Source: Myxococcales bacterium (GTDB lineage: Bacteria > Myxococcota_A > UBA9042). From it: 64,000 bases of DNA. The notes beneath the pieces were generated by a model that searched no databases, was not told the DNA's origin, and saw only the letters and a list, made by a program, of their open reading frames with translations. A program made the position numbers and the translations under genes. The stretch is from contig JBBISH010000020.1 in the NCBI GenBank assembly GCA_037441385.1, positions 98 to 64,097 on the forward strand, read 5' to 3'. Numbering within the stretch: position 1 is the stretch's first letter; every line of letters begins with the position of its first letter. Of the stretch, positions 1-64,000 are shown piece by piece.

Positions 1-72
1 CCAACCCGTCGCGAATTTCGGGTTTGCAGTACTAGTAGCTATCCGGTAAGGCAGGCGCGATCGCGCAGTGAT

Positions 73-900
73 CTACTGGAAGTAGGCCGCGTGCAGCGAC
101 GGCATCGCAAACGGCAGGATGAAGATGGTCAGCACGGACACGCCAAAGCAGCCCAGCGTCCACCACACCAGCCGCTCGCCCTTGAGGCCAAAAAAGCGGA
201 TGACGTGCAGCAAGGTGGCGTAGCTGAGCAGGGTGATCAGCGACCAGGTCTCGATGACGTCCCAGCCCCAGTAGCGGCCCCAGGACTGATTGGCCCAGAT
301 GGCGCCCGCGACGATGGTGGTCGCCCAGAACACCAGGCCAAAGCCCACAAACCGCCCGCAGTACGCTTCCAAGGCCTCGGCGCTGGGCAGGCGATCCAGC
401 CACGGCCCCCGTTTGCCACGCAGCTTGCGGTGCAGGGTCACCGCGGACGCCACGCTGAGCACAAAGGCCGCCACCGCCAGCTTGTTGAAGAACACGTGGA
501 AGACCAGCCAGATCGACCGCAGGGTCGGCGGGAGGTCGCGCACCTCAGGGTTGGCGAACAACCCCAGTCCCATCATCAAGAAGCTGACAGGCAGGGCCAC
601 GAGCGCCACTGCGGTCCACTTGGGCCGCCGCCACAAGAATACCAGCAGCATCACCAGCGTGATCCAGGCGTTCGACGACAGCACCTCGTACTTGAGCATG
701 TACGGCCCGTGCCCCGAGTGCTGCCAGCGCACAATCAGCGCCGCCGAGTGGGGTAGCAGGCCCGCCCACACCAGCCACGAGCCGTAGCGGGCGCGCTGCG
801 GATGGTCGAACACTACGCTGTGGGCAAAGGCAATGGTGGCCAAGATGTACAGGGCCACGGCGGCCCAGTGCAGCGAGTAGTCTAAGACTAGTGAATTCAA
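73..900 (-). CDS. ccsA: Cytochrome c biogenesis protein CcsA/ResC (System II)
   Basis: Multi-TM protein with the WWD motif GAIWANQSWGRYWGWDVIETWS and conserved His residues; last gene of an operon with a ResB-like gene. Confidence 0.92.
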   Translation of the reverse strand: MNSLVLDYSLHWAAVALYILATIAFAHSVVFDHPQRARYGSWLVWAGLLPHSAALIVRWQHSGHGPYMLKYEVLSSNAWITLVMLLVFLWRRPKWTAVALVALPVSFLMMGLGLFANPEVRDLPPTLRSIWLVFHVFFNKLAVAAFVLSVASAVTLHRKLRGKRGPWLDRLPSAEALEAYCGRFVGFGLVFWATTIVAGAIWANQSWGRYWGWDVIETWSLITLLSYATLLHVIRFFGLKGERLVWWTLGCFGVSVLTIFILPFAMPSLHAAYFQ

Positions 901-1460
901 GGTTTTGTCTCCGCTTGGCCGGACAGGGTGGTCGCCCCTTTGCCGTGGCTGATGCCGGCGGGCTGTAGGGCGAGTGCGGCCGCGCGGCCCACGACTGGAT
1001 CGGCAGCAAACGCCACGTGGTCGACGAGCCAGTGCTCGCCCGGCTTGGTCAGGAAGTATCGCATGGTGTACGAGTCGTCCGAAGGTGCGCCTTGTACGGT
1101 GCCGTCGCCAATGCGCCGATCCGCATAGTGCCAGCGCTCTACCGTATCGACTTGAATGGCGTCCGGATTGCGCTCCACCCGCACCACTTTGAGTTCCAGC
1201 AGCTTTGCATCAAGCGTCAGGCCCATGTCACTCTTGGCGCCCACGAGTCCCACGATCTTCTTGCCCTCAGCCGTGCCGGTCACGGCATCGACCTTGGTGG
1301 GGTCCGACAGGCGGTAGGCCTCGATCACACACCGGTTGTACTCGCGAACTAAGTCTTCGGCGCGCTGATCAGAGAGGGTCGAACTGGCCTGCCACAGCCA
1401 AACGCCCACCAGGCCGACCGCAAGCGTGGCGGCGGCCAGACCCAAAGTATTCTTCTTCAT
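897..1460 (-). CDS. Membrane-anchored hypothetical protein (NTF2/IMS-like fold suspected) inside the ccs operon
   Basis: N-terminal hydrophobic anchor; 4-bp overlaps with both neighbours; helix then beta-rich pattern (VDTVERWHY...YTMRYFL...WLVD). Confidence 0.7.
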   Translation of the reverse strand: MKKNTLGLAAATLAVGLVGVWLWQASSTLSDQRAEDLVREYNRCVIEAYRLSDPTKVDAVTGTAEGKKIVGLVGAKSDMGLTLDAKLLELKVVRVERNPDAIQVDTVERWHYADRRIGDGTVQGAPSDDSYTMRYFLTKPGEHWLVDHVAFAADPVVGRAAALALQPAGISHGKGATTLSGQAETKP

Positions 1461-2761
1461 GAGCGAACCTCATTGCCGCCCTCTGTGCGCACCAACTCGT
1501 CAAAGCGCTCGCGAAACAGCGGGACAAAGCGCAGCGGCCTCATGCGAATCACCACGTGCTCACGGTCGCCAAGGGGGTCGACGCGCACCATCCACGCCAC
1601 CGGCGTCACTCCGTAAATCAGCAAGGCGCCCAAAAGGCCGCTCGCCAGACCGAGCCAGGCGAGCCAAAGCGTTGCATCGCGGCGTGCGCGAAACTGCGAC
1701 CAGTGGCGGATTTCAGCGATTGCCAGATGTTGGCCCTGCCCCAGATTCACGCCTTGTCCCGGCGCGAGCGGCCCGGCGTAGCGCAGCCCGCTGTCGATCA
1801 GCACCCGCGCAAAGACCTGGTTGGGCAGTGCGCCCGATCGGCTCCGGTCGGCGCGCAAATGAACCTCGATACCGCGCACGGTGCCGCTGTATTCCAGGGC
1901 GTCGCCAGCCACGTCGCGGAGCAGGACAGCTACGGGAACTTGATCGCCGCGCCCAGCGTCCAACAAGACCGCAGGGCCACCATCTGCGGTCAGGTACATG
2001 CGCTCGTTGTCGATGTCAAGGGGGGTGTTGACTGCAATTTCATGGTCTTCGCTCGCAGGTCCCGCGCCCAGTCGAATGTGTGCCGACATCTCCTTCAGCT
2101 TGCCGGACGGGTAGCGCGTAGTCACGAGCTTGTCGAACCTTACCGACTTGCCTACCTGCATCGGCTCTGCGAGCGCACCACGCCATTGTCGCGCCCAAGC
2201 GGTGGTGTCGCCCGCCGCGAGCGTTTCGCCCTCCACAAGATCGATGACGCCGTTGCACTCCAGCAACATGCGCCCAAATCCTGCAACAACACAAAGGACT
2301 AGGCCCAGATGAAGCATGGCTGCGCCGGCATAGCCTACGCGACCGCTCTGCCCAAGCTGGATGGCTGGCCCACCGCGCGCCGGGCGCTCAAATTCGACCC
2401 GAAAGGGCGCGCTCGCCAGCGCCGCTTCGGTCACCGGCCTTTGCCACGTCCGCACCAATATCCGTATTTGCTCAACAAGCACCAACCCCAAGGATGCCAG
2501 AATCAGTCCCACCAGTACCAAGAACCAAGCCGAGGTCGCCACTTGGTCCAATTGCAGCAGACGCACAAACTGGGCCGAGCGCGGCCAGTCGGCCTCAAAG
2601 CGATGCAGTTGCAGCGCCGTAGCGTCATCGGCCTGGGGGACGATGGTCATCACCACACACGCCGCGGTAAAGGCGACCACTTCCGCGACGATGGTGCGCG
2701 GTCCGCGCAAGAGCCGGCGGAGGTATCGCCTGATAACGGCAAAGTGGGGCATGGGCGGCAT
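1457..2761 (-). CDS. resB: Cytochrome c biogenesis protein ResB/CcsB
   Basis: N-terminal TMs with IVPQ and SAWF motifs, His in third TM (MLHLGLVL), large periplasmic domain with IAVNTPL, C-terminal TM; next to ccsA. Confidence 0.85.
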   Translation of the reverse strand: MPPMPHFAVIRRYLRRLLRGPRTIVAEVVAFTAACVVMTIVPQADDATALQLHRFEADWPRSAQFVRLLQLDQVATSAWFLVLVGLILASLGLVLVEQIRILVRTWQRPVTEAALASAPFRVEFERPARGGPAIQLGQSGRVGYAGAAMLHLGLVLCVVAGFGRMLLECNGVIDLVEGETLAAGDTTAWARQWRGALAEPMQVGKSVRFDKLVTTRYPSGKLKEMSAHIRLGAGPASEDHEIAVNTPLDIDNERMYLTADGGPAVLLDAGRGDQVPVAVLLRDVAGDALEYSGTVRGIEVHLRADRSRSGALPNQVFARVLIDSGLRYAGPLAPGQGVNLGQGQHLAIAEIRHWSQFRARRDATLWLAWLGLASGLLGALLIYGVTPVAWMVRVDPLGDREHVVIRMRPLRFVPLFRERFDELVRTEGGNEVRS

Positions 2762-2817
2762 CGGTGGTCGTCTAACTCTCTCGCCAGCCCAGTGGTCTAG
2801 CTGTCTGCGGCCGGCAG

Positions 2818-5800
2818 CTACCAGTTCTCAGTTTGCGCGCCAGCGGGGTGGTCGCCGCTGCAGCCCGACGTCGCGGTTGCGGCGCAGTTGCTCGTGCTAT
2901 AGCCGGACGTTGGTGTAGTTCCCTTAGTAAACGCGGCGATCCACATGTTGGCCTTGTTGCCTTGGTAGGCCATGCGCGCGGGCATGTTGGCGCTGTCGCT
3001 GTCGCCGATCAGGCGCGACATACCGCTGCCGTGGGGCACAAGGACGTGGCATCGGATGCAGGCGACGCTGCTGTGGTTGCCGGTGTTGTGCACCGTGTTG
3101 TTCGAGTTCGTCATCGTATGGCAGTTTCGGCAGAACACGCCCGTGTTGCTGCCGATGGTATACAGAGTGCCTGTTGCGTTGGCCGGCCACAAGGTGTTGG
3201 TGCCCTTGAGCAGGAATGCTACTGCCGAACCGTGCGGGCCTTGGGCTGCTGGCGTCGTAACACCCTCACCGTGGCAATCCGAGCAGTACATGGTCTGCGT
3301 GCCCACGCTGCTCCAGGCGGCCGTCATCGCTGCAGCAGTGAGGGCCTTGGCTGTGAGTGCGTTGGTCCGCGAAGCGTCGTTCAGTGCCACTGTCACCGGG
3401 TGGATCGAGCGGTTCTTGGGGCTGAAGTCGCGGGCCACGTCCGTCCAGTTCGCGTTCCACGTCGCGAGGTTGGTGTTGGCGCCCGAGTGGCACTTGAAGC
3501 AGATCTCGTACTCCTTGGTCGCGGTGCCCAGCGCGTACGACGAGGCGGTCGACCAGTTGGTCGTGGTGGCCCAGGTCGCCACCGCACCGCTCACGCCCGT
3601 CAAAGTGCCCGACACGGCGTTGGTCTTGAGCGCGTGGATGCCCGCCGTCGCTGCGTGCGGGTTGTGGCAGTCTTCGCACTCCACGTGCTTGTTGGCGGCG
3701 ATGTAGGCCAGGTTTTCGTCGGTGGTATTGGCGCGGTGACGGCCGTTGTAGGTGTAGACGCCGTGGCTGTAGCCGGCGGCGCTAGTGGTCTTGCTGAAGC
3801 TGAGGGTGGTTGGCATCAGCAAGTTGCCGGCTGCGGTTGCGCCGAACACATATCCAAGCACGTAACTACCGCCCGTCGCTACGGTATTGGTCTCGATCTC
3901 CATGTCCAGGATCAGCGCGTCGCCCGAAGTCAGGGTGGCGGCGCCGCCGGCGAAAGTGATTGTCAGCGGTGTGCCTGGGCTGGTGGTGCCCCAGGTCTGG
4001 GTGTCGCTGGTCCAGTCCTTGACGATCGTGCCTTCTACGTCGGTCGACTTCCAGGTCGCCAGGCGGTAGCGCACCCGTGCCTTGGCGTTGGCGCTGCTGT
4101 TGTAGGCGTTGACGGTGATGGTCCAGTTGCCGGCCGCGACCGCGGTGGTGGCCGACACGGCCGGCGAGACGAAGGTGACCCGCCGCCACTTGCTGGTGCC
4201 GGTGGGCACGGTCTCGGCCGTTGCCGATTGGGTCTCGTTGGCCACGGCGGTTGTGCCTGCCGACATGCTGCGCGCGACCCAGGTGCCGCCGATGGGGCCG
4301 CCAGTGGTCGTGGTGAAGCTCAGCGCAGCCGGCAAGACCAACGAAGCGTTCGATGTGGCGTTGCCAAAGAAGAAGCTGGCGGTGCCACCGGCGGTTGGGG
4401 CGTTCGTGTAGTACTCGACTTCTAGGAACAGCTTGTCGCCCACGGCAAAGGTGGCCGCCGTGTTCGTCGTGAAGGCAATCGCCCAATTGCCAGCAGTGGT
4501 GGGTGCTTCGGTGGCGTACTGGGCCACGGGCTCGAGTGTAGTCCCCAGGGCGTTGGCCGCGGTCCACCGGTAAAGAGCATAGCGCGCAAACAAGTTCATG
4601 TTGGCCGACGACTCTTGCACGCGCACGTTCAACGTCAGGCTCGCACCAGCCGCGATGGTCGCCGCGGTCGCGATCGGCGGCGACAAGAACTGCGCCAAGT
4701 GATAGTAGCGGCTGCTGGTGTTGGTGGTCTGCGTGATCGTCTCTTGAGTGGTGCCCGCCGTGGGCATCATCGACCGCTGCTGCAGCGTAGTGGTGCCTGC
4801 GTACGTACCGCTGGCGAGCTGGAACGCCGTTGGCATCGTTCCGCTGGGCGCCGGGCCGTCCGTTGCCGAGCGCAAGTACAGGGTATTGCTCGACACCGTG
4901 CTGACCACGGCGTCCGTTGACTGCGCCGCCGGCATCGGTTCCGCCGCCGCCTCGGCCGCCAATGGCTTGAAGTACAGCTGGTTGGTCGACGAGACGGTGG
5001 TGGTGGTCCGACCATACTGGAACTGACCGTAGACCGACTCGGCCGCGGACGACATGGTCGCGACGTTGTAGTAGTCCTTGAGCGTGGTCGTCTTGGCCGG
5101 TCCACCGCCGGGCGTGGTGTCGGTGGTCTTGTGGTGGCAGCGGAAACAGAAGTCCTCTTCGGCGGCGTCGTGCGGCGCGGTCTGTCCCAGGGGAGCGCGC
5201 AGCGACCGATCGGCGCTGGCGTGCAACGCAAAGCGGTTGGTCCCGTTCTGCTGGGCCGTGGTGCTGCCGTCGTTGTGGCACTTGACGCAGTCCACGGTGA
5301 ACGCCGAGTTGCCGTTGGTGAACTGCCCGGCGACCGTGAAGGTGTGCCGCGAGGCTGCGTAGTTGGCGGCGTTGATGGCGGGCGTTACGGTCGTGCCGTC
5401 GGCCAACTGGTCGGCGCTGCTCTTGTTCTGCACGTTGACGTGGCAGTTGAGGCAGAGGCCCTTGCTGGCAAACGCCGCGTCGTATTCGCGGTTGGTGTAG
5501 AAGCCGGGCGTGGTGTCGCCGGGGGCCGAATTGGCCGGCGGGTTGCCGGCTGGCGGACCGCTGGCGATGCGCGACCGCAGATTGGCGCCGCGGCCCAAGG
5601 TGTTCGAAGTGTTGAGATCTGGGCGGAACACGTTGTGGTCGGCGTGGCATTGCACGCACGCCTTGTCCTTGTCCGTGGTGGCCAGCGTTGGGGTGGCCGA
5701 CGTGGTGTAGGTGGTGATTCCGCCTGTCAAATTGGCGCCCGTCTCCACCACGTGGTGGTAGGTGGTCGTGCGGGAGGTGGCGGCCACGTCGATGCCGTAC

Positions 5801-8800
5801 GGGTGGCACGAGACGCAGTCGGTATTGCCGCCCGATTCGCCGGGTTTGAAGCCGTCGGCGTGCGAGTGGCAGCCTACGCAGTTGCCGGCATAGTGCTGAC
5901 CGCCGTCGCTGCCGCCGCTGTTGCGGAAGCGCGCCGATCCGTCCGAATTCTTGGTCATGGTGTGGCACACTTCGCACACGCCGTTGCCCGGAGTCGTCAC
6001 GCCCGCGAAGCTGAAATCGGCTTTGCCGGTCAGGCTGCGGAAGTCCACGGCCTTGACCCCGCTGTTGGGCGTGGTGATCGACTCGCGCAGCAAGTAGATG
6101 TTCTTGGAGTCGTGGGTGTCGTGGCAGGTCCGGCACGTGAACGTTGCGCCCCAAGTGCCGTACTGGGTCGACGTGGTGCTGCTGTTGTGCAGTTTGACTT
6201 TGTGGCAGCCCGTGCAGGCCGTGTCGTCGTTGGTGCGGCGCAGCAGATTGCCGTCGCCGGCTCCACCAGGCGCGCCGTCGTGGGTCGCCGAATTCGAATC
6301 GGCGTAGTGCACGGCGTGGCAGGTCAAGCAAGCGACCTTGCCGGTCGTGTAGCTGGCGCTGCCCGCATTGTCGAGCACCAAGTTGTTGGTGGTGTTGCCG
6401 TCGTTGTCGATGCGATAGGTCACGCCCACGGCGATCGCGCTGGGGAGTGCCGCGGCCCAGGTGATCTGCGTGGCCGTGGCAGTGGCGATCAGGCGCGTGG
6501 TGTTCTTGTTGGCGCCGCTGGTGAAGCGCACCCACTTGCCGGCCAACCCGGTGAACGCGCCGGCGGTGTTGGTCAGCGAGGTGGTGGTACCCGCCGTGGC
6601 GGTGCCGCTCTTGGCGTCCATTTGCGCCGTGCCATCCGTGTCGACCGGCGTGGCGGCAAACAGCGGGCTGGTCGGGATCACCACGGACACCGGGTGACTT
6701 AGCTTGTTGCCCGTGTACGTGGTGGCGTCTTGGACATTGCGCACCGTGTGGCAGGCCACGCAGAGCTGCCCAGAGACCGTGTCCATGCGCAAGAAGTGCC
6801 GGCCCTGGCTGCCCGCCGCGGCTGGGGCAAACGGGTCGGCAGGCGTCTTGGTCTGCGAGTGTTGGTCGTGGCAACCCGAACAGAGCAGGGTAGTGCCGCC
6901 CGTGCCCAGGTGCTTGGCCACCGTGGGATCCGTGGGCGCACTGGCGCCAAACGCGGCGTTGTTCAACGCGGAATCCCAGCGGTGCGAAGTACCCGACACC
7001 CCTGGCACGGCCTGATCACTGCTGGACCAGTTCAGGCCCTTGAGCGAGTGGCAATTGAGGCACAAGTTCTGGTTCGACGCGTTGCTGGTCAGGTTGGCTC
7101 CCAACGTGTTGTGACCCACGTGGCAGTCCTCGCAGACATTGACCAGGTTGGCGGCGTTGTGCGGTGGGTCACTGGCGCGCGCGAGCGGGGGCAGCACCAA
7201 CGTCACGGCAACGGCGGGCAGCAGCCAAGCGGGGAGCCGGCGCCGCAGCAACACAACGGCCAGGATCGCCAAGATCAGCAGGGCCGGCATGCCCGCGCTC
7301 CCGCGCGTCTGGGCCGAGCAACCGCTGTCGCTGGGTGGCGCCGCGCTGACGCCCGGCTTGGGCGTGGACTTGCTGTCTGCGTCGGTTTGCAGCGCATCGG
7401 CCTGGCTATCCAGACCAACATCGGCCGCCTCGCTGTCTTGCCCCGTCGCCGAATCGTTGCCAGTCTGGGCATCGCTGGTGGCTTGGCTGTCGGCAGGGGC
7501 CTGGGCATCTCCGCCGATCTCAGCAGTGCTGGCGTCGCTGCCGCTCGCGTCGGCGTCGGGCGCTTCGCTGTCGCCAGCGCTATCGGCATCACTGGTGTCG
7601 CCGGCGACGGCGTCCGCGTTGCCCGCATCGCTCCCACTGGTTCCTGTAGCGTACATGCCGACTTGCAGCGGCGCCGAGCGCAGCTCGCCGTCGTCCACCC
7701 GTAGCTCGAACATGTACAGACCGGCCAGCGGTGGTGTCACGCTCAGCACTGCCGCGTGCGGATCAGACAGCGTGAGGCGCGGGCCGCTGATCTGGGTCCA
7801 AGTGTAGTTCACGCTCTTGCCGTCCGGGTCCCAGCTCGGCGTGCCGTCGAATTGAGTCGTCTCGCCCGCCGCGATCGTGCTGTCCAAATCGGCGACCTTG
7901 GCCAAGGGAACGGCATTGCCAAGCGGATCGTCGACCGTGATGGTCGCTCGCGCGCTGGCGCCAGCGCCCAGGGCCGACGCAGTCTGCAACTCAAAGACGT
8001 AGGTGCCGGGATCGATCGGCACAAAGCTGGTCTTGCAGTCGGCATTCTCGGCCATGGGTACATGGACGCCTTCGATCTGCTTCCAGGTGCAGGTGGGCTG
8101 GCTGCCGTCGGGTACGTAGCTCGCCGAACCGTCGAGTGCCACGGTTTCTGCTGTGTTTGCGGCAAGATGCGGTGTGAGCACCGCCCGCGCCGGACCCGAG
8201 GTGTCGCTGTCGACCAGGATCGTGGCGCGCGCGGCCGGGCTGTCCCACGTGCCGTCGTTGACGACGAGCTGGAATTCGTAGCGGCCGGCCTGGACTGGCG
8301 TGAACGTCACGGCCTTGGGGCCGGCGGCGGCCAAAGCGACCGGAGCGCCGGCAACCTGTTTCCAGCTGTACGTCAAGTTGGCGACCTCTAGGTCGCGGCT
8401 GGTTCCGCCGTCGAGCAGGACGCTTTGGCCGACTTGGCCGACCTCGGGCGCGACGATCGCGGCGACCGGCACCGTGTTGCCCACGTCGCCCACGACCACC
8501 GACGTTTGCACCGGCGCCGATGGCTGGCTGCCGTCGTTGGCCACTAGCTCAAAGGTATAGACACCAGCCTGGCTGGGCACAAACGACGGGCTGGCGGTCT
8601 CGCCGGCCGTCAGCGCGGCGCTCGCGCCCGACGTCTGCTTCCAGGTGTACGCAAGCGGCGACCCGTTGGCATCCCGGCTGAAGCGGGCGTCCAGGGTCAC
8701 TGCGGCACCGACCGCGGCGCTCAGCTCGGGGCCGGCATCCGCCGTGGGCGCAACGTTTTGCACGGCTACCGTGGCGCTAGTGGGGCCCTGGCTGATCTTG

Positions 8801-10866
8801 CCATCGCTGACGGTGAGGCCAAACACATGGTCACCCGCCGATCGCAGCACGGTCCAGGTGTTCATGGCCACCGGGTCCGCGATCGCGACGGGTGACGGCG
8901 ACGCCTGCACGGACCACGCGTAGGTCAAGGGATCCAGGTTTGGATCGCTAGAGGCGCTGCCGATCAGCCACACCTTGGTCGGCTCGCTCTTGGCGATCAG
9001 CTGCGCGACCGGCTTGGGCACATTGTCTTGCATGTCCAACGGATTCAGCCCCTTGCTGACCTCGACGCCGTCGCTGACGCCATCGCCGTCGGTGTCGGCA
9101 ACCTTGGCCAGCGTGCCCTTTTGGTATTCGCCCAGGTTGGACAAGCCGTCGCCGTCCAAATCGGTGAACGCATCGGACGGATCCTTGGGGTTCAGGCCGT
9201 TGGCGACCTCCCACGTGTCGGGCATTCCGTCGCAGTCGCTGTCGCCCGCACAGACCAAGGTCGTCGCGCCGGGCAGGGTGAATACCTCGATGCGACCGTT
9301 TTCGGCGCTGGTGACCAGCAGGCGGCCAAAGCTGTCCAACACTGCGCCCGCTGGCAGGTTCAGTTGGCCGGCTCCCTGGCCCCAACTGCCCATGCTGCCC
9401 TGATAGGTGCCATCGGCCAAGAAGACCGACACCGAGCTTTGGTAGCTGTCGACTACGAAAATCCGGCCGTCCTTGGCCAGTGCCACACCTGCGGGGCGCG
9501 TCAGGTTGCCGGGCTTGGCGCCAAAGCTGCCGATCGTGGCGACCTGGGTCCCGGCTTTGTCGTACACGCGGACCAGACCAAGGGCGGAATCCGCCACATA
9601 GATCGCCGTCTGCCCGTTCGCAACGGCCACTCCGGTCGGGGCACCGCCGCTCGCGGTCAACGGCGCCAGCTCCGTCCCAAGCGCATCAAAGCGCCGCACC
9701 ACGGCGGCCTTTGCGTCGGCCACCAGCACCGTGCCGGACTGCGGGTCGACCGCGATGTCTTGGGGTGCCAAGAACGTGCCGGCCTCGCCAAGCAAGCCCT
9801 TCGAGGTGCCGGCGGCGCCCAGCACCAGCACCCGCCCATGCTCGGTGTCGCCCACGTACAAGTCGCCGCTGATGGCCACCGCCACGGAAGTGGGGATACC
9901 GTCGATGCTCCAAGTGCTGAGCAGCGCGCCACCGCCGCCCACATGGACCAGGGTGCGCGCGCGCGGATCGGTGACCCACAAGCCGCCCGTACCATCGGCA
10001 GCGATGCGGGTCGGGTGCGTGCCGCTGGCACCGCTGGCCAGGAAGCCCGCTGCCTTGGACAACACGACTTGGACCTGTGCCGTCGCCGTGCTGCTCAGGC
10101 CATCGCTATCGGTGGCCGTGGCCGTCAGCACCGCGGTGCCGGCCGTGTTTGGCGCGGTCCACAAGGCCTTGCCGCTCGCATCGGGCTGGGTGACCACGCC
10201 GACGCTGGCGGCGAGCACGATCTGGACCGTCTTGCCCTGGGGACTGGTGGCGGACACGCTCACAGCTACGGATTCGTTGGGAAAGACTGCGGCAGCAGCG
10301 GGCGCGACTGTCACGACCGGCGGCGCGCCGCTCGCGACCGCGACGTCCAAGCTGGCTGGATCCCCCGCCGTGGGCTTGCCCATCAGACCGCCGTTGTCCC
10401 AGGCCGTGCAGGTCAAGGTGACCGTGCCGCCGCTGCTCGGCGCCGTCCAATTGGCCGAGACACTGGCCGAGGCCTGTGGTGGCGCTACGGGCACGTCGAT
10501 CGTTGTGAGTCCGTTGGCAAATTGCCCGGAGGTGGCGGTCAGCACGAACTTGGTGACGGTCCCGTCTGGGTCGGTGCCACTGCAGGCCACGGCCACGGTC
10601 GCGCTGGCCGGCACAGGCGTTGTCGCCACCGAAAGTGCAGAGACCGTGGGGCACTTGTTGCCCATTCCGCAATTGGCGGCCCACGCCGGCTTGGGCAGGA
10701 TCGCGGCCAGCAAGGTAAAGGCCAGGAGTGCGGCCTTGAGCCGGGCGAACTGCAGGGGCGGCGTCCAGCCAGCAGAACCGGCGACGGCGGCGCGTCCAGA
10801 CAGGGAAGCTCGCGGGGGCAAGACGAAACGGCGGGCGGTTGCGTGGGGGGGGGCTAGATGCACCAT
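2818..10866 (-). CDS. Giant surface protein: Ig/PKD domains, NHL beta-propeller, thrombospondin type-3-like Ca repeats, PKD array, acidic linker, internal MYXO-CTERM plus second signal peptide, then a 19-heme c-type cytochrome
   Basis: ATG at 10866 has a GGAG RBS (track start 10998 overlaps a likely -35 box). Signal peptide ending PAWA; NHL repeats (LTRPAGVAL, LNLPAGAVLD); DxDxDG repeats; 19 CXXCH counted, all after position 7170 in reading direction. Confidence 0.9.
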   Translation of the reverse strand: MVHLAPPHATARRFVLPPRASLSGRAAVAGSAGWTPPLQFARLKAALLAFTLLAAILPKPAWAANCGMGNKCPTVSALSVATTPVPASATVAVACSGTDPDGTVTKFVLTATSGQFANGLTTIDVPVAPPQASASVSANWTAPSSGGTVTLTCTAWDNGGLMGKPTAGDPASLDVAVASGAPPVVTVAPAAAAVFPNESVAVSVSATSPQGKTVQIVLAASVGVVTQPDASGKALWTAPNTAGTAVLTATATDSDGLSSTATAQVQVVLSKAAGFLASGASGTHPTRIAADGTGGLWVTDPRARTLVHVGGGGALLSTWSIDGIPTSVAVAISGDLYVGDTEHGRVLVLGAAGTSKGLLGEAGTFLAPQDIAVDPQSGTVLVADAKAAVVRRFDALGTELAPLTASGGAPTGVAVANGQTAIYVADSALGLVRVYDKAGTQVATIGSFGAKPGNLTRPAGVALAKDGRIFVVDSYQSSVSVFLADGTYQGSMGSWGQGAGQLNLPAGAVLDSFGRLLVTSAENGRIEVFTLPGATTLVCAGDSDCDGMPDTWEVANGLNPKDPSDAFTDLDGDGLSNLGEYQKGTLAKVADTDGDGVSDGVEVSKGLNPLDMQDNVPKPVAQLIAKSEPTKVWLIGSASSDPNLDPLTYAWSVQASPSPVAIADPVAMNTWTVLRSAGDHVFGLTVSDGKISQGPTSATVAVQNVAPTADAGPELSAAVGAAVTLDARFSRDANGSPLAYTWKQTSGASAALTAGETASPSFVPSQAGVYTFELVANDGSQPSAPVQTSVVVGDVGNTVPVAAIVAPEVGQVGQSVLLDGGTSRDLEVANLTYSWKQVAGAPVALAAAGPKAVTFTPVQAGRYEFQLVVNDGTWDSPAARATILVDSDTSGPARAVLTPHLAANTAETVALDGSASYVPDGSQPTCTWKQIEGVHVPMAENADCKTSFVPIDPGTYVFELQTASALGAGASARATITVDDPLGNAVPLAKVADLDSTIAAGETTQFDGTPSWDPDGKSVNYTWTQISGPRLTLSDPHAAVLSVTPPLAGLYMFELRVDDGELRSAPLQVGMYATGTSGSDAGNADAVAGDTSDADSAGDSEAPDADASGSDASTAEIGGDAQAPADSQATSDAQTGNDSATGQDSEAADVGLDSQADALQTDADSKSTPKPGVSAAPPSDSGCSAQTRGSAGMPALLILAILAVVLLRRRLPAWLLPAVAVTLVLPPLARASDPPHNAANLVNVCEDCHVGHNTLGANLTSNASNQNLCLNCHSLKGLNWSSSDQAVPGVSGTSHRWDSALNNAAFGASAPTDPTVAKHLGTGGTTLLCSGCHDQHSQTKTPADPFAPAAAGSQGRHFLRMDTVSGQLCVACHTVRNVQDATTYTGNKLSHPVSVVIPTSPLFAATPVDTDGTAQMDAKSGTATAGTTTSLTNTAGAFTGLAGKWVRFTSGANKNTTRLIATATATQITWAAALPSAIAVGVTYRIDNDGNTTNNLVLDNAGSASYTTGKVACLTCHAVHYADSNSATHDGAPGGAGDGNLLRRTNDDTACTGCHKVKLHNSSTTSTQYGTWGATFTCRTCHDTHDSKNIYLLRESITTPNSGVKAVDFRSLTGKADFSFAGVTTPGNGVCEVCHTMTKNSDGSARFRNSGGSDGGQHYAGNCVGCHSHADGFKPGESGGNTDCVSCHPYGIDVAATSRTTTYHHVVETGANLTGGITTYTTSATPTLATTDKDKACVQCHADHNVFRPDLNTSNTLGRGANLRSRIASGPPAGNPPANSAPGDTTPGFYTNREYDAAFASKGLCLNCHVNVQNKSSADQLADGTTVTPAINAANYAASRHTFTVAGQFTNGNSAFTVDCVKCHNDGSTTAQQNGTNRFALHASADRSLRAPLGQTAPHDAAEEDFCFRCHHKTTDTTPGGGPAKTTTLKDYYNVATMSSAAESVYGQFQYGRTTTTVSSTNQLYFKPLAAEAAAEPMPAAQSTDAVVSTVSSNTLYLRSATDGPAPSGTMPTAFQLASGTYAGTTTLQQRSMMPTAGTTQETITQTTNTSSRYYHLAQFLSPPIATAATIAAGASLTLNVRVQESSANMNLFARYALYRWTAANALGTTLEPVAQYATEAPTTAGNWAIAFTTNTAATFAVGDKLFLEVEYYTNAPTAGGTASFFFGNATSNASLVLPAALSFTTTTGGPIGGTWVARSMSAGTTAVANETQSATAETVPTGTSKWRRVTFVSPAVSATTAVAAGNWTITVNAYNSSANAKARVRYRLATWKSTDVEGTIVKDWTSDTQTWGTTSPGTPLTITFAGGAATLTSGDALILDMEIETNTVATGGSYVLGYVFGATAAGNLLMPTTLSFSKTTSAAGYSHGVYTYNGRHRANTTDENLAYIAANKHVECEDCHNPHAATAGIHALKTNAVSGTLTGVSGAVATWATTTNWSTASSYALGTATKEYEICFKCHSGANTNLATWNANWTDVARDFSPKNRSIHPVTVALNDASRTNALTAKALTAAAMTAAWSSVGTQTMYCSDCHGEGVTTPAAQGPHGSAVAFLLKGTNTLWPANATGTLYTIGSNTGVFCRNCHTMTNSNNTVHNTGNHSSVACIRCHVLVPHGSGMSRLIGDSDSANMPARMAYQGNKANMWIAAFTKGTTPTSGYSTSNCAATATSGCSGDHPAGAQTENW

Positions 10867-10970
10867 GGCGTACTCCAAGGGGTTCTTAGCCCCGTGGGAT
10901 TCGCCTGCTGGTGGTGTCACCCCCGGCTGGCGCCGGCACCATGCGCAGACTGGCCTGACGGCCGAACTTG

Positions 10971-10998
10971 ATCTTAAGAAGTGTGCATGGCCCGTCAA
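10971..10998 (-). promoter_or_regulatory. Candidate sigma70-type promoter for the giant cytochrome/ccs operon
   Basis: Minus strand TTGACG-N16-TAAGAT about 105 bp upstream of the ATG at 10866. Confidence 0.45.
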
Positions 10999-11222
10999 GC
11001 ACGAACCGTCGCACCGCGGTCCAACCTGTCACCGCAGTGTCGCCACGCTTCCGCAACTCGCGCCCCGCTTGTCGCCCGAGGCCGCAGGGCCTAACCTTCT
11101 GCCCAAGAGTCGCCCGGCACGCTGGGCGCCGCGTCTCGTCCCAAGGCCCTTGCCGTGATCGCACCTGCTCCACAAACCCTTCGCAGCTTCCCAGAAGTCG
11201 GCCGCGTCACCCAGAGGTCGGC

Positions 11223-12098
11223 ATGATCTGGGGTGCAAACGCCACCGCGCCAACCGGGAGTACTCCGTCCACGCCGCCGCACGGGTCGCCGTGGCTGGCC
11301 CGTACGCTGTGGGTGGCCGCGTCGGTGGCCTTGGCGCTGGCCCTGCGCACCTGGGTGATTGGCTCGGCGGTGGTGGTTTCCGAGTCCATGCGCCCCACGC
11401 TGGAAGTGGGCGACCACCTTTGGCTCGATCGAACGGCCTATGGCTTGTCTTGGCCCTGGAGCAGCGCGCATCTGCGTGAACTGCCGCGGCGTGGCGATGT
11501 GGTGGTGTTTCGCTACCCGTTCGACGACGGGTCAATGTACGTGGGCCGCCGCCTGATCAAGCGCGTAGTGGGGCTGCCCGGCGATCGCCTGCGCCTGCGC
11601 GACAACCGCTGGGAGCTCGGCGGCACGCCGACCGAACGCCGCGTGATCATTCCCCGCGAGCCCTGTGACGACGAGGGCGGGGCGATCTGCGAGCGCGCCG
11701 TCGAGGTTTTGGACGGACAGGCCTACACCACTTGGCGCCAAGTGCCGAGCGTGCCTGGGGAACGCCATAGCGACGACGGCTCGCTGGTCAATGCCAGCGC
11801 CTGGCCGCCCGGCATCTTCAACCCAACCCACGTCAAGCCCGCGGCGCGCGTCTACAGCCCGCCGCAGAACCGCGACTACCCCGAATTCGTCGTGCCGTCA
11901 GGCGTGGTGCTGTTGGTCGGCGACAACCGCGACGGCTCGCAGGACGGGCGCCACTTTGGTCTGGTCGAGCTGGACGCCATCGAGGGCCGGGCGCGCTGGG
12001 TGTGGGCGTCGCGGGTGCCGGGTGAGTGGCTGCCGCGCTGGGACCGAATTGGCCGCGCCACCGCCGAGCCAGCGGGTGCCGCGGATCGCCAGCCGTGA
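11223..12098 (+). CDS. lepB: Signal peptidase I (S26)
   Basis: Catalytic boxes SESMRPTLEVGD, LIKRVVGLPGD and GDNRDGSQDGR; single N-terminal TM; ATG 11223 preceded by AGAGG. Confidence 0.93.
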   Translation: MIWGANATAPTGSTPSTPPHGSPWLARTLWVAASVALALALRTWVIGSAVVVSESMRPTLEVGDHLWLDRTAYGLSWPWSSAHLRELPRRGDVVVFRYPFDDGSMYVGRRLIKRVVGLPGDRLRLRDNRWELGGTPTERRVIIPREPCDDEGGAICERAVEVLDGQAYTTWRQVPSVPGERHSDDGSLVNASAWPPGIFNPTHVKPAARVYSPPQNRDYPEFVVPSGVVLLVGDNRDGSQDGRHFGLVELDAIEGRARWVWASRVPGEWLPRWDRIGRATAEPAGAADRQP

Positions 12099-12121
12099 TC
12101 AAGGCCGGGCCGCCGCCGCCG

Positions 12122-13843
12122 CTATTCGATGAGCCCGAACTTCTTGAGCCGGTAGCGCAACAAGTCCCGGCTGACGCCCAGCAGCTTGGCGGCGCGCACT
12201 TGATTGCCCTCGCTGTATTCCATGGCGCGCTCTAGGGCCACGCGCTCCAGGTCGGCCAACGCCATCGATCCATCCAGGCGGAACACCACTTGCAGGGCAT
12301 CCTCGCCCGTCGCGGTCGCGTCTAGGTCATTGGGCATCGGCATGGGGCCGGGGGTCGGGTAGGTGGGCTGCGCCACCGTACCTCGGGCGGGCGGCTGGCC
12401 ATGACCTTCTGGAACGCCTGGGTGAAGGGCGGCAAAGGGGGCCAGGTGCGCGGTCGGCGTCGGGCTGACCGGCAACGCCACGGATTCGCCCGTGGCGGCG
12501 TGCTGGTGGGCCAACGACTGCAATTCGGGCGGCAGATGCAGGGGTTCGATGAAGTTCGACTCGCCGCACAGCGTGACGGCCGCCTCGATGGCGTATTTCA
12601 ACTCGCGGATATTGCCCGGCCACCAGTAGGTATTCAGAATTCGCCGCGCCGCCAAGGACAGGCCGTTGACGTGGGCACCCATCTCGCGGGTGTACGCCTT
12701 CAGCACATGGTCGGAGATCAGATCGATATCGGTCGGCCGCTCGCGCAGCGGCGGCAGACGCACCGCCAGCACCTTGAGTCGGTAGAACAGATCCTCGCGG
12801 AAGCGGCCTGCGGCGACCAACTCGGCCAGGTTCATGTGGCTGGCCGCCACGATGCGCACATCAGACTCCGCCTCGGTGTTCGAGCCCAGGCGGCGGTAGG
12901 TGTGCGTCTCGATGAAACGCAGCAGCTTGGCCTGCATGCCCAGCGGCATGTCGCCGATCTCGTCCAAAAACAGCGTGCCGCGGTTGGCACTTTCGATGAG
13001 GCCGACACGGGTCGAGCGGGCGTCGGTAAAGGCGCCGCGCTCGTGGCCCATCAGTTCACTTTCCAGCAGCGTCTCGGGCACGGATGCGCAGTTGATCTCG
13101 ACAAATGGACCGCCCGCACGGGCGCTCATCTGATGAAGTGCGCGCGCCGCCAAGCTTTTGCCGGTCCCGGTCTCGCCCGAGATGAGCACGGTCGAGCGCG
13201 GCGTGCGGGCAAAGCGCTGCAGGCTGTCCAGCACATTGAGCATGTGCGGATCCTGGCTGAGGATCCCGTGCTGACCCAGTTCGGCGTAGATAGTAGCGGG
13301 CTTGGGACTGGCGATGCGCGTGACGTTCAACCGCAGCAGCGCCTCGTGCAGGTCGTCGGCCGCGCACGGCTTGGTCAAGAAGTCGGCGGCCCCCAGTTTG
13401 GTGGCCTCGACGATGGTGGCCGGCTCGCCGATGGCGCTGACGACAATGACCGCTGGCCCGCCCGACGCGGGCAATTCGGCCAACAGGTCCAGGCCGCGGC
13501 CGTCGGGCAGGCGGATATCCAGCAAGATGACGTCGGGGTGGTGCTCTGCAATCGCCGCCCGTGCCTCGGCAAGCGAGGCCGCGCTGATGGCGTGGTAGCC
13601 CCAGCGGGTCAGGTCGCGGCAGGCGGCCCACGAAACCAGATGCTCGTCTTCGACGACGAGAACCACTGGTTGTCCAAGTTGTTTTGGTCGTTGCATGATT
13701 CCTGACCATGCTCCGCCTTGGCGGTTCGGCAGAACCAAGGGTGGCAGTGCCGAACTTGCGGCGTGGAGACTGGCACCCCGAGTGGCCGAGTTCCCCGAAG
13801 GGAGCGGCGATGTTTCTGGCTGATTGGAATACATAGCAGACAA
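12122..13843 (-). CDS. Sigma54-dependent response regulator (REC-AAA+-HTH, NtrC/AtoC family); true start may be further downstream
   Basis: Receiver (LVVEDE, LLDIRLPD, FLTKP), Walker A GETGTGKS, GAFTDA loop, LFLDEIG, WPGNIREL, C-terminal Fis-type HTH. Confidence 0.93.
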   Translation of the reverse strand: MSAMYSNQPETSPLPSGNSATRGASLHAASSALPPLVLPNRQGGAWSGIMQRPKQLGQPVVLVVEDEHLVSWAACRDLTRWGYHAISAASLAEARAAIAEHHPDVILLDIRLPDGRGLDLLAELPASGGPAVIVVSAIGEPATIVEATKLGAADFLTKPCAADDLHEALLRLNVTRIASPKPATIYAELGQHGILSQDPHMLNVLDSLQRFARTPRSTVLISGETGTGKSLAARALHQMSARAGGPFVEINCASVPETLLESELMGHERGAFTDARSTRVGLIESANRGTLFLDEIGDMPLGMQAKLLRFIETHTYRRLGSNTEAESDVRIVAASHMNLAELVAAGRFREDLFYRLKVLAVRLPPLRERPTDIDLISDHVLKAYTREMGAHVNGLSLAARRILNTYWWPGNIRELKYAIEAAVTLCGESNFIEPLHLPPELQSLAHQHAATGESVALPVSPTPTAHLAPFAALHPGVPEGHGQPPARGTVAQPTYPTPGPMPMPNDLDATATGEDALQVVFRLDGSMALADLERVALERAMEYSEGNQVRAAKLLGVSRDLLRYRLKKFGLIE

Positions 13844-14379
13844 CGGTGCAGCGAGAGTTTGTCGAATGGCCGCAGGAGAGGAAAGGCCGGGCCGCGGCTC
13901 CGCGCGGCGGGTTCACGTTTCTTCATATCAGGTTCACCAGAACGTCGCAAACAGCCTTTGCGTGGGCGAGACACGGCTGTGACCAACGCCGGGTGCGGCC
14001 GCCTGGTTGTCAAAATGACGCCACGTTGAGTGTGACAAGGCGATCACACTCAGGGAAGAATCTGAACAGTTCTCGGGCTATCCCGAGCGTTGTGCGGCTG
14101 TGCCACCGGTTGAGCGACCCGGTCCAGGGCGGCCGCAGGGGCCCGCAAAGCAAGTTGCATTTTGTTTGCAGTTCAACATGTTGAACCCGGTCGACGGACC
14201 CCCGGCGCACGCGCAAACTGCCGCAATCGCTGGCACTGTTTGGCGGCGCGCGGCGCGGCCGACAGCTTGACCGCGCAGGGCGGCGCCCAGAGACTGACCC
14301 CGCTGTCCCCGCCCATCGGCGGACAGTTCACGCTCCGGCGTCCGTCCCAGGCCGCCGCGACTGTCCCACGGAGGAGAAC

Positions 14380-15135
14380 ATGCCGATCAAGGTGGCCGCA
14401 CGCGCGCGCTGGCACAGGCACTGTTACCCGCAATGGCCGTGTGGCCTGCCCGGTCACCGGAACTGGCATTTGCTCAAGATTGCAGCGATCTTCCTGCTGG
14501 TGGCGAGTCAGTCGGCCTGCGGGGCCGCGCCGGTCGAGCGCAAGGGCGCCAGCACGCCAGAAGCCGCCGAGCGCGAGAGCTTGGCGTCGCGCCAAGAAGA
14601 GATCGTGCAAGACGGCGTCATCGAAAAGCTGGATCTCAATGGCGATCGCGTGCCGGATGTGGTGAAGCGCTACAAGCTGGTCGACGACCCGGCCGGCGAC
14701 GGCAAAGGCGGAGTCGTCAAGATCAAGGTGCTGGTGCGCAAAGACATCGACGTCAATTTCGATCGCAAGGCCGACATCGTAGAGGTCTACACCATCAGCG
14801 GCCTGCAGTCCGTCAAGGAGCGCGAAGAATTCGATCTAGACTTTGACGGGCGGGTCGACGAGATCCGCAAGTACAAGGGCGGCTATCCCGAAGAGATCGC
14901 CCAGGATCAAGACCGCGACGGCAAGATCGACACCTGGATGCAATACCAGCTGACCAAGAACGAAGACGGCAAGGACGTCAATCGGTTGATCGAGCGGCGG
15001 CGCGACCACAACGCCGATGGCCTGGTCGACGTGTGGGAGTACTACGTCAAGGGTGTGCTCCAGAAGATCGGTCGCGACGGCAACGGCGACGGCAAACCCG
15101 ACCAATTCACCCGGGTGGACGAGAAGCAGCGCTAG
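14380..15135 (+). CDS. Putative lipoprotein with repeated DxDxDG calcium-binding-like motifs
   Basis: GGAG RBS; lipobox-like QSAC; motifs DLNGDRVPD, DVNFDRKAD, DLDFDGRVD, DQDRDGKID, DHNADGLVD, DGNGDGKPD. Confidence 0.75.
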   Translation: MPIKVAARARWHRHCYPQWPCGLPGHRNWHLLKIAAIFLLVASQSACGAAPVERKGASTPEAAERESLASRQEEIVQDGVIEKLDLNGDRVPDVVKRYKLVDDPAGDGKGGVVKIKVLVRKDIDVNFDRKADIVEVYTISGLQSVKEREEFDLDFDGRVDEIRKYKGGYPEEIAQDQDRDGKIDTWMQYQLTKNEDGKDVNRLIERRRDHNADGLVDVWEYYVKGVLQKIGRDGNGDGKPDQFTRVDEKQR

Positions 15136-15170
15136 CCGGTCTGGCGCAGCCCTTCTGGTCCGGAGGCAAC

Positions 15171-16724
15171 ATGGCTCTGCGAATCTACGGAACACCGACC
15201 TGCCATGTCGAGCCCTTGGGCCGGCCCGTGCGCGTCATGCTCATCACGCCGCCCTACCACTCGGGCGTGGTGGAATCAGCGGGCGTTTGGATGCCCGTGG
15301 CCTTTGTCTACATCGCCGGCATGGTCCGCGCGCATGGCCACGAGGTCCGTATCTACGACGCCATGTCGTACTACCACGACTACGACCGGATCGAGGCGGA
15401 GATCCGCGATTTTGCACCTGATGTCATTGGTTTGACGGCGATCACCGCGTCGTCGCTCGCCTGCTTGAAGGTGTGCGCCATCGCCAAGCAAGTCAACCCG
15501 CAGATTCGCACCGTGATGGGCAACGCGCACTCGACGTTCTTGTGGCGCGAAATTCTTACAGAACACCCCGAGTGCGACTTTGTGGTGCGCGGCGAGGGCG
15601 AATTCACCATGGCCGAGCTGGCCGACACCCTGCGCGACGGCGGCGATTTGGCCACCATCTTGGGGCTGTCGCTGCGCATCGATGGGCAGCCTTGGGCCGC
15701 CAGCAAGCGGGCTCTGAATGCGGAGTTGGATAGTCTGCCGATGGCGTGGGACCTGATCGACTGGCCCATCTACACCTACCGGCCCCGGCCGGGCTCGCGG
15801 CTCGCGGTGGTGAGCTCGTCGCGCGGTTGTGAGGAAGCCTGCAGCTTCTGCTCGCAACAGCTGTACTGGGGGCGGACGTGGCGCGGGCACAGCCCCAAGC
15901 ACTTTGTAGACGAGCTGCAGATGCTCAAAGAGCGTTTTGGCGTCAGCATCGTCATGCTGGCCGACGAGACGCCCACCATGGACCCCGACCGCTGGCACGC
16001 GCTGCTGGACGAGCTGATCGCCCGCGATTTGAACATGGAACTGCTGATGGAGACGCGCGTGGACCACATCCTGCGCGACGAAGACCAGCTGCACCGCTAC
16101 AAGCAGGCCGGGATCAGCCACATCTACGTGGGGGTCGAGGCCACCGACCAAGTCACGCTGGACGTATTTACCAAGAATATTGGCGTGGAGCAGTCGCGGC
16201 AGGCCATCGCTGCGATCAACCGCCACGGCATGGTGTCTGAGACGTCGTTTGTCCTGGGCATGCCCGACGAGACGCCCGAGCACATGGCGGCCACGGTGGC
16301 GCTGGCCAAGCACTACGCGCCGGACCTTGCGTTCTTCTTGGCCATCACGCCATGGCCCTATGCGCAGTTGTACCCCAAATTGAAAGACCATTTGGTCGGG
16401 TTGGATTTCTCGCACTACAACTTGGTCGAGCCCGTCATCAAGCCCGACGCGATGACCTTGGAAGAAGTCACCAAGGGCCTGAATCAAGCGGCCCACCAGT
16501 TCTATGCCGACAAACTGCGTCGGCTGCACGAACTGCCGGTCGAGAAGCGGGCCTTCTTGGTCAAGGTCATGAAGATCTTGAGCAATCACTCGTACCTTGC
16601 CGATCACATGCAGGGGATCCACGCCGAAATGCCGGCCCATGTGCAACAGGCAATGGCCGCCATCGAAGCCGACATCGAAGCCGACATCGAAGCCAACAAC
16701 GCGGCGGATCAGGCGCGCCACTAG
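15171..16724 (+). CDS. Cobalamin-binding radical SAM enzyme (BchE-like / class B methyltransferase family)
   Basis: GGAGG RBS before ATG 15171; N-terminal B12-binding domain (PDVIGLTAIT, VVRGEGE); SSRGCEEACSFC = CX3CX2C. Confidence 0.9.
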   Translation: MALRIYGTPTCHVEPLGRPVRVMLITPPYHSGVVESAGVWMPVAFVYIAGMVRAHGHEVRIYDAMSYYHDYDRIEAEIRDFAPDVIGLTAITASSLACLKVCAIAKQVNPQIRTVMGNAHSTFLWREILTEHPECDFVVRGEGEFTMAELADTLRDGGDLATILGLSLRIDGQPWAASKRALNAELDSLPMAWDLIDWPIYTYRPRPGSRLAVVSSSRGCEEACSFCSQQLYWGRTWRGHSPKHFVDELQMLKERFGVSIVMLADETPTMDPDRWHALLDELIARDLNMELLMETRVDHILRDEDQLHRYKQAGISHIYVGVEATDQVTLDVFTKNIGVEQSRQAIAAINRHGMVSETSFVLGMPDETPEHMAATVALAKHYAPDLAFFLAITPWPYAQLYPKLKDHLVGLDFSHYNLVEPVIKPDAMTLEEVTKGLNQAAHQFYADKLRRLHELPVEKRAFLVKVMKILSNHSYLADHMQGIHAEMPAHVQQAMAAIEADIEADIEANNAADQARH

Positions 16725-16945
16725 AACACCCGTTTGGAATCTCTGAGGTTTGGAGCAACGCAACCACTCGCTGACGAAAACTCGTTGATGCTCAGTGGGT
16801 CGCAAGCGGGGGCCCCACAGCCCGGCATTGGCGCGACCCGCCGCGCCGTTTACCCGCAGGTCCGGGTTGCTGATCGGTGCCCCAGAGAGCGCATCGACCT
16901 CGGGGCCAACGGCACCCAAGCACCCGCAACAAGAGAGGAAATAGG

Positions 16946-17449
16946 ATGCGACGAGCAACGATCGCCGTACTGATAGGCAGCATGGTCCTGATCTCGTCCT
17001 GCAGCGTGGTCAAAAAGACGATGGACTGCCGGGCTTTGTCGCGGGCGGTCAATCCGCACATGCGCGCTCTGCGGGCCACGTCGCACAGCTTGGGTTCCAA
17101 TAGCTCCCCTGCGCAAGTGGGCCAGGCGTATGCACAAATGGCGAACGACGTGACAGCGAGCGCTGCCGCGGTGGCCGCCCTGGAACTTGGCACACCCGAG
17201 CTGGCCGACCTGGCCCAGCGCTACCAGTCGATGTGTGCGGACTCGGCCAAGGCCTTTCGCGGCATGACCAAAGCAGCCGAGGCGTTGACCGCGGCGCAAC
17301 AAGCGGCCAGCCAGCACGCCGACGACGCCAAGGCGGCCCTGGAGCAGGCGAGCGCGCAAATTGGCGCCGCCACGGCGGAGGTTCAGCGCGCCAGCGAACC
17401 GGAAACGTCTATCCTGCAACAAATCAACGCACTATGCGGTACGGACTAG
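16946..17449 (+). CDS. Hypothetical alpha-helical lipoprotein
   Basis: GAGGA RBS; signal peptide with lipobox ISSC; Ala-rich coiled-coil body. Confidence 0.7.
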   Translation: MRRATIAVLIGSMVLISSCSVVKKTMDCRALSRAVNPHMRALRATSHSLGSNSSPAQVGQAYAQMANDVTASAAAVAALELGTPELADLAQRYQSMCADSAKAFRGMTKAAEALTAAQQAASQHADDAKAALEQASAQIGAATAEVQRASEPETSILQQINALCGTD

Positions 17450-17499
17450 GCTACCACGTTGGCCAAACGGCATGCGATCGCCGCGCCTGCGCCAGACCG

Positions 17500-17572
17500 G
17501 TGCCGGCTCTGTCCGCATCGGCTCGAAAACTCGGGCAATTCTACAGGCGTCGATCCGGCGGGGGGCGTAGGA
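17500..17572 (+). repeat. Short (internally deleted) copy of dispersed ~140-bp repeat family A
   Basis: GTCCGCATCGGCTCGAAAACTCGGGCAATTCT matches the left arm of the copies at 43127, 46874 and 61457. Confidence 0.7.
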
Positions 17573-17576
17573 TGGG

Positions 17577-19184
17577 GTGTCCATGAAACCGCCCGGCAAC
17601 CCGGCCACTCGGCCGGTCACTCGAGCACAGCGCCCGTCGATGGTGGCCCTGACGCTGGATGGACTGGCCGCCATCGACTCGGCCTTTCGCACGGTGCCCG
17701 GCATGGTGTTCTTGGCCACGCTGGTCGTGTTGCTGGTCTTGGCCGCGGTCACGCTGCGCGATAGCTACAGCGACTCGGAGCTTTGGCGCGTGTCCGAGGC
17801 GGCGGCCCAAAACACCGTGGACTTGGCCGAGGCGCGCCTGCAACTGGCCTTGAATCAGCAGCCGACGAGCGGATTCGTCGCCGCCGTGCGGCAAGTTCAG
17901 CGCGAGATCAAGGGCATCACGCGTCTGGATCTGGTTGACGCGAACGGCCACGTACGCGCTTCGAGCGCCCCCGACGGCGGCGAGCAACACCTGTCGGCCA
18001 GTACGCAAGCGAGTATGCGCCACGCCGCCCTGTACGGCACCGCCCTGGGCTCGGTGGGCAACACCACGTTGGCTGTGCGGCAAGTCGTGGTGCGGCCGGA
18101 TCCGGCGACGCCCGCGCCGCAGGCGTGGTTGATGCTCGCGGTCGTGGACGATCGGGTGGCCGTGACCGTGCGCGCGCACATGCTCCAGACGATGCGGTTC
18201 ACCACGGCCACGCTTCTGCTTGCGGCAGTCGCGGTTGCGTTCTTCATCCACTGGCGGCTGATCCTGCCGGCCCAACGGCTGGGGCGGCACATGCAGGCGC
18301 TGGCCAGCACCAAAGGCGCGTCGCCCATCGACCTGGTGGCGATCCCGGCCGAGCTGCGGCCAATTGCCGAGGGCTTCAACCTGGGCATCGACGGTCTGAG
18401 GAAGGCGCGCCAGCAGCTGGACTGGCTGGATCGCGACCGTTTCGAGCGGGTCGAGCGGTTGGCCACGATCGGCCGCCTGTCGGCGATGATCGCCCACGAG
18501 ATCCGCAATCCGCTGGCGGGAATCGCCAATGCCGTGGCGGTGATCGTCCGGGAAGTACCCATGGACGACGAGTCCAAGGGCATCTTGGAAGAAGTGCAGG
18601 CGCAGGCGCGGCGGCTGTCCACGACGCTCACCGACCTGTTGCGCAGCACTCAACCGCATGAGCCGCAACGTATTCCTGTCGACTCCGGGCGCTTGGTCGA
18701 GCGCACCGTGGCGATGATGCGGCCGTCCTTTCAACGCTGCGGCCAGTCGCTAGAGGCGGTGGTCGACCGGCGGACGCCCAAGGTAGTGGTCGACGAGGAG
18801 TGGCTCGTCCAGGTGCTAGTCAACCTGATGGTCAATGCCAACGAGGCCATGGGGCAGGGTGGCATCGCCCAGGTGCGCCTGGCGCCCAGTCCCGACCGGC
18901 AGGGGTTTGCCCGCCTGGAAGTGGAAGACACCGGCGTAGGCATGGCCCCCGATGTCCTTGCGCGCGCTGGGGAACCGTTCTTTACGACCCGCGAGCGCGG
19001 CACCGGGCTGGGCCTCGCCATGTCGCGCAGCTTGATGGAGCGCCTGGGCGGCACGCTAGAGCTGCAGTCCACTCTGGGCCGCGGGACCACCGTCCGCGTT
19101 GAACTGCCGCTGGCCGATTCTGAGGCGCCGCAAGACATGGGCGCCGACTCCGACCCACAGCGCCTTCAGAACCGATCGATCTAG
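17577..19184 (+). CDS. Membrane sensor histidine kinase (2 TM, HAMP, HisKA, HATPase)
   Basis: H-box AHEIRNPL, N-box QVLVNLMVNA, DTGVG, EPFFTT, GTGLGL. Confidence 0.93.
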   Translation: MSMKPPGNPATRPVTRAQRPSMVALTLDGLAAIDSAFRTVPGMVFLATLVVLLVLAAVTLRDSYSDSELWRVSEAAAQNTVDLAEARLQLALNQQPTSGFVAAVRQVQREIKGITRLDLVDANGHVRASSAPDGGEQHLSASTQASMRHAALYGTALGSVGNTTLAVRQVVVRPDPATPAPQAWLMLAVVDDRVAVTVRAHMLQTMRFTTATLLLAAVAVAFFIHWRLILPAQRLGRHMQALASTKGASPIDLVAIPAELRPIAEGFNLGIDGLRKARQQLDWLDRDRFERVERLATIGRLSAMIAHEIRNPLAGIANAVAVIVREVPMDDESKGILEEVQAQARRLSTTLTDLLRSTQPHEPQRIPVDSGRLVERTVAMMRPSFQRCGQSLEAVVDRRTPKVVVDEEWLVQVLVNLMVNANEAMGQGGIAQVRLAPSPDRQGFARLEVEDTGVGMAPDVLARAGEPFFTTRERGTGLGLAMSRSLMERLGGTLELQSTLGRGTTVRVELPLADSEAPQDMGADSDPQRLQNRSI

Positions 19185-19203
19185 ACAGCCTGACCGATGT
19201 TCG

Positions 19204-19272
19204 ATGCCGGTTCCGTCCGCATCGGACCGAAAACACGGGCAATTTTTCGGGCCCGAACCGGGGTGCGCATAA
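19204..19272 (+). repeat. Short copy of repeat family A inside a second repeat (family B)
   Basis: GTTCCGTCCGCATCGGACCGAAAACACGGGCAATTTTTCGGGCCCGAACCGGGGG followed directly by the family right end TGCGCAT; flanks match 51121-51185 in reverse. Confidence 0.75.
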
Positions 19273-19700
19273 CGTCATCAGTTTGGCGCAGTGTCGGGTT
19301 CTTTGGGCTGGGTGGGTCGCCAAGCGCGCCACGAGGCTTCGCGCGGCAGCTGCTTTTTTTGCCGCGGCGGCCAAACGTTGAGAATTGTGTCGAAACCTCA
19401 AGGCCGTGCTCTGCAGGTGGCGACGCAGCGCGATTTGCCCCCATGCCCGCGGTTTGGGGTGTGTGAAATGGCGCCCCTGGCGAGATCGCGTCGAAATCGG
19501 CACAATGCAGAAATAGCCCGTGTATCTAGCATGTTACGCAGTTCTAACCGCCTCTTGCCGTCTTTCGCGCTGAACGGGGTGCGTCAAATGCCACAGTGCC
19601 GCACCGCCGTTTCAAGCGCCTGGACCGCCGCTGCGCCGTGAATCGCCCAAAACACGCTTCGATACAATACCATACATAAGAGTGACACAAGGCCTTCATC

Positions 19701-19717
19701 TTGGCATCGGTCGTGCA
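19701..19717 (+). promoter_or_regulatory. Sigma54 (-24/-12) promoter of the OmcE-like gene
   Basis: TTGGCATCGGTCGTGCA has exact GG-N10-GC spacing, ~90 bp upstream of ATG 19806; a sigma54 activator is encoded nearby. Confidence 0.7.
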
Positions 19718-19805
19718 AGGTCTACTGGTCAGGTGCGGTCAGCGCTGTGTACGCGCCGACAGACCGTCAGCGCCGCCACGATCGCGGTATCTTTGAGGTG
19801 TCATT

Positions 19806-20426
19806 ATGAAACGTTTTCCTGTCCTAGGTCTTGCTGCCCTTGTTCTTGGTTGCCTCGTCACGCTGCTGGTTCTGCCCAGTGAGCGCGTGGAAGCAGGCAT
19901 CGCCGGCACCAAGCACGATTTGTCGGGCAAGAACTGGGGCAGCAACCAGCTGTGCATCTTCTGCCATACCCCCCACAATGCCAGCACCGCGGCCCAGCCG
20001 TTGTGGAACCACGCCATCACGGCGTCGACGTTCACGGTCTACTCCAGCTCGACCTTGGACGCCACCGTCGGCCAGCCGGACGGCTCTTCGAAGCTCTGCC
20101 TGTCCTGCCACGACGGCACCGTCGCCAACGACTCGTTCGGCGCGCAGACCGGTACGCACATGATCAGCGGCACGCCGTTGCTGGGCAAAGACCTGTCGAA
20201 TGACCACCCGATCTCGTTCACCTACGACGCCGCCCTGGCGACGACGGACGGTGGCCTGGTCACGCCGGTCAGCGCGGCCTACGTCGACGCGGCCAAGAAG
20301 CTTCCGCTCTACACCGCCAAGATGCAGTGCGCCACTTGCCACTCGGTCCACGACAACACCAACGGCTTCTTCCTGCGCATGAGCAACGCGGGTTCGGCCA
20401 TGTGCCTGTCCTGCCACAACAAGTAG
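19806..20426 (+). CDS. omcE: OmcE-family tetraheme c-type cytochrome (putative nanowire subunit)
   Basis: Signal peptide then TKHDLS, CIFCHTPHNA, PLWN, TASTFTVYSSS, CLSCHDG, DLSNDHP, CATCHSVHDN, FLR, CLSCHNK-stop: same motif order as Geobacter OmcE as I recall it. Confidence 0.82.
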   Translation: MKRFPVLGLAALVLGCLVTLLVLPSERVEAGIAGTKHDLSGKNWGSNQLCIFCHTPHNASTAAQPLWNHAITASTFTVYSSSTLDATVGQPDGSSKLCLSCHDGTVANDSFGAQTGTHMISGTPLLGKDLSNDHPISFTYDAALATTDGGLVTPVSAAYVDAAKKLPLYTAKMQCATCHSVHDNTNGFFLRMSNAGSAMCLSCHNK

Positions 20427-20548
20427 CCGCCCCACTTCGATCTCGTCTGGGCTAGGGCTACAGGGCAACGGGCCCCTCGACCGGTCGCGCAAGCAAGCTG
20501 TTCACCCCGGCAAAACTTCGCCGACGCTCACTCAAACCCAGACGTCCG

Positions 20549-20606
20549 AGACTTCGCTCCACCATCGCAACGCGGTCCGCGTGCGGTGGTGGACGAAGTC
20601 TTTTTT
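20549..20606 (+). terminator. Intrinsic terminator with long stem downstream of the OmcE-like gene
   Basis: GACTTCG-C-TCCACCATCGCA-ACGCG pairs with CGCGT-GCGGTGGTGGA-CGAAGTC, followed by T6. Confidence 0.75.
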
Positions 20607-20953
20607 GGGTATCAAACCATCCATAGTGGCTGACCACTGACGCGATTCGGAGGGATGGGCAAGAACACCAGTGCGATCCGCAAGGTATCGCAGCGTGGAC
20701 TGCCGCGCCGACTCCGCAAGACTCCTCACAAACGCCCTCCACGGTTCTGTGACACAACGTTTCAAATTGACCCAATACGAAGACTGTCACGCCTGTATAT
20801 TTCGATGTAATCATAGGATAAATCGGTTTCGGAGGGAGGATGGGCTCTGGGCGGGCGACTGGACAGCGCCAGCGGCGGCGCGCAAAATGAGCCTGCCTGC
20901 TCGTTGAGTCCCTCTCCCAATTCCCCTGTCCTGACCATCCAGTAGAGGCCCCC

Positions 20954-22309
20954 ATGCAACAGCCACCCATGCGCGACGGAAGCCAATCGCCGCACGCCGC
21001 CGCCCAACCAGCGGCGGTGCGCTCTGTCTGGCTCCGGGGGGCGAGCCGGATGGTGTGCTTGGCGCTGGCCGCGCTGGTCGCCGTGGGCACGTTGGGCTGT
21101 TCTGGGCCGGGCTTGCGCAAGCCCACGTTGCGTCTGTACCCGCCGCTGCCGAACAAGCCCCGGATGCAGTTCTTGGCCAGTTTTTCGACCGCCGTCGATG
21201 TCGAGCAGAACTCTACGGTAGAGGAGTTCCTGGTCGGCAAGGACCCCACCGTGGCGGCGCTGCGCAAGCCCACCTGCGCGGTCATCGTGCAGGATCGGGT
21301 GGTGGTTGGCGATATCGGCGCGCACTCGCTGGTGGTATTTGACCTGAAAACCAGTCAGTTTCGGCCTATGCGCGGCGACTCGGGCGAGGGCAAAGTCAAG
21401 CAGCCCGTGCAGATGACGGTCGCCGAAGACGGCACTCTGTACGTCGCCGACGCGGGCCGCGGTCAAGTGCTGGCCTACGATCAAGACGAAAACTACCTGC
21501 AGGCCTACGGAACCGAGGGGCAGGTCAAGCCAGTGGGCGTGGCCGTGTACCGCGATTCGATCTACGCCTGCGACCGCGATCGGCATCAAGTCGTGGTGTT
21601 CGACCGGCGTACATCGCTAGTAATGCGGCGAATCGGCTCTGAGGGCACCGAACCCGGCAAGCTCTACATTCCCACGGCGGTGGCGGTTGGACCAGATGGC
21701 GACCTGTACGTGGCCGAAACCGGCAACTTTCGCGTTCAACGTCTGCGCCAAGACGGGACCAGTGTGCGCGTGTATGGCGGCTTGGGCGACACGCCTGGCA
21801 CCTTCACTCGGCCGCGCGGAGTCGCCGTGGATCCGACCGGGCGCTTGTTCGTAGTCGACGCCGCGTTCGAGAACGTGCAAGTGTTTGACCCAGATGGTCA
21901 CCTGCTCATGTTCTTTGGCGGCCCCGGCAATGCCCAAGGCGAGTTGGTGCTGCCGGCTGGCATCGACGTCAGCCGGGCATCGCTGAACCATTTCGCGAAG
22001 ATCGCCGATCCGCGCATGAAGCTGGAGTACCTGGTTTCTGTCGTGAGCCAGTACGGCCCCAATCGCGTGAGTATCTTTGGCTTTGGCGACTGGCAAGGTC
22101 CGTACCAAGCCCCGGCCGCGGCGCCACCCGCCAAGACGGGACCCGCATCGCCAGCTCCCGATAAGGCCGCGGCGCCTGCCGACAAGCCGACGGTGCCGCC
22201 GGCAGACAAGGCTACGCCGCCCGCAGCGGACAAGCCGGCAGCGCCCCCGGTCGACAAGGCCGCGCCGCCACCGGTCAAGGGCCCGTCGGCCAAGGAGCGC
22301 AAGGGCTAA
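20954..22309 (+). CDS. NHL-repeat (6-bladed beta-propeller) lipoprotein with Pro/Ala/Lys-rich tail
   Basis: Lipobox TLGC; YPPLPNKPRMQFL; NHL blades (LYIPTAVAVGPDGDLYVAET, FTRPRGVAVDPTGRLFVVDAAFENVQVF); PADK repeats. Confidence 0.88.
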   Translation: MQQPPMRDGSQSPHAAAQPAAVRSVWLRGASRMVCLALAALVAVGTLGCSGPGLRKPTLRLYPPLPNKPRMQFLASFSTAVDVEQNSTVEEFLVGKDPTVAALRKPTCAVIVQDRVVVGDIGAHSLVVFDLKTSQFRPMRGDSGEGKVKQPVQMTVAEDGTLYVADAGRGQVLAYDQDENYLQAYGTEGQVKPVGVAVYRDSIYACDRDRHQVVVFDRRTSLVMRRIGSEGTEPGKLYIPTAVAVGPDGDLYVAETGNFRVQRLRQDGTSVRVYGGLGDTPGTFTRPRGVAVDPTGRLFVVDAAFENVQVFDPDGHLLMFFGGPGNAQGELVLPAGIDVSRASLNHFAKIADPRMKLEYLVSVVSQYGPNRVSIFGFGDWQGPYQAPAAAPPAKTGPASPAPDKAAAPADKPTVPPADKATPPAADKPAAPPVDKAAPPPVKGPSAKERKG

Positions 22310-22311
22310 CC

Positions 22312-23238
22312 ATGGCGCGCGACTGGTCATCCATGCTGCGGCGCGGTACGCGAGCTTTGGCTTCGGCGGCCTGGCTGGGTGCGGCCGTGGCAGTTTGCCT
22401 GTCGTGTTCCAATCCTGCACAGCGCCGCGCCACGTTGGCTTTCTTCTTTGACGGCGTGCCCGAAACCGATGGCGAGCCGACCGATGTCGCCGGTCGCTGC
22501 ATTGCCCACAAGGTCGCAGTGCAATCGGCCAGTCGCGAAGAGCCCAAGCCCGATCCCTTTGCCCACGCGCCATTTCGCGATGGCCGCTGCAAAGAGTGCC
22601 ACGACCGGTTACTGCGGCCCATGAAGTCGACGGCCGAGCTGTGTCTGACCTGCCATTCGGCCGAAAAGGTTGTACCCAAGACCGCCCACTCGCCGGTCTC
22701 GGATGGCGATTGCGCCGTATGTCACCAGCCGCACACGGGTACCGAGCCCAAGCTGCTGCGCGCCCCCACCGAGTCGCTGTGTACGGGCTGCCACGAAACC
22801 GGGGACGCCGCGTCCGAGGCCCGTCACCGTTTGTTGGGCAAGCAGCGCACGTGCACCAACTGCCACGAGGCGCACGGGTCCAGCGGCCCGGCGTTCTTGA
22901 AGCCCCCCAGCGTCGGGCTGTGCGGCGGTTGTCATATCCTTGAATTCGCGAAAAAGGCTGAGCTTCATTCGCCGGCAGAGGGCGGCGAGTGCTACGCCTG
23001 CCACACGCGCCACGGCTCTGGCCAGCCCAAATTGGTCGCCGGTCCCATCGAGGCTCTGTGCTTTGGCTGCCACGACGAGAAGGAAGTCCGCGGCCGGGCA
23101 GCGCACGCCAAGCTGGGCGGGGCGCGCTGCACCAAGTGCCACGATCCCCACGGCACGGGCCAGCGCTTCATGCTACGCCCCGTGGCCGCCGGCAGTAGTC
23201 GCAAAGTCGGCGCCGTCGACCGAAAGGGGGCGAGGTGA
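22312..23238 (+). CDS. Multiheme c-type cytochrome lipoprotein, 9 CXXCH
   Basis: Lipobox-like CLSC, FFFDGVP, nine CXXCH in paired HxP-CxxCHxxH-LCxxCH arrangement. Confidence 0.9.
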   Translation: MARDWSSMLRRGTRALASAAWLGAAVAVCLSCSNPAQRRATLAFFFDGVPETDGEPTDVAGRCIAHKVAVQSASREEPKPDPFAHAPFRDGRCKECHDRLLRPMKSTAELCLTCHSAEKVVPKTAHSPVSDGDCAVCHQPHTGTEPKLLRAPTESLCTGCHETGDAASEARHRLLGKQRTCTNCHEAHGSSGPAFLKPPSVGLCGGCHILEFAKKAELHSPAEGGECYACHTRHGSGQPKLVAGPIEALCFGCHDEKEVRGRAAHAKLGGARCTKCHDPHGTGQRFMLRPVAAGSSRKVGAVDRKGAR

Positions 23239-25202
23239 AGCTCTCGCGCCGGACCATAGGCAACGGCTTGGCGGCACTGGCGATGATCGCCGGCCTGGCG
23301 CCCCATCCCGCACAGGCGGCCGAGGTCCGTTGGCTGCGCCTGGACCACAGCCACGCCCTCTACGACGCCATCGTGGGCGCTCAGTTCCGCGACATGGGCC
23401 TGGACGCGGCCACTCACTCTAAGGTCGCGCAATCCGTGCTGATTTTTGGTGAGCGACTGGGCGTGATGGCCAAAGGCTCGGTGCTGCATCCTCGCTTCTT
23501 GACGTTCAACGGAAGCGTCAGTCTGCTGGCCCTGCAGCAGTCGCGCAGCGGCTACTTGGTCACCAGCACGGACATGACGAACACGTTCCGGGCGGAGTAC
23601 CGGGCCACGGCGACGGTCAAGAAGGACAGCTCGACGCCGCTCATGCTGACGGCAGATCGCACAACCGACATCATTCGGCGCGATTTCGTACCCAATTATG
23701 ATCTCTTACGTACATCTCATACCGCCAACTGGCTGTGGCAGAACAGTATTGCTCCCATCAACTTGGGGATCGCCAAGACCTCGATGGAGTACGGGCAAGG
23801 CGATCCCGGCTACGGCGCGGATGACCTGATTCAGGCCACCGCCAGCGCACGCGCCAAGCAGCCGTCTTCGGACGCCGCGCTGGAGTACCGGCTGCTCGAC
23901 TACACCAATTTGCAGCGCTCGTGGCTCACCTACCGCAGCCACGACGCCATGGCCAGCTACATCTGGCGCAGCGACCCGTGCACACCGCGCCGGTACCAAT
24001 TCGACAGCAGTCTTAGGTACCTGGACCGCACCAGCGGTTCGTCGATGGCCCAGTGGTTGGGCGACGCCATGGGCACCGTGTGGTGGTCGGACCCACTGAC
24101 CATGCGGCTCGGCTACCGGCTGCTGCACCAAGACACTGGCGCCTCCACGGTTTTGCAGCACACCGGCTGGACCGATGTGCGCTACCGCTTTTATCGGAGC
24201 CTGACGCTCGGCGCTTCGGCGCAGGGTGGATCGCGCAGCGTGAGCGGCAGCGACCGCTTGTTTGGCAGCGTGTCCAGCGAGGTGGGCTACGTCAAGAAGC
24301 TCGGCTCGTTCGGGACCACCAATCAGCTGTGGCAGCAGACCTACTATACCGAGAAGGGCGACAACCTGGGCGGTTTGCGCCAGGTGACCGGCGAGCCACA
24401 CATCCTCAGTTCCACCGAGCCGGCGGTTCTTCAGTACGAGAAGGTGCTACGTTCGTCGCTCAAAGTGTACGACGCCGCTACCCTCAAACAATACGTAGAG
24501 ACGCAGGATTATGTGGTGTTCGAGACGGGGCAGCGGCTGACGTTGCGGCGGGCAGTGGGCAGCACCATGCCTGACGGTACGGCGGTGCGGGTGGACTACC
24601 AGTACGAGGAGCCGATTGGGGTTGGCCTGAGCTGGTACGACAACCGCTGGGTTGGTCGCCACAGCTTGCCCATCGGCCAAAGCGTGGTTACCTATGCCGA
24701 AGTGTCAGAGCGTTGGACGGACCGGCAGATCGCGGGTCAGGGCTCGCGCACCGACCGCTTCGAGAATCTGCAGTTGGGCGTGACGGGCCGCTGGCGCGTC
24801 TTGGATGCGACGATCGAAGGTCGCCGTTGGCGCGCCATGGACTTTCGGGTCTACGAACTTTCGGCCCAGCTTGGTCTGACCGAGAGCCTTGGTCAATTGC
24901 GTGCGACGCTGGGCAACCGGGCGCTGGTCCAGTGGATGGGCAACGAAACCTGGTATAACTACGAGACTTATCTGGACGGCACCATGCCGATCACCAATCA
25001 GTCGGCGATGGGCGGGCGGTTCCGCTACTTGGCGCGCGCGGGCCTTGAAGGGATGACGCAGACGCTGGACGGCGACGCGTACACCTGGTGGCAGTGGCGC
25101 CAAATCCGCGTGCGCCTAGACTACCGCGTGCAAGCGACCTGGCGGGCCGACACAGCGACCCAGAGCCATCGTCTCTTCCTTAGTGTCGGGAGGCCGTTGT
25201 GA
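23235..25202 (+). CDS. Putative outer-membrane beta-barrel protein associated with cytochromes
   Basis: Signal peptide (AQA); Tyr/Trp/Thr/Ser-rich amphipathic strands; ends HRLFLSVGRPL; overlaps cytochrome genes on both sides. Confidence 0.72.
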   Translation: MKLSRRTIGNGLAALAMIAGLAPHPAQAAEVRWLRLDHSHALYDAIVGAQFRDMGLDAATHSKVAQSVLIFGERLGVMAKGSVLHPRFLTFNGSVSLLALQQSRSGYLVTSTDMTNTFRAEYRATATVKKDSSTPLMLTADRTTDIIRRDFVPNYDLLRTSHTANWLWQNSIAPINLGIAKTSMEYGQGDPGYGADDLIQATASARAKQPSSDAALEYRLLDYTNLQRSWLTYRSHDAMASYIWRSDPCTPRRYQFDSSLRYLDRTSGSSMAQWLGDAMGTVWWSDPLTMRLGYRLLHQDTGASTVLQHTGWTDVRYRFYRSLTLGASAQGGSRSVSGSDRLFGSVSSEVGYVKKLGSFGTTNQLWQQTYYTEKGDNLGGLRQVTGEPHILSSTEPAVLQYEKVLRSSLKVYDAATLKQYVETQDYVVFETGQRLTLRRAVGSTMPDGTAVRVDYQYEEPIGVGLSWYDNRWVGRHSLPIGQSVVTYAEVSERWTDRQIAGQGSRTDRFENLQLGVTGRWRVLDATIEGRRWRAMDFRVYELSAQLGLTESLGQLRATLGNRALVQWMGNETWYNYETYLDGTMPITNQSAMGGRFRYLARAGLEGMTQTLDGDAYTWWQWRQIRVRLDYRVQATWRADTATQSHRLFLSVGRPL

Positions 25203-26572
25203 CGACGCGAACATCCCATTGGCGTAGCCCAAGTGTGCCGTGGACGGTGGCGGCCTTGCTGGTGCTGCTCGTCGCGTCGGGGCAGGCGGCAGAACCCAGC
25301 AGCCAGCACAGCTCGGTGACGGGTTCGCCGCACGATTTAAGCAAGTCTCTTCCTGGGTTGCGTGCCGACGGCGAGTCGTGCGTGTTTTGCCACAGCACCC
25401 ACCAGGCGGGCCGAGAGGGACCGCTGTGGAATGTGGAGCCCAGTCATCGGGTCTACCGGCCCTATCAAGGCTCGGAAGGGGGCGTGCCGCGCGGGCAGCC
25501 CGACGGGAGCAGCAAGCTGTGCTTGTCCTGTCACGATGGGCTGGTTGCGCCGCTGATCCGGAGATTGCCTTCTGCCGGCGGTGGTTCCAGTCCCGTGCAG
25601 TTGCAGCCCAGCCTGGACCGCACGGCCGGCGACCTGGCCACCAGCCATCCGGTGTCGACCAGCTACCTGGCGACGACCGCACGGCTGCAGTGGCAGTTGC
25701 TGCCGGCCGAACTGGTGCGGCGGCAAGCCGTGCCAGGCACCGCGGCTCCTATCGATCCGCAAGGGCGAATTCAGTGCACCTCGTGCCACGACCCACACAA
25801 CAACCGCAACGGCAGCTTCTTGCGGTTACCCCAGGAAGGCGATCGCCTGTGCCGATCGTGTCACGATCCGCGCGGCTACGACACTGCAGCCCACGTTGGC
25901 CCCCAAAGCAACGGCCAAAAGATGGGATGCAGTAGCTGCCACGTCTCGCACGGCGCGGTGTTGGGCACCGCAATGCTGCGCGCTGTCGAGCCGGTCCTTT
26001 GCATCCAGTGCCATCGCGAGCAACTGCGCGCGACCACGTTGATCACGGGCGGGCACGGCGCCGTCCAGCACGGCGAGCGGCGTTCGGTCCAGCGGGTAGA
26101 CTGCAGCACGTGCCACGATCCGCACGTGGTCAAGGCGCGGGCGACGTGGGACCGCTCGTTCTTGACCGACCCGCGCGATCGCATGGGCCGGCCGCGCCTG
26201 ATGTTGTCTGAAGACACGCCGTTCTCTGGCACGGCCGATCCTCTGAACGCCTACCGCAGTTCGCCCACCTTCTGCCTGACGTGCCACGACGGGTCTTGGC
26301 AGGGCGCGAGCAACATCGTGGGCGAACTGGTCCAGGCCGCAGTCCGCTCGTCGGAATTCGTCATGGGCAATTCGAACCTGCACATCGTGCACAGCAGCTT
26401 GCGCGGCGGCGAGCGCGTGGGCTGCACCTACTGCCACGATGTCCACGGATCCAACGGCAACGCTGGAATTCGCCGCGGCGCGATGCTGCCAGCCTGGCTG
26501 GCCGTTCGGGAATTTCCGTACGTACGCAAGCAGTCCTGTGGGTCGGCCGACCCAGCAGGTCGCTGCCACTAG
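25199..26572 (+). CDS. Multiheme cytochrome c with N-terminal OmcE-like module (9 CXXCH plus terminal CX8CH)
   Basis: PHDLS, CVFCH, PLWN, GQPDGSSKLCLSCHDG (identical to the 19806 protein), HPV, CTSCHDPH, FLR, CRSCH, then five more CXXCH. Confidence 0.9.
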   Translation: MTTRTSHWRSPSVPWTVAALLVLLVASGQAAEPSSQHSSVTGSPHDLSKSLPGLRADGESCVFCHSTHQAGREGPLWNVEPSHRVYRPYQGSEGGVPRGQPDGSSKLCLSCHDGLVAPLIRRLPSAGGGSSPVQLQPSLDRTAGDLATSHPVSTSYLATTARLQWQLLPAELVRRQAVPGTAAPIDPQGRIQCTSCHDPHNNRNGSFLRLPQEGDRLCRSCHDPRGYDTAAHVGPQSNGQKMGCSSCHVSHGAVLGTAMLRAVEPVLCIQCHREQLRATTLITGGHGAVQHGERRSVQRVDCSTCHDPHVVKARATWDRSFLTDPRDRMGRPRLMLSEDTPFSGTADPLNAYRSSPTFCLTCHDGSWQGASNIVGELVQAAVRSSEFVMGNSNLHIVHSSLRGGERVGCTYCHDVHGSNGNAGIRRGAMLPAWLAVREFPYVRKQSCGSADPAGRCH

Positions 26573-26679
26573 GACGCGAAGCCGATTTTCACGGAGCACT
26601 AGGGCGCTTGCCGCTGCCGGGCCAGAGGCTGGCGGCACTTGATGACAAGCCTGGCACGCAGACAGGCAAAGGGGACCAG

Positions 26680-27099
26680 ATGGCCAAGAGATTGTCCAAG
26701 AGAGGGGGCAACATGTGGGTGGCATTCAGTTCGGTGGTCGTACTGGGCGCCGTGGTGGTCGCGTGCACCCACGCCGACGTGGTCGAAAGCTCCCACCACC
26801 GCACGGTGCGTGCCACGGGTACCGGCCCGTTGGCGCCGATTCCCGATGAGCTGGCCGTGTCCCGCCATGCGCCCTACGAAAGCGATGCCTGCGAAGCCTG
26901 CCACCAGCACGCCAACCCCGCGGACCCGGGGCCGGTCAAGGCCGGCGCGGCCGAGGGCTGCGTGACCTGTCACGAAGAGGTTCCCAGCCAAGTGTCGGCC
27001 GGTGCTGCAGGTCGCCGCATCGCGCATCCGGGTACCCATTCGATCTGCAACAAGTGCCACAACCCACACAATTCTCGGAAGAGCGGGCTGATGCTCTAG
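26680..27099 (+). CDS. Small triheme c-type cytochrome lipoprotein
   Basis: Lipobox VVAC; CEACH, CVTCH, CNKCHNPH; start at 26680 or 26713. Confidence 0.82.
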   Translation: MAKRLSKRGGNMWVAFSSVVVLGAVVVACTHADVVESSHHRTVRATGTGPLAPIPDELAVSRHAPYESDACEACHQHANPADPGPVKAGAAEGCVTCHEEVPSQVSAGAAGRRIAHPGTHSICNKCHNPHNSRKSGLML

Positions 27100-27282
27100 G
27101 TGGAAAATGCCAGGGGGGCGCGCCGCGCAGGCAAGGCCCCCGTCCCTTGCGACCCCTGCGTGCGGCTGGTGCCGCCTGGTCCACCAAGGGGTTGCAACCC
27201 GGCGCGAACGAACGACTAGTTGGACTGGGGCGGCAGGCCCAAACGCGGCGGAGATCGAACCGTCCAACACAATGGGGGCAAT

Positions 27283-28395
27283 ATGCGAATCCGAGCGATG
27301 GCCGCACTCTTGGCCGTGGGCATGCCGCTGGCGGCCGTGGCTGCCGAACCCGCCGCCGCGCCAGTCAAGCCCGACAAAGGGGCGGCGGCACCTGCCAAAG
27401 CAGAGAAGGCGGGGGCCAAGGCCGACAAGGCCGCGACGTCGACTCCGGCGGGCGGAGGACTTGCGCCCACCAAAGACAAAGTGGTTTCGAGCCACGGGCC
27501 CTTCGAATCTGGCGACTGCAGCCTGTGCCACGCCAACAAGGACCCACGCAATCCGGGGCCGGCCACCAAGCCGGTCAACGGCGTGTGCTTTGCCTGCCAC
27601 GAAGACATGCAAGAAGCGATGGCGTCTAGCAAATTCAAGCACAAGGCCGCCGACACGGCCTGCACCACCTGTCACAATCCGCACAACTCGTCGCTGCCCA
27701 AGCTGTTGCGTGCCGCGGCGCCCGGCTTGTGCTTGGATTGTCACACCAAAGTCAAGCAGGCGATGGACGGCGAGGTCAAGCACCAGGCCGTGCAAACAGG
27801 TTCCGGCTGCATGAACTGCCACTCGCCGCACGCGTCGAACGTGGAGCATCTGCTGCTGCGCTTGCCCTTTGACCAGTGCATCGCCTGCCACGACAAGGAC
27901 AATGTGGCCGACGCGACGGGCAAGCCCCTGACCAACTACAAGAAACTGCTGCAAGACAACCCGGTCCACCACGCGCCGGTCGCGGCCAAAGACTGTTCGA
28001 GCTGCCACCAGCCCCACGGCAGCGCCTACTTCCGCCTGCTGGTTTCGCCGTATCCCGCGCAGTTCTACGCGCCCTTCGATCCGGCCAACTACTCGCTGTG
28101 CTTTACCTGTCACGACGAGAAGATGGTGACCGCGGCCGAGACCACCACGGCCACGCGCTTTCGCGACGGCAGCCGGAACCTGCACTATTTGCACGTGAAC
28201 AACCCAACGCGCGGCCGCACGTGCCGGGCGTGTCACGAGGTCCACGCCGCCAAACAGCAGTTCCAGATCCGCGACGGCGTGCCGTATGGCAGCAAGGGCT
28301 GGATTCTGAAAGTAAACTACACCTCTAACCCCAACGGTGGCACGTGCGACAAGACGTGTCACACCAGCAAGACCTATGTCAATACCAGGAAGTAG
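27283..28395 (+). CDS. Periplasmic multiheme cytochrome c (9 CXXCH plus terminal CX3CH)
   Basis: Signal peptide (AVA), Ala/Lys linker, nine CXXCH, FRDGSRNLHYLHV, terminal CDKTCH. Confidence 0.9.
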   Translation: MRIRAMAALLAVGMPLAAVAAEPAAAPVKPDKGAAAPAKAEKAGAKADKAATSTPAGGGLAPTKDKVVSSHGPFESGDCSLCHANKDPRNPGPATKPVNGVCFACHEDMQEAMASSKFKHKAADTACTTCHNPHNSSLPKLLRAAAPGLCLDCHTKVKQAMDGEVKHQAVQTGSGCMNCHSPHASNVEHLLLRLPFDQCIACHDKDNVADATGKPLTNYKKLLQDNPVHHAPVAAKDCSSCHQPHGSAYFRLLVSPYPAQFYAPFDPANYSLCFTCHDEKMVTAAETTTATRFRDGSRNLHYLHVNNPTRGRTCRACHEVHAAKQQFQIRDGVPYGSKGWILKVNYTSNPNGGTCDKTCHTSKTYVNTRK

Positions 28396-28644
28396 CCGCG
28401 CCACTGCGCCGCGCCAAGAAGCCAGGTCTGCGTCCGACGTGCCATTTCGCGCGGACTGCGGCAGCGGCGGCACTTCTTGTCGATTCGGCGGGCGCATGCC
28501 ACGATGGGAGGTCCGCAACGCCACGATCTGCGGCGTCTTTCGCGCATCACCTGTCCTGACCAACCACCCCGACTCCGACAAGCCCGCCGCCTGCTGGCGC
28601 AGCCAACCGAGTGACCGTGCCCACCGGCCCAACTAAGGAGCAAC

Positions 28645-30411
28645 ATGCGTTTTTGCTGCACCAACTGCAACACGTGGTACCGCGCTACGCTTCGGGAACC
28701 CAGCGCGGCCGGCCGTCGGATGATGGTTCGCTGCCGCAAATGTGGCAGCGAGATCCTGCTAGAGCCCGAACAAACGATGGAGGCGACAGAACTCGCCGCC
28801 GCTGGCGGGTCGCCTGCGCCCCTGTCCTATCGCGAGACTCGGGCCACCTCGGGGCTAGTCGCAGCGGTGGACGTGACGGGTCAGGGCAACCCGGCGCGCG
28901 ACACGGATGCCATGGACCTGTGGTGCGCTGCTCCTGATGGCGACGGGGCCTGGCAAATGGGGAGCAGCGAGGTGGGCGCCCGCATCCGCGCCGGCGAATA
29001 CACCGCCCAGACTCGGCTGTGGCACATGGCGTCCCAGCAGTGGATGGAGCTGGGCGAGGCGCCCGAATTCAGCCACCTGTGGGCGGCACTTTCGGCCTCT
29101 GCCCCCCCTGTTCCAGCCGAGGAGCCGCAAGCCCAGCCCCCTGAGCCACCGGCAGCCGCGACGCCCGAGGCAGACAATCCTTCGCCAGCCGCGCCCGAGG
29201 CTGCAGCAAACGACGGGCAGCCTGCGACAGCGCCTGCCCCCGAACCCGTTGCCGAGGGCCCAGCGCTGGCGACCCCAGTCTTTGCTGCGGTCGATGCGCA
29301 GCCCGCGGTGGCAGCAGCCCCCGAACCCGTGGCAGTGGTCGCGCCCGCGGTGGCCGCACCATCGGCGCCGGCCGAGGTTGTGGTCTTCCCGGCCGATGCG
29401 AGCGGATTTGAACCGCGGTCGGGGGCGAGCAAGACCCCGAATCCGTATGGCCCCACGGTGCGCGACACAACACCGCAGAATCCGAGCCCGCAAGAGCCAA
29501 AGGCACCGCCCAAGGCCGCGGCAGCGCCGGCCGTAGCCGGGCCCGGTCCCAAAGCGATCCACGTTGCCCCGGTGCCCCCACGCCCGCTGCCGTCTGTGCG
29601 GCAACGCCAATCGGCAGCCCACACGCCCGTCCAGGCCAAGGCGACGACCAAGCGCAAGCCGCTGGTGGGAATCGCCATCGTGGCGGCTGCGCTGGCTGCC
29701 GTTGCTGCCCTGGCGACGTCGGCGCGCGACAATGGTGCTCCCAGCGACGGCAGCGCCACGGCCGACGGGCCCGACGCCGTGGCCGGCGCACCCGCGGTGC
29801 TGGAACCACTGGCCGCTGCCCCAGATGCCGGGCCTTCGGCGAAACCGGCCCCGGCGCCCGCGGTTGCGGCCGTGTCGGCTGCGGAGTCGCCGACCCATGT
29901 CGCCAGCGCGCCGCCGCCTGCCGCCGCTGCGGTTGCGCCTGCCGAAGCTGCGGTCAGTCCAGGAGCCGCGCCGGCTGGGTCCGAGGCCAGCAAGAAGGCC
30001 GCTGCCGTGGACGCCAAGGCCGGCGGCAAATCCGCGACCGCGACCGAGAAGGGCAAAACCGCAGGCGACAAGACCGGAACTACGGCAGCCGCGACGGAGC
30101 CATCCACCGAGCCGGCGCACGCTAAGCTGGGCGAGAGCGAGGCCATCGAAGCGGGCTTTCTGCGCATTGCCACTGGCGTGCGCATGTGCGCCCGGGCAGA
30201 GGCGCGCCGCAACCCCGAGGGCGAGCTCGGCCGCGTCGACGTGGCGGTCACGGTCACCGGCGACGGCACCATCAGCAAGGTCGATGTGGGCAATATCGAC
30301 GATTCCTCGGACTTGGCTGCGTGCATTCGTACGGCCGTCCAAAGGGTCAGCTTTGGCCAGATCGACGGCAAGACCCGCATCTTGCGCCGCTCTTACCAGC
30401 TTGGGAGCTGA
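28645..30411 (+). CDS. AgmX/GltJ-like protein: zinc ribbon, GYF_2-like domain, Pro/Ala linker, TM, TonB_C-like C-terminus
   Basis: AAGGAG RBS; CTNC...CRKC; TRLWHMASQQWMELGEAPEF; one TM; C-terminal CARAE...GRVDVAVTVTGDG...LAACI. Confidence 0.78.
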   Translation: MRFCCTNCNTWYRATLREPSAAGRRMMVRCRKCGSEILLEPEQTMEATELAAAGGSPAPLSYRETRATSGLVAAVDVTGQGNPARDTDAMDLWCAAPDGDGAWQMGSSEVGARIRAGEYTAQTRLWHMASQQWMELGEAPEFSHLWAALSASAPPVPAEEPQAQPPEPPAAATPEADNPSPAAPEAAANDGQPATAPAPEPVAEGPALATPVFAAVDAQPAVAAAPEPVAVVAPAVAAPSAPAEVVVFPADASGFEPRSGASKTPNPYGPTVRDTTPQNPSPQEPKAPPKAAAAPAVAGPGPKAIHVAPVPPRPLPSVRQRQSAAHTPVQAKATTKRKPLVGIAIVAAALAAVAALATSARDNGAPSDGSATADGPDAVAGAPAVLEPLAAAPDAGPSAKPAPAPAVAAVSAAESPTHVASAPPPAAAAVAPAEAAVSPGAAPAGSEASKKAAAVDAKAGGKSATATEKGKTAGDKTGTTAAATEPSTEPAHAKLGESEAIEAGFLRIATGVRMCARAEARRNPEGELGRVDVAVTVTGDGTISKVDVGNIDDSSDLAACIRTAVQRVSFGQIDGKTRILRRSYQLGS

Positions 30412-30459
30412 CCGGCACGCCAAGGGATTGGCGCTGGAGACGCCACCAATTGCTGCTCG

Positions 30460-30608
30460 TTCGGAATGCGTTCGATTCGGCCGGAAAGCTTCAGCAATTC
30501 CTCTGGTCCGAATCGGGGTACGAACCGGGGTCCCCGCCTAGTTCTCGCCGATTGCAGACCAGATCAGAGAAGTCGTATAGGCGTGAATCAGACGGGGTTC
30601 GCATCAGA
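30460..30608 (+). repeat. Diverged full-length copy of repeat family A between convergent genes
   Basis: CGAACCGGGGTCCCCGCCTAGTTCTCGCC...TATAGGCGTGAATCAGACGGGGTTCG aligns with 43127-43264. Confidence 0.8.
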
Positions 30609-30622
30609 CGGATTCCGTGTGA

Positions 30623-33600
30623 CTACGGGCTCACGCCAATCATGCGGCCGTCGCAGGCAACCACGAGTTTGGAACCCGCGGCCAGGGCCAGCGACGGCAC
30701 TTGGCATGTGGGCGGCATGATGGGCGCCGTGGCAAACGGTTGACCAAGGCCGCCCTGGGCGTAGTAGGTGGCGACGTCGGTCCGATACGCCAGCCGAATC
30801 ATGCTGGGATAGCTGCCGACCATGCTGACCGCTGCGCCGAAAAGCGGCAACTGCGGAGCGTTCTTGTCCCCGACCACCCAGAAGTCGCCGTCCAAGCGCG
30901 CATAGCGAATCGCTTTGCCTGTGCTGTAGATGGCCGTCACCGTGCCGTTGTCTGCCGCGGTCATGGCGACCCACTGGCAGCCACCGTTGTCGACCGTTGT
31001 GACGACCCAGGCGCCGCCAACCACCGTGGCATGACGCACTTCGCCCCACGACGAGCAGTAGACGACTTGCGGTGCGCCGGCCCAGGCAAAAGAAACCTGG
31101 TCGCTACCGGCCTGCGAAACGCCACTGGCCGAAGTGGTTTGGGTTTGCCATGCACCGCCCGCCAAGTGGGCGTATTGATACGTACTTGCGTTTTGGGGCA
31201 GGTACAAGATCAGCGGCGCGCCAGACGCCCCTTGGGCTAGACGCACGCCCGGGTAGCCATAGCCGTCGCCCGAGCCCGGCCAGGCGGCGATAGCTTTGGC
31301 GTTCCAGCTGGATTGGCCAAGGCTGGCCAAGTACAACACCGTGTCCAAACCCTGGTAGGCGGTGTAGCCGATGCTGGGATTGCCGTCGGCGCCCACCAAA
31401 ACGCGCGGCCGCGAGGTGGCGGCGCCCGTCGTGGCCACCTCGATCTTTCCGTAGGACCAGCTGCCACTGGCGTCCGTCCCGTAACACGTGGTTGGCCAAG
31501 TCCAATTGACCAGGTGGCGGTGACCGGCCGCGTCCAGCTGAAGGTCCGCAGGCCCGGTGCAAGCCAGCTGTGGCTCCAGGGCGGTCAGCGCCCAGGTGCC
31601 CGCTCCGTAGGTTGCCAAAGTCGCCCCAAGAATGCCCACTTGCGCGGCCCCGGCACCGTCCAGCACCATGTCGCACGCGCCCGACGGGCCTGCTCCAGTC
31701 AGCGTGTCGGCCGTCCACTTTCCGCTCTGAAGGTGATACGCCTGCAGGTCGGCCATGGCGGCATTTTCAAAGACGGCGTGCACGCTTCCGGCCTGATCAG
31801 CGGCCAGTGCGCAGTCGTCGCCATAGTTGCCGTCTGCCGGGGCCAGGTCGACGGTCCAAGCCCCACTGCCCTGGGTCGCCAGCGCCAACTTGTGGGTATC
31901 CAACGTCTTGAAGCACGCGCGCAGTTGCCCATCAGGTCCCGCAACGATCGCTCCGCCCGCAGTCGTGTCGGCAAAGCTGGCCAGCTTGGTGTCGACGAAG
32001 CTCCCGTCCACAGCAAAAGCATAGATATGGACAGCGGAATTGGTGCCGCGGAGCAGTGCATACACTTGCCCATCACTGCCGGTCGTCAGCGCGCGGGCCG
32101 ATGGCAACTCCACTTTGTCCAGGGCGAACTGTTGAGTAAGGAAGTAGTTCTCGAAGACCGCGTGCTTGAGCATGGCATCTTTGGCGGTGTACAGCACATG
32201 CAGCCGGTTCTGACCGTCGGTTGTGATCGCCACCGCCCCTGGCTTGGCAGGCCCAATGACGCGCGCTTTGAAAACTCCTCCGTACTCAAACGCTACTACC
32301 GCTTGGCCGCTCTCGGCCTTGGTATAGGCTACCGCGACACTGCCGTTGGCCAGCACGGTCAGCGCAGGTGGCCCCAGGCCAAGGCTCCGATCCACCAGGA
32401 TTTCTTTTTGCACGACGCCTGACTCAAGGCGACGGTAGCGCAAATCGTCAAAGGCCGCGCCGCGCCAGGCCATATGGACGATGTTGCCGGCTTTGCGCAT
32501 CGAACAGGGACCGGTGCCGGCCACGCCCGCCGGACTGACCAGGTCCAAGCACTGCACCAAAGTACTTGGATTGACGTAGGGGTTCGCATCCGAGCAGTCG
32601 CCGCCACCCTTGGAGCAGATGGCCCCCGAGCCGTAGACCGGCACGCCCGCGGCGCAGTAGCCGTCGCCGTCCAAATCGTCGCAGGGTTCAAAAGGAGAGA
32701 CGGCCGCGCAGTCGTTTTGCTTGCCGTCGCACAGGTCGGGGGCGCCCGGGAAGGTGCTCTTGTCGGTGTCGTTGCAGTCGTCGCCGCCACACGCGGCCGC
32801 CACGTGTCCGTCGCCGTCGCCGTCGAGCCCTTGACCGCTGGATTGGCAGGCGCCGGCCGCGCACTTTTCGCCCACCGTGCAGGGGTCTCCGTCGTCGCAG
32901 GGCCCGTCCAGGGCAAGGTGCACGCAGGCGCCGTTGGTGGCGCAGGCGTCTGCGGTGCACGCGTTGCCGTCGCTGCAGGAGTTGCTGCCCGAGCCTTTGC
33001 ATAGGCCACCCGAGCAGGCGTCGCCGGTGGTGCACGAACTGCCGTCGTCGCAGGGTGTGCCGCTGGGGATCAGATTGTGGACGCAGCCAATGCCGGCGCT
33101 GCAGCCGTCTTGTGTGCAGGTGTTGCCGTCGTCGCACGCCAGGGGCGGGCCGCCTTGACACTTGCCATCTACGCACTTGTCGCCATCGGTGCACAGGTTG
33201 GCATCCGAACACGGCAACGTGGCCCACGTGTGGCCACACTGGCCGGCCGTGCATGTGTCCAAGCTGCAGGGGTTGCCGTCGTCGCACGCCATGGCCGCGC
33301 CGCTGCATTGGCCTTGCTGGCACATGTCGCCTACGGTACAGGCGTCGCCGTCGTCGCATTCCGCCGTGTTGAACTTGGTGGCGCACCCCGCATCCGCGGT
33401 GCAGTATTCGGTGGTGCAGGGTTGATTGTCGCTGCAGTCTTTGAGCGGGCCTGGAAAGCATTTGCCCACCTTGCATTGGTCGCCTTCTGTGCACGGGTTG
33501 CCGTCGCTGCAAGGCGCGGCCAACGGCACCGACAGGCAGCCACCTTTGGGATCGCACTGGTCCGTGGTACAGGAGTTGCCGTCGTCGCAAAGCAGGGCGC

Positions 33601-34228
33601 AACTATCGATCCCGTCGGCCAAATCACCGTCTGCACCATCGCCCGTGTCGCCCGTGTCGCCCGTGTCGCCTGCGTCGCCTGCGTCGCCTGCGTCGCCCGT
33701 GTCGCCCGTGCCGCCCGTGTCGCTTGCGTCGCCCGTGTCGGCATCCCCAGCCGCGGCTCCGTCGGTGTCGGGGACGATGTCGGCCCCGGCCTCGGGACCA
33801 TCTTGGTCCGGGGCGTCTGCCGCCCCATCGACGACCGCATCCTCGACCAAGTCCGCGCCGTCGTCCGCAAGGCCGTCGATCCCGTCCGCAGCGTCGGCCG
33901 CGTCCCCAGGCGTGGCGGTGTCGTTGACGTCCTGCCCGGCGGTTTCGTCAAGCAGTTCATCAGCGTCATGGTCTTGGCCAACCGAGTCATTGGCGACGGC
34001 GTCGATGCCGTCTTGCCCGGCCAAGCCGCCCATGTCTCCCTTGGCGTCGGCCGTTGCGCCGCCAGAGGATGGGCTCCAGAACTCTTTGGCGTCCGGGACG
34101 TAGATTGAACACGCGGCCAATAGCGACAACAGGGCCATCAGCGCGCACTGGCCGGGGCGCAGCCATCTTGGTCCGAGTGCCGCCGTTTCTTCATTTCCCG
34201 GCGATTCCCGTGGACGGTCCGCAACCAT
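30623..34228 (-). CDS. Large Cys-rich lipoprotein: Asp-rich linker, CDDGNxCT repeats, MopE-like repeats, C-terminal beta-propeller
   Basis: GGAGG RBS; lipobox LAAC; multiple CDDGNxCT units; DCNDTDKSTFPGAPDLCDGKQNDC. Confidence 0.85.
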   Translation of the reverse strand: MVADRPRESPGNEETAALGPRWLRPGQCALMALLSLLAACSIYVPDAKEFWSPSSGGATADAKGDMGGLAGQDGIDAVANDSVGQDHDADELLDETAGQDVNDTATPGDAADAADGIDGLADDGADLVEDAVVDGAADAPDQDGPEAGADIVPDTDGAAAGDADTGDASDTGGTGDTGDAGDAGDAGDTGDTGDTGDGADGDLADGIDSCALLCDDGNSCTTDQCDPKGGCLSVPLAAPCSDGNPCTEGDQCKVGKCFPGPLKDCSDNQPCTTEYCTADAGCATKFNTAECDDGDACTVGDMCQQGQCSGAAMACDDGNPCSLDTCTAGQCGHTWATLPCSDANLCTDGDKCVDGKCQGGPPLACDDGNTCTQDGCSAGIGCVHNLIPSGTPCDDGSSCTTGDACSGGLCKGSGSNSCSDGNACTADACATNGACVHLALDGPCDDGDPCTVGEKCAAGACQSSGQGLDGDGDGHVAAACGGDDCNDTDKSTFPGAPDLCDGKQNDCAAVSPFEPCDDLDGDGYCAAGVPVYGSGAICSKGGGDCSDANPYVNPSTLVQCLDLVSPAGVAGTGPCSMRKAGNIVHMAWRGAAFDDLRYRRLESGVVQKEILVDRSLGLGPPALTVLANGSVAVAYTKAESGQAVVAFEYGGVFKARVIGPAKPGAVAITTDGQNRLHVLYTAKDAMLKHAVFENYFLTQQFALDKVELPSARALTTGSDGQVYALLRGTNSAVHIYAFAVDGSFVDTKLASFADTTAGGAIVAGPDGQLRACFKTLDTHKLALATQGSGAWTVDLAPADGNYGDDCALAADQAGSVHAVFENAAMADLQAYHLQSGKWTADTLTGAGPSGACDMVLDGAGAAQVGILGATLATYGAGTWALTALEPQLACTGPADLQLDAAGHRHLVNWTWPTTCYGTDASGSWSYGKIEVATTGAATSRPRVLVGADGNPSIGYTAYQGLDTVLYLASLGQSSWNAKAIAAWPGSGDGYGYPGVRLAQGASGAPLILYLPQNASTYQYAHLAGGAWQTQTTSASGVSQAGSDQVSFAWAGAPQVVYCSSWGEVRHATVVGGAWVVTTVDNGGCQWVAMTAADNGTVTAIYSTGKAIRYARLDGDFWVVGDKNAPQLPLFGAAVSMVGSYPSMIRLAYRTDVATYYAQGGLGQPFATAPIMPPTCQVPSLALAAGSKLVVACDGRMIGVSP
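33639..33740. repeat. 9-bp tandem repeats encoding D-T-G / D-A-G linker
   Basis: Runs of GCCCGTGTC and GCCTGCGTC within the 30623-34228 gene. Confidence 0.8.
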
Positions 34229-34291
34229 GACGCCTCCCAGCCCGATCTGTCCCTGTTCGCAGTTGGTCAGCAGCCTGCGGCTCGCTTGTGT

Positions 34292-34921
34292 CTAGAACGC
34301 CACGGCAATCGACGTGCCATGCCACGCGACCGAACCCGCGCTGGCTGGACGCGACCGCTGGCTGTCGAACAACAGCAAGGTCAGCGCCGTTCCCACGATG
34401 ACCGCACCGGCCGTGCCGACCGCCACCCCAACGGCTTGCTGATTGCCGATTCGCTGGGCGGTCGCCTGCGCCTCGGCATAGCGAATGCCCGTAATCAGCC
34501 CGTTGCCGTCGCGCTGGCGGTAGCGGTCGTACAGGGCGGCTTGCTCCACGGTAGCCAGCTCAAAAACCGCCAGGCCCACCGCGCCGACCACCACGCCGGC
34601 GAGCAATACGTCTACATTTCGCATCTTTCGCTCGCTGGCAAGCCGAGCGGCCTCGACGAGCAGCTGCTCCTTGCGATCTTGGCAGCTTGCGTCTGCCGGC
34701 GGACTGTCGCGACGCACTCCTTCTGCTGCGGCTGCGGACGAAAGCGGTGCCCCAAGCAGGGCCAGCGCGGTCAACAGGATTGCGACGCATGGCTTCGCCG
34801 CGCCACGGCCAGGGCGACCGTCTGCCTTTGAGCCGGGTTGGAGCGTAGCCGCCTTGGCGGGCCCCACGGCGGACGTTGACGGACGTGCCAGCAAAGTATG
34901 GCTTGGCCCCATGGTTTCCAT
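34292..34921 (-). CDS. Hypothetical membrane protein
   Basis: Signal-like segment plus two hydrophobic helices and C-terminal SIAVAF; co-oriented with neighbours; start uncertain. Confidence 0.6.
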   Translation of the reverse strand: METMGPSHTLLARPSTSAVGPAKAATLQPGSKADGRPGRGAAKPCVAILLTALALLGAPLSSAAAAEGVRRDSPPADASCQDRKEQLLVEAARLASERKMRNVDVLLAGVVVGAVGLAVFELATVEQAALYDRYRQRDGNGLITGIRYAEAQATAQRIGNQQAVGVAVGTAGAVIVGTALTLLLFDSQRSRPASAGSVAWHGTSIAVAF

Positions 34922-34937
34922 CCTGAGCGTCTGGGGA

Positions 34938-36035
34938 CTACCTCGTGCCAAAGCGCAGGCGAACCAGCTTGTCTACGGCCGGATCCGCGGCGCTGACGAC
35001 CACGCCAGCCAGCAAGCGGTCTTCGCCCCGTTCGATCTGTTCGCGCTGCCGCAGGCGCTTCAGCTCGCCACGCCAGTACTCCTTGTCGATCTCGGCGAAC
35101 TGTAGCTGCTTGGGTCCGCGCTTCTCGGTCACCACGAACAGGTTGAAACCGTACATATTCTCGATGAGTTGCGAGATCTCGCCCACGGGCGCACCAAAGG
35201 CGGGGCCTTCGATTTCGCTGCCCAGGCTGCCCCGATGCAGCCAACCCACGTCGCCGCCCTTGGCCGCACTTTCGTGCCCCGAGTATTTCTTGGCGGCGTC
35301 GGCAAAGGTAATGAACTTGGCCGCCAGGGCCTTGCGCACATTCTCTGCCTCGATTTTGCGCGCCGGCCGTTCCTGCGGCTTGCCGGGATCCGCGCGGAAC
35401 TCGATGAGGCTCAGGCGCACCGACTCGGGCTGAACAAACCGTTTGGTTTCGCTGTCGTAGTACTTCTTCAGGTCGGCGTCGCTGATGACGATCGGACGGC
35501 CGTAGTCTTGCGCCACATAGCGCGACGCCAGCAAATCCCTTTCGATATTGCGAAGATAAATGGCCCGGTCCAGATCCAAGTCGTGAAGCAGCTTGTTCAG
35601 GGCAGCCTCGCCCCCAGCCTCTTTGACGCGCTTGGCGTACTCGGCGTCCAGGTCGGCCCGCGCCACGGCGATGCCTTTCTTGCGAGCCGCCTGCGCAGCC
35701 AGTTCGGTCAAGATGGTGTTCCGCAGCGCTTTTTTCACCAGCGCGCGCTGATCGCCGGCCTTGACGGTGCCGTGGTAGCTCTCTTGCGGAATCAAGCGAT
35801 TCAACTCCAGAAACACATCCAGGATCGTGATGACGACACCGCCCACCACGACGGCGGGGTCTCGCGCTGGACTGCTGGCCTTTTGCGCATCGGCTGCGGC
35901 GGGCTTGGCACCGGCTGGCTCGGCCAAAGCGACCGGGGGCGCGGCCACTCGGGCAAGGTTGGTCAAAAGCGCCACACTCACCCAGCGAATCGCCGAACGT
36001 TTGCAGCAGGTTATGTGGACCCCTGGAAACCGCAT
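34938..36035 (-). CDS. PpiC-type peptidyl-prolyl isomerase (SurA/PrsA-like foldase)
   Basis: SurA-N helical region, FADAAKKYS, SAAKGGDVGW, GEISQLIENMYGFNLF; RBS before ATG 36035. Confidence 0.88.
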   Translation of the reverse strand: MRFPGVHITCCKRSAIRWVSVALLTNLARVAAPPVALAEPAGAKPAAADAQKASSPARDPAVVVGGVVITILDVFLELNRLIPQESYHGTVKAGDQRALVKKALRNTILTELAAQAARKKGIAVARADLDAEYAKRVKEAGGEAALNKLLHDLDLDRAIYLRNIERDLLASRYVAQDYGRPIVISDADLKKYYDSETKRFVQPESVRLSLIEFRADPGKPQERPARKIEAENVRKALAAKFITFADAAKKYSGHESAAKGGDVGWLHRGSLGSEIEGPAFGAPVGEISQLIENMYGFNLFVVTEKRGPKQLQFAEIDKEYWRGELKRLRQREQIERGEDRLLAGVVVSAADPAVDKLVRLRFGTR

Positions 36036-36322
36036 CCTCTCTCCCTTGTGCGCCACCAACAGGCGGCGGAGCTACGGTACGCAAATTCTCACGAACTTGT
36101 GTCAAGTAATGGTATGTCACGATTGCGTCACGCAGGGACGCAGATACGTAACACTACTACGCAATTGACACCACCCTGCGGACCTGATCGCTTCGAGTTC
36201 TTGTCACGGTGGTGTCACGGAGTGGGGCAGGGTCGTCTTGCGTGTGGCGGCAATCGGGCTTGTGGACACCGGCCAGAGCGTTGACTTGGGCGGTGGCGAT
36301 CGGTGCTGTCGTTCCCCGACAG

Positions 36323-38422
36323 CTACATGACAGTGAAGGCGACCTTGACCTGGGGACTCTGCGCGCCGCCCTGATCCATCCCCAAGTAGATCTGGCCTGC
36401 CACTTCGTATTCGCCGGACTTGTCCGGGACCACGGTTTGTGTGGGCGCATCAGTGACCTGCGCAGCGCCGAGAATCCAGGTCGCCGAGCCCGCTGGCCGC
36501 TTGGTCACCGTCCAGCCATAGCTAACGGGTGAGCTCGCGGGATAGCCACCAAAGCTGGTGATACTTACCGCCAACTCCACCGGCTTGCCGGCGACGATGT
36601 CGGATTGCGTCGTAGTGACGCCGATTGCCGCCTTTGGGGGCGCGGGCTGGCCCAACAACGCAATTTCCGCCACAAGTGCAGCCGCCTCAACCACCGGCTC
36701 GGTACTGCACGCGCCAGCCGCGAAGGTGCCTGGGCAGTAAGTCACCAGCAGTTCGTCCTCGAAGATTCCGGACTTAAACGTAGGGGCATCATACGACACG
36801 TCGAAGGTCAACAGCCCGTAAGGAGGCAGCGTGGTGGGAGCCAGGCCGGCGCTCAGACTGAAATGGGCCGAGGAATCTTGGCACGACTGGCTGTAGCTAT
36901 TGCTCGGCTGGGTGGCGCAAACATCCAAGATGGTGAGGTTGCTACAGCTCTGGTTCGCGACCGCAAATGTCGACTTCCAGGTCCCGCCGAACGGGACCCT
37001 AACTACCTGTAAGGATGGGGCAAGACTGAGTTGCGGAGTCGCGCACGGACCTGGCACGATCGGGATGGTCTGCTGACCGGCGACATCCAGGCTGCTGTAG
37101 CCAAACCGCACGGTCGCCGGGGGGCCCAGCACCTTTGCCTCTGGGGCGAACGTGACTTGCAGGTTGATGCAATCCTGGCTGGCCAACGTTGTCTGTGCCT
37201 GCGGGGCCTCCATGTTATGGAGCATGGCCACCTTGTACACCGAGAGGTTTGAGGCGGTGTCCGCAGCTCCATCGCCGTCGATCTGCACGTCCTGGACATG
37301 CACCGCTGAAGGACCCTGGTTGCAGAGCGTGCACACGGCAGTGGTGGGCACGGGCTTCGGAAACGAGAACATGGAGACACCACTCGGGTTGCCGCAGTCG
37401 ATCGCCAACGTCCCTGGTTCGGGCAGGCTAACCGCGAGCTTTGCCAAGCACTTGCCGGGGGGCATATCGAAGAAGACACTCAAGAGCGCACTTTCGGGTT
37501 TTGCCGCCCCCACCGAATGATACTTGACACAGACATGCGCCGCCGGGATGAAATTCGAGTTGCGCTCAGTGCTAACACCAGGAAGATACTCGCCATATTT
37601 GGGTGGCATCACGATGCTAAATGGGCCGTCGGCCGGGTCGATCGCTGCGTCCGCGACAGTAATCCCACCTACGCCAATGTTGTAGACAGTCAGACAAGTC
37701 GATTGTGTCGTGCCCCCCGCGGATTTGGCAAAGGTGACCAGCCCGGGTTCGAGCCGGCAATCTGGTGCAAAGCCAAAGCAAAACGTACGAGGCGGCTGCC
37801 TGAGATCATTCGTAATCACCGTCAGCCGCAGGGGGGCGATGTCTAGACTGTGGCTTGGCGAGTACCCGATGTTGAACGTGGCGCCAGGACCGTTGGCCGG
37901 AACGGCGGCCAGCCAACCTGCTTCAATTGGGCAATTTTCTTCGTCTTTCTTGAGGTCCCACGGTGGCACCACCTCAATCTGGTCATTGGCATCCTCGACG
38001 ATCCAGCGCAAACACAGTGGCTTGACATGGCCGGCACAGGGCACAGCGGTGTTGCGGATCAATAGCTTGTGGTGCTGACTCTCCGCGTAGGAGTCGTCGT
38101 GGTGCGCAAACGTGGTGCACGTACCAATCGGCGGCGGCGGCTGACCGTCGATCGTGGCAAGCTGGTGGGCCGTCGCTTCCACCCAGCAAGCGTTGGATTC
38201 AACGGTGGCCTCAACTGCAGGCTGCGACCAAGGCCCATCGCTGCAAGCGCCGCTCCAGAGCCCCGTGCTAAGCCAAGTCGTGATCAGCAAGGCTGTCCAG
38301 TTTGACCGCCGAACGCCCGACTGCTGGCATATACCAGGTTGATTTGATTGCCAAAGGCTCAAGCTCGTCTGTAGTTTCGGCACGGTCACTCCATGGCTGT
38401 GGCCTAAGCGGGTGTGCAACAA
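36323..38422 (-). CDS. Secreted/lipoprotein with tandem Ig-like (choice-of-anchor D / ASH-type) domains and C-terminal PKD-like domain; start uncertain
   Basis: Repeated xxNxGxxxLxI patterns (VYNIGVGGITV, LCNQGPSAVHV, VANQSCSNLTI), YGWTVTKRPAGS, PDKSGEYEV. Confidence 0.7.
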   Translation of the reverse strand: MLHTRLGHSHGVTVPKLQTSLSLWQSNQPGICQQSGVRRSNWTALLITTWLSTGLWSGACSDGPWSQPAVEATVESNACWVEATAHQLATIDGQPPPPIGTCTTFAHHDDSYAESQHHKLLIRNTAVPCAGHVKPLCLRWIVEDANDQIEVVPPWDLKKDEENCPIEAGWLAAVPANGPGATFNIGYSPSHSLDIAPLRLTVITNDLRQPPRTFCFGFAPDCRLEPGLVTFAKSAGGTTQSTCLTVYNIGVGGITVADAAIDPADGPFSIVMPPKYGEYLPGVSTERNSNFIPAAHVCVKYHSVGAAKPESALLSVFFDMPPGKCLAKLAVSLPEPGTLAIDCGNPSGVSMFSFPKPVPTTAVCTLCNQGPSAVHVQDVQIDGDGAADTASNLSVYKVAMLHNMEAPQAQTTLASQDCINLQVTFAPEAKVLGPPATVRFGYSSLDVAGQQTIPIVPGPCATPQLSLAPSLQVVRVPFGGTWKSTFAVANQSCSNLTILDVCATQPSNSYSQSCQDSSAHFSLSAGLAPTTLPPYGLLTFDVSYDAPTFKSGIFEDELLVTYCPGTFAAGACSTEPVVEAAALVAEIALLGQPAPPKAAIGVTTTQSDIVAGKPVELAVSITSFGGYPASSPVSYGWTVTKRPAGSATWILGAAQVTDAPTQTVVPDKSGEYEVAGQIYLGMDQGGAQSPQVKVAFTVM

Positions 38423-38819
38423 ATCAGATCACTTGGAGACGAACAGGAGCACAAGGTCGACGGCGGAGCAACTTGGTGTTACATAAAGGTTACGGCCAAC
38501 CACAGCACCAAGACGAACCGCCGTAAACAGGATGAACGAGGAGGCGCTTGCGCGCAAGATCATGAACGCCGCTGAACAGCTGACCCGCGTTAGCGATGCT
38601 GGCCACGTTGGGGTGGCGGCGCGGGGGGCGACGCCACCGCCGGGAGCCGGCGGTCCGGGTTACGCAGGACTTGGCGACGACCGGCGGCCGCAGCGCGTCG
38701 GCCCGGCGCGGGGGCCAGAACTTGCCCCCCAATTTTCAGAAAATGCCCCGAAAACTCGACGCGCGCCGGGCCGAGACGCCCAAAAATGCTTTGCGGATTG
38801 AGGGGTAGAAAATGCCCTT

Positions 38820-38882
38820 GGGGACCCCGGTTCGGGCCCGAAGAATTACCGGAGTTTTCGAGCCGAATCAAACGGATTCCGC
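38820..38882 (-). repeat. Left-half copy of repeat family A
   Basis: Reverse complement reads TCGGCTCGAAAACTCCGGTAATTCTTCGGGCCCGAACCGGGGTCCCC. Confidence 0.75.
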
Positions 38883-39025
38883 ACGCACACAAAGAGAGTG
38901 CTCGGCGCCTGCGACCTGCGTACGAGGCGAAGCCCCATGGGCTCGCCCCGCCGTGGCCGTGACCGCGAGCGGGGATCGACCTGGCTGTGCAGTTATTTGG
39001 CACAGTTGTTTGGCCAAGCCTACCG

Positions 39026-40105
39026 CTACAGCGGCCGCCCATCGCCCACCGTCACAAACGCCGCCCACAGCGCCGGGTGCCGCCATTGGCCGCCGCCGCG
39101 CTGGCCGCGCAGCATCTCCAGCTGCACCGCTCGCAAAGCCGCGCCGCGCGGTTCGCCTGCGCCGATGCGCGTATACCAGGCCACCATCAGGTCGCGGGTG
39201 GCGTCGTCGTCCACGTCCCACAGGCTCATCACCAGCGTCTCGGCCCCCGCCAGGACCAGCGCGCGGCACAGGCCAAAAACGCCTTGGCCGTTGCGCGCTT
39301 CGCCCACGCCGGTCTGGCAGGCCGACAGCACCACCACCCGCGTGCCCCACAGGTCCAGGCCAGAGGCCTCCAGCGCGGTCAAGATGCCGTCCTCGTCGCC
39401 GGAACGGCGCTGGTTGGCCCCAGCTAGGGCAATTCTCGAGCGGGGCAGCGGGTCTTCCCAGCGCACCGGCTTGGTGGTGGCCGGAGGTGCGGCGGGCGGG
39501 AGCAGGTCGTCGGCAAACAGCGCGGCGCCGCGGCTGGCGGCTGGAGTGGGCGCAGTGTCGGGCAAATCGTTCAGGAAGGACCCGTGGGTGGCGATGTGCA
39601 GGAGAGCGGGGCCATGGGCCGCCTTCAGCTAGGCTTCGCGGGCCGCCGCCCCCAAGGTGCAGGCGGGCGCCAGTCAGCAGGGGGGCAATCGCGCGCGCCT
39701 CGTCCTCGGCCCCCGGCAGTGGCGAGAAGGACAGGACCCCGCGGGACAGGTCGCGCGATAGGCCGCGAGTCGGGGCGACCGCCTTGCCGCCAGATTGGCC
39801 GTCACCTGCGTCGTCGTAGGCTGGATTGGCCAGCACCAGAGCCGGGTTGCGGGGCGTCGAGCGCGTCGCCAGCCGCAGCAGGTCGCGGCCCGAGGCCACA
39901 TAGGTCACGTCCAGCGACTCCAGCACCGCCTTGCCGTCCGCACCCACCACGGCTGCAAACGGCACCAGCGACAGCGCGCCATCGGGCGACAGGATCACGT
40001 GCGTCGCCGTCCCCAGCGCCGGGCGCAGCGGATCCCACACGGCCGCGCCCACTTGCCGGGCCAGGGCCGCCACTTCGGCATCCGGCCGCCGCTGGGCGAT
40101 GGCGG
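39026..40105 (-). pseudogene. CHAT (caspase-like) domain pseudogene, 5'-truncated, with frameshift and amber stop
   Basis: ILSPDGALSLVPFAA and FSPLPGAEDEA in one frame; LLHIATHG, VVLSACQTG, SLWDVDD, HPALWAAF in another; shift in a G5 run near 39649-39653 and in-frame TAG at 39629-39631. Confidence 0.85.
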
Positions 40106-40293
40106 TGCAAGGGAGGGGGGGGTCAGGTATTGACACTTGACACCTTTGGGCGAGCCGGAGCCCCAACCAGGACCTATGGGACCCGCGCAGCCGCGCGGGG
40201 ATCAGTGCCAACACAAAAGACAACTTGACCCGTCGCATCCGGCCTGTGTACCTTGCCTCCTGGGCCATACGGCCCCGCGCCCCTCGTCACACC

Positions 40294-40878
40294 ATGTCCA
40301 AGCCTCAGAACAGCCTGGCTGCCCCCGGCGGTGGCGCCGTCGTCGCGGCGCGAACCGTTGGCGTTGCGGGCAAAGCCATGGGATGGGCTGTTGTTTCACT
40401 GAGTTTCGCGACACTCTCGACCGGTTGCGTCGTCGAAAACGAGCCCCGCTCGTGGGCCAAAGTCGATCGCCAGGTCTTCGAATGCGCCGTGCAGCCGATC
40501 TTCTCGCGCGAGTGCTCGATGCCGGCCTGCCATGGCAGCCCGGCGCGACGGCTGAAGGTTTTGTCGCCCGGCCGGATGCGCCTGCCGGCCGAGTTGAGCA
40601 AAGCCTTGGCCGCGCAATCCGCCGACGATCGCGAGGCCGGCAACCATCCTGCCCTGACAAGTATCGAATTGGACTACAACTTTGTGCAAGCGCGCAGCAT
40701 GATCGCACCCGACCAGCCGCTGGCCGATTGCCCGCTGCTGAACCGCCCCCTCGCGGTGGCCGCTGGCGGCATGTACCACGTCCAGGGCGGCGATATCTTT
40801 ACCAATACTGCCGACGCTGACTACCTGACCCTGCAGGCGTGGATCCAAGGCCTGGGCAAGGAGCAGTTGTGCAAGTAG
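40294..40878 (+). CDS. Lipoprotein with cytochrome c-like CX4CH motif
   Basis: Lipobox STGC; VQPIFSRECSMPACHG; LLNRPL, HVQGG, YLTLQAWI pattern typical of myxobacterial monoheme-like domains. Confidence 0.7.
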   Translation: MSKPQNSLAAPGGGAVVAARTVGVAGKAMGWAVVSLSFATLSTGCVVENEPRSWAKVDRQVFECAVQPIFSRECSMPACHGSPARRLKVLSPGRMRLPAELSKALAAQSADDREAGNHPALTSIELDYNFVQARSMIAPDQPLADCPLLNRPLAVAAGGMYHVQGGDIFTNTADADYLTLQAWIQGLGKEQLCK

Positions 40879-40953
40879 GAAGAGTGCAAGTAGGAAGAGT
40901 GCAAGTAGGAAGTGTGCAAGTAGGAGGTATGCAAGTAGCAGCCGTGCAAGTAG
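40869..40953 (+). repeat. Six tandem 15-bp units (GTGCAAGTAGGAAGA consensus) at a gene junction
   Basis: Units start at 40869, 40884, 40899, 40914, 40929, 40944 and degenerate rightwards. Confidence 0.92.
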
Positions 40954-41909
40954 CCGCGGCTGCACGCCGTTTGGAGCTCCGTCCTGGGCTGGCGCTGCTT
41001 GCGCTGGCGGCGGCGACTCCGCTGCTGGTGGGTTTTTCGGCCACGGCCGCGTTCGAGACCAGCGCGGACTTGGGCGGCGGCGGCGGAATGTCGTTTACAG
41101 GTTCGCCGGTTTCGCACGGCTTGACGTGCGCCACCTGCCACCAAGGGCCGGCGCCCACCGGTGGCGTGGGCTTGGCCAGTGATCCCCCCGGCTTGTTCAG
41201 CAAAGGCTTTCAGCGGGGCGCGCTGTACCGCGTCACGGTGCGCCTGTCTCCCGAGCGCAAGGGCTTGGATCGCAACGGCAAGTGCACAGGTCACCTGGGT
41301 GGCTGCAACCGCAACGCCTTTGTGGCCGAGTTCCTGGTCGACAACGGTCTGCCGGCCGGGCAACTCTGCACAGACACTGGCGTCCTTTCGCAAAGCGGCT
41401 GTGACAACGAATCCGGCAAAGAGACCACGCTTTTCAGCTACGCCCGCGCGGTGGGCGGCATCTCGATGAAGGATCCCGAGCTGTGCGGCGCGGGAGTCAC
41501 CAGCAACTGCTTGGATTTGACAGGCATGTCCGACGAGCAGGCCGCAGCCGCGATCGGCGCAGCCGTAACGGCCCGGACCAACTGGACGTTTCAGTGGCGC
41601 GCCCCCAGTGCCAGCGTGCCGGTGCAATTCTGGCTTGGTCTGGTGGACGGCGATGGCGGCACCAAGGTCACCACGGATCACAACGACTACTTCGGCGACG
41701 ATACCTACCTGATTTCGCGAACTTTGTGGCCAGAGGGCCAGGAGCCACCAGCGGCTGCGACGGGCTGTGGGGCCGCGCGCGTGCCCATGCCGGGCCTTGG
41801 GCTGGTCGGTCTCTGGACGGGTCTTGGGCTTTGGCTGTGGCGCCGCAAAGCCGACGCAAGCTGCATCCGCCGCGCTAGCGACCGGGCAAAGGGGAGTCCG
41901 ACATGCTGA
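40929..41909 (+). CDS. Secreted Reeler-like (choice-of-anchor V-like) protein with one CXXCH and a C-terminal MYXO-CTERM-like anchor; start ambiguous within the repeat
   Basis: FTGSP...TCATCH, WTFQWRAP, DGDG; ends TGCGAARVPMPGLGLVGLWTGLGLWLWRRK. Confidence 0.75.
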   Translation: MQVAAVQVAAAARRLELRPGLALLALAAATPLLVGFSATAAFETSADLGGGGGMSFTGSPVSHGLTCATCHQGPAPTGGVGLASDPPGLFSKGFQRGALYRVTVRLSPERKGLDRNGKCTGHLGGCNRNAFVAEFLVDNGLPAGQLCTDTGVLSQSGCDNESGKETTLFSYARAVGGISMKDPELCGAGVTSNCLDLTGMSDEQAAAAIGAAVTARTNWTFQWRAPSASVPVQFWLGLVDGDGGTKVTTDHNDYFGDDTYLISRTLWPEGQEPPAAATGCGAARVPMPGLGLVGLWTGLGLWLWRRKADASCIRRASDRAKGSPTC

Positions 41910-43129
41910 ATTCCAAGAGCGCGGACAATTCCAAGAACACGCAAAAGGGCAACCGGTGGATCGGCTTGGCATTCCTTGGCGTTGCCAGCGTCTTGGGTTC
42001 GGGCACGGCCTTTGCCGCCACCACGTCGTGCGACATCGTCACCGGCGCGTCGTGCTGGAAGGGCGAAGGCTGCGATTGCGACCACGACGGCTACGTCATT
42101 TCGTCGGGCAAGGCCAGCAAGTATTGCCACTTTGACAAGTGCCCGATCGACGCCAACGACAAGGACGCCAAGGTCTTGGGCAAACCCTCGACCTACAACG
42201 CCGACGGCGACGGTTGGACCAAGAACTACGACTGCGACGACAACGATCCCTGCATCGGCAAGACCTGCGGCGAAAACACCTGCCCGGCTCCAGACCCCGA
42301 CAACGACAAAGACGGCTCGCCGGCCAGCAAGGACTGCAACGACAACGACCCCAACATCAAACCGGGCAGCGGCATTGCCTGCTGCGACTGCAACGTGTTG
42401 GCCGACCCGGCCAAGGTCGCCACCTTGGGCTGCAAGGGTTGTCCGCTGAGCGCTCCACCGCCCGACGCGGGCGCCACCGATGCTGGAAGTGCTGATGCTG
42501 GCTCGACAAGTCCCGACACCGCCGCGCCAGATACCGCTGCCCCGGATGTGGCTCCGCCGGACACCTCCGCGCCAGACACCTCCGCGCCAGACACTTCTGC
42601 GCCGGACACCGGTGCGCCCGACACGTTCAGCCCCGACCCCACTCAGTCCGACGCAGGCAACACGCCGCAACCCGATGCGGGCAATGGGCAATCCGGTGCC
42701 GACGCCTCGGCCCGCCAAGGCAACGGCGGGGCAATCCTGAGCGACGCTGGCGCGGTGACCGGCAATCCCAACGAGCTATACGTGGGTGGCGGGACCCTGG
42801 TAACCGGCGATCCACCCGCTCCGGGCTGCGCAGCTGGCCCCGCGGCAGCGGGTAACTCGGGTTGGTTGGGACTGATTTTGCTGAGCCTGCTGGCGCTGCG
42901 CCGGGTCGGTCGCCGCCACGGCACGCTCCTTGCTTTGGCGGTTCTGGGTGCGCTCGCGCTGAACTCGTGCGCCACGGTTCAACCCTGGCAGCGGCAGACA
43001 CTGGCGCATCGCTGCATGATCCTGGGGCGCAACGCGGGCGAGCAGACGTTGGAACAACACGCCTTTCAGTACCGCGAAGGCGCGGCGGGTGGCTTTGGCG
43101 GTGGCGGCGGAGGTTGCGGTTGCAACTGA
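41903..43129 (+). CDS. Fusion: Cys-rich MopE-like repeats, PDTSA linker, internal MYXO-CTERM, lipoprotein signal and DUF4266-type domain
   Basis: Signal peptide AFA; DCDDNDP / DCNDNDPNIKPG; PGCAAG...WLGLILLSLLALRR; LNSC-ATVQPWQRQTLA...REGAAGGFGGGGGGCGCN-stop. Confidence 0.85.
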   Translation: MLNSKSADNSKNTQKGNRWIGLAFLGVASVLGSGTAFAATTSCDIVTGASCWKGEGCDCDHDGYVISSGKASKYCHFDKCPIDANDKDAKVLGKPSTYNADGDGWTKNYDCDDNDPCIGKTCGENTCPAPDPDNDKDGSPASKDCNDNDPNIKPGSGIACCDCNVLADPAKVATLGCKGCPLSAPPPDAGATDAGSADAGSTSPDTAAPDTAAPDVAPPDTSAPDTSAPDTSAPDTGAPDTFSPDPTQSDAGNTPQPDAGNGQSGADASARQGNGGAILSDAGAVTGNPNELYVGGGTLVTGDPPAPGCAAGPAAAGNSGWLGLILLSLLALRRVGRRHGTLLALAVLGALALNSCATVQPWQRQTLAHRCMILGRNAGEQTLEQHAFQYREGAAGGFGGGGGGCGCN

Positions 43130-43264
43130 TACCAGTTCCGTCCGAATCGGATCGAAAACTCGGGCAATTCTCAAGGCCCGAACCGGGGTCCCCGCCTGAT
43201 TCTCGCCAGTTGCAAAACGGGTCAGAGGAAGGGTATAGGCGTGAATCAGGTGGGGTGCGTATGA
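43127..43264 (+). repeat. Full-length copy of repeat family A filling the intergenic space
   Basis: TGATACCAGTTCCGTCCGAATCGG...GAATCAGGTGGGGTGCGTATGA; closely similar to 61457-61594 and reverse 46874-47013. Confidence 0.9.
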
Positions 43265-44964
43265 ACCGGGCGACCTGGGCCGCGCGCCGCACCCACCTCT
43301 TTGCAAGGCCGGGTACGCTCTGGCTTTTTTTGGCGGTATGGGTCTTGGCGTGCTCGTGGGTCCTGCCGGCGATGGCGGCGCCGCAGCGCGTGGTGGTCTT
43401 GCCCCTGTTTCGCGGTGTGGGCATCACGGTGGCTCAGGCCAGCCAGTTGCAAGACGCACTGACGGTCGAGTTGATCAGCCACACCGACGCCGCAACCGTG
43501 GCGCTGGACAGACTGGATACCGGCAAGAAGGCCAAGCTGGTCGCGGCTTTGACTGCGCTCGGTCAACCCATGGGCCCGGCCAGTGTGCCGGTGCTGACCG
43601 GGTTGGCCCGCGCGACGGGGGCAACGCGGCTGCTGGTGGCGCGGGTCGACGCGGTCCGGGGCGGCGGGCGGATCTTGCTGGCCAGTGTGGGCAGCGAAGA
43701 CAGTCAGGTGACCCAGGCGGCCGAGGCACGGTGGTCGGGCGAATACCAGAGCCCGCCCGCCAACTTGCAAGATGCCGTGCAGCAATGGGCCGCCACGCGC
43801 GGCACTGGGGCTGCGGTGACGGCTGCCCAGTGGCCCGCCGGGGCTGTGCCCGCCGACGCAGCAGAACCAGGCGACACGCCTGCAGAACCGGCTGCCGAAG
43901 TCACGTTCGAGCCCACCCCCGCGCCACCCGAGGCCAGCGCGCCGCCCACGCCGATGGGTGTCACCGCCGAGACGCGCACCAACTACTATTCGGACAACGA
44001 CGGCAACCGCATCGTCACCCCCACGGTCACGGCGTCGGGCAGCATCGGCGAGCATGTCGCCATTGCCGGACACGCCGCACTGGACATGATGACCTGCGCA
44101 TCGGTCGACGTGATCAGTGCCGCGACCTCGCGCGGATACTTCAAAGAAAATCGCCAAGAATACGGTGGTTCCATGACCTTGAAGCGCGAGCAGCTGGGCT
44201 TGACCCTGGGCGCGGTGCACTCGCGAGAAAACGACTACTCGTCGGCCACCGGCTCGATCGCGCTGGTCGACGAATTCGCCAAGCGCAATGCCACGGTATC
44301 GCTGGCCTACAGCTTCACTGGTTCCAACGTGGGCCGCGCCCACGACCCGAATTTCTCGCGCCGCTTGGACAGCCACGCCCTGACCCTCAGCTACACCCAG
44401 GTGTTGGGCAAAGAGTGGGTGGGCCAGCTGTCCGGCTTTGTGGGCGTGCTGGATGGCTTTCAGTCCAGCGTGTATCGGTTCGTGCACTTTGCCAACGGCA
44501 CGGCAGGACCCGAGGTGGCGCCCGATTTCCGCCTGCGCGAGGCCGTGGCCGTGGAAGTCCGCGGCGCCTTGGCCGCCAGTTGGTTCTTGGCCAGCACTTA
44601 TCGTATCTACACCGACTCGTGGGGCGTCTTGTCGCATACCGGCGAAGTCGCAGTAACTTGGGCGCCTTTGGACTGGCTCAGCGTGCGCGTCCGCGACCGC
44701 GCCTACACCCAGCGCGGCTCGACCTTCTACAAAAGCGTCTACACTCAGCCGATGCGCTACATGACCATCGACCGCGAGCTGGGCGACATGCACGGCAACT
44801 TGGTGGGCGCCAAGATCGCCTTTGATTTGGGCAGCCCGGCGCGCACCACCGCGTGGCAGTTCGACCTGAAGTACGATTGGATGTGGCAACATTTCGACGA
44901 TTTTCCCTGGCTGACCGATCGCTACATGGCGATGGTCGAGGCGGGGCTTGGCTGTTCGTTCTAG
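43261..44964 (+). CDS. DUF3570-type outer-membrane protein with extra N-terminal alpha/beta domain
   Basis: YYSDNDG, SVDVISAATS, SRENDYSS, SYTQVL, YRIYTDSWGVLSHT, DRELG; terminal Phe; lies between DUF4266 and TlpA/ApbE. Confidence 0.8.
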   Translation: MNRATWAARRTHLFARPGTLWLFLAVWVLACSWVLPAMAAPQRVVVLPLFRGVGITVAQASQLQDALTVELISHTDAATVALDRLDTGKKAKLVAALTALGQPMGPASVPVLTGLARATGATRLLVARVDAVRGGGRILLASVGSEDSQVTQAAEARWSGEYQSPPANLQDAVQQWAATRGTGAAVTAAQWPAGAVPADAAEPGDTPAEPAAEVTFEPTPAPPEASAPPTPMGVTAETRTNYYSDNDGNRIVTPTVTASGSIGEHVAIAGHAALDMMTCASVDVISAATSRGYFKENRQEYGGSMTLKREQLGLTLGAVHSRENDYSSATGSIALVDEFAKRNATVSLAYSFTGSNVGRAHDPNFSRRLDSHALTLSYTQVLGKEWVGQLSGFVGVLDGFQSSVYRFVHFANGTAGPEVAPDFRLREAVAVEVRGALAASWFLASTYRIYTDSWGVLSHTGEVAVTWAPLDWLSVRVRDRAYTQRGSTFYKSVYTQPMRYMTIDRELGDMHGNLVGAKIAFDLGSPARTTAWQFDLKYDWMWQHFDDFPWLTDRYMAMVEAGLGCSF

Positions 44965-45039
44965 TTGAATGGCCGCGGGCATGGCGCGTTTGCTATGGCG
45001 GCGCTGCGCCGCGGACCGACGGCGATAGAGGAGACAACG

Positions 45040-45570
45040 ATGGTGACGACCCTGGTTTCGACCGTGACGTTGCTGTGGGCCTTGTGGGCGCCGGTTGGCG
45101 ACGCGACGACCCATCTGCAAGCGATGGCCACGCCCACGGTGGGGCAGAATGCGCCGGAAATTCGCGGCAAGTTGATGAGCGGTGCCGAATTCGACCTGGC
45201 CAAGAAGCGCGGCGAGGTGGTGCTCGTCGACTTTTGGGCCACCTGGTGCGAGCCGTGCAAGCTGAGCCTGCCGCGCTACGGCGCGCTCGAGAAGAAGCTG
45301 GCCAGCAAGGGCTTTTCGATCCTGACCGTCAGCGTGGACGAGGACGCGGACGCGCTCAAGCGCTTTATCGCGGCGACCAAGCTGGCGCTGGCCGTGCTGC
45401 ACGACGGCGATGCGAAAATCGTCGAGCGCTACGCACCGCCCAAGATGCCCACCGCCTACTTGATCGGTCGCGACGGCAAAATCGCCTGGACGCACGAGAG
45501 CTTTGTGCCGGGTGACGAGGCCAAGGTCGAGGCGGCGGCGCTTCAGGCGCTGAGCAAGGCTGCGCCGTGA
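45040..45570 (+). CDS. TlpA/ResA-family thioredoxin-like disulfide reductase
   Basis: VVLVDFWATWCEPC, cis-Pro loop KMPTAYLIGRDG; GAGGAG RBS. Confidence 0.92.
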   Translation: MVTTLVSTVTLLWALWAPVGDATTHLQAMATPTVGQNAPEIRGKLMSGAEFDLAKKRGEVVLVDFWATWCEPCKLSLPRYGALEKKLASKGFSILTVSVDEDADALKRFIAATKLALAVLHDGDAKIVERYAPPKMPTAYLIGRDGKIAWTHESFVPGDEAKVEAAALQALSKAAP

Positions 45571-46622
45571 ATAGCAGCCTGCGCCAGTTGACCACGACCC
45601 TGCTGGCCGCCGCGCTCTTCAGCTTCCATGTCCACGTTTTGGCCGACGAGCCCAAGCCGGCGTGTCCGGGGCTGGTCCGCTTCGAGGGGCCGGCCATGGG
45701 GTCGTCGCTGCGGGTCGCGGTGTGTCCGCTCCAAGCCACGCCAGCTGGCGAAGCGGCGGCCAAGGCGGCCATCGGCGAAGTGCAGGCCGAGTTCGACCGC
45801 TTGGAGAAGCTGTGGTCTACCTGGGTGCCGACCAGCGACCTGGCGCGGTTGAATGCGGCGGCGGGCAAGCCCGTGGCGATTGCACCCGAAACCATGGCGC
45901 TTTTGCAGCGGGCCCTGCAGGGCAGCAAGCAGACCGGCGGTCTGTTCGACGTGACGTTTGCGCCGCTGGGCGAGCTATGGAAGTTCGACACGCCGCCGGG
46001 CAGCCACGAGCCGACCCGCCTGAAGCAATTGCCCAGCGCGGAGGCCGTGCAAGAGCGCTTGAAGCACGTGGGGTATCGCAACTTGCTGCTCGACCCCAAG
46101 AAGGGCACGGCGCAGCTGCGCGACCCGGCCGCGGCGGTGCATGTGGGCGGCATTGGCAAAGGCGCGGCGGTCGATCGGGCCGTTGCATTGTTGAAGGGCA
46201 AAGGGTTTTCGCAATTTGCCGTGCAGGCCGGCGGCGATCTCTATCTCGCAGGGCAAAATGGTCAGCGGCCGTGGCGGGTCGGCATCGCTCACCCACGCAA
46301 GCCCGGAGAAATCCTGGGGATGGTCCAGATCCACGACGCGGCGTTTTCGACCTCGGGCGACTACGAGCGCTATGCCATCCTGGACGGCAAGCGCTATCAC
46401 CACATCGTCGACCCGCGCAATGGTTGGCCAGCTATGGCGAGTCAAAGCGCGACGGTGCGCGCCAAGTCCGCGACCGACGCCGAGATTTTGACCAAGGCCA
46501 TCTTCATCTTGGGCGGCGAGGCCGGTGTGCGCCTGGCCGAAAAGATGGGCGCGCAGGCCGTGGTGGTCGACGCGAATGGGCAAGTCGTCAAGTCGGCTGG
46601 GATCCTGCTCGAAGGGCCGTAG
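45567..46622 (+). CDS. apbE: FAD:protein FMN transferase
   Basis: AMGS, SDLARLN, GLFDVT, GGIGKGAAVD, AGGDL, PWRVGI, STSGDYERY, RYHHIVDPRNG. Confidence 0.95.
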   Translation: MNSSLRQLTTTLLAAALFSFHVHVLADEPKPACPGLVRFEGPAMGSSLRVAVCPLQATPAGEAAAKAAIGEVQAEFDRLEKLWSTWVPTSDLARLNAAAGKPVAIAPETMALLQRALQGSKQTGGLFDVTFAPLGELWKFDTPPGSHEPTRLKQLPSAEAVQERLKHVGYRNLLLDPKKGTAQLRDPAAAVHVGGIGKGAAVDRAVALLKGKGFSQFAVQAGGDLYLAGQNGQRPWRVGIAHPRKPGEILGMVQIHDAAFSTSGDYERYAILDGKRYHHIVDPRNGWPAMASQSATVRAKSATDAEILTKAIFILGGEAGVRLAEKMGAQAVVVDANGQVVKSAGILLEGP

Positions 46623-46757
46623 ATCGTTGTTCTGGCTCGGATTCCGCTCGCTCTACCTCCCTACTTTACGCAGCGGAAGCCGTTCGCCGTGCCCACGGTG
46701 CCTTCCACGGTGTGTGTGCCGCGGTAGCTGGCGCGGTACAGGGTGGCCCCGCCAGCG
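46488..46757. repeat. 270-bp direct repeat, left copy (apbE 3' end, spacer, orphan 3' end of an FGE-domain gene)
   Basis: Matches 54619-54888 at offset 8131 with five mismatches that I counted. Confidence 0.95.
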
Positions 46758-46873
46758 TGGGCGTGACCTTGCCGTTCTGACGCGGTTCGCGCTGATTCGG
46801 CTCGACCACGGCGGCAATTATCCAGGCCCGCAGCGGGGATGTGACGGCACGCAGGGGTCGCAGGGGGCGAGGG

Positions 46874-47013
46874 TCTTGTACGAACCCCGTCTGATTCGCG
46901 CGTGTACGGTTCCGCTGACCTGGTCTGCAACCGGCGAGAATCAGGCGGGGACCTCGATTCGGGCCCGAAGAATTGCCGAAGTTTTCGAGCCGATTTGGAC
47001 GGAACTGGTATCA
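46874..47013 (-). repeat. Full-length copy of repeat family A, inverted
   Basis: Reverse complement begins TGATACCAGTTCCGTCCAAATCGGCTCGAAAAC and ends GAATCAGACGGGGTTCGTACAAGA. Confidence 0.9.
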
Positions 47014-47100
47014 GTAGGCCGCAATCCGTTGTGATCACGCCGCCGCGACGTGGATCAAGTCTGTTGTCCAGAGTTTCGGGCGCCAGTTTGACACCAGCTG

Positions 47101-50100
47101 CTACTGGGCGCAGCGGAACCCAGTGTCGGGACCCGATCCGTGGCTCGCGTCGCGATCCGAGAGGCGGAGTGCGCTTGGAGGGCTAAGGTAGCTGCCGCCG
47201 CGCCGGACGTGGTCGCCGCTCGCGCTCGACGCCGCGCCCTTTGGGCTCGAGCCCGGCGAGGTCGCGTAGTAGGCTGCGTCGTACCAGTCGGCGACCCACT
47301 CGGACACGTTGCCCGCCACGTCGAGCATCCCGTACGCGTTGTTTCCCGGCGGCTTGGAACCGAGTTGCAGCGAGGCCGACAGGCCGCAGTCACCATAGGC
47401 CGCAAGCGAGCAACTCGGCGCCGCGTCGCCCCAGGCGTAGGGCTTGCCTTCCAGGCCGCCGCGTGCGGCACGCTCCCACTCGGCCTCGCTCGGCAGCCGC
47501 TTGCCCTTCCACGCGCAATAGGCGTCGGCTTGCGCCCACGTCACGCAGTTGATGGGGAACGTGACCTTGCCAAAGTTGCAGCCGGCCGTGCTGCCGGGGG
47601 ACGGGCACTTGCCAGCGTCGACGCACCACTGGTACTGAATGAACGAGACCTCGTTCAAGTCGATGAAGAAGGCTGGCAATGTAATGGTATGGGGCGGCTT
47701 TTCGTCGGCCTCGCAGGCCAGGTCACCTGCGATGCAGCCCATCTCGAACTTGCCCGCCGGGATGTAGACCATGCCGCTGGGAGGAGTTGGCGTCCCCGAC
47801 ACGCACACGGCGCTCTTGCAGACCATCCCGGAGCCACAAGCCTGGCCATCCGCCGCCGGCGTGTGCTTGCAACCGGTTGTGTTGTCGCAACTATCCACCG
47901 TACAGGGCTCGCTGTCGTCGCAGCTGATGGCGCTCCCGCTGCACGTGCCGGCCGCGCAGGCGTCCGAGGTCGTGCAGGCGTCGCCGTCGTTGCAGGCGCC
48001 AGTAGTGGGCGCATGTGTGCACGCGCCGGTGTTGATGTTGCAGCCGTCGGTCGTGCAGGGGTCGTTGTCGTCGCAACTTCCTTTCTTCTCGCAACTGCCA
48101 CCACAGCCATCTGAACCACATGATTTCCCAGCACAGTTTGGCTTGCACGTCGCGAAGTCCACGTCCAACGTGTAGGCGCCCGCGCTCCCGGCCATGCCGT
48201 CTACGATGACGTGCCACGTCTGCCCCGCCTCGACGGGCACGTCGAAGCTTGCGTTCATGGCCGCCGGCACGAGGTTGCCGGGCACGCAGCTCTTGGTGAA
48301 CGCCGCGCAGTCCTGCTTGGCATAGGCGACCGCGTCGAATTGCGAGTGGACGGTGACCGAGAGCGTGCCGGTCTTCTTCGCGTCGTAGCGCCAGGCTTGA
48401 TCCGGCGAACCGACACCCTGTAATCCAGTAAAATCACAGAGGATCGCCGCATAGTCCCCGGCGCGCCCCAGCGTCGACTCCTTGGCGGTGAAGGGCAGCG
48501 TGCCGATCGCGAAGGGATCGGCGCAGGTGTCGCCCTTGGGGGTGACGCAGCTCTTCTGGTCCGGGCCGCAGACCTTGGTCGCCGGGCATGCGCCGCAGCT
48601 CTGCCCGCAGGTGTTGGGGCCGCAGACCTTGTCGCCGCAGGTGTTCTCGCAGCACGACTTCTGGTCGGGCGCGCAGCCAAACTCGCACGTGCCGCAGGTC
48701 CCGCCGCAGCCGTCGTCGCCGCAGACCTTGCCCTCGCAGTTCAGCTTGCACACCGAGACGTCGTAGGGGAGCTGTTCATTCGACCCTCCACCGCCTTCGG
48801 ACGCGACCCACTTGGACGTGGAAAACACGACGAGCCGATACGCGTGGTCCTTCTCCAGTGTGGCGGTCAGCGCCGCGTTGGCCATTGTGGCCGTGTCCGA
48901 GACGGCTTGGCCGAGGCAGGCCGCCAGCGTCTGGCCCGCGGCGCTGAAGGCGAGGGCGGGGCACTGGTCGACGAGCTCGACGCCCTTGATCGCCCCCTCA
49001 CCGCTCGCCACGAAGCGGTATTTGGCCGTGGTGGTGGGCGTGAAGCCAAGGATGACGCTGGCGTCGCCCCCCCAGGGCAAGACGGAGCCGGCAAGGGGCT
49101 GCCCACATGACGGCAATACGCCGATCGCGCTGGCCGCCAATACCGCGTCCACATGGAGCGTCGACGGGACCGCGGGAAAGGACAGCGGCGACTGGCACGC
49201 CGTTCCAGGCGCTTTGCAACGGCCCGCGACACACTGGGAGCCGGCCGCGCACGTCCCGCAAGCGTGTCCGCAGGCATCGAAGCCACAGTCCTCCGCGCCG
49301 CACGTCCCTTCGCAGTCGATGGTCAGGGTGTACGGGACCGTTCCATCCACGTTGCTCGCTACGCCGACCAACCCCTTCACGAACCACACGGTAGAGGTGC
49401 TTGCCGATGGCGTCGAGAGGCGGCAATTGGAATTGGCGCACTCCGACGGCTGGGAGATGGCACCGAAGACAGAGACCTTGGGCGAGTCGACGCTCGCGAC
49501 GACGGTCCCGTTCGTGGCGCGAATTTCGTACCAGTGCACGTAGCCCTGCGCGAAAGCGGTCTCGTCCGAGGCGCAGCCGAGATCGGCCTTCGGCGGCGCC
49601 GTCGTCGTGATCTTGAAGGGCAACGCCGTGACCTGAAACGGCTTTGAGCAGTCCTCCGCCGCACCTTGGCACGATCCATCGGGTCCGCCGCACCCATACC
49701 CTGCCGGGCAGACGAGCGGCGCGCCGGGCTTGCACTCGCCGCCTTGGCAGGTACTGGTGTCGTTGCAGGTTCGACCGTCGTCGCAGGCCGCGCCGTCGGC
49801 GAGCGTCTTGACCGCGCACTTGCCGGTCATCGGGTCGCAAAGGTTCCTGCGGCACGGCAAGTCGAAGGCCGTCTGGCAGGTCACCACCGAGCCCGGCTTG
49901 ATGCGGCACTGCCCCTGGTAGCATTCCCAGATGCCGTCGCAGATATTGCCCTTCATGCCGAAGCCGCAGTCGCCGTCTACCTTGCAGTTCGTGACGATGC
50001 CCGGGTCGCCCTTGCTGGGCTTGCCCACGTCTGGCTTGACGTCGCCCGTCGCGATGGCGTCCGCCGATCCGACCGTCATGTCAAAGGCGCTCTCTTTCGA

Positions 50101-50178
50101 CGCGTCGGCAAGCGCGCCGACGGTCAAGTTGCTGCAGCCCGCCATGGCCAGCGCGACGGCAACCCAAATAGCCTTCAT
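47101..50178 (-). CDS. Cys-rich lipoprotein with C-terminal FGE-sulfatase (SUMF1-like, C-type lectin fold) domain
   Basis: MKAIWVAVALAMAGC lipobox; CGDDGCGGTCG and CDDxxxCT repeats; RLPSEAEWERAARG, GNVSEWVAD, RGGS, GFRCA. Confidence 0.88.
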   Translation of the reverse strand: MKAIWVAVALAMAGCSNLTVGALADASKESAFDMTVGSADAIATGDVKPDVGKPSKGDPGIVTNCKVDGDCGFGMKGNICDGIWECYQGQCRIKPGSVVTCQTAFDLPCRRNLCDPMTGKCAVKTLADGAACDDGRTCNDTSTCQGGECKPGAPLVCPAGYGCGGPDGSCQGAAEDCSKPFQVTALPFKITTTAPPKADLGCASDETAFAQGYVHWYEIRATNGTVVASVDSPKVSVFGAISQPSECANSNCRLSTPSASTSTVWFVKGLVGVASNVDGTVPYTLTIDCEGTCGAEDCGFDACGHACGTCAAGSQCVAGRCKAPGTACQSPLSFPAVPSTLHVDAVLAASAIGVLPSCGQPLAGSVLPWGGDASVILGFTPTTTAKYRFVASGEGAIKGVELVDQCPALAFSAAGQTLAACLGQAVSDTATMANAALTATLEKDHAYRLVVFSTSKWVASEGGGGSNEQLPYDVSVCKLNCEGKVCGDDGCGGTCGTCEFGCAPDQKSCCENTCGDKVCGPNTCGQSCGACPATKVCGPDQKSCVTPKGDTCADPFAIGTLPFTAKESTLGRAGDYAAILCDFTGLQGVGSPDQAWRYDAKKTGTLSVTVHSQFDAVAYAKQDCAAFTKSCVPGNLVPAAMNASFDVPVEAGQTWHVIVDGMAGSAGAYTLDVDFATCKPNCAGKSCGSDGCGGSCEKKGSCDDNDPCTTDGCNINTGACTHAPTTGACNDGDACTTSDACAAGTCSGSAISCDDSEPCTVDSCDNTTGCKHTPAADGQACGSGMVCKSAVCVSGTPTPPSGMVYIPAGKFEMGCIAGDLACEADEKPPHTITLPAFFIDLNEVSFIQYQWCVDAGKCPSPGSTAGCNFGKVTFPINCVTWAQADAYCAWKGKRLPSEAEWERAARGGLEGKPYAWGDAAPSCSLAAYGDCGLSASLQLGSKPPGNNAYGMLDVAGNVSEWVADWYDAAYYATSPGSSPKGAASSASGDHVRRGGSYLSPPSALRLSDRDASHGSGPDTGFRCAQ

Positions 50179-50562
50179 GATTGGATACCTCTGCTGGCGC
50201 ACGTTGGCGCCGCGTACGGCCGGTCCAAGAAACCCGCCAAAATGGCCGTGGACCCCGTGGCTGCTCGGCCACCGCGCACGCATGGGGCGTGCAGACCCGA
50301 GCCCAGTCGGTACCGACCACAGCAACGGCCGCATCACACCCGCCAAATTGGACCTTCCTGCCACCGGCATCGAGCCTACGCCGCCGGCAGGCCCGAGTCA
50401 ACGGCCGGCTTCCAATTGAATTTACAGCAAAAATGCCCGCACGACCAAAGCTCCGCCGCGCTGCGCCAGAACGCCCCGGCTCGCGCCGCCTCGTCGTCCA
50501 CCGGCAGTTCGCCCAGCGGTTGGGCCTCGCAGTGAACATGAACCTTCCCGCCCTTCCTTTTC

Positions 50563-50591
50563 CCGTCATGCCGGCGAACGCCGGCACCCAG
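50563..50591 (+). repeat. REP-like hairpin CCGTCATGCCGGCGAACGCCGGCACCCAG
   Basis: Stem GCCGGC/GCCGGC with 4-nt loop; inverted partner at 54355-54383. Confidence 0.7.
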
Positions 50592-50934
50592 GCAGAAAGC
50601 CCTGATGGCGCAAGCATCTTGCCGCTGAGGGGCTTGCGTTGCTGCTAAATCCAAAACCCCGCTATTGGAAGTCAAACTTCCAATACGGCCGTGCACCAGG
50701 CAGGACGACCAGCAGGCAAAGCTCCGTGCGAGTTGGAAGTGTGTGATCTCCAACAGGTATCCGCTCCGTCACCGTCGCGGTTATTTCGATGGGGAAGCGC
50801 GAAAGTCGCGGTTAAGTCGGGAGAATTCGACCAACAACGTCCAGAGCGTGCCGAACTCGAAGCCGCACGAGTTGGCTGGCCGCACGGCCGGCCGCAGGCT
50901 GCCCTGAGCGCCAGTGCAGAGGCTCGCGCTACCG

Positions 50935-51116
50935 TGGAAGCGTGCCTTGCCAGTCACGCGTCAGGCATCCAGCCAGGCGCCGGGCGCGGTATGGTGCGGG
51001 TGGTCGACGAGACGGGCGAGGACTACATGTGTCCGCAAGCGGCGTTTCGGGTGCTTATACATGCTGACGGAAATCGAACATCACCGTTGTTTCGTCGCCG
51101 CGCGTCGGCCGAATAG
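50935..51116 (+). pseudogene. Remnant of a small hypothetical protein gene
   Basis: GMVRVVDETGEDYMCP resembles the RVIDESGEDYLYP motif of a widespread small-protein family; no convincing start. Confidence 0.4.
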
Positions 51117-51120
51117 GACG

Positions 51121-51185
51121 CGCGCTTGGCGACCCACCCAGCACGCAGCCAAACCGATGACGTTAGACATCGGTCAGGCTGTATA
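51121..51185 (-). repeat. Repeat family B copy without the family A insert
   Basis: Reverse complement TATACAGCCTGACCGATGTCTAACGTCATCGGTTTGGC...GCTGGGTGGGTCGCCAAGCGCG matches 19182-19200 joined to 19270-19328. Confidence 0.75.
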
Positions 51186-51255
51186 GCGAAGAGGACTCGC
51201 GAGTTCTGGAGCGGACCTTGGAGCGGCTGGCGGCGTAGGCAGCAACGAAATTGCC

Positions 51256-51405
51256 GGCGCGGCGCAGGCGCGCCCACCGCGAAACCGGGCGTAACCCGCA
51301 GGGCAGAGGCGCGATCGGGCCGCAGGCCCGCCGCGTCTCTGGGCGGGACGGCCAGCGGGCCGGTACGCCTAGCACGGGACCCGGCGCAGCCGGGGTTCGC
51401 CCTGG
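51256..51405. repeat. 150-bp multi-hairpin repeat (family C), copy 1
   Basis: Near-identical to 53857-54006; several internal inverted repeats. Confidence 0.9.
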
Positions 51406-51614
51406 GGCTGCTGTTCACCTGCTGGCGTCCGCTCTTGGGCAGCTCCGCGACGCCCGCGAAGCCGTCCTGCAGGTCGATCCCAGGACGCTGAATTGCAAGT
51501 GCCTGGCCGCAGTTACGCTTTGAAGATCGCGGACTTGAGATTCACTCTCAGCTCACGAGTCGCGCCCTTGCCGCGCCAACAGGCGACCTCTAGACTTTAG
51601 GGCGAGGTGACACG

Positions 51615-51800
51615 ATGCCTGCCCGCAAGAAAACCAACCCGAACCCGCCCAAGGCCGCCGCCAAGCGCCCGCCGCTGAAGGCGCTGCCTGCCGTCACGCC
51701 GGACGAGCCGGTGCCGGGGGTCTCGGACGAGTTCAGCGCCGCGTTCAATCGCGCCCATCGCCGCGACGACGAGATTCTCGAAGCGCTGCGCAAGGCGTGA
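51615..51800 (+). CDS. Small antitoxin (Phd-like position) of a Doc module
   Basis: GAGGT RBS; 61 aa; C-terminal helix RRDDEILEALRKA; abuts the doc gene. Confidence 0.7.
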   Translation: MPARKKTNPNPPKAAAKRPPLKALPAVTPDEPVPGVSDEFSAAFNRAHRRDDEILEALRKA

Positions 51801-52225
51801 CGATGCCGGTGCGCTACCTGACTGTGCCCGAGCTGCTTGCGACGAACCGCGAAGTCCTGCGGCGGTCCGGCGAAGGGGAGCACCCCGCCAAAGTTCCCTG
51901 CGTAGAGGCCACCGTGGCGCTGCCCCAGCAGGCGTTCTTTGGCCGCGACCTCTACCCTGATATCGCCGACAAGGCGGCCGCCTACCTGTACCACGTGACG
52001 CAGAAGCACTGCTTTGGCCAGGGCAACAAGCGCACCGGTTGGCTGGCGGCCAACATTTTTCTGGACTTGAACGGCTACACGCTCGCCGGCCCCGACTTCT
52101 CCAATGCGCGCGCCATCCGGCTCTGCCTCGCCATCGCCAAGGGCGCCTGCAGCATCGAGCAGGTGGCTACCTGGCTGCGGCGGCGAATTCGGTTGCAGCG
52201 GGTGACATTGCGCCGGGCCAAGTAG
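51797..52225 (+). CDS. doc: Doc/Fic-family toxin
   Basis: PQQAFFGRDLYPDIADKAAAYLY and motif HCFGQGNKRTG; start GTG 51797 or ATG 51803. Confidence 0.88.
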   Translation: MTMPVRYLTVPELLATNREVLRRSGEGEHPAKVPCVEATVALPQQAFFGRDLYPDIADKAAAYLYHVTQKHCFGQGNKRTGWLAANIFLDLNGYTLAGPDFSNARAIRLCLAIAKGACSIEQVATWLRRRIRLQRVTLRRAK

Positions 52226-52360
52226 CGTGGGAGCAGTTCTGGGCGGCGGACTTCACGGGGAACTTGGTGGCGTGGCGAAGCCTGCCGTGCGGCGCCGGAC
52301 GTGTTGCTGGTGGCCCAGGGTTCTCGGGTCGCGCGGCCTTGCGGGACGGAAGGTTGGGCT

Positions 52361-53236
52361 TCATCGCACCGTTGCCTGGCCACCTGGATTCGGTTTGTGC
52401 CCGTTGCCCGGCCCCTCCACATCCGGCACATCGGCCCGCGCTAGTTCGGTGCGCAGATAGGCCGCTCCCAGCTCGGCAAGTGCAGCCTGATGGCGATTGG
52501 CGAGTTGCCAAAGCCAAACGCAGGCTGGATCGGGCTCAACCCTGCAAGATAGCTCATTCTTGCGGCCATCGAACTCGCCGCCAAGGCTTCCGAATTCGAA
52601 TCTTCTCCAGTTGTCAGGTAGTTGCGCCAGGACTAGGGCGCTCCGCAGCAGCCGAACCGGCGCAGGAATTGGGCAATAGCCCGAATGTTCGGCCGCTCGC
52701 GCGCAGGCAACCAGGTCGAGCAGCAACTGCAGGTACGCATTCAGCAGCGCCTTCGCCTGAACAAGCGCAGTCGCTGGCGTGACCCGGTCGATGCACCATT
52801 TGGCCCAGTCCTCTACCGCGTCGCACGCCTTGGTATACCTCCAGGTCGAGGCCACCATGCCATGCTCTTCGGCCCAAAAGAGCAGCCATTGAAAGGCTTC
52901 CTCAGAAGGGTCGTCGCCGAGCAGCCTCGCGAGTTGAAAACCCGCGGCCACGGCGTACTCCCAAGGGGCTGGCCACGGCGGGTGGTCACCATCGGCCCTG
53001 TAGGCGGCGGCGAATTCGCCAAAGTCGCCCAGCGGCGGTGGCGTAGTTGGTGTATGCGGCGGGCCAAACAGTCGCGAAAGCTCCGCGGTCAGTAGCTTGT
53101 CGCGCAGCTGCAGCATGCGCTGGGCTTTGGCGGGTTTCCACCGGTAGGTATCCATGTAGTCCGGCACGGGCACGCGCCTAGATCTTTTGCCGCCGACCAG
53201 TCCGGGCTGGGTCTCGGCCGCGCGGGCAAATCCCAT
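52361..53236 (-). CDS. Hypothetical protein (start possibly 53155)
   Basis: Open frame with ordinary globular composition; no family recognised. Confidence 0.5.
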   Translation of the reverse strand: MGFARAAETQPGLVGGKRSRRVPVPDYMDTYRWKPAKAQRMLQLRDKLLTAELSRLFGPPHTPTTPPPLGDFGEFAAAYRADGDHPPWPAPWEYAVAAGFQLARLLGDDPSEEAFQWLLFWAEEHGMVASTWRYTKACDAVEDWAKWCIDRVTPATALVQAKALLNAYLQLLLDLVACARAAEHSGYCPIPAPVRLLRSALVLAQLPDNWRRFEFGSLGGEFDGRKNELSCRVEPDPACVWLWQLANRHQAALAELGAAYLRTELARADVPDVEGPGNGHKPNPGGQATVR

Positions 53237-53391
53237 CCTCTGCCGCCAACGGCCCTGAACCTAGATGAAGGTCTGAGGATTCTGCCGGATCGACGCCAGC
53301 AATGCTACCTGTACTTCGTTTGGGGGCAGCCGGTCCGCTGCGCGTGTGGTAGCGTGTGCCAGCCAGCCTTCCAGGCTGGGAGGAGGTGGAA

Positions 53392-53826
53392 GTGGCTGGA
53401 AGGTATCTGCTTGATGTTAGCCAGAGAGATGCCTTGGTTCGGCATGTGATGGATGCGCTAGCCGGCAACGCGCATGTGTCGTTCGAGGGCGATCTGTCTC
53501 AGGTCAGGTAGCCATTTGACGTCGCCGGTGCCGGAACCCAAGAGACCGCGGTGCTGAGGCGCAACACGATTTCGCCGGTTCTCGACTTCGTGGTGCTGCC
53601 GCTCGAGCCCGGTCACGTGGCGCTTTTCGCCGAAATCCTTGCGTCTGCCCGTGCCTTCAATCGCGACATCATCCACGTGCAGATCGAAAAGGCCGGGCGC
53701 TGGCAGTTCGGCGCCTATGACAACTTCCATCCCATCTGCGTCTCGTGGGTCGACGTCGACGCGGCGACGCTCGACAGGTTGAAAGCGAAGGGAATTCTGA
53801 AGTCGTACGAGTGGTGGCCCGAGTGA
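53392..53826 (+). pseudogene. Hypothetical protein gene interrupted by an in-frame amber codon
   Basis: GGAGGAGG RBS before GTG 53392; MDALAGNAHVSFEGDLSQVR, TAG at 53509-53511, then the same frame continues into the 53551-53826 ORF. Confidence 0.65.
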
Positions 53827-53856
53827 TGCAACTGCGGGAAGGCTGGCCGGGGCTGG

Positions 53857-54006
53857 GGCGCGGCGCGGCCGCGCACACCGCGAAACCGGGCGTAACCCGC
53901 AGGGCAGAGGCGCGATCGGGCCGCAGGCCCGGCGCGTCTCTGGGCGGGACGGCCACCTGGCCGGCACGCCTAGCACGGGACCCGGCGCAGCCGGGGTTCG
54001 CCCTGG
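53857..54006. repeat. 150-bp multi-hairpin repeat (family C), copy 2
   Basis: Direct repeat of 51256-51405. Confidence 0.9.
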
Positions 54007-54354
54007 AGAACCGTTCACTCATGGACAGCCCCAGGACCCTCGCCGCGCCGACCTGCGGGTCGATTCCCAAGAATGCCTCGAAGGGTATCGTGTCTAGCCT
54101 GGTGGAGACGGACATGATTCGGATGGGGATGGGACCCTGGACGCGGCGTCGATCGGCTTGAAGATTTAGTGGATTGCTGGATCGATTGGTGGAGTCTATC
54201 CGTAGCGAGCTGTTGGGAATGTGGGCCGGCGAGTCAACTCGCAACTACAGATACCAAGGTCCACCGCGCGGCCGGCCGGCGGCCCGCCTCCTTGTGCGGC
54301 TTCGGCTGGGGGTGGTGCGTGCGGCAAGCCCGACGAGAATTCGGTGCGAACTTA

Positions 54355-54383
54355 CTGGGTACCGGCTTTCGCCGGTATGACGG
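54355..54383 (-). repeat. REP-like hairpin, inverted partner of 50563-50591
   Basis: Reverse complement CCGTCATACCGGCGAAAGCCGGTACCCAG. Confidence 0.7.
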
Positions 54384-54618
54384 TGGGAGCGGAACTGGGT
54401 GTGCAGCCAGTGAAATCGGCGGTGCAGGGCACCCTCTTCGGGTTGGCGGCGCTCGTAGGTACACGACGGCCGAAGCGGCGGCACCAGGGTGGAAGCGGCG
54501 GCGATGGCAGACAGTGCGCCCATCGATCAGTGGATCGACGCGAGCAGCAGTCGCTGCCAAAGGCGCGCAACCCAGCACCGTTGCCGCACTTCCGGTGGTA
54601 GCCCTGGGGGCGCTGCAC

Positions 54619-54888
54619 TTGACCAAGGCCATCTTCATCTTGGGCGGCGAGGCCGGTGTGCGCCTGGCCGAAAAGATGGGCGCGCAGGCCGTGGTGGTCG
54701 ACGCGAATGGGCAAGTCGTCAAGTCGGCTGGGATCCTGCTCGAAGGGCCGTAGATCGTTGTTCTAGCGCGGATTCCGCTCGCTCTGCCTCCCTACTTTAC
54801 GCAGCGGAAGCCGTTCGCCGTGCCCACGGTGCCTTCTACGGTGTGCGTGCCGCGGTAGCTGGCGCGGTACAGGGTGGCCCCGCCAGCG
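54619..54888. repeat. 270-bp direct repeat, right copy (orphan apbE 3' end, spacer, functional 3' end of the FGE gene)
   Basis: Matches 46488-46757. Confidence 0.95.
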
Positions 54889-57800
54889 GCGCCGCACCAC
54901 CAACTGCCGCCGCGCAGCGACCGGCCGCTACCAGAGACGCACACGGGATCCCACGCGGTAGAGGCCGAGGTGTTGTAGAAGGTGGCGCTGTAGAAATCCT
55001 CTGTCCATTCGGCGACGTTGCCGGTTGTCCCGTAGAGGCCGTAGCCGTTGGCCGGGAACGAGCGCACTGGGCAGGTGGCGGCCCAGCCGTCGCTCCAGGT
55101 GGCAGAGACCGTGCTGGGCATGGTGGGATAGGCCTTTTGGCCGGTCACGTCGCACAGGTTGCCGGTGATGTTGCCCGGCGGGAAGTTGTTGCTCCACGTG
55201 TACTTGTTCAAGAAACCGCCGCGCTGCGCGACCTCGAACTGGCCCTCGGATGGGATGCTGGCCGTCATGCTGTTGGGCGTGATGTAGTTGCAGTAGTCCA
55301 GCGCCATGCTCCAATTGACGCAGTTGACCGGGTGGTCGTAGCGGTCGGTGCGCGGGCCGCTGCTGAGCCAGTTGGGCGCGTTGGGGTACTTGACGTTGTC
55401 GCAGCCGCTGGTGACGTCGGTGGTGTTGGGGGCAGGGCACTTGCCGGCCTGCACGCACTTGAGGTACTGCGCCACCGTGACCTCGGTCGCCAAGATTTGG
55501 AACGAGTTGAAATTGGCGTTGTGTTGCGGCTTTTCGTCGGCCACGCACAACGCGTCGCCACTGATGCAGCCCAGCGTGTACGTGCCCTTGGCTACGGTGA
55601 CCCAGTTGTTGCCGTCGACCGCGACTGCCTTGCCGTCTACGCACAGCTGCCAATCGGCGGCCCAGGTGGTGTTGTTGGCCACGGCGGGGTTCTGGCACTT
55701 GCCGCTGACACACGCGTCCGAGGTGCAGGCGTTGCCATCCGAACAATTGACCCCGTTGTCGACGGTGCCATCGCAGTTTTGGTCGTAGCCGTCGCAGGTC
55801 TCGCCCACTGGCGTGACTTGGCCGGTGCAAGCGCCAAAGCTGCCGCCGCTGCAGGTCTGCTTGCCGTACTTGCACAGGCCCTTGCCCACCGTGTTGGCCG
55901 GGCCGGTGTAGCAGTCCTTCGAGAACGTGTTGTTGACGTGGCCACAGCCCTTGATGGTGTCGCAGGCGTCGTTGGTGCACTCGTTGCCGTCGTCGCAGTT
56001 GACCACGCCGTAGCTGTTGCAGGTCCACTTGCCGCCCACGGTGGCGCAGGCATCGCCGGTAGTGCAGGCGTTGTTGTCGTTGCAGGTTGTCAAGTTGCTG
56101 TGTTTGCAGCCGCCCTTGACGTCGTCGCAACTGTCGGCGGTGCATTGCTCGCCGTCGTCGCAATTGACGGTCGGGCCGGGTACGCAGGCCATGCCGTTGC
56201 ACTTGTCGCCCTGGGTGCACGGGTTGTCGTCGGTGCACGGGCCTTGGTTGAGCAAGTGTTCGCAGCCGGTTTGCGGATTGCAGCTGTCGGTCGTGCACAC
56301 GGTCGCGTCGGTGCAGGCAGCGGGCAAACCCGCTATGCAGTTGCCGTCTTTGCAGGTGTCGCCTACCGTGCAGGCGTCGCCGTCGGTGCAAGGCTGGTCC
56401 ACGTTGGCGTGCATGCAGCCGGCGGTGGGGTCGCACGCGTCTACGGTGCATGCCTTGCCGTCGTCGCAGGAATTCGGCTTGCCGGCAATGCACTTGCTGG
56501 CCCCGCACCCGTCGCCGACCGTGCAAGAGTTGCCATCCGTGCACGTCGCCTCGTTGGCCAAGTGCACGCAGCCGCCGGTGGGGCTGCACGCGTCGTCCGT
56601 GCAAGGGTTGCTGTCCTCGCAGCTGACCTTGCCGCCAGTGCAGACGCCGCCTTGGCAGGTGTCGTCGGCGGTGCAGGCAGTGCCGTCGTCGCACGGAGCC
56701 TTCTCGGGCATCACCGAGCCGGGCTTGTCTTTGCACTTGTAGGGCGCACTCACCTTGTCGCAGTAGCGGATGCCGTTGCAGGGCTCTTTGTCCAGGTCCG
56801 GGCAGTCGCTGTCGGTCAGGCAATCGCAAAACGGCGTACCCGATACGCAAGTGCCCTTGCCGTCGCACGTATCGCCCTGGGTGCACGCGTTGTCGTCGCT
56901 GCAGGGGGTCTGGTTCTTCAGCGGCTGCGGTTGGCATTTGCCGCTCTCGACCATGCACGTGTTCTTGGTGCACTCGGTGTCGAACGCGGTGGGGCAGGTG
57001 ACCACGGTGGCGGGATTGACTTCGCAGGCCTTGGTGAGCTTGTTGCAGTAGAGCGTGCCGTTGCATGGGTTGCCGTCTTCTTTGACCGCGCAGTCCTGGT
57101 CGACTTGGCACTCGCACAGGGGCGCGTCGGCGACGCACACGCCCTTGACGCAGACGTCGTTGGGGGTGCAGGCCGAGTTGTCGGCGTTGCACGGGGTGGC
57201 GTTGGGCAACCAGGTCGGCTTGCACGCGCCGGTCAGCTTGTCGCACAGGTTCTTGGTGCAGTCGGTGTCTGCGGCGGACGGGCAGTTGACGATGGTAGTG
57301 GGGTTCAGCTTGCAGGTGGCGGCGGCTTTGTCGCAATACATCACGCCGTTGCACTTGTCGCCGTCTTCTAGCTTGGCGCAGTCGCTGTCTTGCTTGCAGG
57401 CGCAGACGTTGGCGCCCGCGCTGGCCTGGCAGGCCCCTGAGTCGCAGGCCTCGCCTTGGGTACACGGGTCGCCGTCGTCGCAGGATTTGCCATCGTTGAC
57501 GGGCAACAGCAGGCACTGACCCGTCTTGGGTTGGCACTGATTCTTGGCACACAGGGTGTCGTCTACGGTGGGGCAGACCACCACGGTCTTGGGGTTGATG
57601 GCGCAGGCGGCCAGGGCTTTGTTGCAGAAAAGCGTGCCGTCGCACAGGTTTTGGTCGTCGACCTTGGCGCAATCGGCGTCGCTCAAACAGGGCGCCGTGT
57701 CGGTGCCGGCGGTGCAGACACCGTTGTCGCAAATGTCGCCCACCGTCCAGGCGACGCCGTCGTCGCAAGCGGTGCCAGTCGGCGCCACGCCCAAAGCGCA

Positions 57801-58565
57801 GCCCGCGCCGCCTTCGGGCAAATCCTCGACGCAAAGCGTGGGTTTGCACGGGTCGCCCGACGGCGCGCACTTGATCACGCTGGCCAAGTTGGTCACGCAA
57901 GCCGAGGAAGCGCCGGTCTTTTTGCAGTACTTGAAGCCGTTGCACGCCAGGGATCGTCCTTTGGCGGCGCAGTCGGCGGTCGTCAGGCACTCGCACTCCA
58001 GGGCAAGGCCGCCGGCTTGGCACTGGCCTTGGCTGTCGCATTTGTCGCCCGCTGTGCACGGCTCGCCGTCTTCGCAGGCCTGGCCGGGTGCCAGCGTGTG
58101 CTCGCATACACCGGTGGTGGGATTGCACGAATCCAAAGTGCACACCGCGCCGTCGTCGCACGATGGGCCACAGTCCAAGGCCGGGGCATCGCCGATCTCA
58201 TCGGCCGTGGCTTGATCGGCTGCGGCGTCGGCTGCGGCGTCCATTGCCTCGGCCGCATCACTTGCGCTGGCGTCATCCGGGCCGTTGTCCGCTTGGACCG
58301 GAATGTCCGCGGGGCTGTCGGTATCGGCCGCCACGTCCGGGCCCGCGTCTTCCGCGCCTTGGTCGCCGGTCGCGTCCGGCCCATTGGTCGGCCCCTGGTC
58401 GCCGGTCAGCCCGCCGTCGGGGGTGCCGCTCACCGTGTCGCCAGCCCCGGTCGCGTTGCTGGCGGTCGCCGCCCCACCGTCACTGCAACCAGGCAAAGCC
58501 CACAGCACGAACAGCGCCGCGAGCAAAAGCCGTTCCCCACCACGATGAAAGTGCACCGTCGCCAT
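54792..58565 (-). CDS. Large Cys-rich lipoprotein with CDDGNxCT repeats and C-terminal FGE-sulfatase-like domain
   Basis: AGGAGG RBS before ATG 58565; lipobox LPGC; many Cys repeats; TEVTVAQY, HPVNCVNW, GNVAEWTED, LRGGSW, GFRCVK. Confidence 0.88.
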   Translation of the reverse strand: MATVHFHRGGERLLLAALFVLWALPGCSDGGAATASNATGAGDTVSGTPDGGLTGDQGPTNGPDATGDQGAEDAGPDVAADTDSPADIPVQADNGPDDASASDAAEAMDAAADAAADQATADEIGDAPALDCGPSCDDGAVCTLDSCNPTTGVCEHTLAPGQACEDGEPCTAGDKCDSQGQCQAGGLALECECLTTADCAAKGRSLACNGFKYCKKTGASSACVTNLASVIKCAPSGDPCKPTLCVEDLPEGGAGCALGVAPTGTACDDGVAWTVGDICDNGVCTAGTDTAPCLSDADCAKVDDQNLCDGTLFCNKALAACAINPKTVVVCPTVDDTLCAKNQCQPKTGQCLLLPVNDGKSCDDGDPCTQGEACDSGACQASAGANVCACKQDSDCAKLEDGDKCNGVMYCDKAAATCKLNPTTIVNCPSAADTDCTKNLCDKLTGACKPTWLPNATPCNADNSACTPNDVCVKGVCVADAPLCECQVDQDCAVKEDGNPCNGTLYCNKLTKACEVNPATVVTCPTAFDTECTKNTCMVESGKCQPQPLKNQTPCSDDNACTQGDTCDGKGTCVSGTPFCDCLTDSDCPDLDKEPCNGIRYCDKVSAPYKCKDKPGSVMPEKAPCDDGTACTADDTCQGGVCTGGKVSCEDSNPCTDDACSPTGGCVHLANEATCTDGNSCTVGDGCGASKCIAGKPNSCDDGKACTVDACDPTAGCMHANVDQPCTDGDACTVGDTCKDGNCIAGLPAACTDATVCTTDSCNPQTGCEHLLNQGPCTDDNPCTQGDKCNGMACVPGPTVNCDDGEQCTADSCDDVKGGCKHSNLTTCNDNNACTTGDACATVGGKWTCNSYGVVNCDDGNECTNDACDTIKGCGHVNNTFSKDCYTGPANTVGKGLCKYGKQTCSGGSFGACTGQVTPVGETCDGYDQNCDGTVDNGVNCSDGNACTSDACVSGKCQNPAVANNTTWAADWQLCVDGKAVAVDGNNWVTVAKGTYTLGCISGDALCVADEKPQHNANFNSFQILATEVTVAQYLKCVQAGKCPAPNTTDVTSGCDNVKYPNAPNWLSSGPRTDRYDHPVNCVNWSMALDYCNYITPNSMTASIPSEGQFEVAQRGGFLNKYTWSNNFPPGNITGNLCDVTGQKAYPTMPSTVSATWSDGWAATCPVRSFPANGYGLYGTTGNVAEWTEDFYSATFYNTSASTAWDPVCVSGSGRSLRGGSWWCGAAGGATLYRASYRGTHTVEGTVGTANGFRCVK

Positions 58566-58875
58566 GCGACCTCCTGCGGCGCGAACGCCGCACGCACCGG
58601 ATGCAAACCTGTTCGGTTTGCAGCATGTCTGGGGTGCAATGGTGGCGAGGCCGCGGACCAGCGGCAATGCCCCGCCGGGCACGTGCCGTCACAGGTATGT
58701 AGACACACTGGTCCAGCCGCGGCCGCAGTCCCGTGGCCCTGGCGCAGACCCAAGGCCTTGCCTTGGATCGCAAGCGGCGTTGGCTGTCGTCGCTCTGTTG
58801 CCTTGGCCCTGGGCGGTGGGCTGTCATCTAGGGTGGGCTGTGGATGCGCTGGCTGGCCCAGTCCGATCCGCAGGG

Positions 58876-59523
58876 CTACTTGGACAGCATGACGTGCATG
58901 GCGTTCTGCGAGCCCATATTTCCAGTGCTGTGGTAGCCCAGCGCGCCCAGGTCGATGCCGGCCAACAGGGGCTCGCCGCGACCCAAAATCTGAGGCGTCA
59001 CCGCCAGGTGCAGTTCGTCGATCAGGCCGGCGAGCAGGTACTGACGCACGGTGGCCGGGCCGCCGCCGATGCGCACATCCTTGTCGCCCGCTGCCGTCTT
59101 GGCCTGCTCCAGGGCAGAATGGATGCCGTCGGTGACGAAGTAGAACGTGGTCCCGCCCGCCATCACCAGCGGCTCGCGCGGGTGGTGCGTGAGCACGAAT
59201 ACCGGCACATGGTAGGGTGGCGTGTCACCCCACCAACCCTTCCAGCTGCAGTCACCCCAATCGCCGCGCACGGGCCCGAACATGTTGCGCCCCAGGATCC
59301 ACGCCCCCAAGTTGGCAAAGCTGCGGATGGCGAACTCGTTGTCCAAGTCTTCGCGACCGGGAGCGTGGGGATCTCCTTGCATGCCCTGGAACATCTTGGT
59401 GCCCAGGACCCACTGGTGCAGGGCCATGCCGCCCACGCCCATCGGATTGTGCAGGGCTTGGTCTGGACCGGCGCCAAAACCGTCCAGCGACATGCCAAAT
59501 GCGTTGACCCTGACCTTGCCCAT
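58876..59523 (-). CDS. Dihydrofolate reductase-family (RibD C-terminal domain) protein
   Basis: SLDGFGAGP, ILGRNMF, PVFVLTH, KDVRIGGG, AGLIDELHL; GGAGG RBS. Confidence 0.92.
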   Translation of the reverse strand: MGKVRVNAFGMSLDGFGAGPDQALHNPMGVGGMALHQWVLGTKMFQGMQGDPHAPGREDLDNEFAIRSFANLGAWILGRNMFGPVRGDWGDCSWKGWWGDTPPYHVPVFVLTHHPREPLVMAGGTTFYFVTDGIHSALEQAKTAAGDKDVRIGGGPATVRQYLLAGLIDELHLAVTPQILGRGEPLLAGIDLGALGYHSTGNMGSQNAMHVMLSK

Positions 59524-59571
59524 CGTTCCTCCGTGCCTTATCGGTTGCCTACTCTGCCGCCGCGTCGAATG

Positions 59572-59747
59572 GCCCTTACCCCCGGCCTACGGCCGACCCC
59601 TCTCCCACTGAAGTGGGCGAGTGGTAAAGGGAAATTGCATTGCCCCTCGCCCAAAGCGTTGGGAGTCCCCGCGGTGAGCGAAGCGAACGAGTGGCGCCAG
59701 CGGCGCCGGGAGAGCGGGGCGGCCGCCGCAGGCGGCGGAGTGAGGGC
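59572..59747. repeat. Intergenic REP-like palindromic cluster (CCCTCTCCC / GTGAGGG type)
   Basis: GCCCTTACCCCCG...CCCCTCTCCCACTGAAGTGGGCGAG at the left and CGGAGTGAGGGC at the right, with internal hairpins. Confidence 0.5.
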
Positions 59748-59933
59748 TAAGTGCCGCGGTTCGCACAGGTTTCCAATACACTTGGGGTGCTAGTAGCTAT
59801 CCAGCCAGGCAGGCGTTCCTCCGTGGTCGCCGCCGTGCCGGCGCTGCTGCTCCGTGCACTGGGATGTGGATCGGATCAAGACGGCAGTGGCTAGGTCCTG
59901 GAGACGACTGCGGATCGGACGTCGACTGGCGGC

Positions 59934-61304
59934 CTACAAATCGCCGATGCTGCCCACTTCCACGCCGCTGGCCAGGTCGAACACGCGCAGCTTGCTGGCA
60001 AAGGTGCCCACGGCCGCGTAGACCCGCTTGGGCGACACCAAGAAGGCGTGGCCGGCAAACGAGTCGGTGTAGCTGTCTTTGTTGGCGATGGATTTGGCCC
60101 ACAAGCGCTTGCCGCTGGCGGCGTCAAAGACCACAAGCTCCACGTTGCCGGACTGCAGCGGCACGACCTCGACGTACTTGCCGTCGACCAAATCGGCCAA
60201 CCGTGTGGCCGAAGGCGTGCTGTCGCCATGCTCGGACGGGCTGGCTTGCCAGTGCACCTGCTGGTCGTCGAGCGTGACGCCGTACAGCCGGGCATAGGCG
60301 GTCCCCGGTGATTTCTCGGCCTGCACTACGCCCAGGTTGTCTTGGACCAGCATCAGCCGCGCCCGCGTGCCGTCGAGTTTGGGCGCCGCCGACGTGCCTG
60401 CACAGCTGGCAACCATGGAATTTTGCGACATGTGGCAGTGGATGTTGCCTGCGCCGTGCTCTGGCTTCTGGCACCAAGCGGGACGCCCGGCGGGGGTCGC
60501 AGTGCCTTTGCTCAGGTCCAGCAGTTGGTGATTCTCGTCGTTGAGCTCGACCCAGGCCTGCTCGGGGTTGTCGGGGCTGGCACAGGCGCGCTCGGGCTTG
60601 TCGGTCAGGGCCAGCTCGGCCACCGTGGCGCCGGTTTTGGGCTCGACGATGCGCACTTGCTGGGTCTTCTTGTTCAGGACCAGCACCTTGCTGCCGGCGA
60701 CCTGCAGAAGAACTTGGGCATTTTCGGCAGGGAACTGCGGCGTCTGCCAAAGCAGGTGCATATCCTTGCCGTCAAAACCGGCCAGCACCCAGCGATCGTA
60801 GTTGGGCTTGACCGCGCCCACCACGTCTTCGACCCCGTCGCCGGTAAAGTCCAGCACCGCCGGTGCCGTCATCGACCAGTTCAACGACGCCCCCGCGACG
60901 GCCGGCCCAAGCTTGCGCAAAAGCTGAACTGCGCGGTTGGGTTGCAGGTTCGGCCCGCCGGGTTGGCCGTTGGCAGCCGCTTCGTCCCCGCCGGGCTGAG
61001 ACATCAGGCTGTAGGCCGCGACCATCGCCCCGGCAGCCCCAAGAAAGATAGTCCCTGCCACAATCAACAAAGCTACCGGCGCGCCTCGGCGCTGGGGCGG
61101 CGGCAGATCCCCGGGCAGCGGACTCGAACGCGGAACCCTGGGGCCCGGCTGCATATCGCTGGGCGGGAGCGAATCCGCTGGCCGCGGCTGGCCCGCAGCC
61201 TGACCAAAGCGCGTGTAGACTGCAAAGCGGGTCCCACAGGCCAGGCAGGTGTTCACCGAGCCGGAACCGGGCGGCACATCTTGGCCGCATTGGGGGCAGA
61301 ACAT
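59934..61304 (-). CDS. Double zinc ribbon, TM, PQQ-like beta-propeller protein
   Basis: MFCPQCG...CLACG; one TM; propeller blades FDGKDMHLLW, FDAASGKRLW, FDLASG; GAGG RBS before ATG 61304. Confidence 0.75.
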   Translation of the reverse strand: MFCPQCGQDVPPGSGSVNTCLACGTRFAVYTRFGQAAGQPRPADSLPPSDMQPGPRVPRSSPLPGDLPPPQRRGAPVALLIVAGTIFLGAAGAMVAAYSLMSQPGGDEAAANGQPGGPNLQPNRAVQLLRKLGPAVAGASLNWSMTAPAVLDFTGDGVEDVVGAVKPNYDRWVLAGFDGKDMHLLWQTPQFPAENAQVLLQVAGSKVLVLNKKTQQVRIVEPKTGATVAELALTDKPERACASPDNPEQAWVELNDENHQLLDLSKGTATPAGRPAWCQKPEHGAGNIHCHMSQNSMVASCAGTSAAPKLDGTRARLMLVQDNLGVVQAEKSPGTAYARLYGVTLDDQQVHWQASPSEHGDSTPSATRLADLVDGKYVEVVPLQSGNVELVVFDAASGKRLWAKSIANKDSYTDSFAGHAFLVSPKRVYAAVGTFASKLRVFDLASGVEVGSIGDL

Positions 61305-61456
61305 GGGGCACCTCGCTGCACTGGCGGCACCGGCAAGTGTGCGCCGAATGGGCGGCTGGGGGCAAGGTGGTTCGGGGATGGTGTAGTACGCCAAATCTCA
61401 AGTTCGTTCGGGGGTGCAGTCGTTGGCGTACTACCTGCGCTACCGGTTAGCGACAG

Positions 61457-61614
61457 CAATACCAATTCCGTCCGAATCGGATCGAAAGCTCGGGCAACTC
61501 TTCGGGCCCGAACCGGGGTCCCCGCCTGATTCTTGCCAGTTGCAGAACGGGTCAGAAAGGCCGTACAAGCGCGAATCAGATGGGGTGCGTATGAGACATC
61601 GGTCAGGCTGTATA
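61457..61614 (+). repeat. Full-length copy of repeat family A followed by the family B end motif
   Basis: Aligns with 43127-43264; followed by GACATCGGTCAGGCTGTATA, also at 51166-51185. Confidence 0.9.
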
Positions 61615-61639
61615 CCTGGTGACCTTGAGCTGTCCGCGG

Positions 61640-62866
61640 CTACTCAACCGGCCGGTCCACCACCCAGGCGTAGAAGTCGCGGTCCGTCTGCACCATGTGC
61701 TTGACCACCACTTCGCGGGCCAGAAACTCGGCCAGCACACCAAACTGCGTCTGACCATTGGCTACATCGCTCCGCAGCGCCACGGCGCGCTCCACCAGTC
61801 GGGCATGGGCGCGGGCGTGGGCTTCGGCGTGGGGATAGCCCTTGGCGTGCAAGATCGCCTCTTCGTTGGCAAAGTGCTGGACGACATGCGCCAGCAGGCG
61901 GTCCAAGGCGCTCAGCAGCAACGCGGCCTCGCGGTCGGCCAGGCCCGTATCCAGCACCCGGTTGGCCAGGACCAGCAAGCGTTCGTGATCCTGGTCGATC
62001 TGAGCATTGCCGCACGCATATTCCTCGCGCCAGACCAACTCGAGCATTCCCACGGTGTTGGGCGGGGGCGTCTTGGGATCCACCCGCGCGGCGTTGCGAC
62101 CGGCCTCTTTGGCCAGATATACCTGCGCGTCGGCCCGGTCGAACCACACCGCCTGGCTCTCGCCGGGCAGAAACTGCGCGCCACCAATGCTCAACGTGAC
62201 ATGCAGGCCCGCTGGCATCTCCGCCCGATCCACTTGCCGGCGCAGATCCTCGGCCAGCAGGGCTACGGCGTGACTGCCACTGAAGGTCGCTAGCACCGCG
62301 AACTCGTCGCCGCCCCAGCGCACTACCCGGTCACCGGCACGGCAGCGCTGGCTGAGAATCGTCGCCACGGCCTGCAGAACCTGATCGCCCACCGCGTGGC
62401 CAAATTCGTCGTTGACGTGTTTGAAGCGGTCGACATCGATGAACAACAGCGACAGCGGCTGGCGGTGGCGCTCGGCGCGGGCCATCTCGGCGTCCACGGT
62501 CTGATCGAAGAAGCGGCGATTCCACAGCCCGGTCAAGGTGTCGCGGAATGCCTGCCGCTCCAACTGCCGGACTTGCTCCTGCAGAGCCCGCAGCTGAACC
62601 GGCAGGCCATCACCGGGCACGAGCTGCAGCCAGAAGCCAGAGTCCGAGGGGGACGCCAGCACCTGCATGGCCACCTCGTCACCTACGGTCGTGCGGCCCA
62701 ACACCCGGCCCGCGCCGCTGCCCGCCAGTTCCACATGCTCGGACCCCGGCTGGAATTGCAGCATCCAACTGTCGGTGCGAAAGGCGACGGCCAGCGACTG
62801 GTCGCACCAGGCGAGGGGCGCCGGGGCGCTGTGCAGTGAGTCGATGAAATGAGGCGGCAATTGCAT
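61640..62866 (-). CDS. Diguanylate cyclase with C-terminal hemerythrin domain
   Basis: DTLTGLWNRR, DVDRFKHVNDEFGH, RAGD I-site, RWGGDEF; hemerythrin W...IDQDH, HFANEE, HARAH, HMVQTD. Confidence 0.92.
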   Translation of the reverse strand: MQLPPHFIDSLHSAPAPLAWCDQSLAVAFRTDSWMLQFQPGSEHVELAGSGAGRVLGRTTVGDEVAMQVLASPSDSGFWLQLVPGDGLPVQLRALQEQVRQLERQAFRDTLTGLWNRRFFDQTVDAEMARAERHRQPLSLLFIDVDRFKHVNDEFGHAVGDQVLQAVATILSQRCRAGDRVVRWGGDEFAVLATFSGSHAVALLAEDLRRQVDRAEMPAGLHVTLSIGGAQFLPGESQAVWFDRADAQVYLAKEAGRNAARVDPKTPPPNTVGMLELVWREEYACGNAQIDQDHERLLVLANRVLDTGLADREAALLLSALDRLLAHVVQHFANEEAILHAKGYPHAEAHARAHARLVERAVALRSDVANGQTQFGVLAEFLAREVVVKHMVQTDRDFYAWVVDRPVE

Positions 62867-63061
62867 CGTTTAGAACGCGTTTGGGCTGTCCGCGCCCAGC
62901 GGAGCAAGCATGGTCCATCCGTGGCAGGCTCTGCAAGCCCGCAGTTGGGCCTCGGCCGGACTCGCGCCAAGCTGGGGGAAGCAAGTGGGCTGCCTGCGTT
63001 GCTGCGCAGGACCGCGCCGCCTATAATTGGCAGCCGCGCCGGTGCGCATAAAGCTCAAGAC

Positions 63062-64000
63062 ATGCAGAAGGTTGACTCGCCCGCTTCGTCTCGCAGCCTC
63101 ATCACCGCAGGCCTGTTGGACGGCCAGTTGGTGTCGGGCGCTTCGCTCGACTTCTCGCCGCATCAGGCGCAGTTCGAAGTACAGGAACTCGGCCGGGAGG
63201 GCAAAGGTCGTTTGATCGTGTTGAGTTGCGATGATGTCGCCTGGGTCGCTCAGTATCCGCGCCATGGGGCCAGCCCGGTCGTACCACCTGACGAAACCAT
63301 GACACTCACCATTCATGTGGCCGGTGGGCGCGCGTTTTCCGTCAAGGCGCTGGCAAGTGATCTCGCCGCCGGGCACGCATTTTGCGGCTGGCCAGCCGAA
63401 GCCAACACCTCGTGGGAGTGCATCTGGTTCTTCCCGCATGGCATTGTTGGCCGCGAGCGCCCAGAGCCGTTGGGGGCGCTGCTGATGCGGTCCAACCAAA
63501 TCTCGCCGGAGGACCTGCAATCAGCCCTGGCCAGCCAAGCGCAGCAGCGTGCCAAGCCGATCGGGCAAATCCTGGTGGAGAATCGCAAGATCGACGCGGA
63601 GGCTCTGAACGAGGCCGCGCGGCTGCAGGCCCGCAAGTCGGCTCGGCTGGGGGAAATTCTGGTCGAGTGCGGCCTGGTAAGCCAGCAAGACGTGGACGAC
63701 GCGTTGGAAGAGCAGCGGCAGAGGCGCGGTCGGCGGCTGGGCGAGATCCTGGTGGATTCGGGCCTGCTTGCTGAAAGCGTGCTTGCCGCGACCTTGGCCG
63801 AGAAATTCCGGCTGAAGTTTGTGGACCTGAACACGATTCCAACGTCTGCCGAAGCGCTCGCTGCCGTTTCGCACGACGTCATGCGCAAGTACACGGTGTT
63901 CCCCGTGGCGCTGGATGCACAGCAACTCACCCTGGTGGTCGCTGATCCACTGCAAACTGAAGTTCACGACATCCTCCGGTTTCTATTGAAGCGTCGGGTG
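63062..64000 (+). CDS. 5' part of a PilB/GspE/MshE-type protein with MshEN c-di-GMP-binding motifs (runs off the window; absent from the ORF track)
   Basis: Read by hand: open from ATG 63062 to the end; RLGEILVECGLVSQQDVDDALEEQ, RLGEILVDSGLL, then KFVDL...RKYTVFPV...LVVADPL. ATPase domain not visible. Confidence 0.82.
   Translation, partial: MQKVDSPASSRSLITAGLLDGQLVSGASLDFSPHQAQFEVQELGREGKGRLIVLSCDDVAWVAQYPRHGASPVVPPDETMTLTIHVAGGRAFSVKALASDLAAGHAFCGWPAEANTSWECIWFFPHGIVGRERPEPLGALLMRSNQISPEDLQSALASQAQQRAKPIGQILVENRKIDAEALNEAARLQARKSARLGEILVECGLVSQQDVDDALEEQRQRRGRRLGEILVDSGLLAESVLAATLAEKFRLKFVDLNTIPTSAEALAAVSHDVMRKYTVFPVALDAQQLTLVVADPLQTEVHDILRFLLKRRV

Follow-up and report, generated by a model that had tools for sequence, protein, structure and literature searches.

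An internal MYXO-CTERM-like tag followed directly by a second predicted signal peptide joins an NHL/PKD protein to a 19-heme cytochrome in a Myxococcales bacterium

Results

An internal tag and a second signal in one open frame

In the window, the 64,000-nucleotide stretch of Myxococcales DNA analyzed here, a single open frame runs from an NHL/PKD part through a short membrane segment into a 19-heme c-type cytochrome part. We consider it reasonably probable that this is a genuine and evolutionarily maintained translational fusion of neighboring NHL/PKD and cytochrome genes, the product of which would be processed by two cuts at the joint; the fused protein is probably divided into two proteins. 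The joint is termed here a tag-signal hinge, that is, a predicted MYXO-CTERM tag followed without gap by the h-core and AxA motif of a predicted Sec signal.

As shown in Table 1, the order in the frame is NHL/PKD, a D/A/S linker, SGC...TM...RRR, LPAWLL...PPLARA/SDPPH, and 19 CxxCH motifs. The original prediction, a hinge of this kind before a 19-heme cytochrome, proved real: all features lie in the one frame where it had placed them, and the strand, which it had left unstated, is the minus strand. The public gene call starts this frame at M45 (10866), giving 2682 aa (P0003). Over the 119 residues preceding the tag, the linker consists mostly of Ala (26), Asp (20), Ser (18), and Gly (13). The cytochrome part carries its CxxCH motifs between aa 1289 (the first) and 2651, with a heme-free stretch between those at aa 1951 and 2441. 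It matches PF14522 (64.8 bits) and PF09699 (50.4 bits) and has ResB- and CcsA-like genes downstream, as expected of a multiheme c-type cytochrome.

Table 1. Positions in the window of the fused gene, its neighbors, and the second hinge site (a slash marks a predicted cut)
Feature	Position	Strand	Detail	Basis
CcsA-like cytochrome c assembly gene	73..900	-		profile search
Small conserved ORF between CcsA-like and ResB genes	897..1460	-		
ResB/CcsB-like cytochrome c biogenesis gene	1457..2761	-	directly downstream of fused ORF	PF05140, 78.4 bits
Fused ORF	2818..10998	-	one open frame, 2726 codons (stop included)	window translation
Putative N-terminal Sec signal of precursor	10678..10746	-	ARLKAALLAFTLLAAILPKPAWA/AN	judged by eye
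NHL beta-propeller region	9268..9780	-	aa 407-577	profile search
PKD/K319L-like PKD array	7684..8757	-	aa 748-1105	PF22352, 168 bits; PF18911, 69.7 bits
Low-complexity linker	7327..7644	-	Ala/Asp/Ser/Gly-rich	sequence composition
Internal MYXO-CTERM-like tag: SGC, spacer, TM helix, RRR	7237..7326	-	S1225-G-C1227, 7326-7318; Cys1227, 7320-7318; helix, ~aa 1237-1251; R1252-R1254, 7245-7237	TIGR03382, TIGR03901, NF038112 alignments
GGGAG-N7-ATG, possible internal start	7288..7308	-	M1237, 7290-7288	sequence; not conserved
Second signal peptide, h- and c-regions	7174..7236	-	LPAWLLPAVAVTLVLPPLARA; L1255...A1273-R-A1275, 7236-7174	positional homology with stand-alone signal peptides
Predicted signal peptidase I site	between 7174 and 7173	-	A1275/S1276	
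19-heme c-type cytochrome part	2821..7173	-	aa 1276-2726; S1276 DPPH from 7173 onward	CxxCH count, cytochrome models
Second signal peptidase I (S26) paralogue	11220..12098	+	divergent neighbor	TIGR02227, 101.9 bits; PF10502, 108 bits
Second hinge ORF	41903..43129	+	408 aa; tag, 42821-42919; signal, 42920-42967; lipobox Cys356, 42968-42970	tag PGC...RRVGRRH, lipoprotein-type signal, DUF4266

The tag of the fused ORF is MYXO-CTERM-like: the signature of a Cys motif, a TM helix, and an Arg cluster is present as SGC1227...RRR1252-1254. When the MYXO-CTERM models were run, as had been suggested, TIGR03382 (GC_trans_RRR) matched with 20.4 and 19.7 bits (cut-off 15.85) in an alignment that stops at RRR, while TIGR03901, with a cut-off of 20, gave 16.3-17.7 bits and so fell short. 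NF038112 (myxosortase-dependent M36) aligned to aa 748-1254 and reached profile position 1602 of 1604. The tag departs from the extreme C-terminal position of MYXO-CTERM, with 1472 residues following RRR.

Judged by eye and by homology, what follows resembles a Sec signal, with RRR as a basic n-region, LPAWLLPAVAVTLVL as the h-region, and small residues at -3 and -1 of PPLARA, but placed internally, beginning at aa 1252. The proposal that the segment after RRR is a second signal is supported by comparison with stand-alone homologues, whose N-terminal signal peptides have h- and c-regions to which this segment is positionally homologous. Those proteins carry an ordinary N-terminal signal peptide ending right before xDxPH (...ALA/SDPPH, ...ARA/TDLPH). 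Because the tag abuts the signal without a gap, the Arg cluster would have two roles, as cytoplasmic tail for the tag and as n-region for the signal.

The fusion is retained in relatives

The frame and every hinge feature were kept in a same-genus genome and in at least 11 further relatives at <50% identity, so relatives do not always have two genes, the outcome that had been named as contrary to the prediction. The same-genus orthologue is 74-89% identical; it differs by numerous substitutions, and in its hinge a single in-frame indel has added one residue, yet this diverged hinge still has the Cys, the TM helix, the basic cluster, the h-region, and ALA/SD. A TM helix, a basic cluster, and an AxA-ending h-region directly before xDxPH were found in 13 distinct stored homologues, the window's included, which are mostly <50% identical to each other. 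Twelve of these 13 are GC-rich, and 11 of the 12 have the Cys motif; locus L068 adds one hinge, giving a Cys in 12/13 GC-rich hinges, in each case 8-15 residues ahead of helix 1. Homologue P0030 has the hinge without the Cys, and P0138 has TM-RKEK-signal without a recognized tag. In all 17 hinges compared, position -1 is Ala and position -3 holds A, S, G, or V, even though identity to the window's hinge is only 14-57%. Pro/Gly helix breakers are also kept in the c-region, whereas the rest of the hinge has a mean column identity of ~30%. The N-terminal parts were homologous to the window's NHL (with or without PKD) part in 12/12 fused representatives tested.

The cytochrome itself was found in only 5 of 401 genomes in a phylum scan (E<=1e-20) and, as an orthologue among 40 relatives, in G007 only. 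A quick tree confined to 45 hand-picked rows out of the stored homologues, with P0019 and P0021 represented by residues 1-330, needed 7 changes, and its starred branches force only 1; the MYXO-type fusion may have had either a single or a multiple origin.

A public run, possibly the one from which this DNA itself came, showed 0 differences and 0 gaps over 6700-7800 when assembled independently, and hence neither a stop nor a frameshift at the hinge. Coverage in run X2 extended over 7025-7202 only, and the runs listed for this DNA include none of RNA.

Further tag-signal hinges in the genome

The same design had been proposed to recur at 42824-42970. An internal tag-signal hinge is indeed present there, but it ends in a signal peptidase II type lipobox and belongs to a small DUF4266 protein. 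Its order is PGC (aa 307-309), TM, RRVGRRH, GTLLALAVLGALALNS/C356, and DUF4266 (PF14086, 65.9 bits); the tag scored 18.9 bits on TIGR03901, slightly under the cut-off. The lipobox Cys (ALNS/C356) in place of AxA, together with the LspA encoded in this genome (78.1 bits, cut-off 73.95), points to a lipoprotein signal, as read from the motif. All 11 orthologues of this site retain the Cys along with a small residue at -1. In a further hinge family, C98, the lipobox Cys was invariant in all 7 readable loci; with the longest ORF taken per short locus, the hinge could be read in 7 of 19 loci, and the count covers those 7. Both families are conserved across genera. C187 holds another lipobox hinge.

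In total, the genome encodes six internal tag hinges against ~24 terminal tags, that is, about one in five of its MYXO-CTERM tags. The six came from a two-helix scan yielding 15 candidates, nine of which (C3, C6, C11 twice, C22, C54, C67, C95, and C109) were dropped by eye as off-frame, low-complexity, or without the Cys motif. All six tags match MYXO-CTERM models, four above a curated cut-off, and the six ORFs represent at least six different cargo pairs; for three of the ORFs, conservation across species, genera, or families was demonstrated. At E<=0.01, hinge tags matched the models less often than did the terminal tails of this genome: TIGR03901 hit 9/28 hinge segments (25 of them MYXO-type) versus 16/24 tails, and TIGR03382 hit 4/28 versus 7/24. 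The 24 tails scanned were 30 regex tails less seven dropped by eye (C12, C22, C24, C33+, C71, C82-204aa, and C205) plus C79.

Sorting enzymes and the NHL-cytochrome cassette

As expected for MYXO-CTERM sorting, the genome encodes a CPBP-family myxosortase together with the secretin of type II secretion. The myxosortase-family protease (C1:48001-49686) scored 104.4 bits on NF040914 (Mrt_core, cut-off 100), and its best specific model was MrtP at 166.5 bits, below the equivalog cut-off of 250; the secretin GspD scored 439 bits (cut-off 351). Two signal peptidases I are encoded, one of them adjoining the fused gene. Among five other MYXO-type hinge loci searched, only same-genus L019 has such an adjacent S26 paralogue, which was not found in the searched flanks of L020, L024, L033, and L068. 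The idea of a dedicated, conserved signal peptidase was therefore borne out only in part.

Of 77 loci drawn from many phyla, most have an NHL homologue immediately upstream of the cytochrome and on its strand; the pair of an NHL gene and a following multiheme cytochrome gene is thus a cassette with cross-phylum conservation. Its partner protein appears to bear whichever surface-sorting tag its lineage uses. In Bacteroidota, Calditrichota, and KSB1, the tails of the partners look like what we take to be the "T9SS-type C-terminal domain." Three Acidobacteriota loci have the NHL part and the cytochrome fused via an IPTL-CTERM tag, and their sister locus is split with a TM-RR tail; judged from these loci, the IPTL-type fusion is independent and the only clearly separate origin. 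The IPTL-type hinges scored 25.4-38.1 bits on NF033207, below the cut-off of 45.

Proposed processing and its alternatives

What the sequences show is the layout of the ORF, its retention in relatives, and that the enzymes are encoded; we infer each of the two cuts, the release of the cytochrome, where the products end up, and their 1:1 ratio. The N-terminal signal would export the NHL/PKD part until the tag helix halts transfer, leaving RRR cytoplasmic, and the second hydrophobic segment would then restart export, now of the cytochrome part, to which the ResB/CcsA system encoded downstream would attach hemes. Signal peptidase I, possibly the adjoining paralogue, would cut at ARA/SDPPH and free the cytochrome, in which case a semi-specific peptide with the N terminus SDPPHNAANLVNVCEDCH is expected. 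Cys1227 would be lipidated, the myxosortase-family protease would take off the remaining two-helix hairpin, and the type II secretion system would place the NHL/PKD protein on the cell surface.

A topology with RRR inside and two domains outside needs no cut, and the hinge might instead persist as an uncleaved or half-cleaved hairpin, with both periplasmic domains held in the inner membrane or only one of the cuts made. Consistent with this, the Phycisphaerae loci L091-L093 have the NHL part fused straight to the cytochrome without a membrane hinge, so that function does not depend on separating the two parts; P0030 without the Cys, P0138 without a recognized tag, and the sub-threshold TIGR03901 score of the window's tag point the same way. 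A hairpin, however, leaves unexplained the Cys kept ahead of helix 1 in 12/13 GC-rich hinges, the Ala at -1 and small residue at -3 in 17/17 hinges together with the c-region Pro/Gly breakers, and the lipobox Cys of the two lipoprotein-type families (11/11 and 7/7), residues that stay while the remaining hinge drifts. We regard this alternative as unlikely, though one to be taken seriously.

The cytochrome could also come mainly from an in-frame start in or after the tag helix, the read-through fusion then being incidental. Initiation at 7290 had been allowed for in the original prediction, and the GGGAG-N7-ATG is present; a GTG/TTG at -27/-26 would yield MLLRRR..., a canonical signal peptide, and a Met right before the basic n-region is kept in P0012 and P0039. 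Nevertheless, the upstream frame has no stop, and ribosomes must therefore read through the hinge regardless. The same-genus orthologue has lost the GGAG, a Shine-Dalgarno-like word precedes any in-frame start in only 2/10 hinge loci, and a product begun at M1237 would have the tag helix as an unusual addition at its N terminus. Initiation at 7290 is thus a weak proposal, and the internal-start reading as a whole seems quite improbable.

That a lost stop or a frameshift joined two genes artefactually, as a draft genome of 221 contigs and the ease with which high GC produces long spurious open frames might suggest, is effectively refuted and was rejected, because the fusion is shared by the same-genus genome, with its substitutions and in-frame hinge indel, and by more than 10 distant relatives in other assemblies, and because the independent contig is identical at the hinge.

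Discussion

Relation to known systems

For MXAN_5598 of Myxococcus xanthus, an internal MYXO-CTERM tag explained by gene fusion has been published (Guo, Haft & Wall, mBio 2025, PMC11980579), and the original prediction therefore overrated the novelty of the arrangement. In the accessible text of that paper, the internal tag is ascribed to a two-gene fusion and called rare and atypical; the N-terminal part is adhesin-like, with processing and surface anchoring proposed, and the C-terminal part must leave the cytoplasm too. The same text cites work on C-terminal sorting tags functioning mid-protein and reports cleavage of TraA's MYXO-CTERM tag by MrtX, for which E. coli with and without the cognate myxosortase was used (PMC11980579). 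Like MXAN_5598, the window's ORF carries its tag in the middle, which is attributed to gene fusion. Unlike it, the window's tag abuts a second signal, none being mentioned for MXAN_5598 in the accessible text (PMC11980579). In the hinges described here the tag runs into a signal typical of either signal peptidase I or signal peptidase II, the window's fused gene has a 19-heme cytochrome as cargo, and six ORFs are involved. The literature found on a tag-plus-signal hinge did not go beyond PMC11980579, whose Table S1 may hold more cases. By the count in this genome and the conservation described above, predicted internal MYXO-CTERM tags are commoner and better conserved than "rare" implies.

With MYXO-CTERM/myxosortase sorting, as by MrtX, the hinge shares the Cys motif, the TM helix, and the Arg cluster, in a genome that encodes a myxosortase-family protease and GspD; it differs in that the tag is not C-terminal and that the protease is MrtP-like, below the equivalog cut-off. 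In 2017, Abdul Halim et al. reportedly described an ArtA substrate of Haloferax whose tripartite signal is not C-terminal. This substrate and the "midcut-by-XrtH protein" of NF033207, known to us by model name with no paper found on it, likewise have a sorting-enzyme tag in mid-protein, but the sorting enzymes are different and the window's hinge gave no match to NF033207.

The closest parallels for the proposed signal peptidase cut are polyproteins cut at internal signal peptides, namely the FbcH cytochrome b/c1 of Bradyrhizobium, the upstream part of which stays a membrane protein, and the glycoprotein precursors of flavi- and bunyaviruses. In each, as proposed here, a membrane helix is followed by an internal signal, and a signal peptidase cut across the membrane frees the downstream domain, which in FbcH is cytochrome c; unlike the hinge described here, they have neither a sorting tag nor a second protease.

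Implications

If both cuts occur, the fused ORFs would encode polyproteins of bacterial origin that a sorting protease and a signal peptidase separate into their parts. Internal-signal processing is well known for viral glycoprotein precursors; to our knowledge, polyprotein processing of this kind is hardly documented in bacteria. A giant "hypothetical protein" would then be annotated as a surface lipoprotein plus a secreted cytochrome, sorting-tag HMMs would no longer be used on the assumption of a C-terminal position, and the counts of myxosortase and exosortase substrates would change. The hinge is short and portable and is therefore directly testable by a reporter assay. A wider reading, that the tag-signal hinge is a general and selected way of encoding exported pairs as Gram-negative polyproteins, resolved by two membrane proteases and convergent with the Acidobacteriota IPTL-CTERM form, is offered tentatively, as a possibility toward which we remain somewhat skeptical.

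Under the proposed processing, the NHL-cytochrome cassette would gain a strict 1:1, same-site delivery of its two proteins, presumably for extracellular electron transfer, and the NHL propeller, the multiheme cytochrome, and CcsBA together are a widely conserved candidate module for that process. In the Uet clusters of "Ca. Tenderia" and Gallionella, associated with extracellular electron transfer, the accessible text of the sources gives the order NHL-repeat UetH, UetI, undecaheme UetJ, and CcsA/CcsB (bioRxiv 10.1101/2022.05.06.490989; PMC10734462). The order of the NHL part, cytochrome, ResB, and CcsA in the window is similar, a likeness in gene order alone; as those sources describe the Uet clusters, the genes are separate there and fused here, and the cytochrome has 11 hemes there versus 19 here.

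A sorting tag runs into a second export signal

The fused gene lies on the minus strand, and the residues and coordinates (7171-7326) that the original prediction had given for its hinge, an internal sorting tag running directly into a second export signal, proved right, as did its count of 19 hemes. When the tag was scored with MYXO-CTERM models, as had been proposed, TIGR03382 gave 20.4 and 19.7 bits against a curated cut-off of 15.85, with the alignment stopping at RRR, whereas TIGR03901 gave 16.3-17.7 bits, below its cut-off of 20. Among terminal tails of the window's genome (G000) at E<=0.01, TIGR03901 matches 16 of 24 and TIGR03382 7 of 24; by this control, the tag scores toward the low end of what genuine tags reach. 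Furthermore, a myxosortase-dependent protease model covers aa 748-1254, reaching within two positions of the model's own C terminus.

Features of the fused gene, its neighbors and other hinge-type fusions (slashes, predicted cut sites)
Feature	Position	Strand	Description
Fused NHL/PKD-cytochrome ORF	2818-10998	minus	single open frame, 2726 codons
Public gene call (P0003)	start M45		2682 aa
Signal-like N terminus			...LLAAILPKPAWA/AN
NHL propeller	aa 407-577
Repeat region	aa 748-1105		bacterial TSP3 repeats, PKD array
Linker before tag			119 residues, A/D/S/G-rich
Internal tag			SGC1227-SAQTRGSAG-MPALLILAILAVVLL-RRR1254
Second signal	right after RRR1254		LPAWLLPAVAVTLVLPPLARA1275/SDPPH
Cytochrome part	last CxxCH at aa 2651		19 CxxCH
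Second signal peptidase I paralogue (S26)	11220-12098	plus	108 bits; divergent neighbor of fused gene
ResB-like, small conserved ORF (897-1460), CcsA-like genes	73-2761	minus	directly after cytochrome
Second-site ORF	41903-43129	plus	PGC...TM...RRVGRRH, then GTLLALAVLGALALNS/C, then DUF4266
Contig C98 ORF	16611-19632	minus	Cys-rich part and SMP-30-like propeller via GGC...RRRKR-LGILLLLLVSLA/C
Contig C58 ORF	18150-20249	plus	fn3-like part, beta-barrel-like tail; 4 kb from gspD
Contig C164 ORF	7627-11304	minus	TSP3 repeats, weak Phenol_MetA_deg-like part
Contig C187 ORF	562-4221	plus	Cys-rich parts joined via lipobox
IPTL-CTERM fusions, Acidobacteriota/Thermoanaerobaculia	L046:7646-10942, L048:7487-10942, L050:976-4251

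G000 encodes LspA, GspD, a protease of the myxosortase family that reaches 104.4 bits on Mrt_core (against 100) and is closest to MrtP (166.5 bits, below 250), and two copies of signal peptidase I, the housekeeping-like one on contig C29. The S26 gene adjacent to the fusion recurs in the same-genus locus L019 only; in the flanks searched at other hinge loci it was not found. It is adjoined by a sigma-54-dependent response regulator gene (12122-13843, minus), with a B12-binding radical SAM protein encoded further on (15033-16724, plus).

Hinge conservation points to two probable cuts

A HMMER search with aa 1252-1960 against 1.84 billion representatives returned 862 matches, 159 proteins of which were examined further, and xDxPH...CxxCH was present in 62 of these 159. 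Stand-alone cytochromes carry an ordinary signal peptide ending exactly at xDxPH, e.g., MNANASMRRLTRALSAAAAAAALAALPGAALA/SDPPH in the homologue P0005. The segment after RRR, originally predicted to be a signal peptide, matches these in position and is, on sequence grounds, a signal peptide by descent. In 13 distinct proteins among the 159 (the window's own, P0004, P0006, P0012, P0019, P0021, P0024, P0025, P0027, P0030, P0031, P0039, and P0138), the motif sits deep inside, after a TM, a basic cluster, and an h-region with an AxA end; further hinges comprise one MYXO-type from L068 and three of another type from Acidobacteriota loci. Position -1 is Ala in 17 of 17 hinges, position -3 is A (12), V (3), S (1), or G (1), and the c-region of most contains Pro or Gly, while the segments are otherwise just 14-57% identical to the window's hinge.

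Given the observed architecture, its conservation, and the enzymes encoded, we infer two cuts, by which the fused protein is probably resolved as a polyprotein into two products, and where these products end up. Signal peptidase I would cut at ARA/SDPPH, and lipidation and myxosortase would act at Cys1227, yielding an NHL/PKD protein anchored at the surface and a free 19-heme cytochrome and leaving a two-helix hairpin behind. It is unlikely that the protein instead persists as an uncleaved or half-cleaved hairpin: although Phycisphaerae loci L091-L093 have an NHL propeller and a multiheme cytochrome fused directly, without a membrane hinge, and P0030 lacks the Cys found a few residues ahead of helix 1 in 12 of 13 GC-rich hinges, exactly the residues that the proteases require are conserved. 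There is a slim chance that the cytochrome is made by internal initiation, as the original prediction had allowed; the GGGAG-N7-ATG it noted is present in the hinge, but the SD-like word is not conserved, being found at only 2 of 10 hinge loci. An artefactual frame is hardly conceivable, since a Logan contig from a public run (which possibly was the source of this DNA) spans 6700-7800, and hence the junction where read mapping had been suggested, with zero differences, a 178-base contig of a second public run is identical over 7025-7202, and, more tellingly, the same-genus genome G007, sole carrier among 40 relatives, has the fused orthologue in one frame, its hinge (SGCTTQPRGSSGMSVVLLLALLALGLRRLRQRPWLLTGLALTALLPGLALA/SDAPH) retaining all features despite many substitutions and one extra residue.

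Tag-signal hinges elsewhere in the genome

The second site, for which the same design had been claimed, does have a tag-signal hinge, but its signal ends in a lipobox Cys. All 11 orthologues (>=55% identity, at least nine genera) keep the PGC, TM, basic cluster, h-region, and lipobox Cys in a single frame, and DUF4266 paralogues are small stand-alone lipoproteins. At least two such paralogues are encoded in G000, on C14 and C55; ORFs at 43338-44825 (plus) and nearby lie downstream of the fusion. Of 19 loci, 7 could be read for the C98-type hinge and have it, one of them from another family, and ten relatives have open frames of at least 1000 codons. A broader scan of G000 yielded the C58, C164, and C187 ORFs. 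All six internal tags of G000 match MYXO-CTERM models, four above a curated cut-off; against about 24 terminal tags, roughly one fifth of tags are therefore internal with a second export signal after them.

In PMC11980579, MXAN_5598 is ascribed to a two-gene fusion and processing of its N-terminal part is proposed, with studies of mid-protein LPXTG and ArtA signals cited. Since NCBIfam also holds a midcut-by-XrtH model (25-38 bits on the Acidobacteriota hinges, under its cut-off of 45), the concept is already in print. In the literature searched, we found no report of a tag abutting a signal peptidase I/II type signal, of such a junction being kept across genera and families in several unrelated gene pairs, of how frequent it is in one genome, of a convergent IPTL version, or of a link to the NHL-multiheme cytochrome-CcsBA cassette.

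The NHL-cytochrome cassette across lineages

A cytochrome-alignment scan of species-representative genomes gave 77 loci from many phyla, and in most of these an NHL homologue directly precedes the cytochrome on its strand. Each of the 12 fused representatives tested has an N-terminal part homologous to the NHL (with or without PKD) part of the window's protein. The C-terminal ending of the partner protein varies by lineage. It ends directly behind the last PKD in Anaeromyxobacter, other Myxococcales-labelled, Deltaproteobacteria-labelled (L023), and Binatota records, and none of nine split upstream genes (L021 twice, L022, L023, L026, L032 twice, L035, and L037) had a terminal tag. Bacteroidota, Calditrichota, and KSB1 partners end in a tail whose look suggests a type IX secretion C-terminal domain. 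In the Acidobacteriota-type L041 and L044, the partner has a TM-RR tail and the cytochrome is encoded by a separate gene after it; the split arrangement of L044 plausibly shows how such a locus looked before fusion. At L044 (about 9906-9952), about 6 bases separate the end of this tail from the cytochrome start codon, and RRGV is spelled in both reading frames, 35 bases apart.

In L046, L048, and L050, an IPTL-CTERM tag is joined without a gap to a signal peptide, with a pentaheme cytochrome after it; on TIGR04174, whose cut-off is 20.5 bits, two of these scored 32.9 and 20.9 and L050 scored 17.8. A quick tree places the IPTL-type fusions in a clade of their own (SH-aLRT 95), next to the split L044, and the MYXO-type fusions are scattered (seven changes), a single origin of the latter being compatible with the well-supported branches. 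The separate IPTL clade and the MYXO-type fusions thus support at least two independent fusion events.

Homologues of ResB, the small ORF, and CcsA trail the cytochrome in L020, L040, L044, and L047, among others, and the trio resembles a private system II set for heme attachment. Two reports on Uet electron-uptake clusters (10.1101/2022.05.06.490989; PMC10734462) describe the order NHL proteins, multiheme cytochrome, CcsA/B, similar to the window's NHL, cytochrome, ResB/CcsA order. Tandem hinge-type NHL-cytochrome fusions (1879-5559 and 5876-13726), with 14 and 19 hemes, precede ResB, the small ORF, and CcsA in L020 (JACRCW010000046.1).

Follow-up and report, generated by a model that had tools for sequence, protein, structure and literature searches.

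Internal MYXO-CTERM motifs in ORFs are called rare by Guo, Haft and Wall (mBio 2025, PMC11980579), whose passages on the subject describe MXAN_5598 of M. xanthus as a probable two-gene fusion with a processed N-terminal part. The passages of the same paper on tag processing state that cleavage in M. xanthus requires only the tag Cys and MrtX, and that Lgt is the lead candidate for lipidating the MYXO-CTERM Cys, the question of the enzyme being left open (Guo et al., 2025, PMC11980579). Besides, a shared neighbourhood of ApbE, DUF3570, thioredoxin-like and DUF4266 genes is described in the gene-cluster passages of Meheust et al. (2021, bioRxiv 10.1101/2021.01.07.425746 = eLife e66878), and the JDVT-CTERM passages of Haft (2023, bioRxiv 10.1101/2023.06.07.544157) report that these proteins adjoin DUF4266, DUF3570 and TlpA genes in some Pseudomonadota, where they are read as partners. 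Internal MYXO-CTERM tags are already published for one M. xanthus gene, and the novelty of the locus described here is a variant in which the hinge carries a lipobox; the phrase 'internal lipobox' was not found in our literature search.

The locus lies in a 64-kb stretch of DNA, referred to as the window. According to the ORF list and its translation, one frame of 408 residues is stop-free across five parts, which from N to C are a Sec signal, a Cys-rich domain, a MYXO-CTERM-like tag, a lipoprotein-type signal and a complete DUF4266 domain (Table 1). The original prediction had placed a hinge of tag, basic loop and lipobox, leading into a full DUF4266 domain, at 42824-42970; this arrangement is present there, the interval corresponding to residues G308-C356, and recurs in 34 homologue clusters. 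The precursor starts at its own ATG, which is preceded by the SD-like AAGGGGAG and overlaps the end of the upstream gene, stop codon included, by 7 nt. In some relatives, that upstream gene, coding for a CxxCH protein, continues in frame into the precursor, giving the triple fusions P0032, P0037 and L024.

Table 1. Features of the precursor and of its surroundings, numbered from the first letter of the window
Feature	Position	Strand	Remarks
CxxCH protein, upstream	40839..41909	+	weak choice-of-anchor V match; tag-like C-terminus; separate gene here
Whole precursor ORF	41903..43129	+	408 aa + stop; signal peptide, Cys-rich domain, linker, hinge, DUF4266
Predicted N-terminal Sec signal peptide, aa 1-38	41903..42016	+	from translation; helix 17-31 in AlphaFold model
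Cys-rich N-domain, aa 39-186	42017..42460	+	outside all Pfam / NCBIfam families
Low-complexity linker, aa 187-307	42461..42823	+	Pro/Asp/Thr/Ala-rich, from translation; pLDDT <50
Internal MYXO-CTERM-like tag, aa 308-338	42824..42916	+	G-C309, hydrophobic helix, basic cluster R333-R338 (RRVGRR)
Lipoprotein-type signal, aa 333-356	42899..42970	+	n-region = basic cluster of the tag; h-region T341-L353; lipobox L-N-S-C356
Mature DUF4266, aa 356-408	42968..43126	+	PF14086; ends in conserved C-G-C-N
DUF3570 protein	43261..44964	+	PF12094, 86.1 bits; predicted beta-barrel partner of DUF4266
TlpA/ResA-like thioredoxin	44965..45570	+	–
ApbE flavin transferase	45567..46622	+	PF02424, 259.2 bits

The Sec signal peptide probably carries its signal-peptidase-I site after A-F-A. 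For the Cys-rich domain that follows, searches of Pfam and NCBIfam at E<=1 returned only one chance-level Pfam match, and its profile gave one chance-level match to solved structures (E 0.85); an alignment of eight sequences contains 58 invariant columns, 12 of them Cys. Its second half resembles MopE-type metal-binding repeats: five of the six distant profile matches that were checked are PF11617-repeat proteins, and an Atlas score of 0.88 is a lead only; the PF11617 model itself (Cu-binding_MopE metal-binding motif) had no HMM match in the domain at E<=1. The AlphaFold model of the whole precursor is poor (mean pLDDT 54); it reaches 63-71 in the helices of the hinge and supports a hairpin topology only weakly, while DUF4266 and most of the N-domain fall below 50, so that the model is uninformative on docking between the two within the molecule.

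The tag has the full tripartite build, with a Cys motif, a transmembrane helix (319-335 in the AlphaFold model) and an Arg-rich cluster. TIGR03901, the MYXO-CTERM model, matches residues 308-334 with 16.5 bits (E 0.0081) and scored the same tag at 19.2 bits in the genome scan, both just below the curated cut-off of 20 bits. The Cys-to-dibasic spacing is 23, the same as the median of the genome's 29 terminal tags. These end a median of 7 residues past the first dibasic pair, whereas the tag of the precursor is not C-terminal and is followed by 70 residues after its basic cluster (R338 to N408). The lipoprotein-type signal likewise begins at residue 333 of 408 and not at the N-terminus; it has a 13-residue hydrophobic run between the basic loop and the lipobox (helix 340-353 in the AlphaFold model). 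PF14086 then matches residues 359-408 with 65.9 bits (cut-off 27), over positions 1-50 of the 50 in the profile.

Conservation of the fusion and of the hinge was followed at several levels. DUF4266 is carried by 34 of the 41 homologue clusters and the fused hinge is found in all 34, their DUF4266-bearing sequences being only 41-70% identical. Twelve of the 14 genome loci are fused, and a full-length stop-free fused frame was found in seven of 30 relatives, which overlap with these 12 loci and belong to three genera of the same family and one other family. Of the 34 DUF4266-bearing clusters, 29 were aligned, and C309, C356, C405, C407 and N408 are invariant in all 29. Across the 34 clusters, the tag Cys stands a median of 23.5 residues before the first basic residue (range 19-35), and the basic loop has a median of 7 residues with 2-7 Arg/Lys; the loop varies in length and the frame is always kept. 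P-x-P-G-C at the tag is retained in 25 of the 34 (hand count). The distance from the last basic residue to the lipobox Cys is 10-21 residues (median 16), compared with 11-17 residues in seven stand-alone DUF4266 signals counted by hand. In the lipobox, all 34 have Gly, Ser or Ala at position -1 and 32 have Ser, Gly, Ala, Val or Thr at -2, the Asn of the precursor studied here being unique (1/34), while Ala, Ser, Gly and Thr are commoner than Leu and Val at position -3.

Unfused N-domain genes with a terminal tag also exist, as do stand-alone DUF4266 genes. The unfused N-domain homologue P0033 ends right after its Arg run, i.e. at the tag, and P0036, P0038, P0039, P0040 and P0042 end at a variant tag. 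On sequence grounds we regard the internal tag as a true sorting tag, because unfused N-domain homologues end exactly at such a tag; in the same way, the internal signal is taken to be a true lipoprotein signal, since Cys356 is invariant, position -1 is always small and the basic-to-Cys span is like that of stand-alone signals. In two short metagenome contigs, the unfused N-domain gene sits between ApbE and a TlpA-like gene. None of the 14 genome loci and four metagenome loci, the latter all on short contigs, shows an adjacent split pair in which an N-domain gene precedes a stand-alone DUF4266 gene; locus L032 contains a run of N, and its frame could not be followed.

A fused frame could also arise as an assembly or sequencing artefact, or as a recent inactivating read-through that joins two genes, and the assembly does consist of 221 contigs and is 90.9% complete. 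The same in-frame hinge, however, is shared by 34 clusters of several origins and by 12 genome loci, and Logan contigs from two samples agree with the 64-kb sequence: run X1, which may be the source sample, has a 12.6-kb contig that matches 41900-43155 with 0 differences and 0 gaps, and in X2, another sample from that study, contigs spanning 42661-42811 and 42894-43093 show 0 differences. No indels inside the hinge interval are listed among the Logan contigs of X1 and X2; runs X3 and X4 yielded only an intergenic repeat or the N-domain of a relative (about 91% identity) and are uninformative on the hinge, and no RNA run was among the sequencing runs listed for the locus. We consider an artefact or a recent read-through hardly credible. 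The fusion is genuine, conserved and old, and both doubts voiced with the original prediction, that it might be unique to this assembly or lack support from independent reads, are dispelled.

Another way to account for the long frame is an internal translation start, by which DUF4266 would be made separately from an in-frame start in the hinge and the ORF would amount to two overlapping genes. Two fused relatives (L006/L025 and L011/L033) do have an ATG that opens the basic loop and would give a normal lipoprotein signal. These are only two of the 13 distinct fused hinges examined, though, and the loop ATG is absent from the precursor studied here, which has no ATG or GTG there and offers only a TTG in the first helix, 12 residues ahead of the last basic one; in two fused loci, no start codon of any kind lies near the loop. 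Without a stop codon, moreover, the long product would be made regardless. We therefore hold a separate internal start to be very improbable.

All three DUF4266 genes of the genome adjoin a DUF3570 gene, and the other two copies stand alone with their own N-terminal lipobox signals, in agreement with the original statement that DUF4266 proteins are normally small stand-alone lipoproteins. The neighbouring DUF3570 protein has 17 strands between residues 232 and 566 and a C-terminal Phe (poor AlphaFold model from a 6-row alignment, mean pLDDT 47.5); its all-beta pattern and terminal Phe suggest an outer-membrane location. A model of the DUF4266-DUF3570 complex scored 0.74 (runs 0.73, 0.74 and 0.77; best control 0.02), with at least 68% of contacts common to the runs and a partner pLDDT of 66-67. 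Of 157 solved complexes, 116 reach this score level, as do 2 of 215 mismatched pairs; these counts are rough here, as own alignments were used. In many strands the contacts involve every second residue, which corresponds to the barrel lumen, and DUF4266 is accordingly modelled inside the DUF3570 barrel, which argues that it must leave the inner membrane. Both halves of the precursor probably belong to one extracytoplasmic redox system of ApbE, DUF3570, thioredoxin and DUF4266.

We also asked how common such hinges are in the genome. The TIGR03901 scan returned 46 matches at E<=1, of which 22 pass the cut-off, all scoring above the tag of the precursor. Nine of the 46 were dropped as lacking the Cys motif, partial or out of frame (C79:28896, C61, C23, C112, C3, C42, C1, C67:12190 and C18). 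This genome-wide count of internal MYXO-CTERM matches, which had been proposed along with the original prediction, gave seven hinges among the 37 Cys-bearing matches. Besides the DUF4266 hinge, three carry a lipobox and three a signal-peptidase-I site, and one of the latter type lies within the window (ORF 2818-11028, minus strand). A further candidate, C4:84232, was rejected as a hinge: nothing downstream of it resembles a signal, and the frame seems to run on into non-coding DNA. By eye, the stretch after it resembles a translated intergenic repeat.

Five sister hinges were checked in other genomes; four recur in several relatives and the fifth in one. For two of them a split state exists elsewhere: the tag is terminal, a stop follows, and the next part is a separate gene that begins with a Met and a signal of its own. 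On contig C58, the hinge joins an MXAN_2561-family MYXO-CTERM protein to an MXAN_2562-family outer-membrane barrel (221 bits); it is spanned by one match in 18/18 relatives of its own family and in two of a second family, and its parts are separate open frames in 10/10 genomes of other families. Two of the sister hinges are in-frame fusions of pairs like MXAN_2561/MXAN_2562 and TraA/TraB, one of NF045522 with NF040596 and one of a CglD/TSP3-like part with a weak TraB-like match. These comparisons support the view that tag-then-signal fusions are habitual throughout the lineage and not accidental. The general polyprotein strategy originally proposed holds to that extent, given seven hinges among 37 matches, their conservation and the split states, but it is less new than had been assumed in view of the passages on MXAN_5598 (PMC11980579). 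We infer that signals after internal tags would have to be cut in this lineage, because the sister hinges precede outer-membrane barrels that need release.

What is directly observed is the reading frame, the conserved order of its domains and the genes for the enzymes required. Our preferred reading, to which we assign a probability of about 0.55, is that the precursor forms a two-helix hairpin and that both cuts are made, by Lgt and LspA at Cys356 and by a myxosortase-family protease at Cys309. The N-terminal signal would send the Cys-rich domain across the inner membrane via Sec, the MYXO-CTERM helix would act as a stop-transfer segment, and the Arg-rich loop R333-R338 would remain cytoplasmic, so that one basic loop would both close the tag and supply the n-region of the signal. 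The short hydrophobic segment behind it would then re-enter the membrane as a signal peptide and bring DUF4266 to the periplasmic side, and the resulting two-helix hairpin would have one Cys at each periplasmic end. Lipidation by Lgt and cleavage by LspA at Cys356, the signal peptidase II cut that the original prediction put forward and that the lipobox suggests, would free DUF4266 as a lipoprotein, which could move to the outer membrane and lodge in the DUF3570 barrel. LspA is not known to accept signals that lack a free N-terminus. A myxosortase-family CPBP protease would cut after the modified Cys309 and release the Cys-rich domain for surface display, and the leftover hairpin of about 46 residues would be discarded. 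The same Lgt might act on both Cys of the hairpin.

If instead neither cut takes place, the whole protein would stay in the inner membrane as a bitopic hairpin that tethers the Cys-rich domain and DUF4266 in the periplasm, with the tag and the lipobox as relics of two ancestral genes. Such a reading agrees with the score of the tag below its HMM cut-off and with the Asn at -2 of the lipobox, cleavage at the hinge is predicted only, and fusion alone would co-localise two partners of one redox system. Relics should decay, however, yet both Cys and the small residue at -1 persist at the sequence divergence given above; a DUF4266 tethered to the inner membrane could not reach the modelled, Phe-ended beta-barrel; and the sister hinges of the genome precede barrels that must be freed. 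We surmise that an uncut hairpin is unlikely.

As to the enzymes, the genome encodes LspA (78.1 bits, cut-off 73.95) and Lgt (171.9 bits, cut-off 118.9), and a CPBP protein (the L019 ORF) passes the myxosortase core model NF040914 (Mrt_core) with 105.5 bits against a cut-off of 100. The latter stays below the equivalog cut-offs of MrtP (168 vs 250) and MrtX (86 vs 180), and also below that of MrtC. Its failure to qualify as an MrtX equivalog, together with a tag score lower than those of the genome's 22 above-cut-off matches, would fit a single cut, in which LspA frees lipidated DUF4266 while the tag is no myxosortase substrate and the leftover hairpin anchors the Cys-rich domain in the inner membrane; this is how the original prediction was worded, and all evidence for the lipobox cut is shared by this reading. 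On the other hand, P-x-P-G-C is kept in most clusters with the spacing of terminal tags, unfused homologues use a terminal tag, and the passages on M. xanthus make MrtX and the tag Cys the sole requirements for cleavage there and propose processing of an internal tag (PMC11980579). We judge a single cut to be quite unlikely and retain processing at both Cys as the preferred reading.

Extending the two-cut reading to the family, we tentatively propose, at somewhat less than even odds, that it routinely builds envelope polyproteins by placing a sorting tag and a signal peptide back to back on a shared Arg-rich loop. In the lipobox version, the mirror-image Cys sites would yield two lipid-anchored proteins per precursor, one lipidated at a C-terminal and one at an N-terminal Cys, and would deliver them 1:1 to their outer-membrane partners. 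Here these would be a DUF4266 plug in a flavinylated DUF3570 barrel and a Cys-rich surface protein, possibly metal-binding. Such fusions may recur in the family because both topogenic signals still work once the stop codon and the intergenic spacer are lost, which would account for their repeated origin.

The precursor offers a natural substrate for asking which enzyme lipidates the MYXO-CTERM Cys (the question of Guo et al., 2025), as its hairpin unites the Cys of a tag with that of a classical lipobox, at a distance of 47 residues. If the two-cut reading is true, natural bacterial polyproteins have internal signals that are processed by LspA and signal peptidase I, and loss of the stop codon between a tagged protein and a secreted neighbour is tolerated and recurrent. 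For annotation, such ORFs would count as two proteins, and localisation predictors that consider only the termini miss both signals. The fusion also serves as a Rosetta stone by which a sorted protein, rich in Cys and so far uncharacterised, is linked to the ApbE / DUF3570 / thioredoxin / DUF4266 system, and together with the plug-in-barrel model it provides a first testable architecture for this system.

A small lipoprotein within the lumen of an outer-membrane barrel is known from the plug-and-barrel pair LptD/LptE, whose arrangement is like that modelled here for DUF4266 in DUF3570, although the proteins are unrelated in sequence. Polyproteins cut at internal signal peptides include the flavivirus structural polyprotein and the cytochrome b/c1 precursor FbcH of Bradyrhizobium, which share with our precursor a hydrophobic hairpin whose second helix is the signal for the next domain. 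Abdul Halim (2017) reportedly described an archaeal ArtA substrate with a central tripartite signal, likewise a sorting signal that works away from the C-terminus. None of these three is known to pair a C-terminal-type sorting tag with a lipoprotein signal on one basic loop. The pairs TraA/TraB and MXAN_2561/MXAN_2562 of M. xanthus resemble two of the sister hinges in having a MYXO-CTERM surface protein followed by an outer-membrane barrel partner; going by the names of the families and by a passage of PMC11980579, they are separate or overlapping genes in M. xanthus, whereas one ORF holds both parts here. The clusters of Meheust et al. (2021) comprise the same four families as the neighbourhood studied here, but in the passages on them DUF4266 is a separate small gene, and these passages describe no fusion, sorting-tag protein or DUF4266-in-barrel arrangement. 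JDVT-CTERM systems, as presented in the relevant passages of Haft (2023), also have a Cys-bearing, CPBP-processed protein with a C-terminal tag beside DUF4266, DUF3570 and TlpA, but they consist of separate genes, their tag is processed by MrtJ, and they belong to another phylum. The words internal, fusion, fused, polyprotein and lipobox do not occur in that preprint (bioRxiv 10.1101/2023.06.07.544157), and no homology to JDVT-CTERM proteins appeared among the N-domain homologue and profile matches. The closest counterpart is MXAN_5598, where a mid-ORF MYXO-CTERM tag likewise has a surface domain on its N-terminal side and an envelope domain on its C-terminal side. As described in the passages on it (PMC11980579), its downstream part is an outer-membrane beta-barrel with an OmpA domain, in contrast to the lipoprotein DUF4266 of our precursor; a signal peptide or lipobox right after the tag is not mentioned in those passages, while the hinge reported here has a second Cys. 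Moreover, MXAN_5598 is presented there as a rare single case, whereas the genome studied here holds seven hinges, with family-wide conservation and split states elsewhere.

A Cys-rich domain, a MYXO-CTERM-like tag, a lipobox signal and a complete DUF4266 domain were found in one stop-free ORF of 408 residues (the precursor), the architecture that the original prediction had read from the sequence alone. The ORF carries its own AAGGGGAG and an ATG start, and lies on contig C20 (bases 98-64097 of which form the window) of a 6.6 Mb genome in 221 contigs. TIGR03901 scored aa 308-334 with 16.5 bits, and with 19.2 bits in the genome scan, both below the cut-off of 20. Together with the DUF3570, thioredoxin and ApbE genes behind it, DUF4266 makes up the cluster that Meheust et al. 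(2021; bioRxiv 10.1101/2021.01.07.425746, eLife e66878) describe, as far as the accessible part of that paper goes. The gene in front matches choice-of-anchor V weakly (30 bits, cut-off 42), and in two protein homologues (P0032, P0037) and one locus (L024) this CxxCH protein is also joined in frame to the precursor, giving triple precursors with a tag and then a signal-peptidase-I type signal at the joint. The spacer from precursor stop to DUF3570 start (43130-43262) is a high-copy repeat of ~133 nt, with 322 blastn HSPs on 139 contigs of the genome (260 of them at least 100 nt long) and 7 copies in the window, e.g., 61460-61592 and 46879-47010 (minus strand); Logan contig depth is 10,765-16,677 at the repeat versus 10.7 in the flanks.

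Features of the precursor, its gene cluster and the tag-then-signal hinges of the genome (C + number, contig)
Feature	Position	Details
Upstream gene	40839-41909 (+)	CxxCH motif; tag-like end; its stop overlaps precursor start by 7 nt
Precursor	41903-43129 (+)	
Sec-type signal	aa 1-38	
Cys-rich domain (N-domain)	aa 39-186	
Linker	between Cys-rich domain and G-C309	Pro/Asp/Thr/Ala-rich
MYXO-CTERM-like tag	aa 308-334 (TIGR03901)	G-C309, hydrophobic helix, basic cluster R333-R338
Lipoprotein-type signal		13-residue hydrophobic run, then L-N-S-C356
DUF4266, complete		PF14086, 65.9 bits, profile 1-50 of 50
DUF3570	43261-44964	downstream of precursor
TlpA/ResA-like thioredoxin	44965-45570	downstream of precursor
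ApbE	45567-46622	downstream of precursor
Precursor hinge (C20)	42824-42970	lipobox type; exactly G308-C356
C187 hinge	in ORF C187:562-4224	lipobox type
C98 hinge	in ORF C98:16609-19632	lipobox type; upstream Cys-rich repeats; downstream SGL-type propeller
C99 hinge	in ORF C99:16481-19729	lipobox type; upstream MXAN_6640-type HExxH protein; downstream 540-residue lipoprotein
C164 hinge	in ORF C164:7624-11304	signal peptidase I type; upstream TSP3/CglD-like adhesin; downstream weak TraB-like barrel match
C58 hinge	in ORF C58:18150-20252	signal peptidase I type; upstream MXAN_2561-family MYXO-CTERM protein; downstream MXAN_2562-family outer-membrane barrel
Window ORF hinge	C20:2915-11125 = window ORF 2818-11028 (-); hinge 7237-7326	signal peptidase I type; upstream PKD/NHL/TSP3; downstream multihaem cytochrome, ~1470 residues

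With the whole precursor as query, a stop-free fused frame was found in 7/30 relatives, namely four of the same genus (G001, G002, G005, G009), two from two other genera of the family (G016, G017) and one from another family (G020); the other relatives matched via stand-alone DUF4266 genes or low-complexity stretches only. DUF4266 is present in 34 of 41 homologue clusters from a large protein collection, and an N-domain search of GTDB species genomes returned 14 loci (12 fused, one cut by a contig end, one with a run of N), which overlap with the seven fused relatives. Most of the 14 loci come from records titled Myxococcota, Myxococcales or Deltaproteobacteria. A Myxococcota-type locus also stands in three records titled 'uncultured Enterobacteriaceae' and one titled 'Pseudomonadota' (L023, L032, L033, L024), which are probably mislabelled bins.

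Neither C309 nor C356 varies among the 29 of the 34 fused clusters that were aligned. Across all 34, the tag Cys is 19-35 residues (median 23.5) from the first basic residue, the basic loop has 3-20 residues (median 7), of which 2-7 are Arg/Lys, and the last basic residue precedes the lipobox Cys by 10-21 residues (median 16), with Gly (26), Ser (5) or Ala (3) at lipobox position -1; the frame is kept in every case despite the variable loop length. A 12.6 kb Logan contig, assembled from a run that is possibly the source sample (X1), covers 41900-43155 with 0 differences, and a second sample of that study contributes two contigs that match 42661-42811 and 42894-43093, again with 0 differences; no indel in the hinge is listed for the contigs of the two samples against the window. 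Since the fusion recurs in relatives and the Logan contigs match, it is neither unique to this assembly nor unsupported by sequence data, the two testable objections attached to the original prediction. The fusion is genuine, and an artefact is hardly credible.

The two halves also occur as separate modules. Unfused N-domain homologues have a sorting tag at the C-terminal end, in P0033 with a stop directly after the Arg run and in P0036, P0038, P0039, P0040 and P0042 as a variant tag made up of a Cys, a helix and a basic tail. Two short metagenome contigs of lower GC (L035, L036) have an unfused N-domain gene between ApbE and a TlpA-like gene whose product has an extra C-terminal membrane region, which places the N-domain in the same system even when unfused; the Cys-rich protein (~255 residues) ends there in a different tag (Trp-x-Cys, helix, Lys/Arg tail), and neither of these short contigs shows a DUF4266. 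At the 50% cluster level the N-domain proper amounts to a small family, with 10 representatives that cover most of the profile and of which 7 are fused. The second half of the domain appears distantly related to MopE-type metal-binding repeats, because PF11617 is carried by 5 of the 6 distant hits checked; the window's precursor has no PF11617 match.

Two further DUF4266 genes of the genome are small and have their own N-terminal lipobox signals, and a DUF3570 gene adjoins all three. By hand count, the last basic residue stands 11-17 residues before the Cys in seven stand-alone DUF4266 signals, a spacing within the hinge's range. DUF4266 could also be translated from an internal start, for which 2 of the 13 distinct fused hinges examined offer an in-frame ATG in the loop; the window's own loop has none, and no start codon lies near the loop in two fused loci. 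Such initiation is very improbable, and as no internal start is conserved in the loop, DUF4266 must be made within the long chain.

The TIGR03901 genome scan at E<=1 gave 46 hits, 37 of which keep the Cys motif; nine partial or Cys-less hits were dropped. Terminal tags account for 29/37 and run on for a median of 7 residues beyond the first dibasic pair; in the other 8/37 the chain continues for over 60 residues. One of the eight, on C4, was rejected as a hinge, since the sequence there resembles read-through into non-coding DNA. The count of internal tags proposed with the original prediction is then 7/36, each directly followed by a signal-like segment. Cys-to-dibasic spacing is 22-26 in these seven hinges and 14-27 in the genome's terminal tags, and the flanking domains are unrelated from case to case. 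Window ORF 2818-11028 (2736 codons; internal MYXO-CTERM-like tag, 16.6 bits) is probably the one that the original prediction counted as the first hinge.

Conservation covers five sister hinges (C58, C164, C98, C99 and that of window ORF 2818-11028; C187 left out). A single match crosses the C58 hinge in 18/18 own-family relatives and 2/2 genomes of a second family; 14 of the 18 are stop-free, and the other four have 1-2 stops somewhere in matches that reach the untranslated 5' part of the query. The remaining 10 genomes have the C58 parts as separate open frames, mostly ~300-400 nt apart (30 nt in G019). The C164 hinge is spanned in 16 family genomes plus one from outside the family, and the C98 hinge in 7, with the C-terminal part alone in 4. 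The C99 type is fused in G005, forms two adjacent frames in G013 and is matched by its N-terminal part alone in three others, and the window ORF is fused in G007, the sole relative having the gene. At the split junction of G013, a terminal MYXO-CTERM is closed by a stop, and a lipoprotein gene that has a Met and a lipobox of its own comes next; G020, G024 and G028 have a barrel gene that starts at a Met of its own and bears an Ala-x-Ala type site. Such junctions show what would be expected of the hinge's ancestor. Seven hinges in the genome, conserved ones in relatives and split states elsewhere bear out the lineage-wide recurrence suspected from two genes.

The order of the signals suggests a hairpin topology, in which the N-terminal signal would export the Cys-rich domain, the tag helix would stop transfer, the basic loop would be kept inside according to the positive-inside rule, and the segment after it would restart export for DUF4266. 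An AlphaFold model of the precursor (mean pLDDT 54) shows helices at 319-335 and 340-353 with modest confidence and is poor elsewhere. DUF3570 has a C-terminal Phe and, in a low-confidence model, 17 predicted strands between residues 232 and 566, from which we infer an outer-membrane location. A complex model of DUF4266 (aa 356-408) with the barrel part of DUF3570 (aa 225-567) scored 0.74 (runs 0.73, 0.74, 0.77; best control 0.02), with at least 68% of contacts in common between runs and a partner pLDDT of 66-67; this mark was reached by 116/157 solved complexes and 2/215 mismatched pairs, figures that apply only approximately here because own alignments of 6 and 29 rows were used. The model supports DUF4266 binding to DUF3570, and, as the contacts on DUF3570 involve alternate residues in many strands and thus the lumen, it places DUF4266 inside the barrel. 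No description of such a plug-and-barrel pair was found in literature mentioning these families.

Cutting of the second signal is favoured by this score, and also because sister hinges precede outer-membrane barrels, which would be unworkable if tied to the inner membrane, and because such barrel fusions are kept across the whole family. A precursor left without any cut is accordingly unlikely. The residue after the lipoprotein Cys governs outer-membrane sorting in E. coli and Myxococcus; that after Cys356 is Ala in the window, Ala, Val, Thr or Ser in the 34 clusters and Gln in P0043, never Asp or Lys, and by analogy would fit outer-membrane sorting. The genome encodes LspA (signal peptidase II; 78.1 bits, cut-off 73.95), Lgt (171.9, cut-off 118.9), as well as a CPBP protease that reaches the cut-off of the myxosortase core model (105.5 vs 100) but of no equivalog model. 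A cut by LspA only, with the tag left intact, seems slightly less likely than no cut. Cleavage at both sites, by a myxosortase-family protease at the tag and LspA at the lipobox, is the reading we prefer, with a probability of roughly 0.55, and the cleavage originally predicted is plausible.

According to the accessible text of Guo, Haft and Wall (2025; PMC11980579), MYXO-CTERM cleavage by M. xanthus MrtX is Cys-dependent, internal MYXO-CTERM motifs are rare cases, and work cited there indicates that sorting tags work when placed internally. Internal tags are already in print; in the accessible MYXO-CTERM, DUF4266 and DUF3570 literature, supplementary tables aside, we found no lipobox-type hinge with two mirrored Cys sites, no DUF4266 fusion and no basic loop common to tag and signal, and, in that on MYXO-CTERM, no report of a hinge frequency such as 7/36 tags per genome or of recurrent hinge fusions whose parts are split elsewhere. 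The supplementary tables of these papers may hold more cases. MXAN_5598 of M. xanthus, in which an adhesin is followed by a tag and then an outer-membrane barrel with OmpA, probably arose by gene fusion, according to the same accessible text, and has its N-terminal part processed (PMC11980579). In a few Pseudomonadota, JDVT-CTERM proteins are encoded beside DUF4266, DUF3570 and TlpA genes and are read, in the part of the preprint available, as partners of these neighbours (Haft, 2023; bioRxiv 10.1101/2023.06.07.544157).
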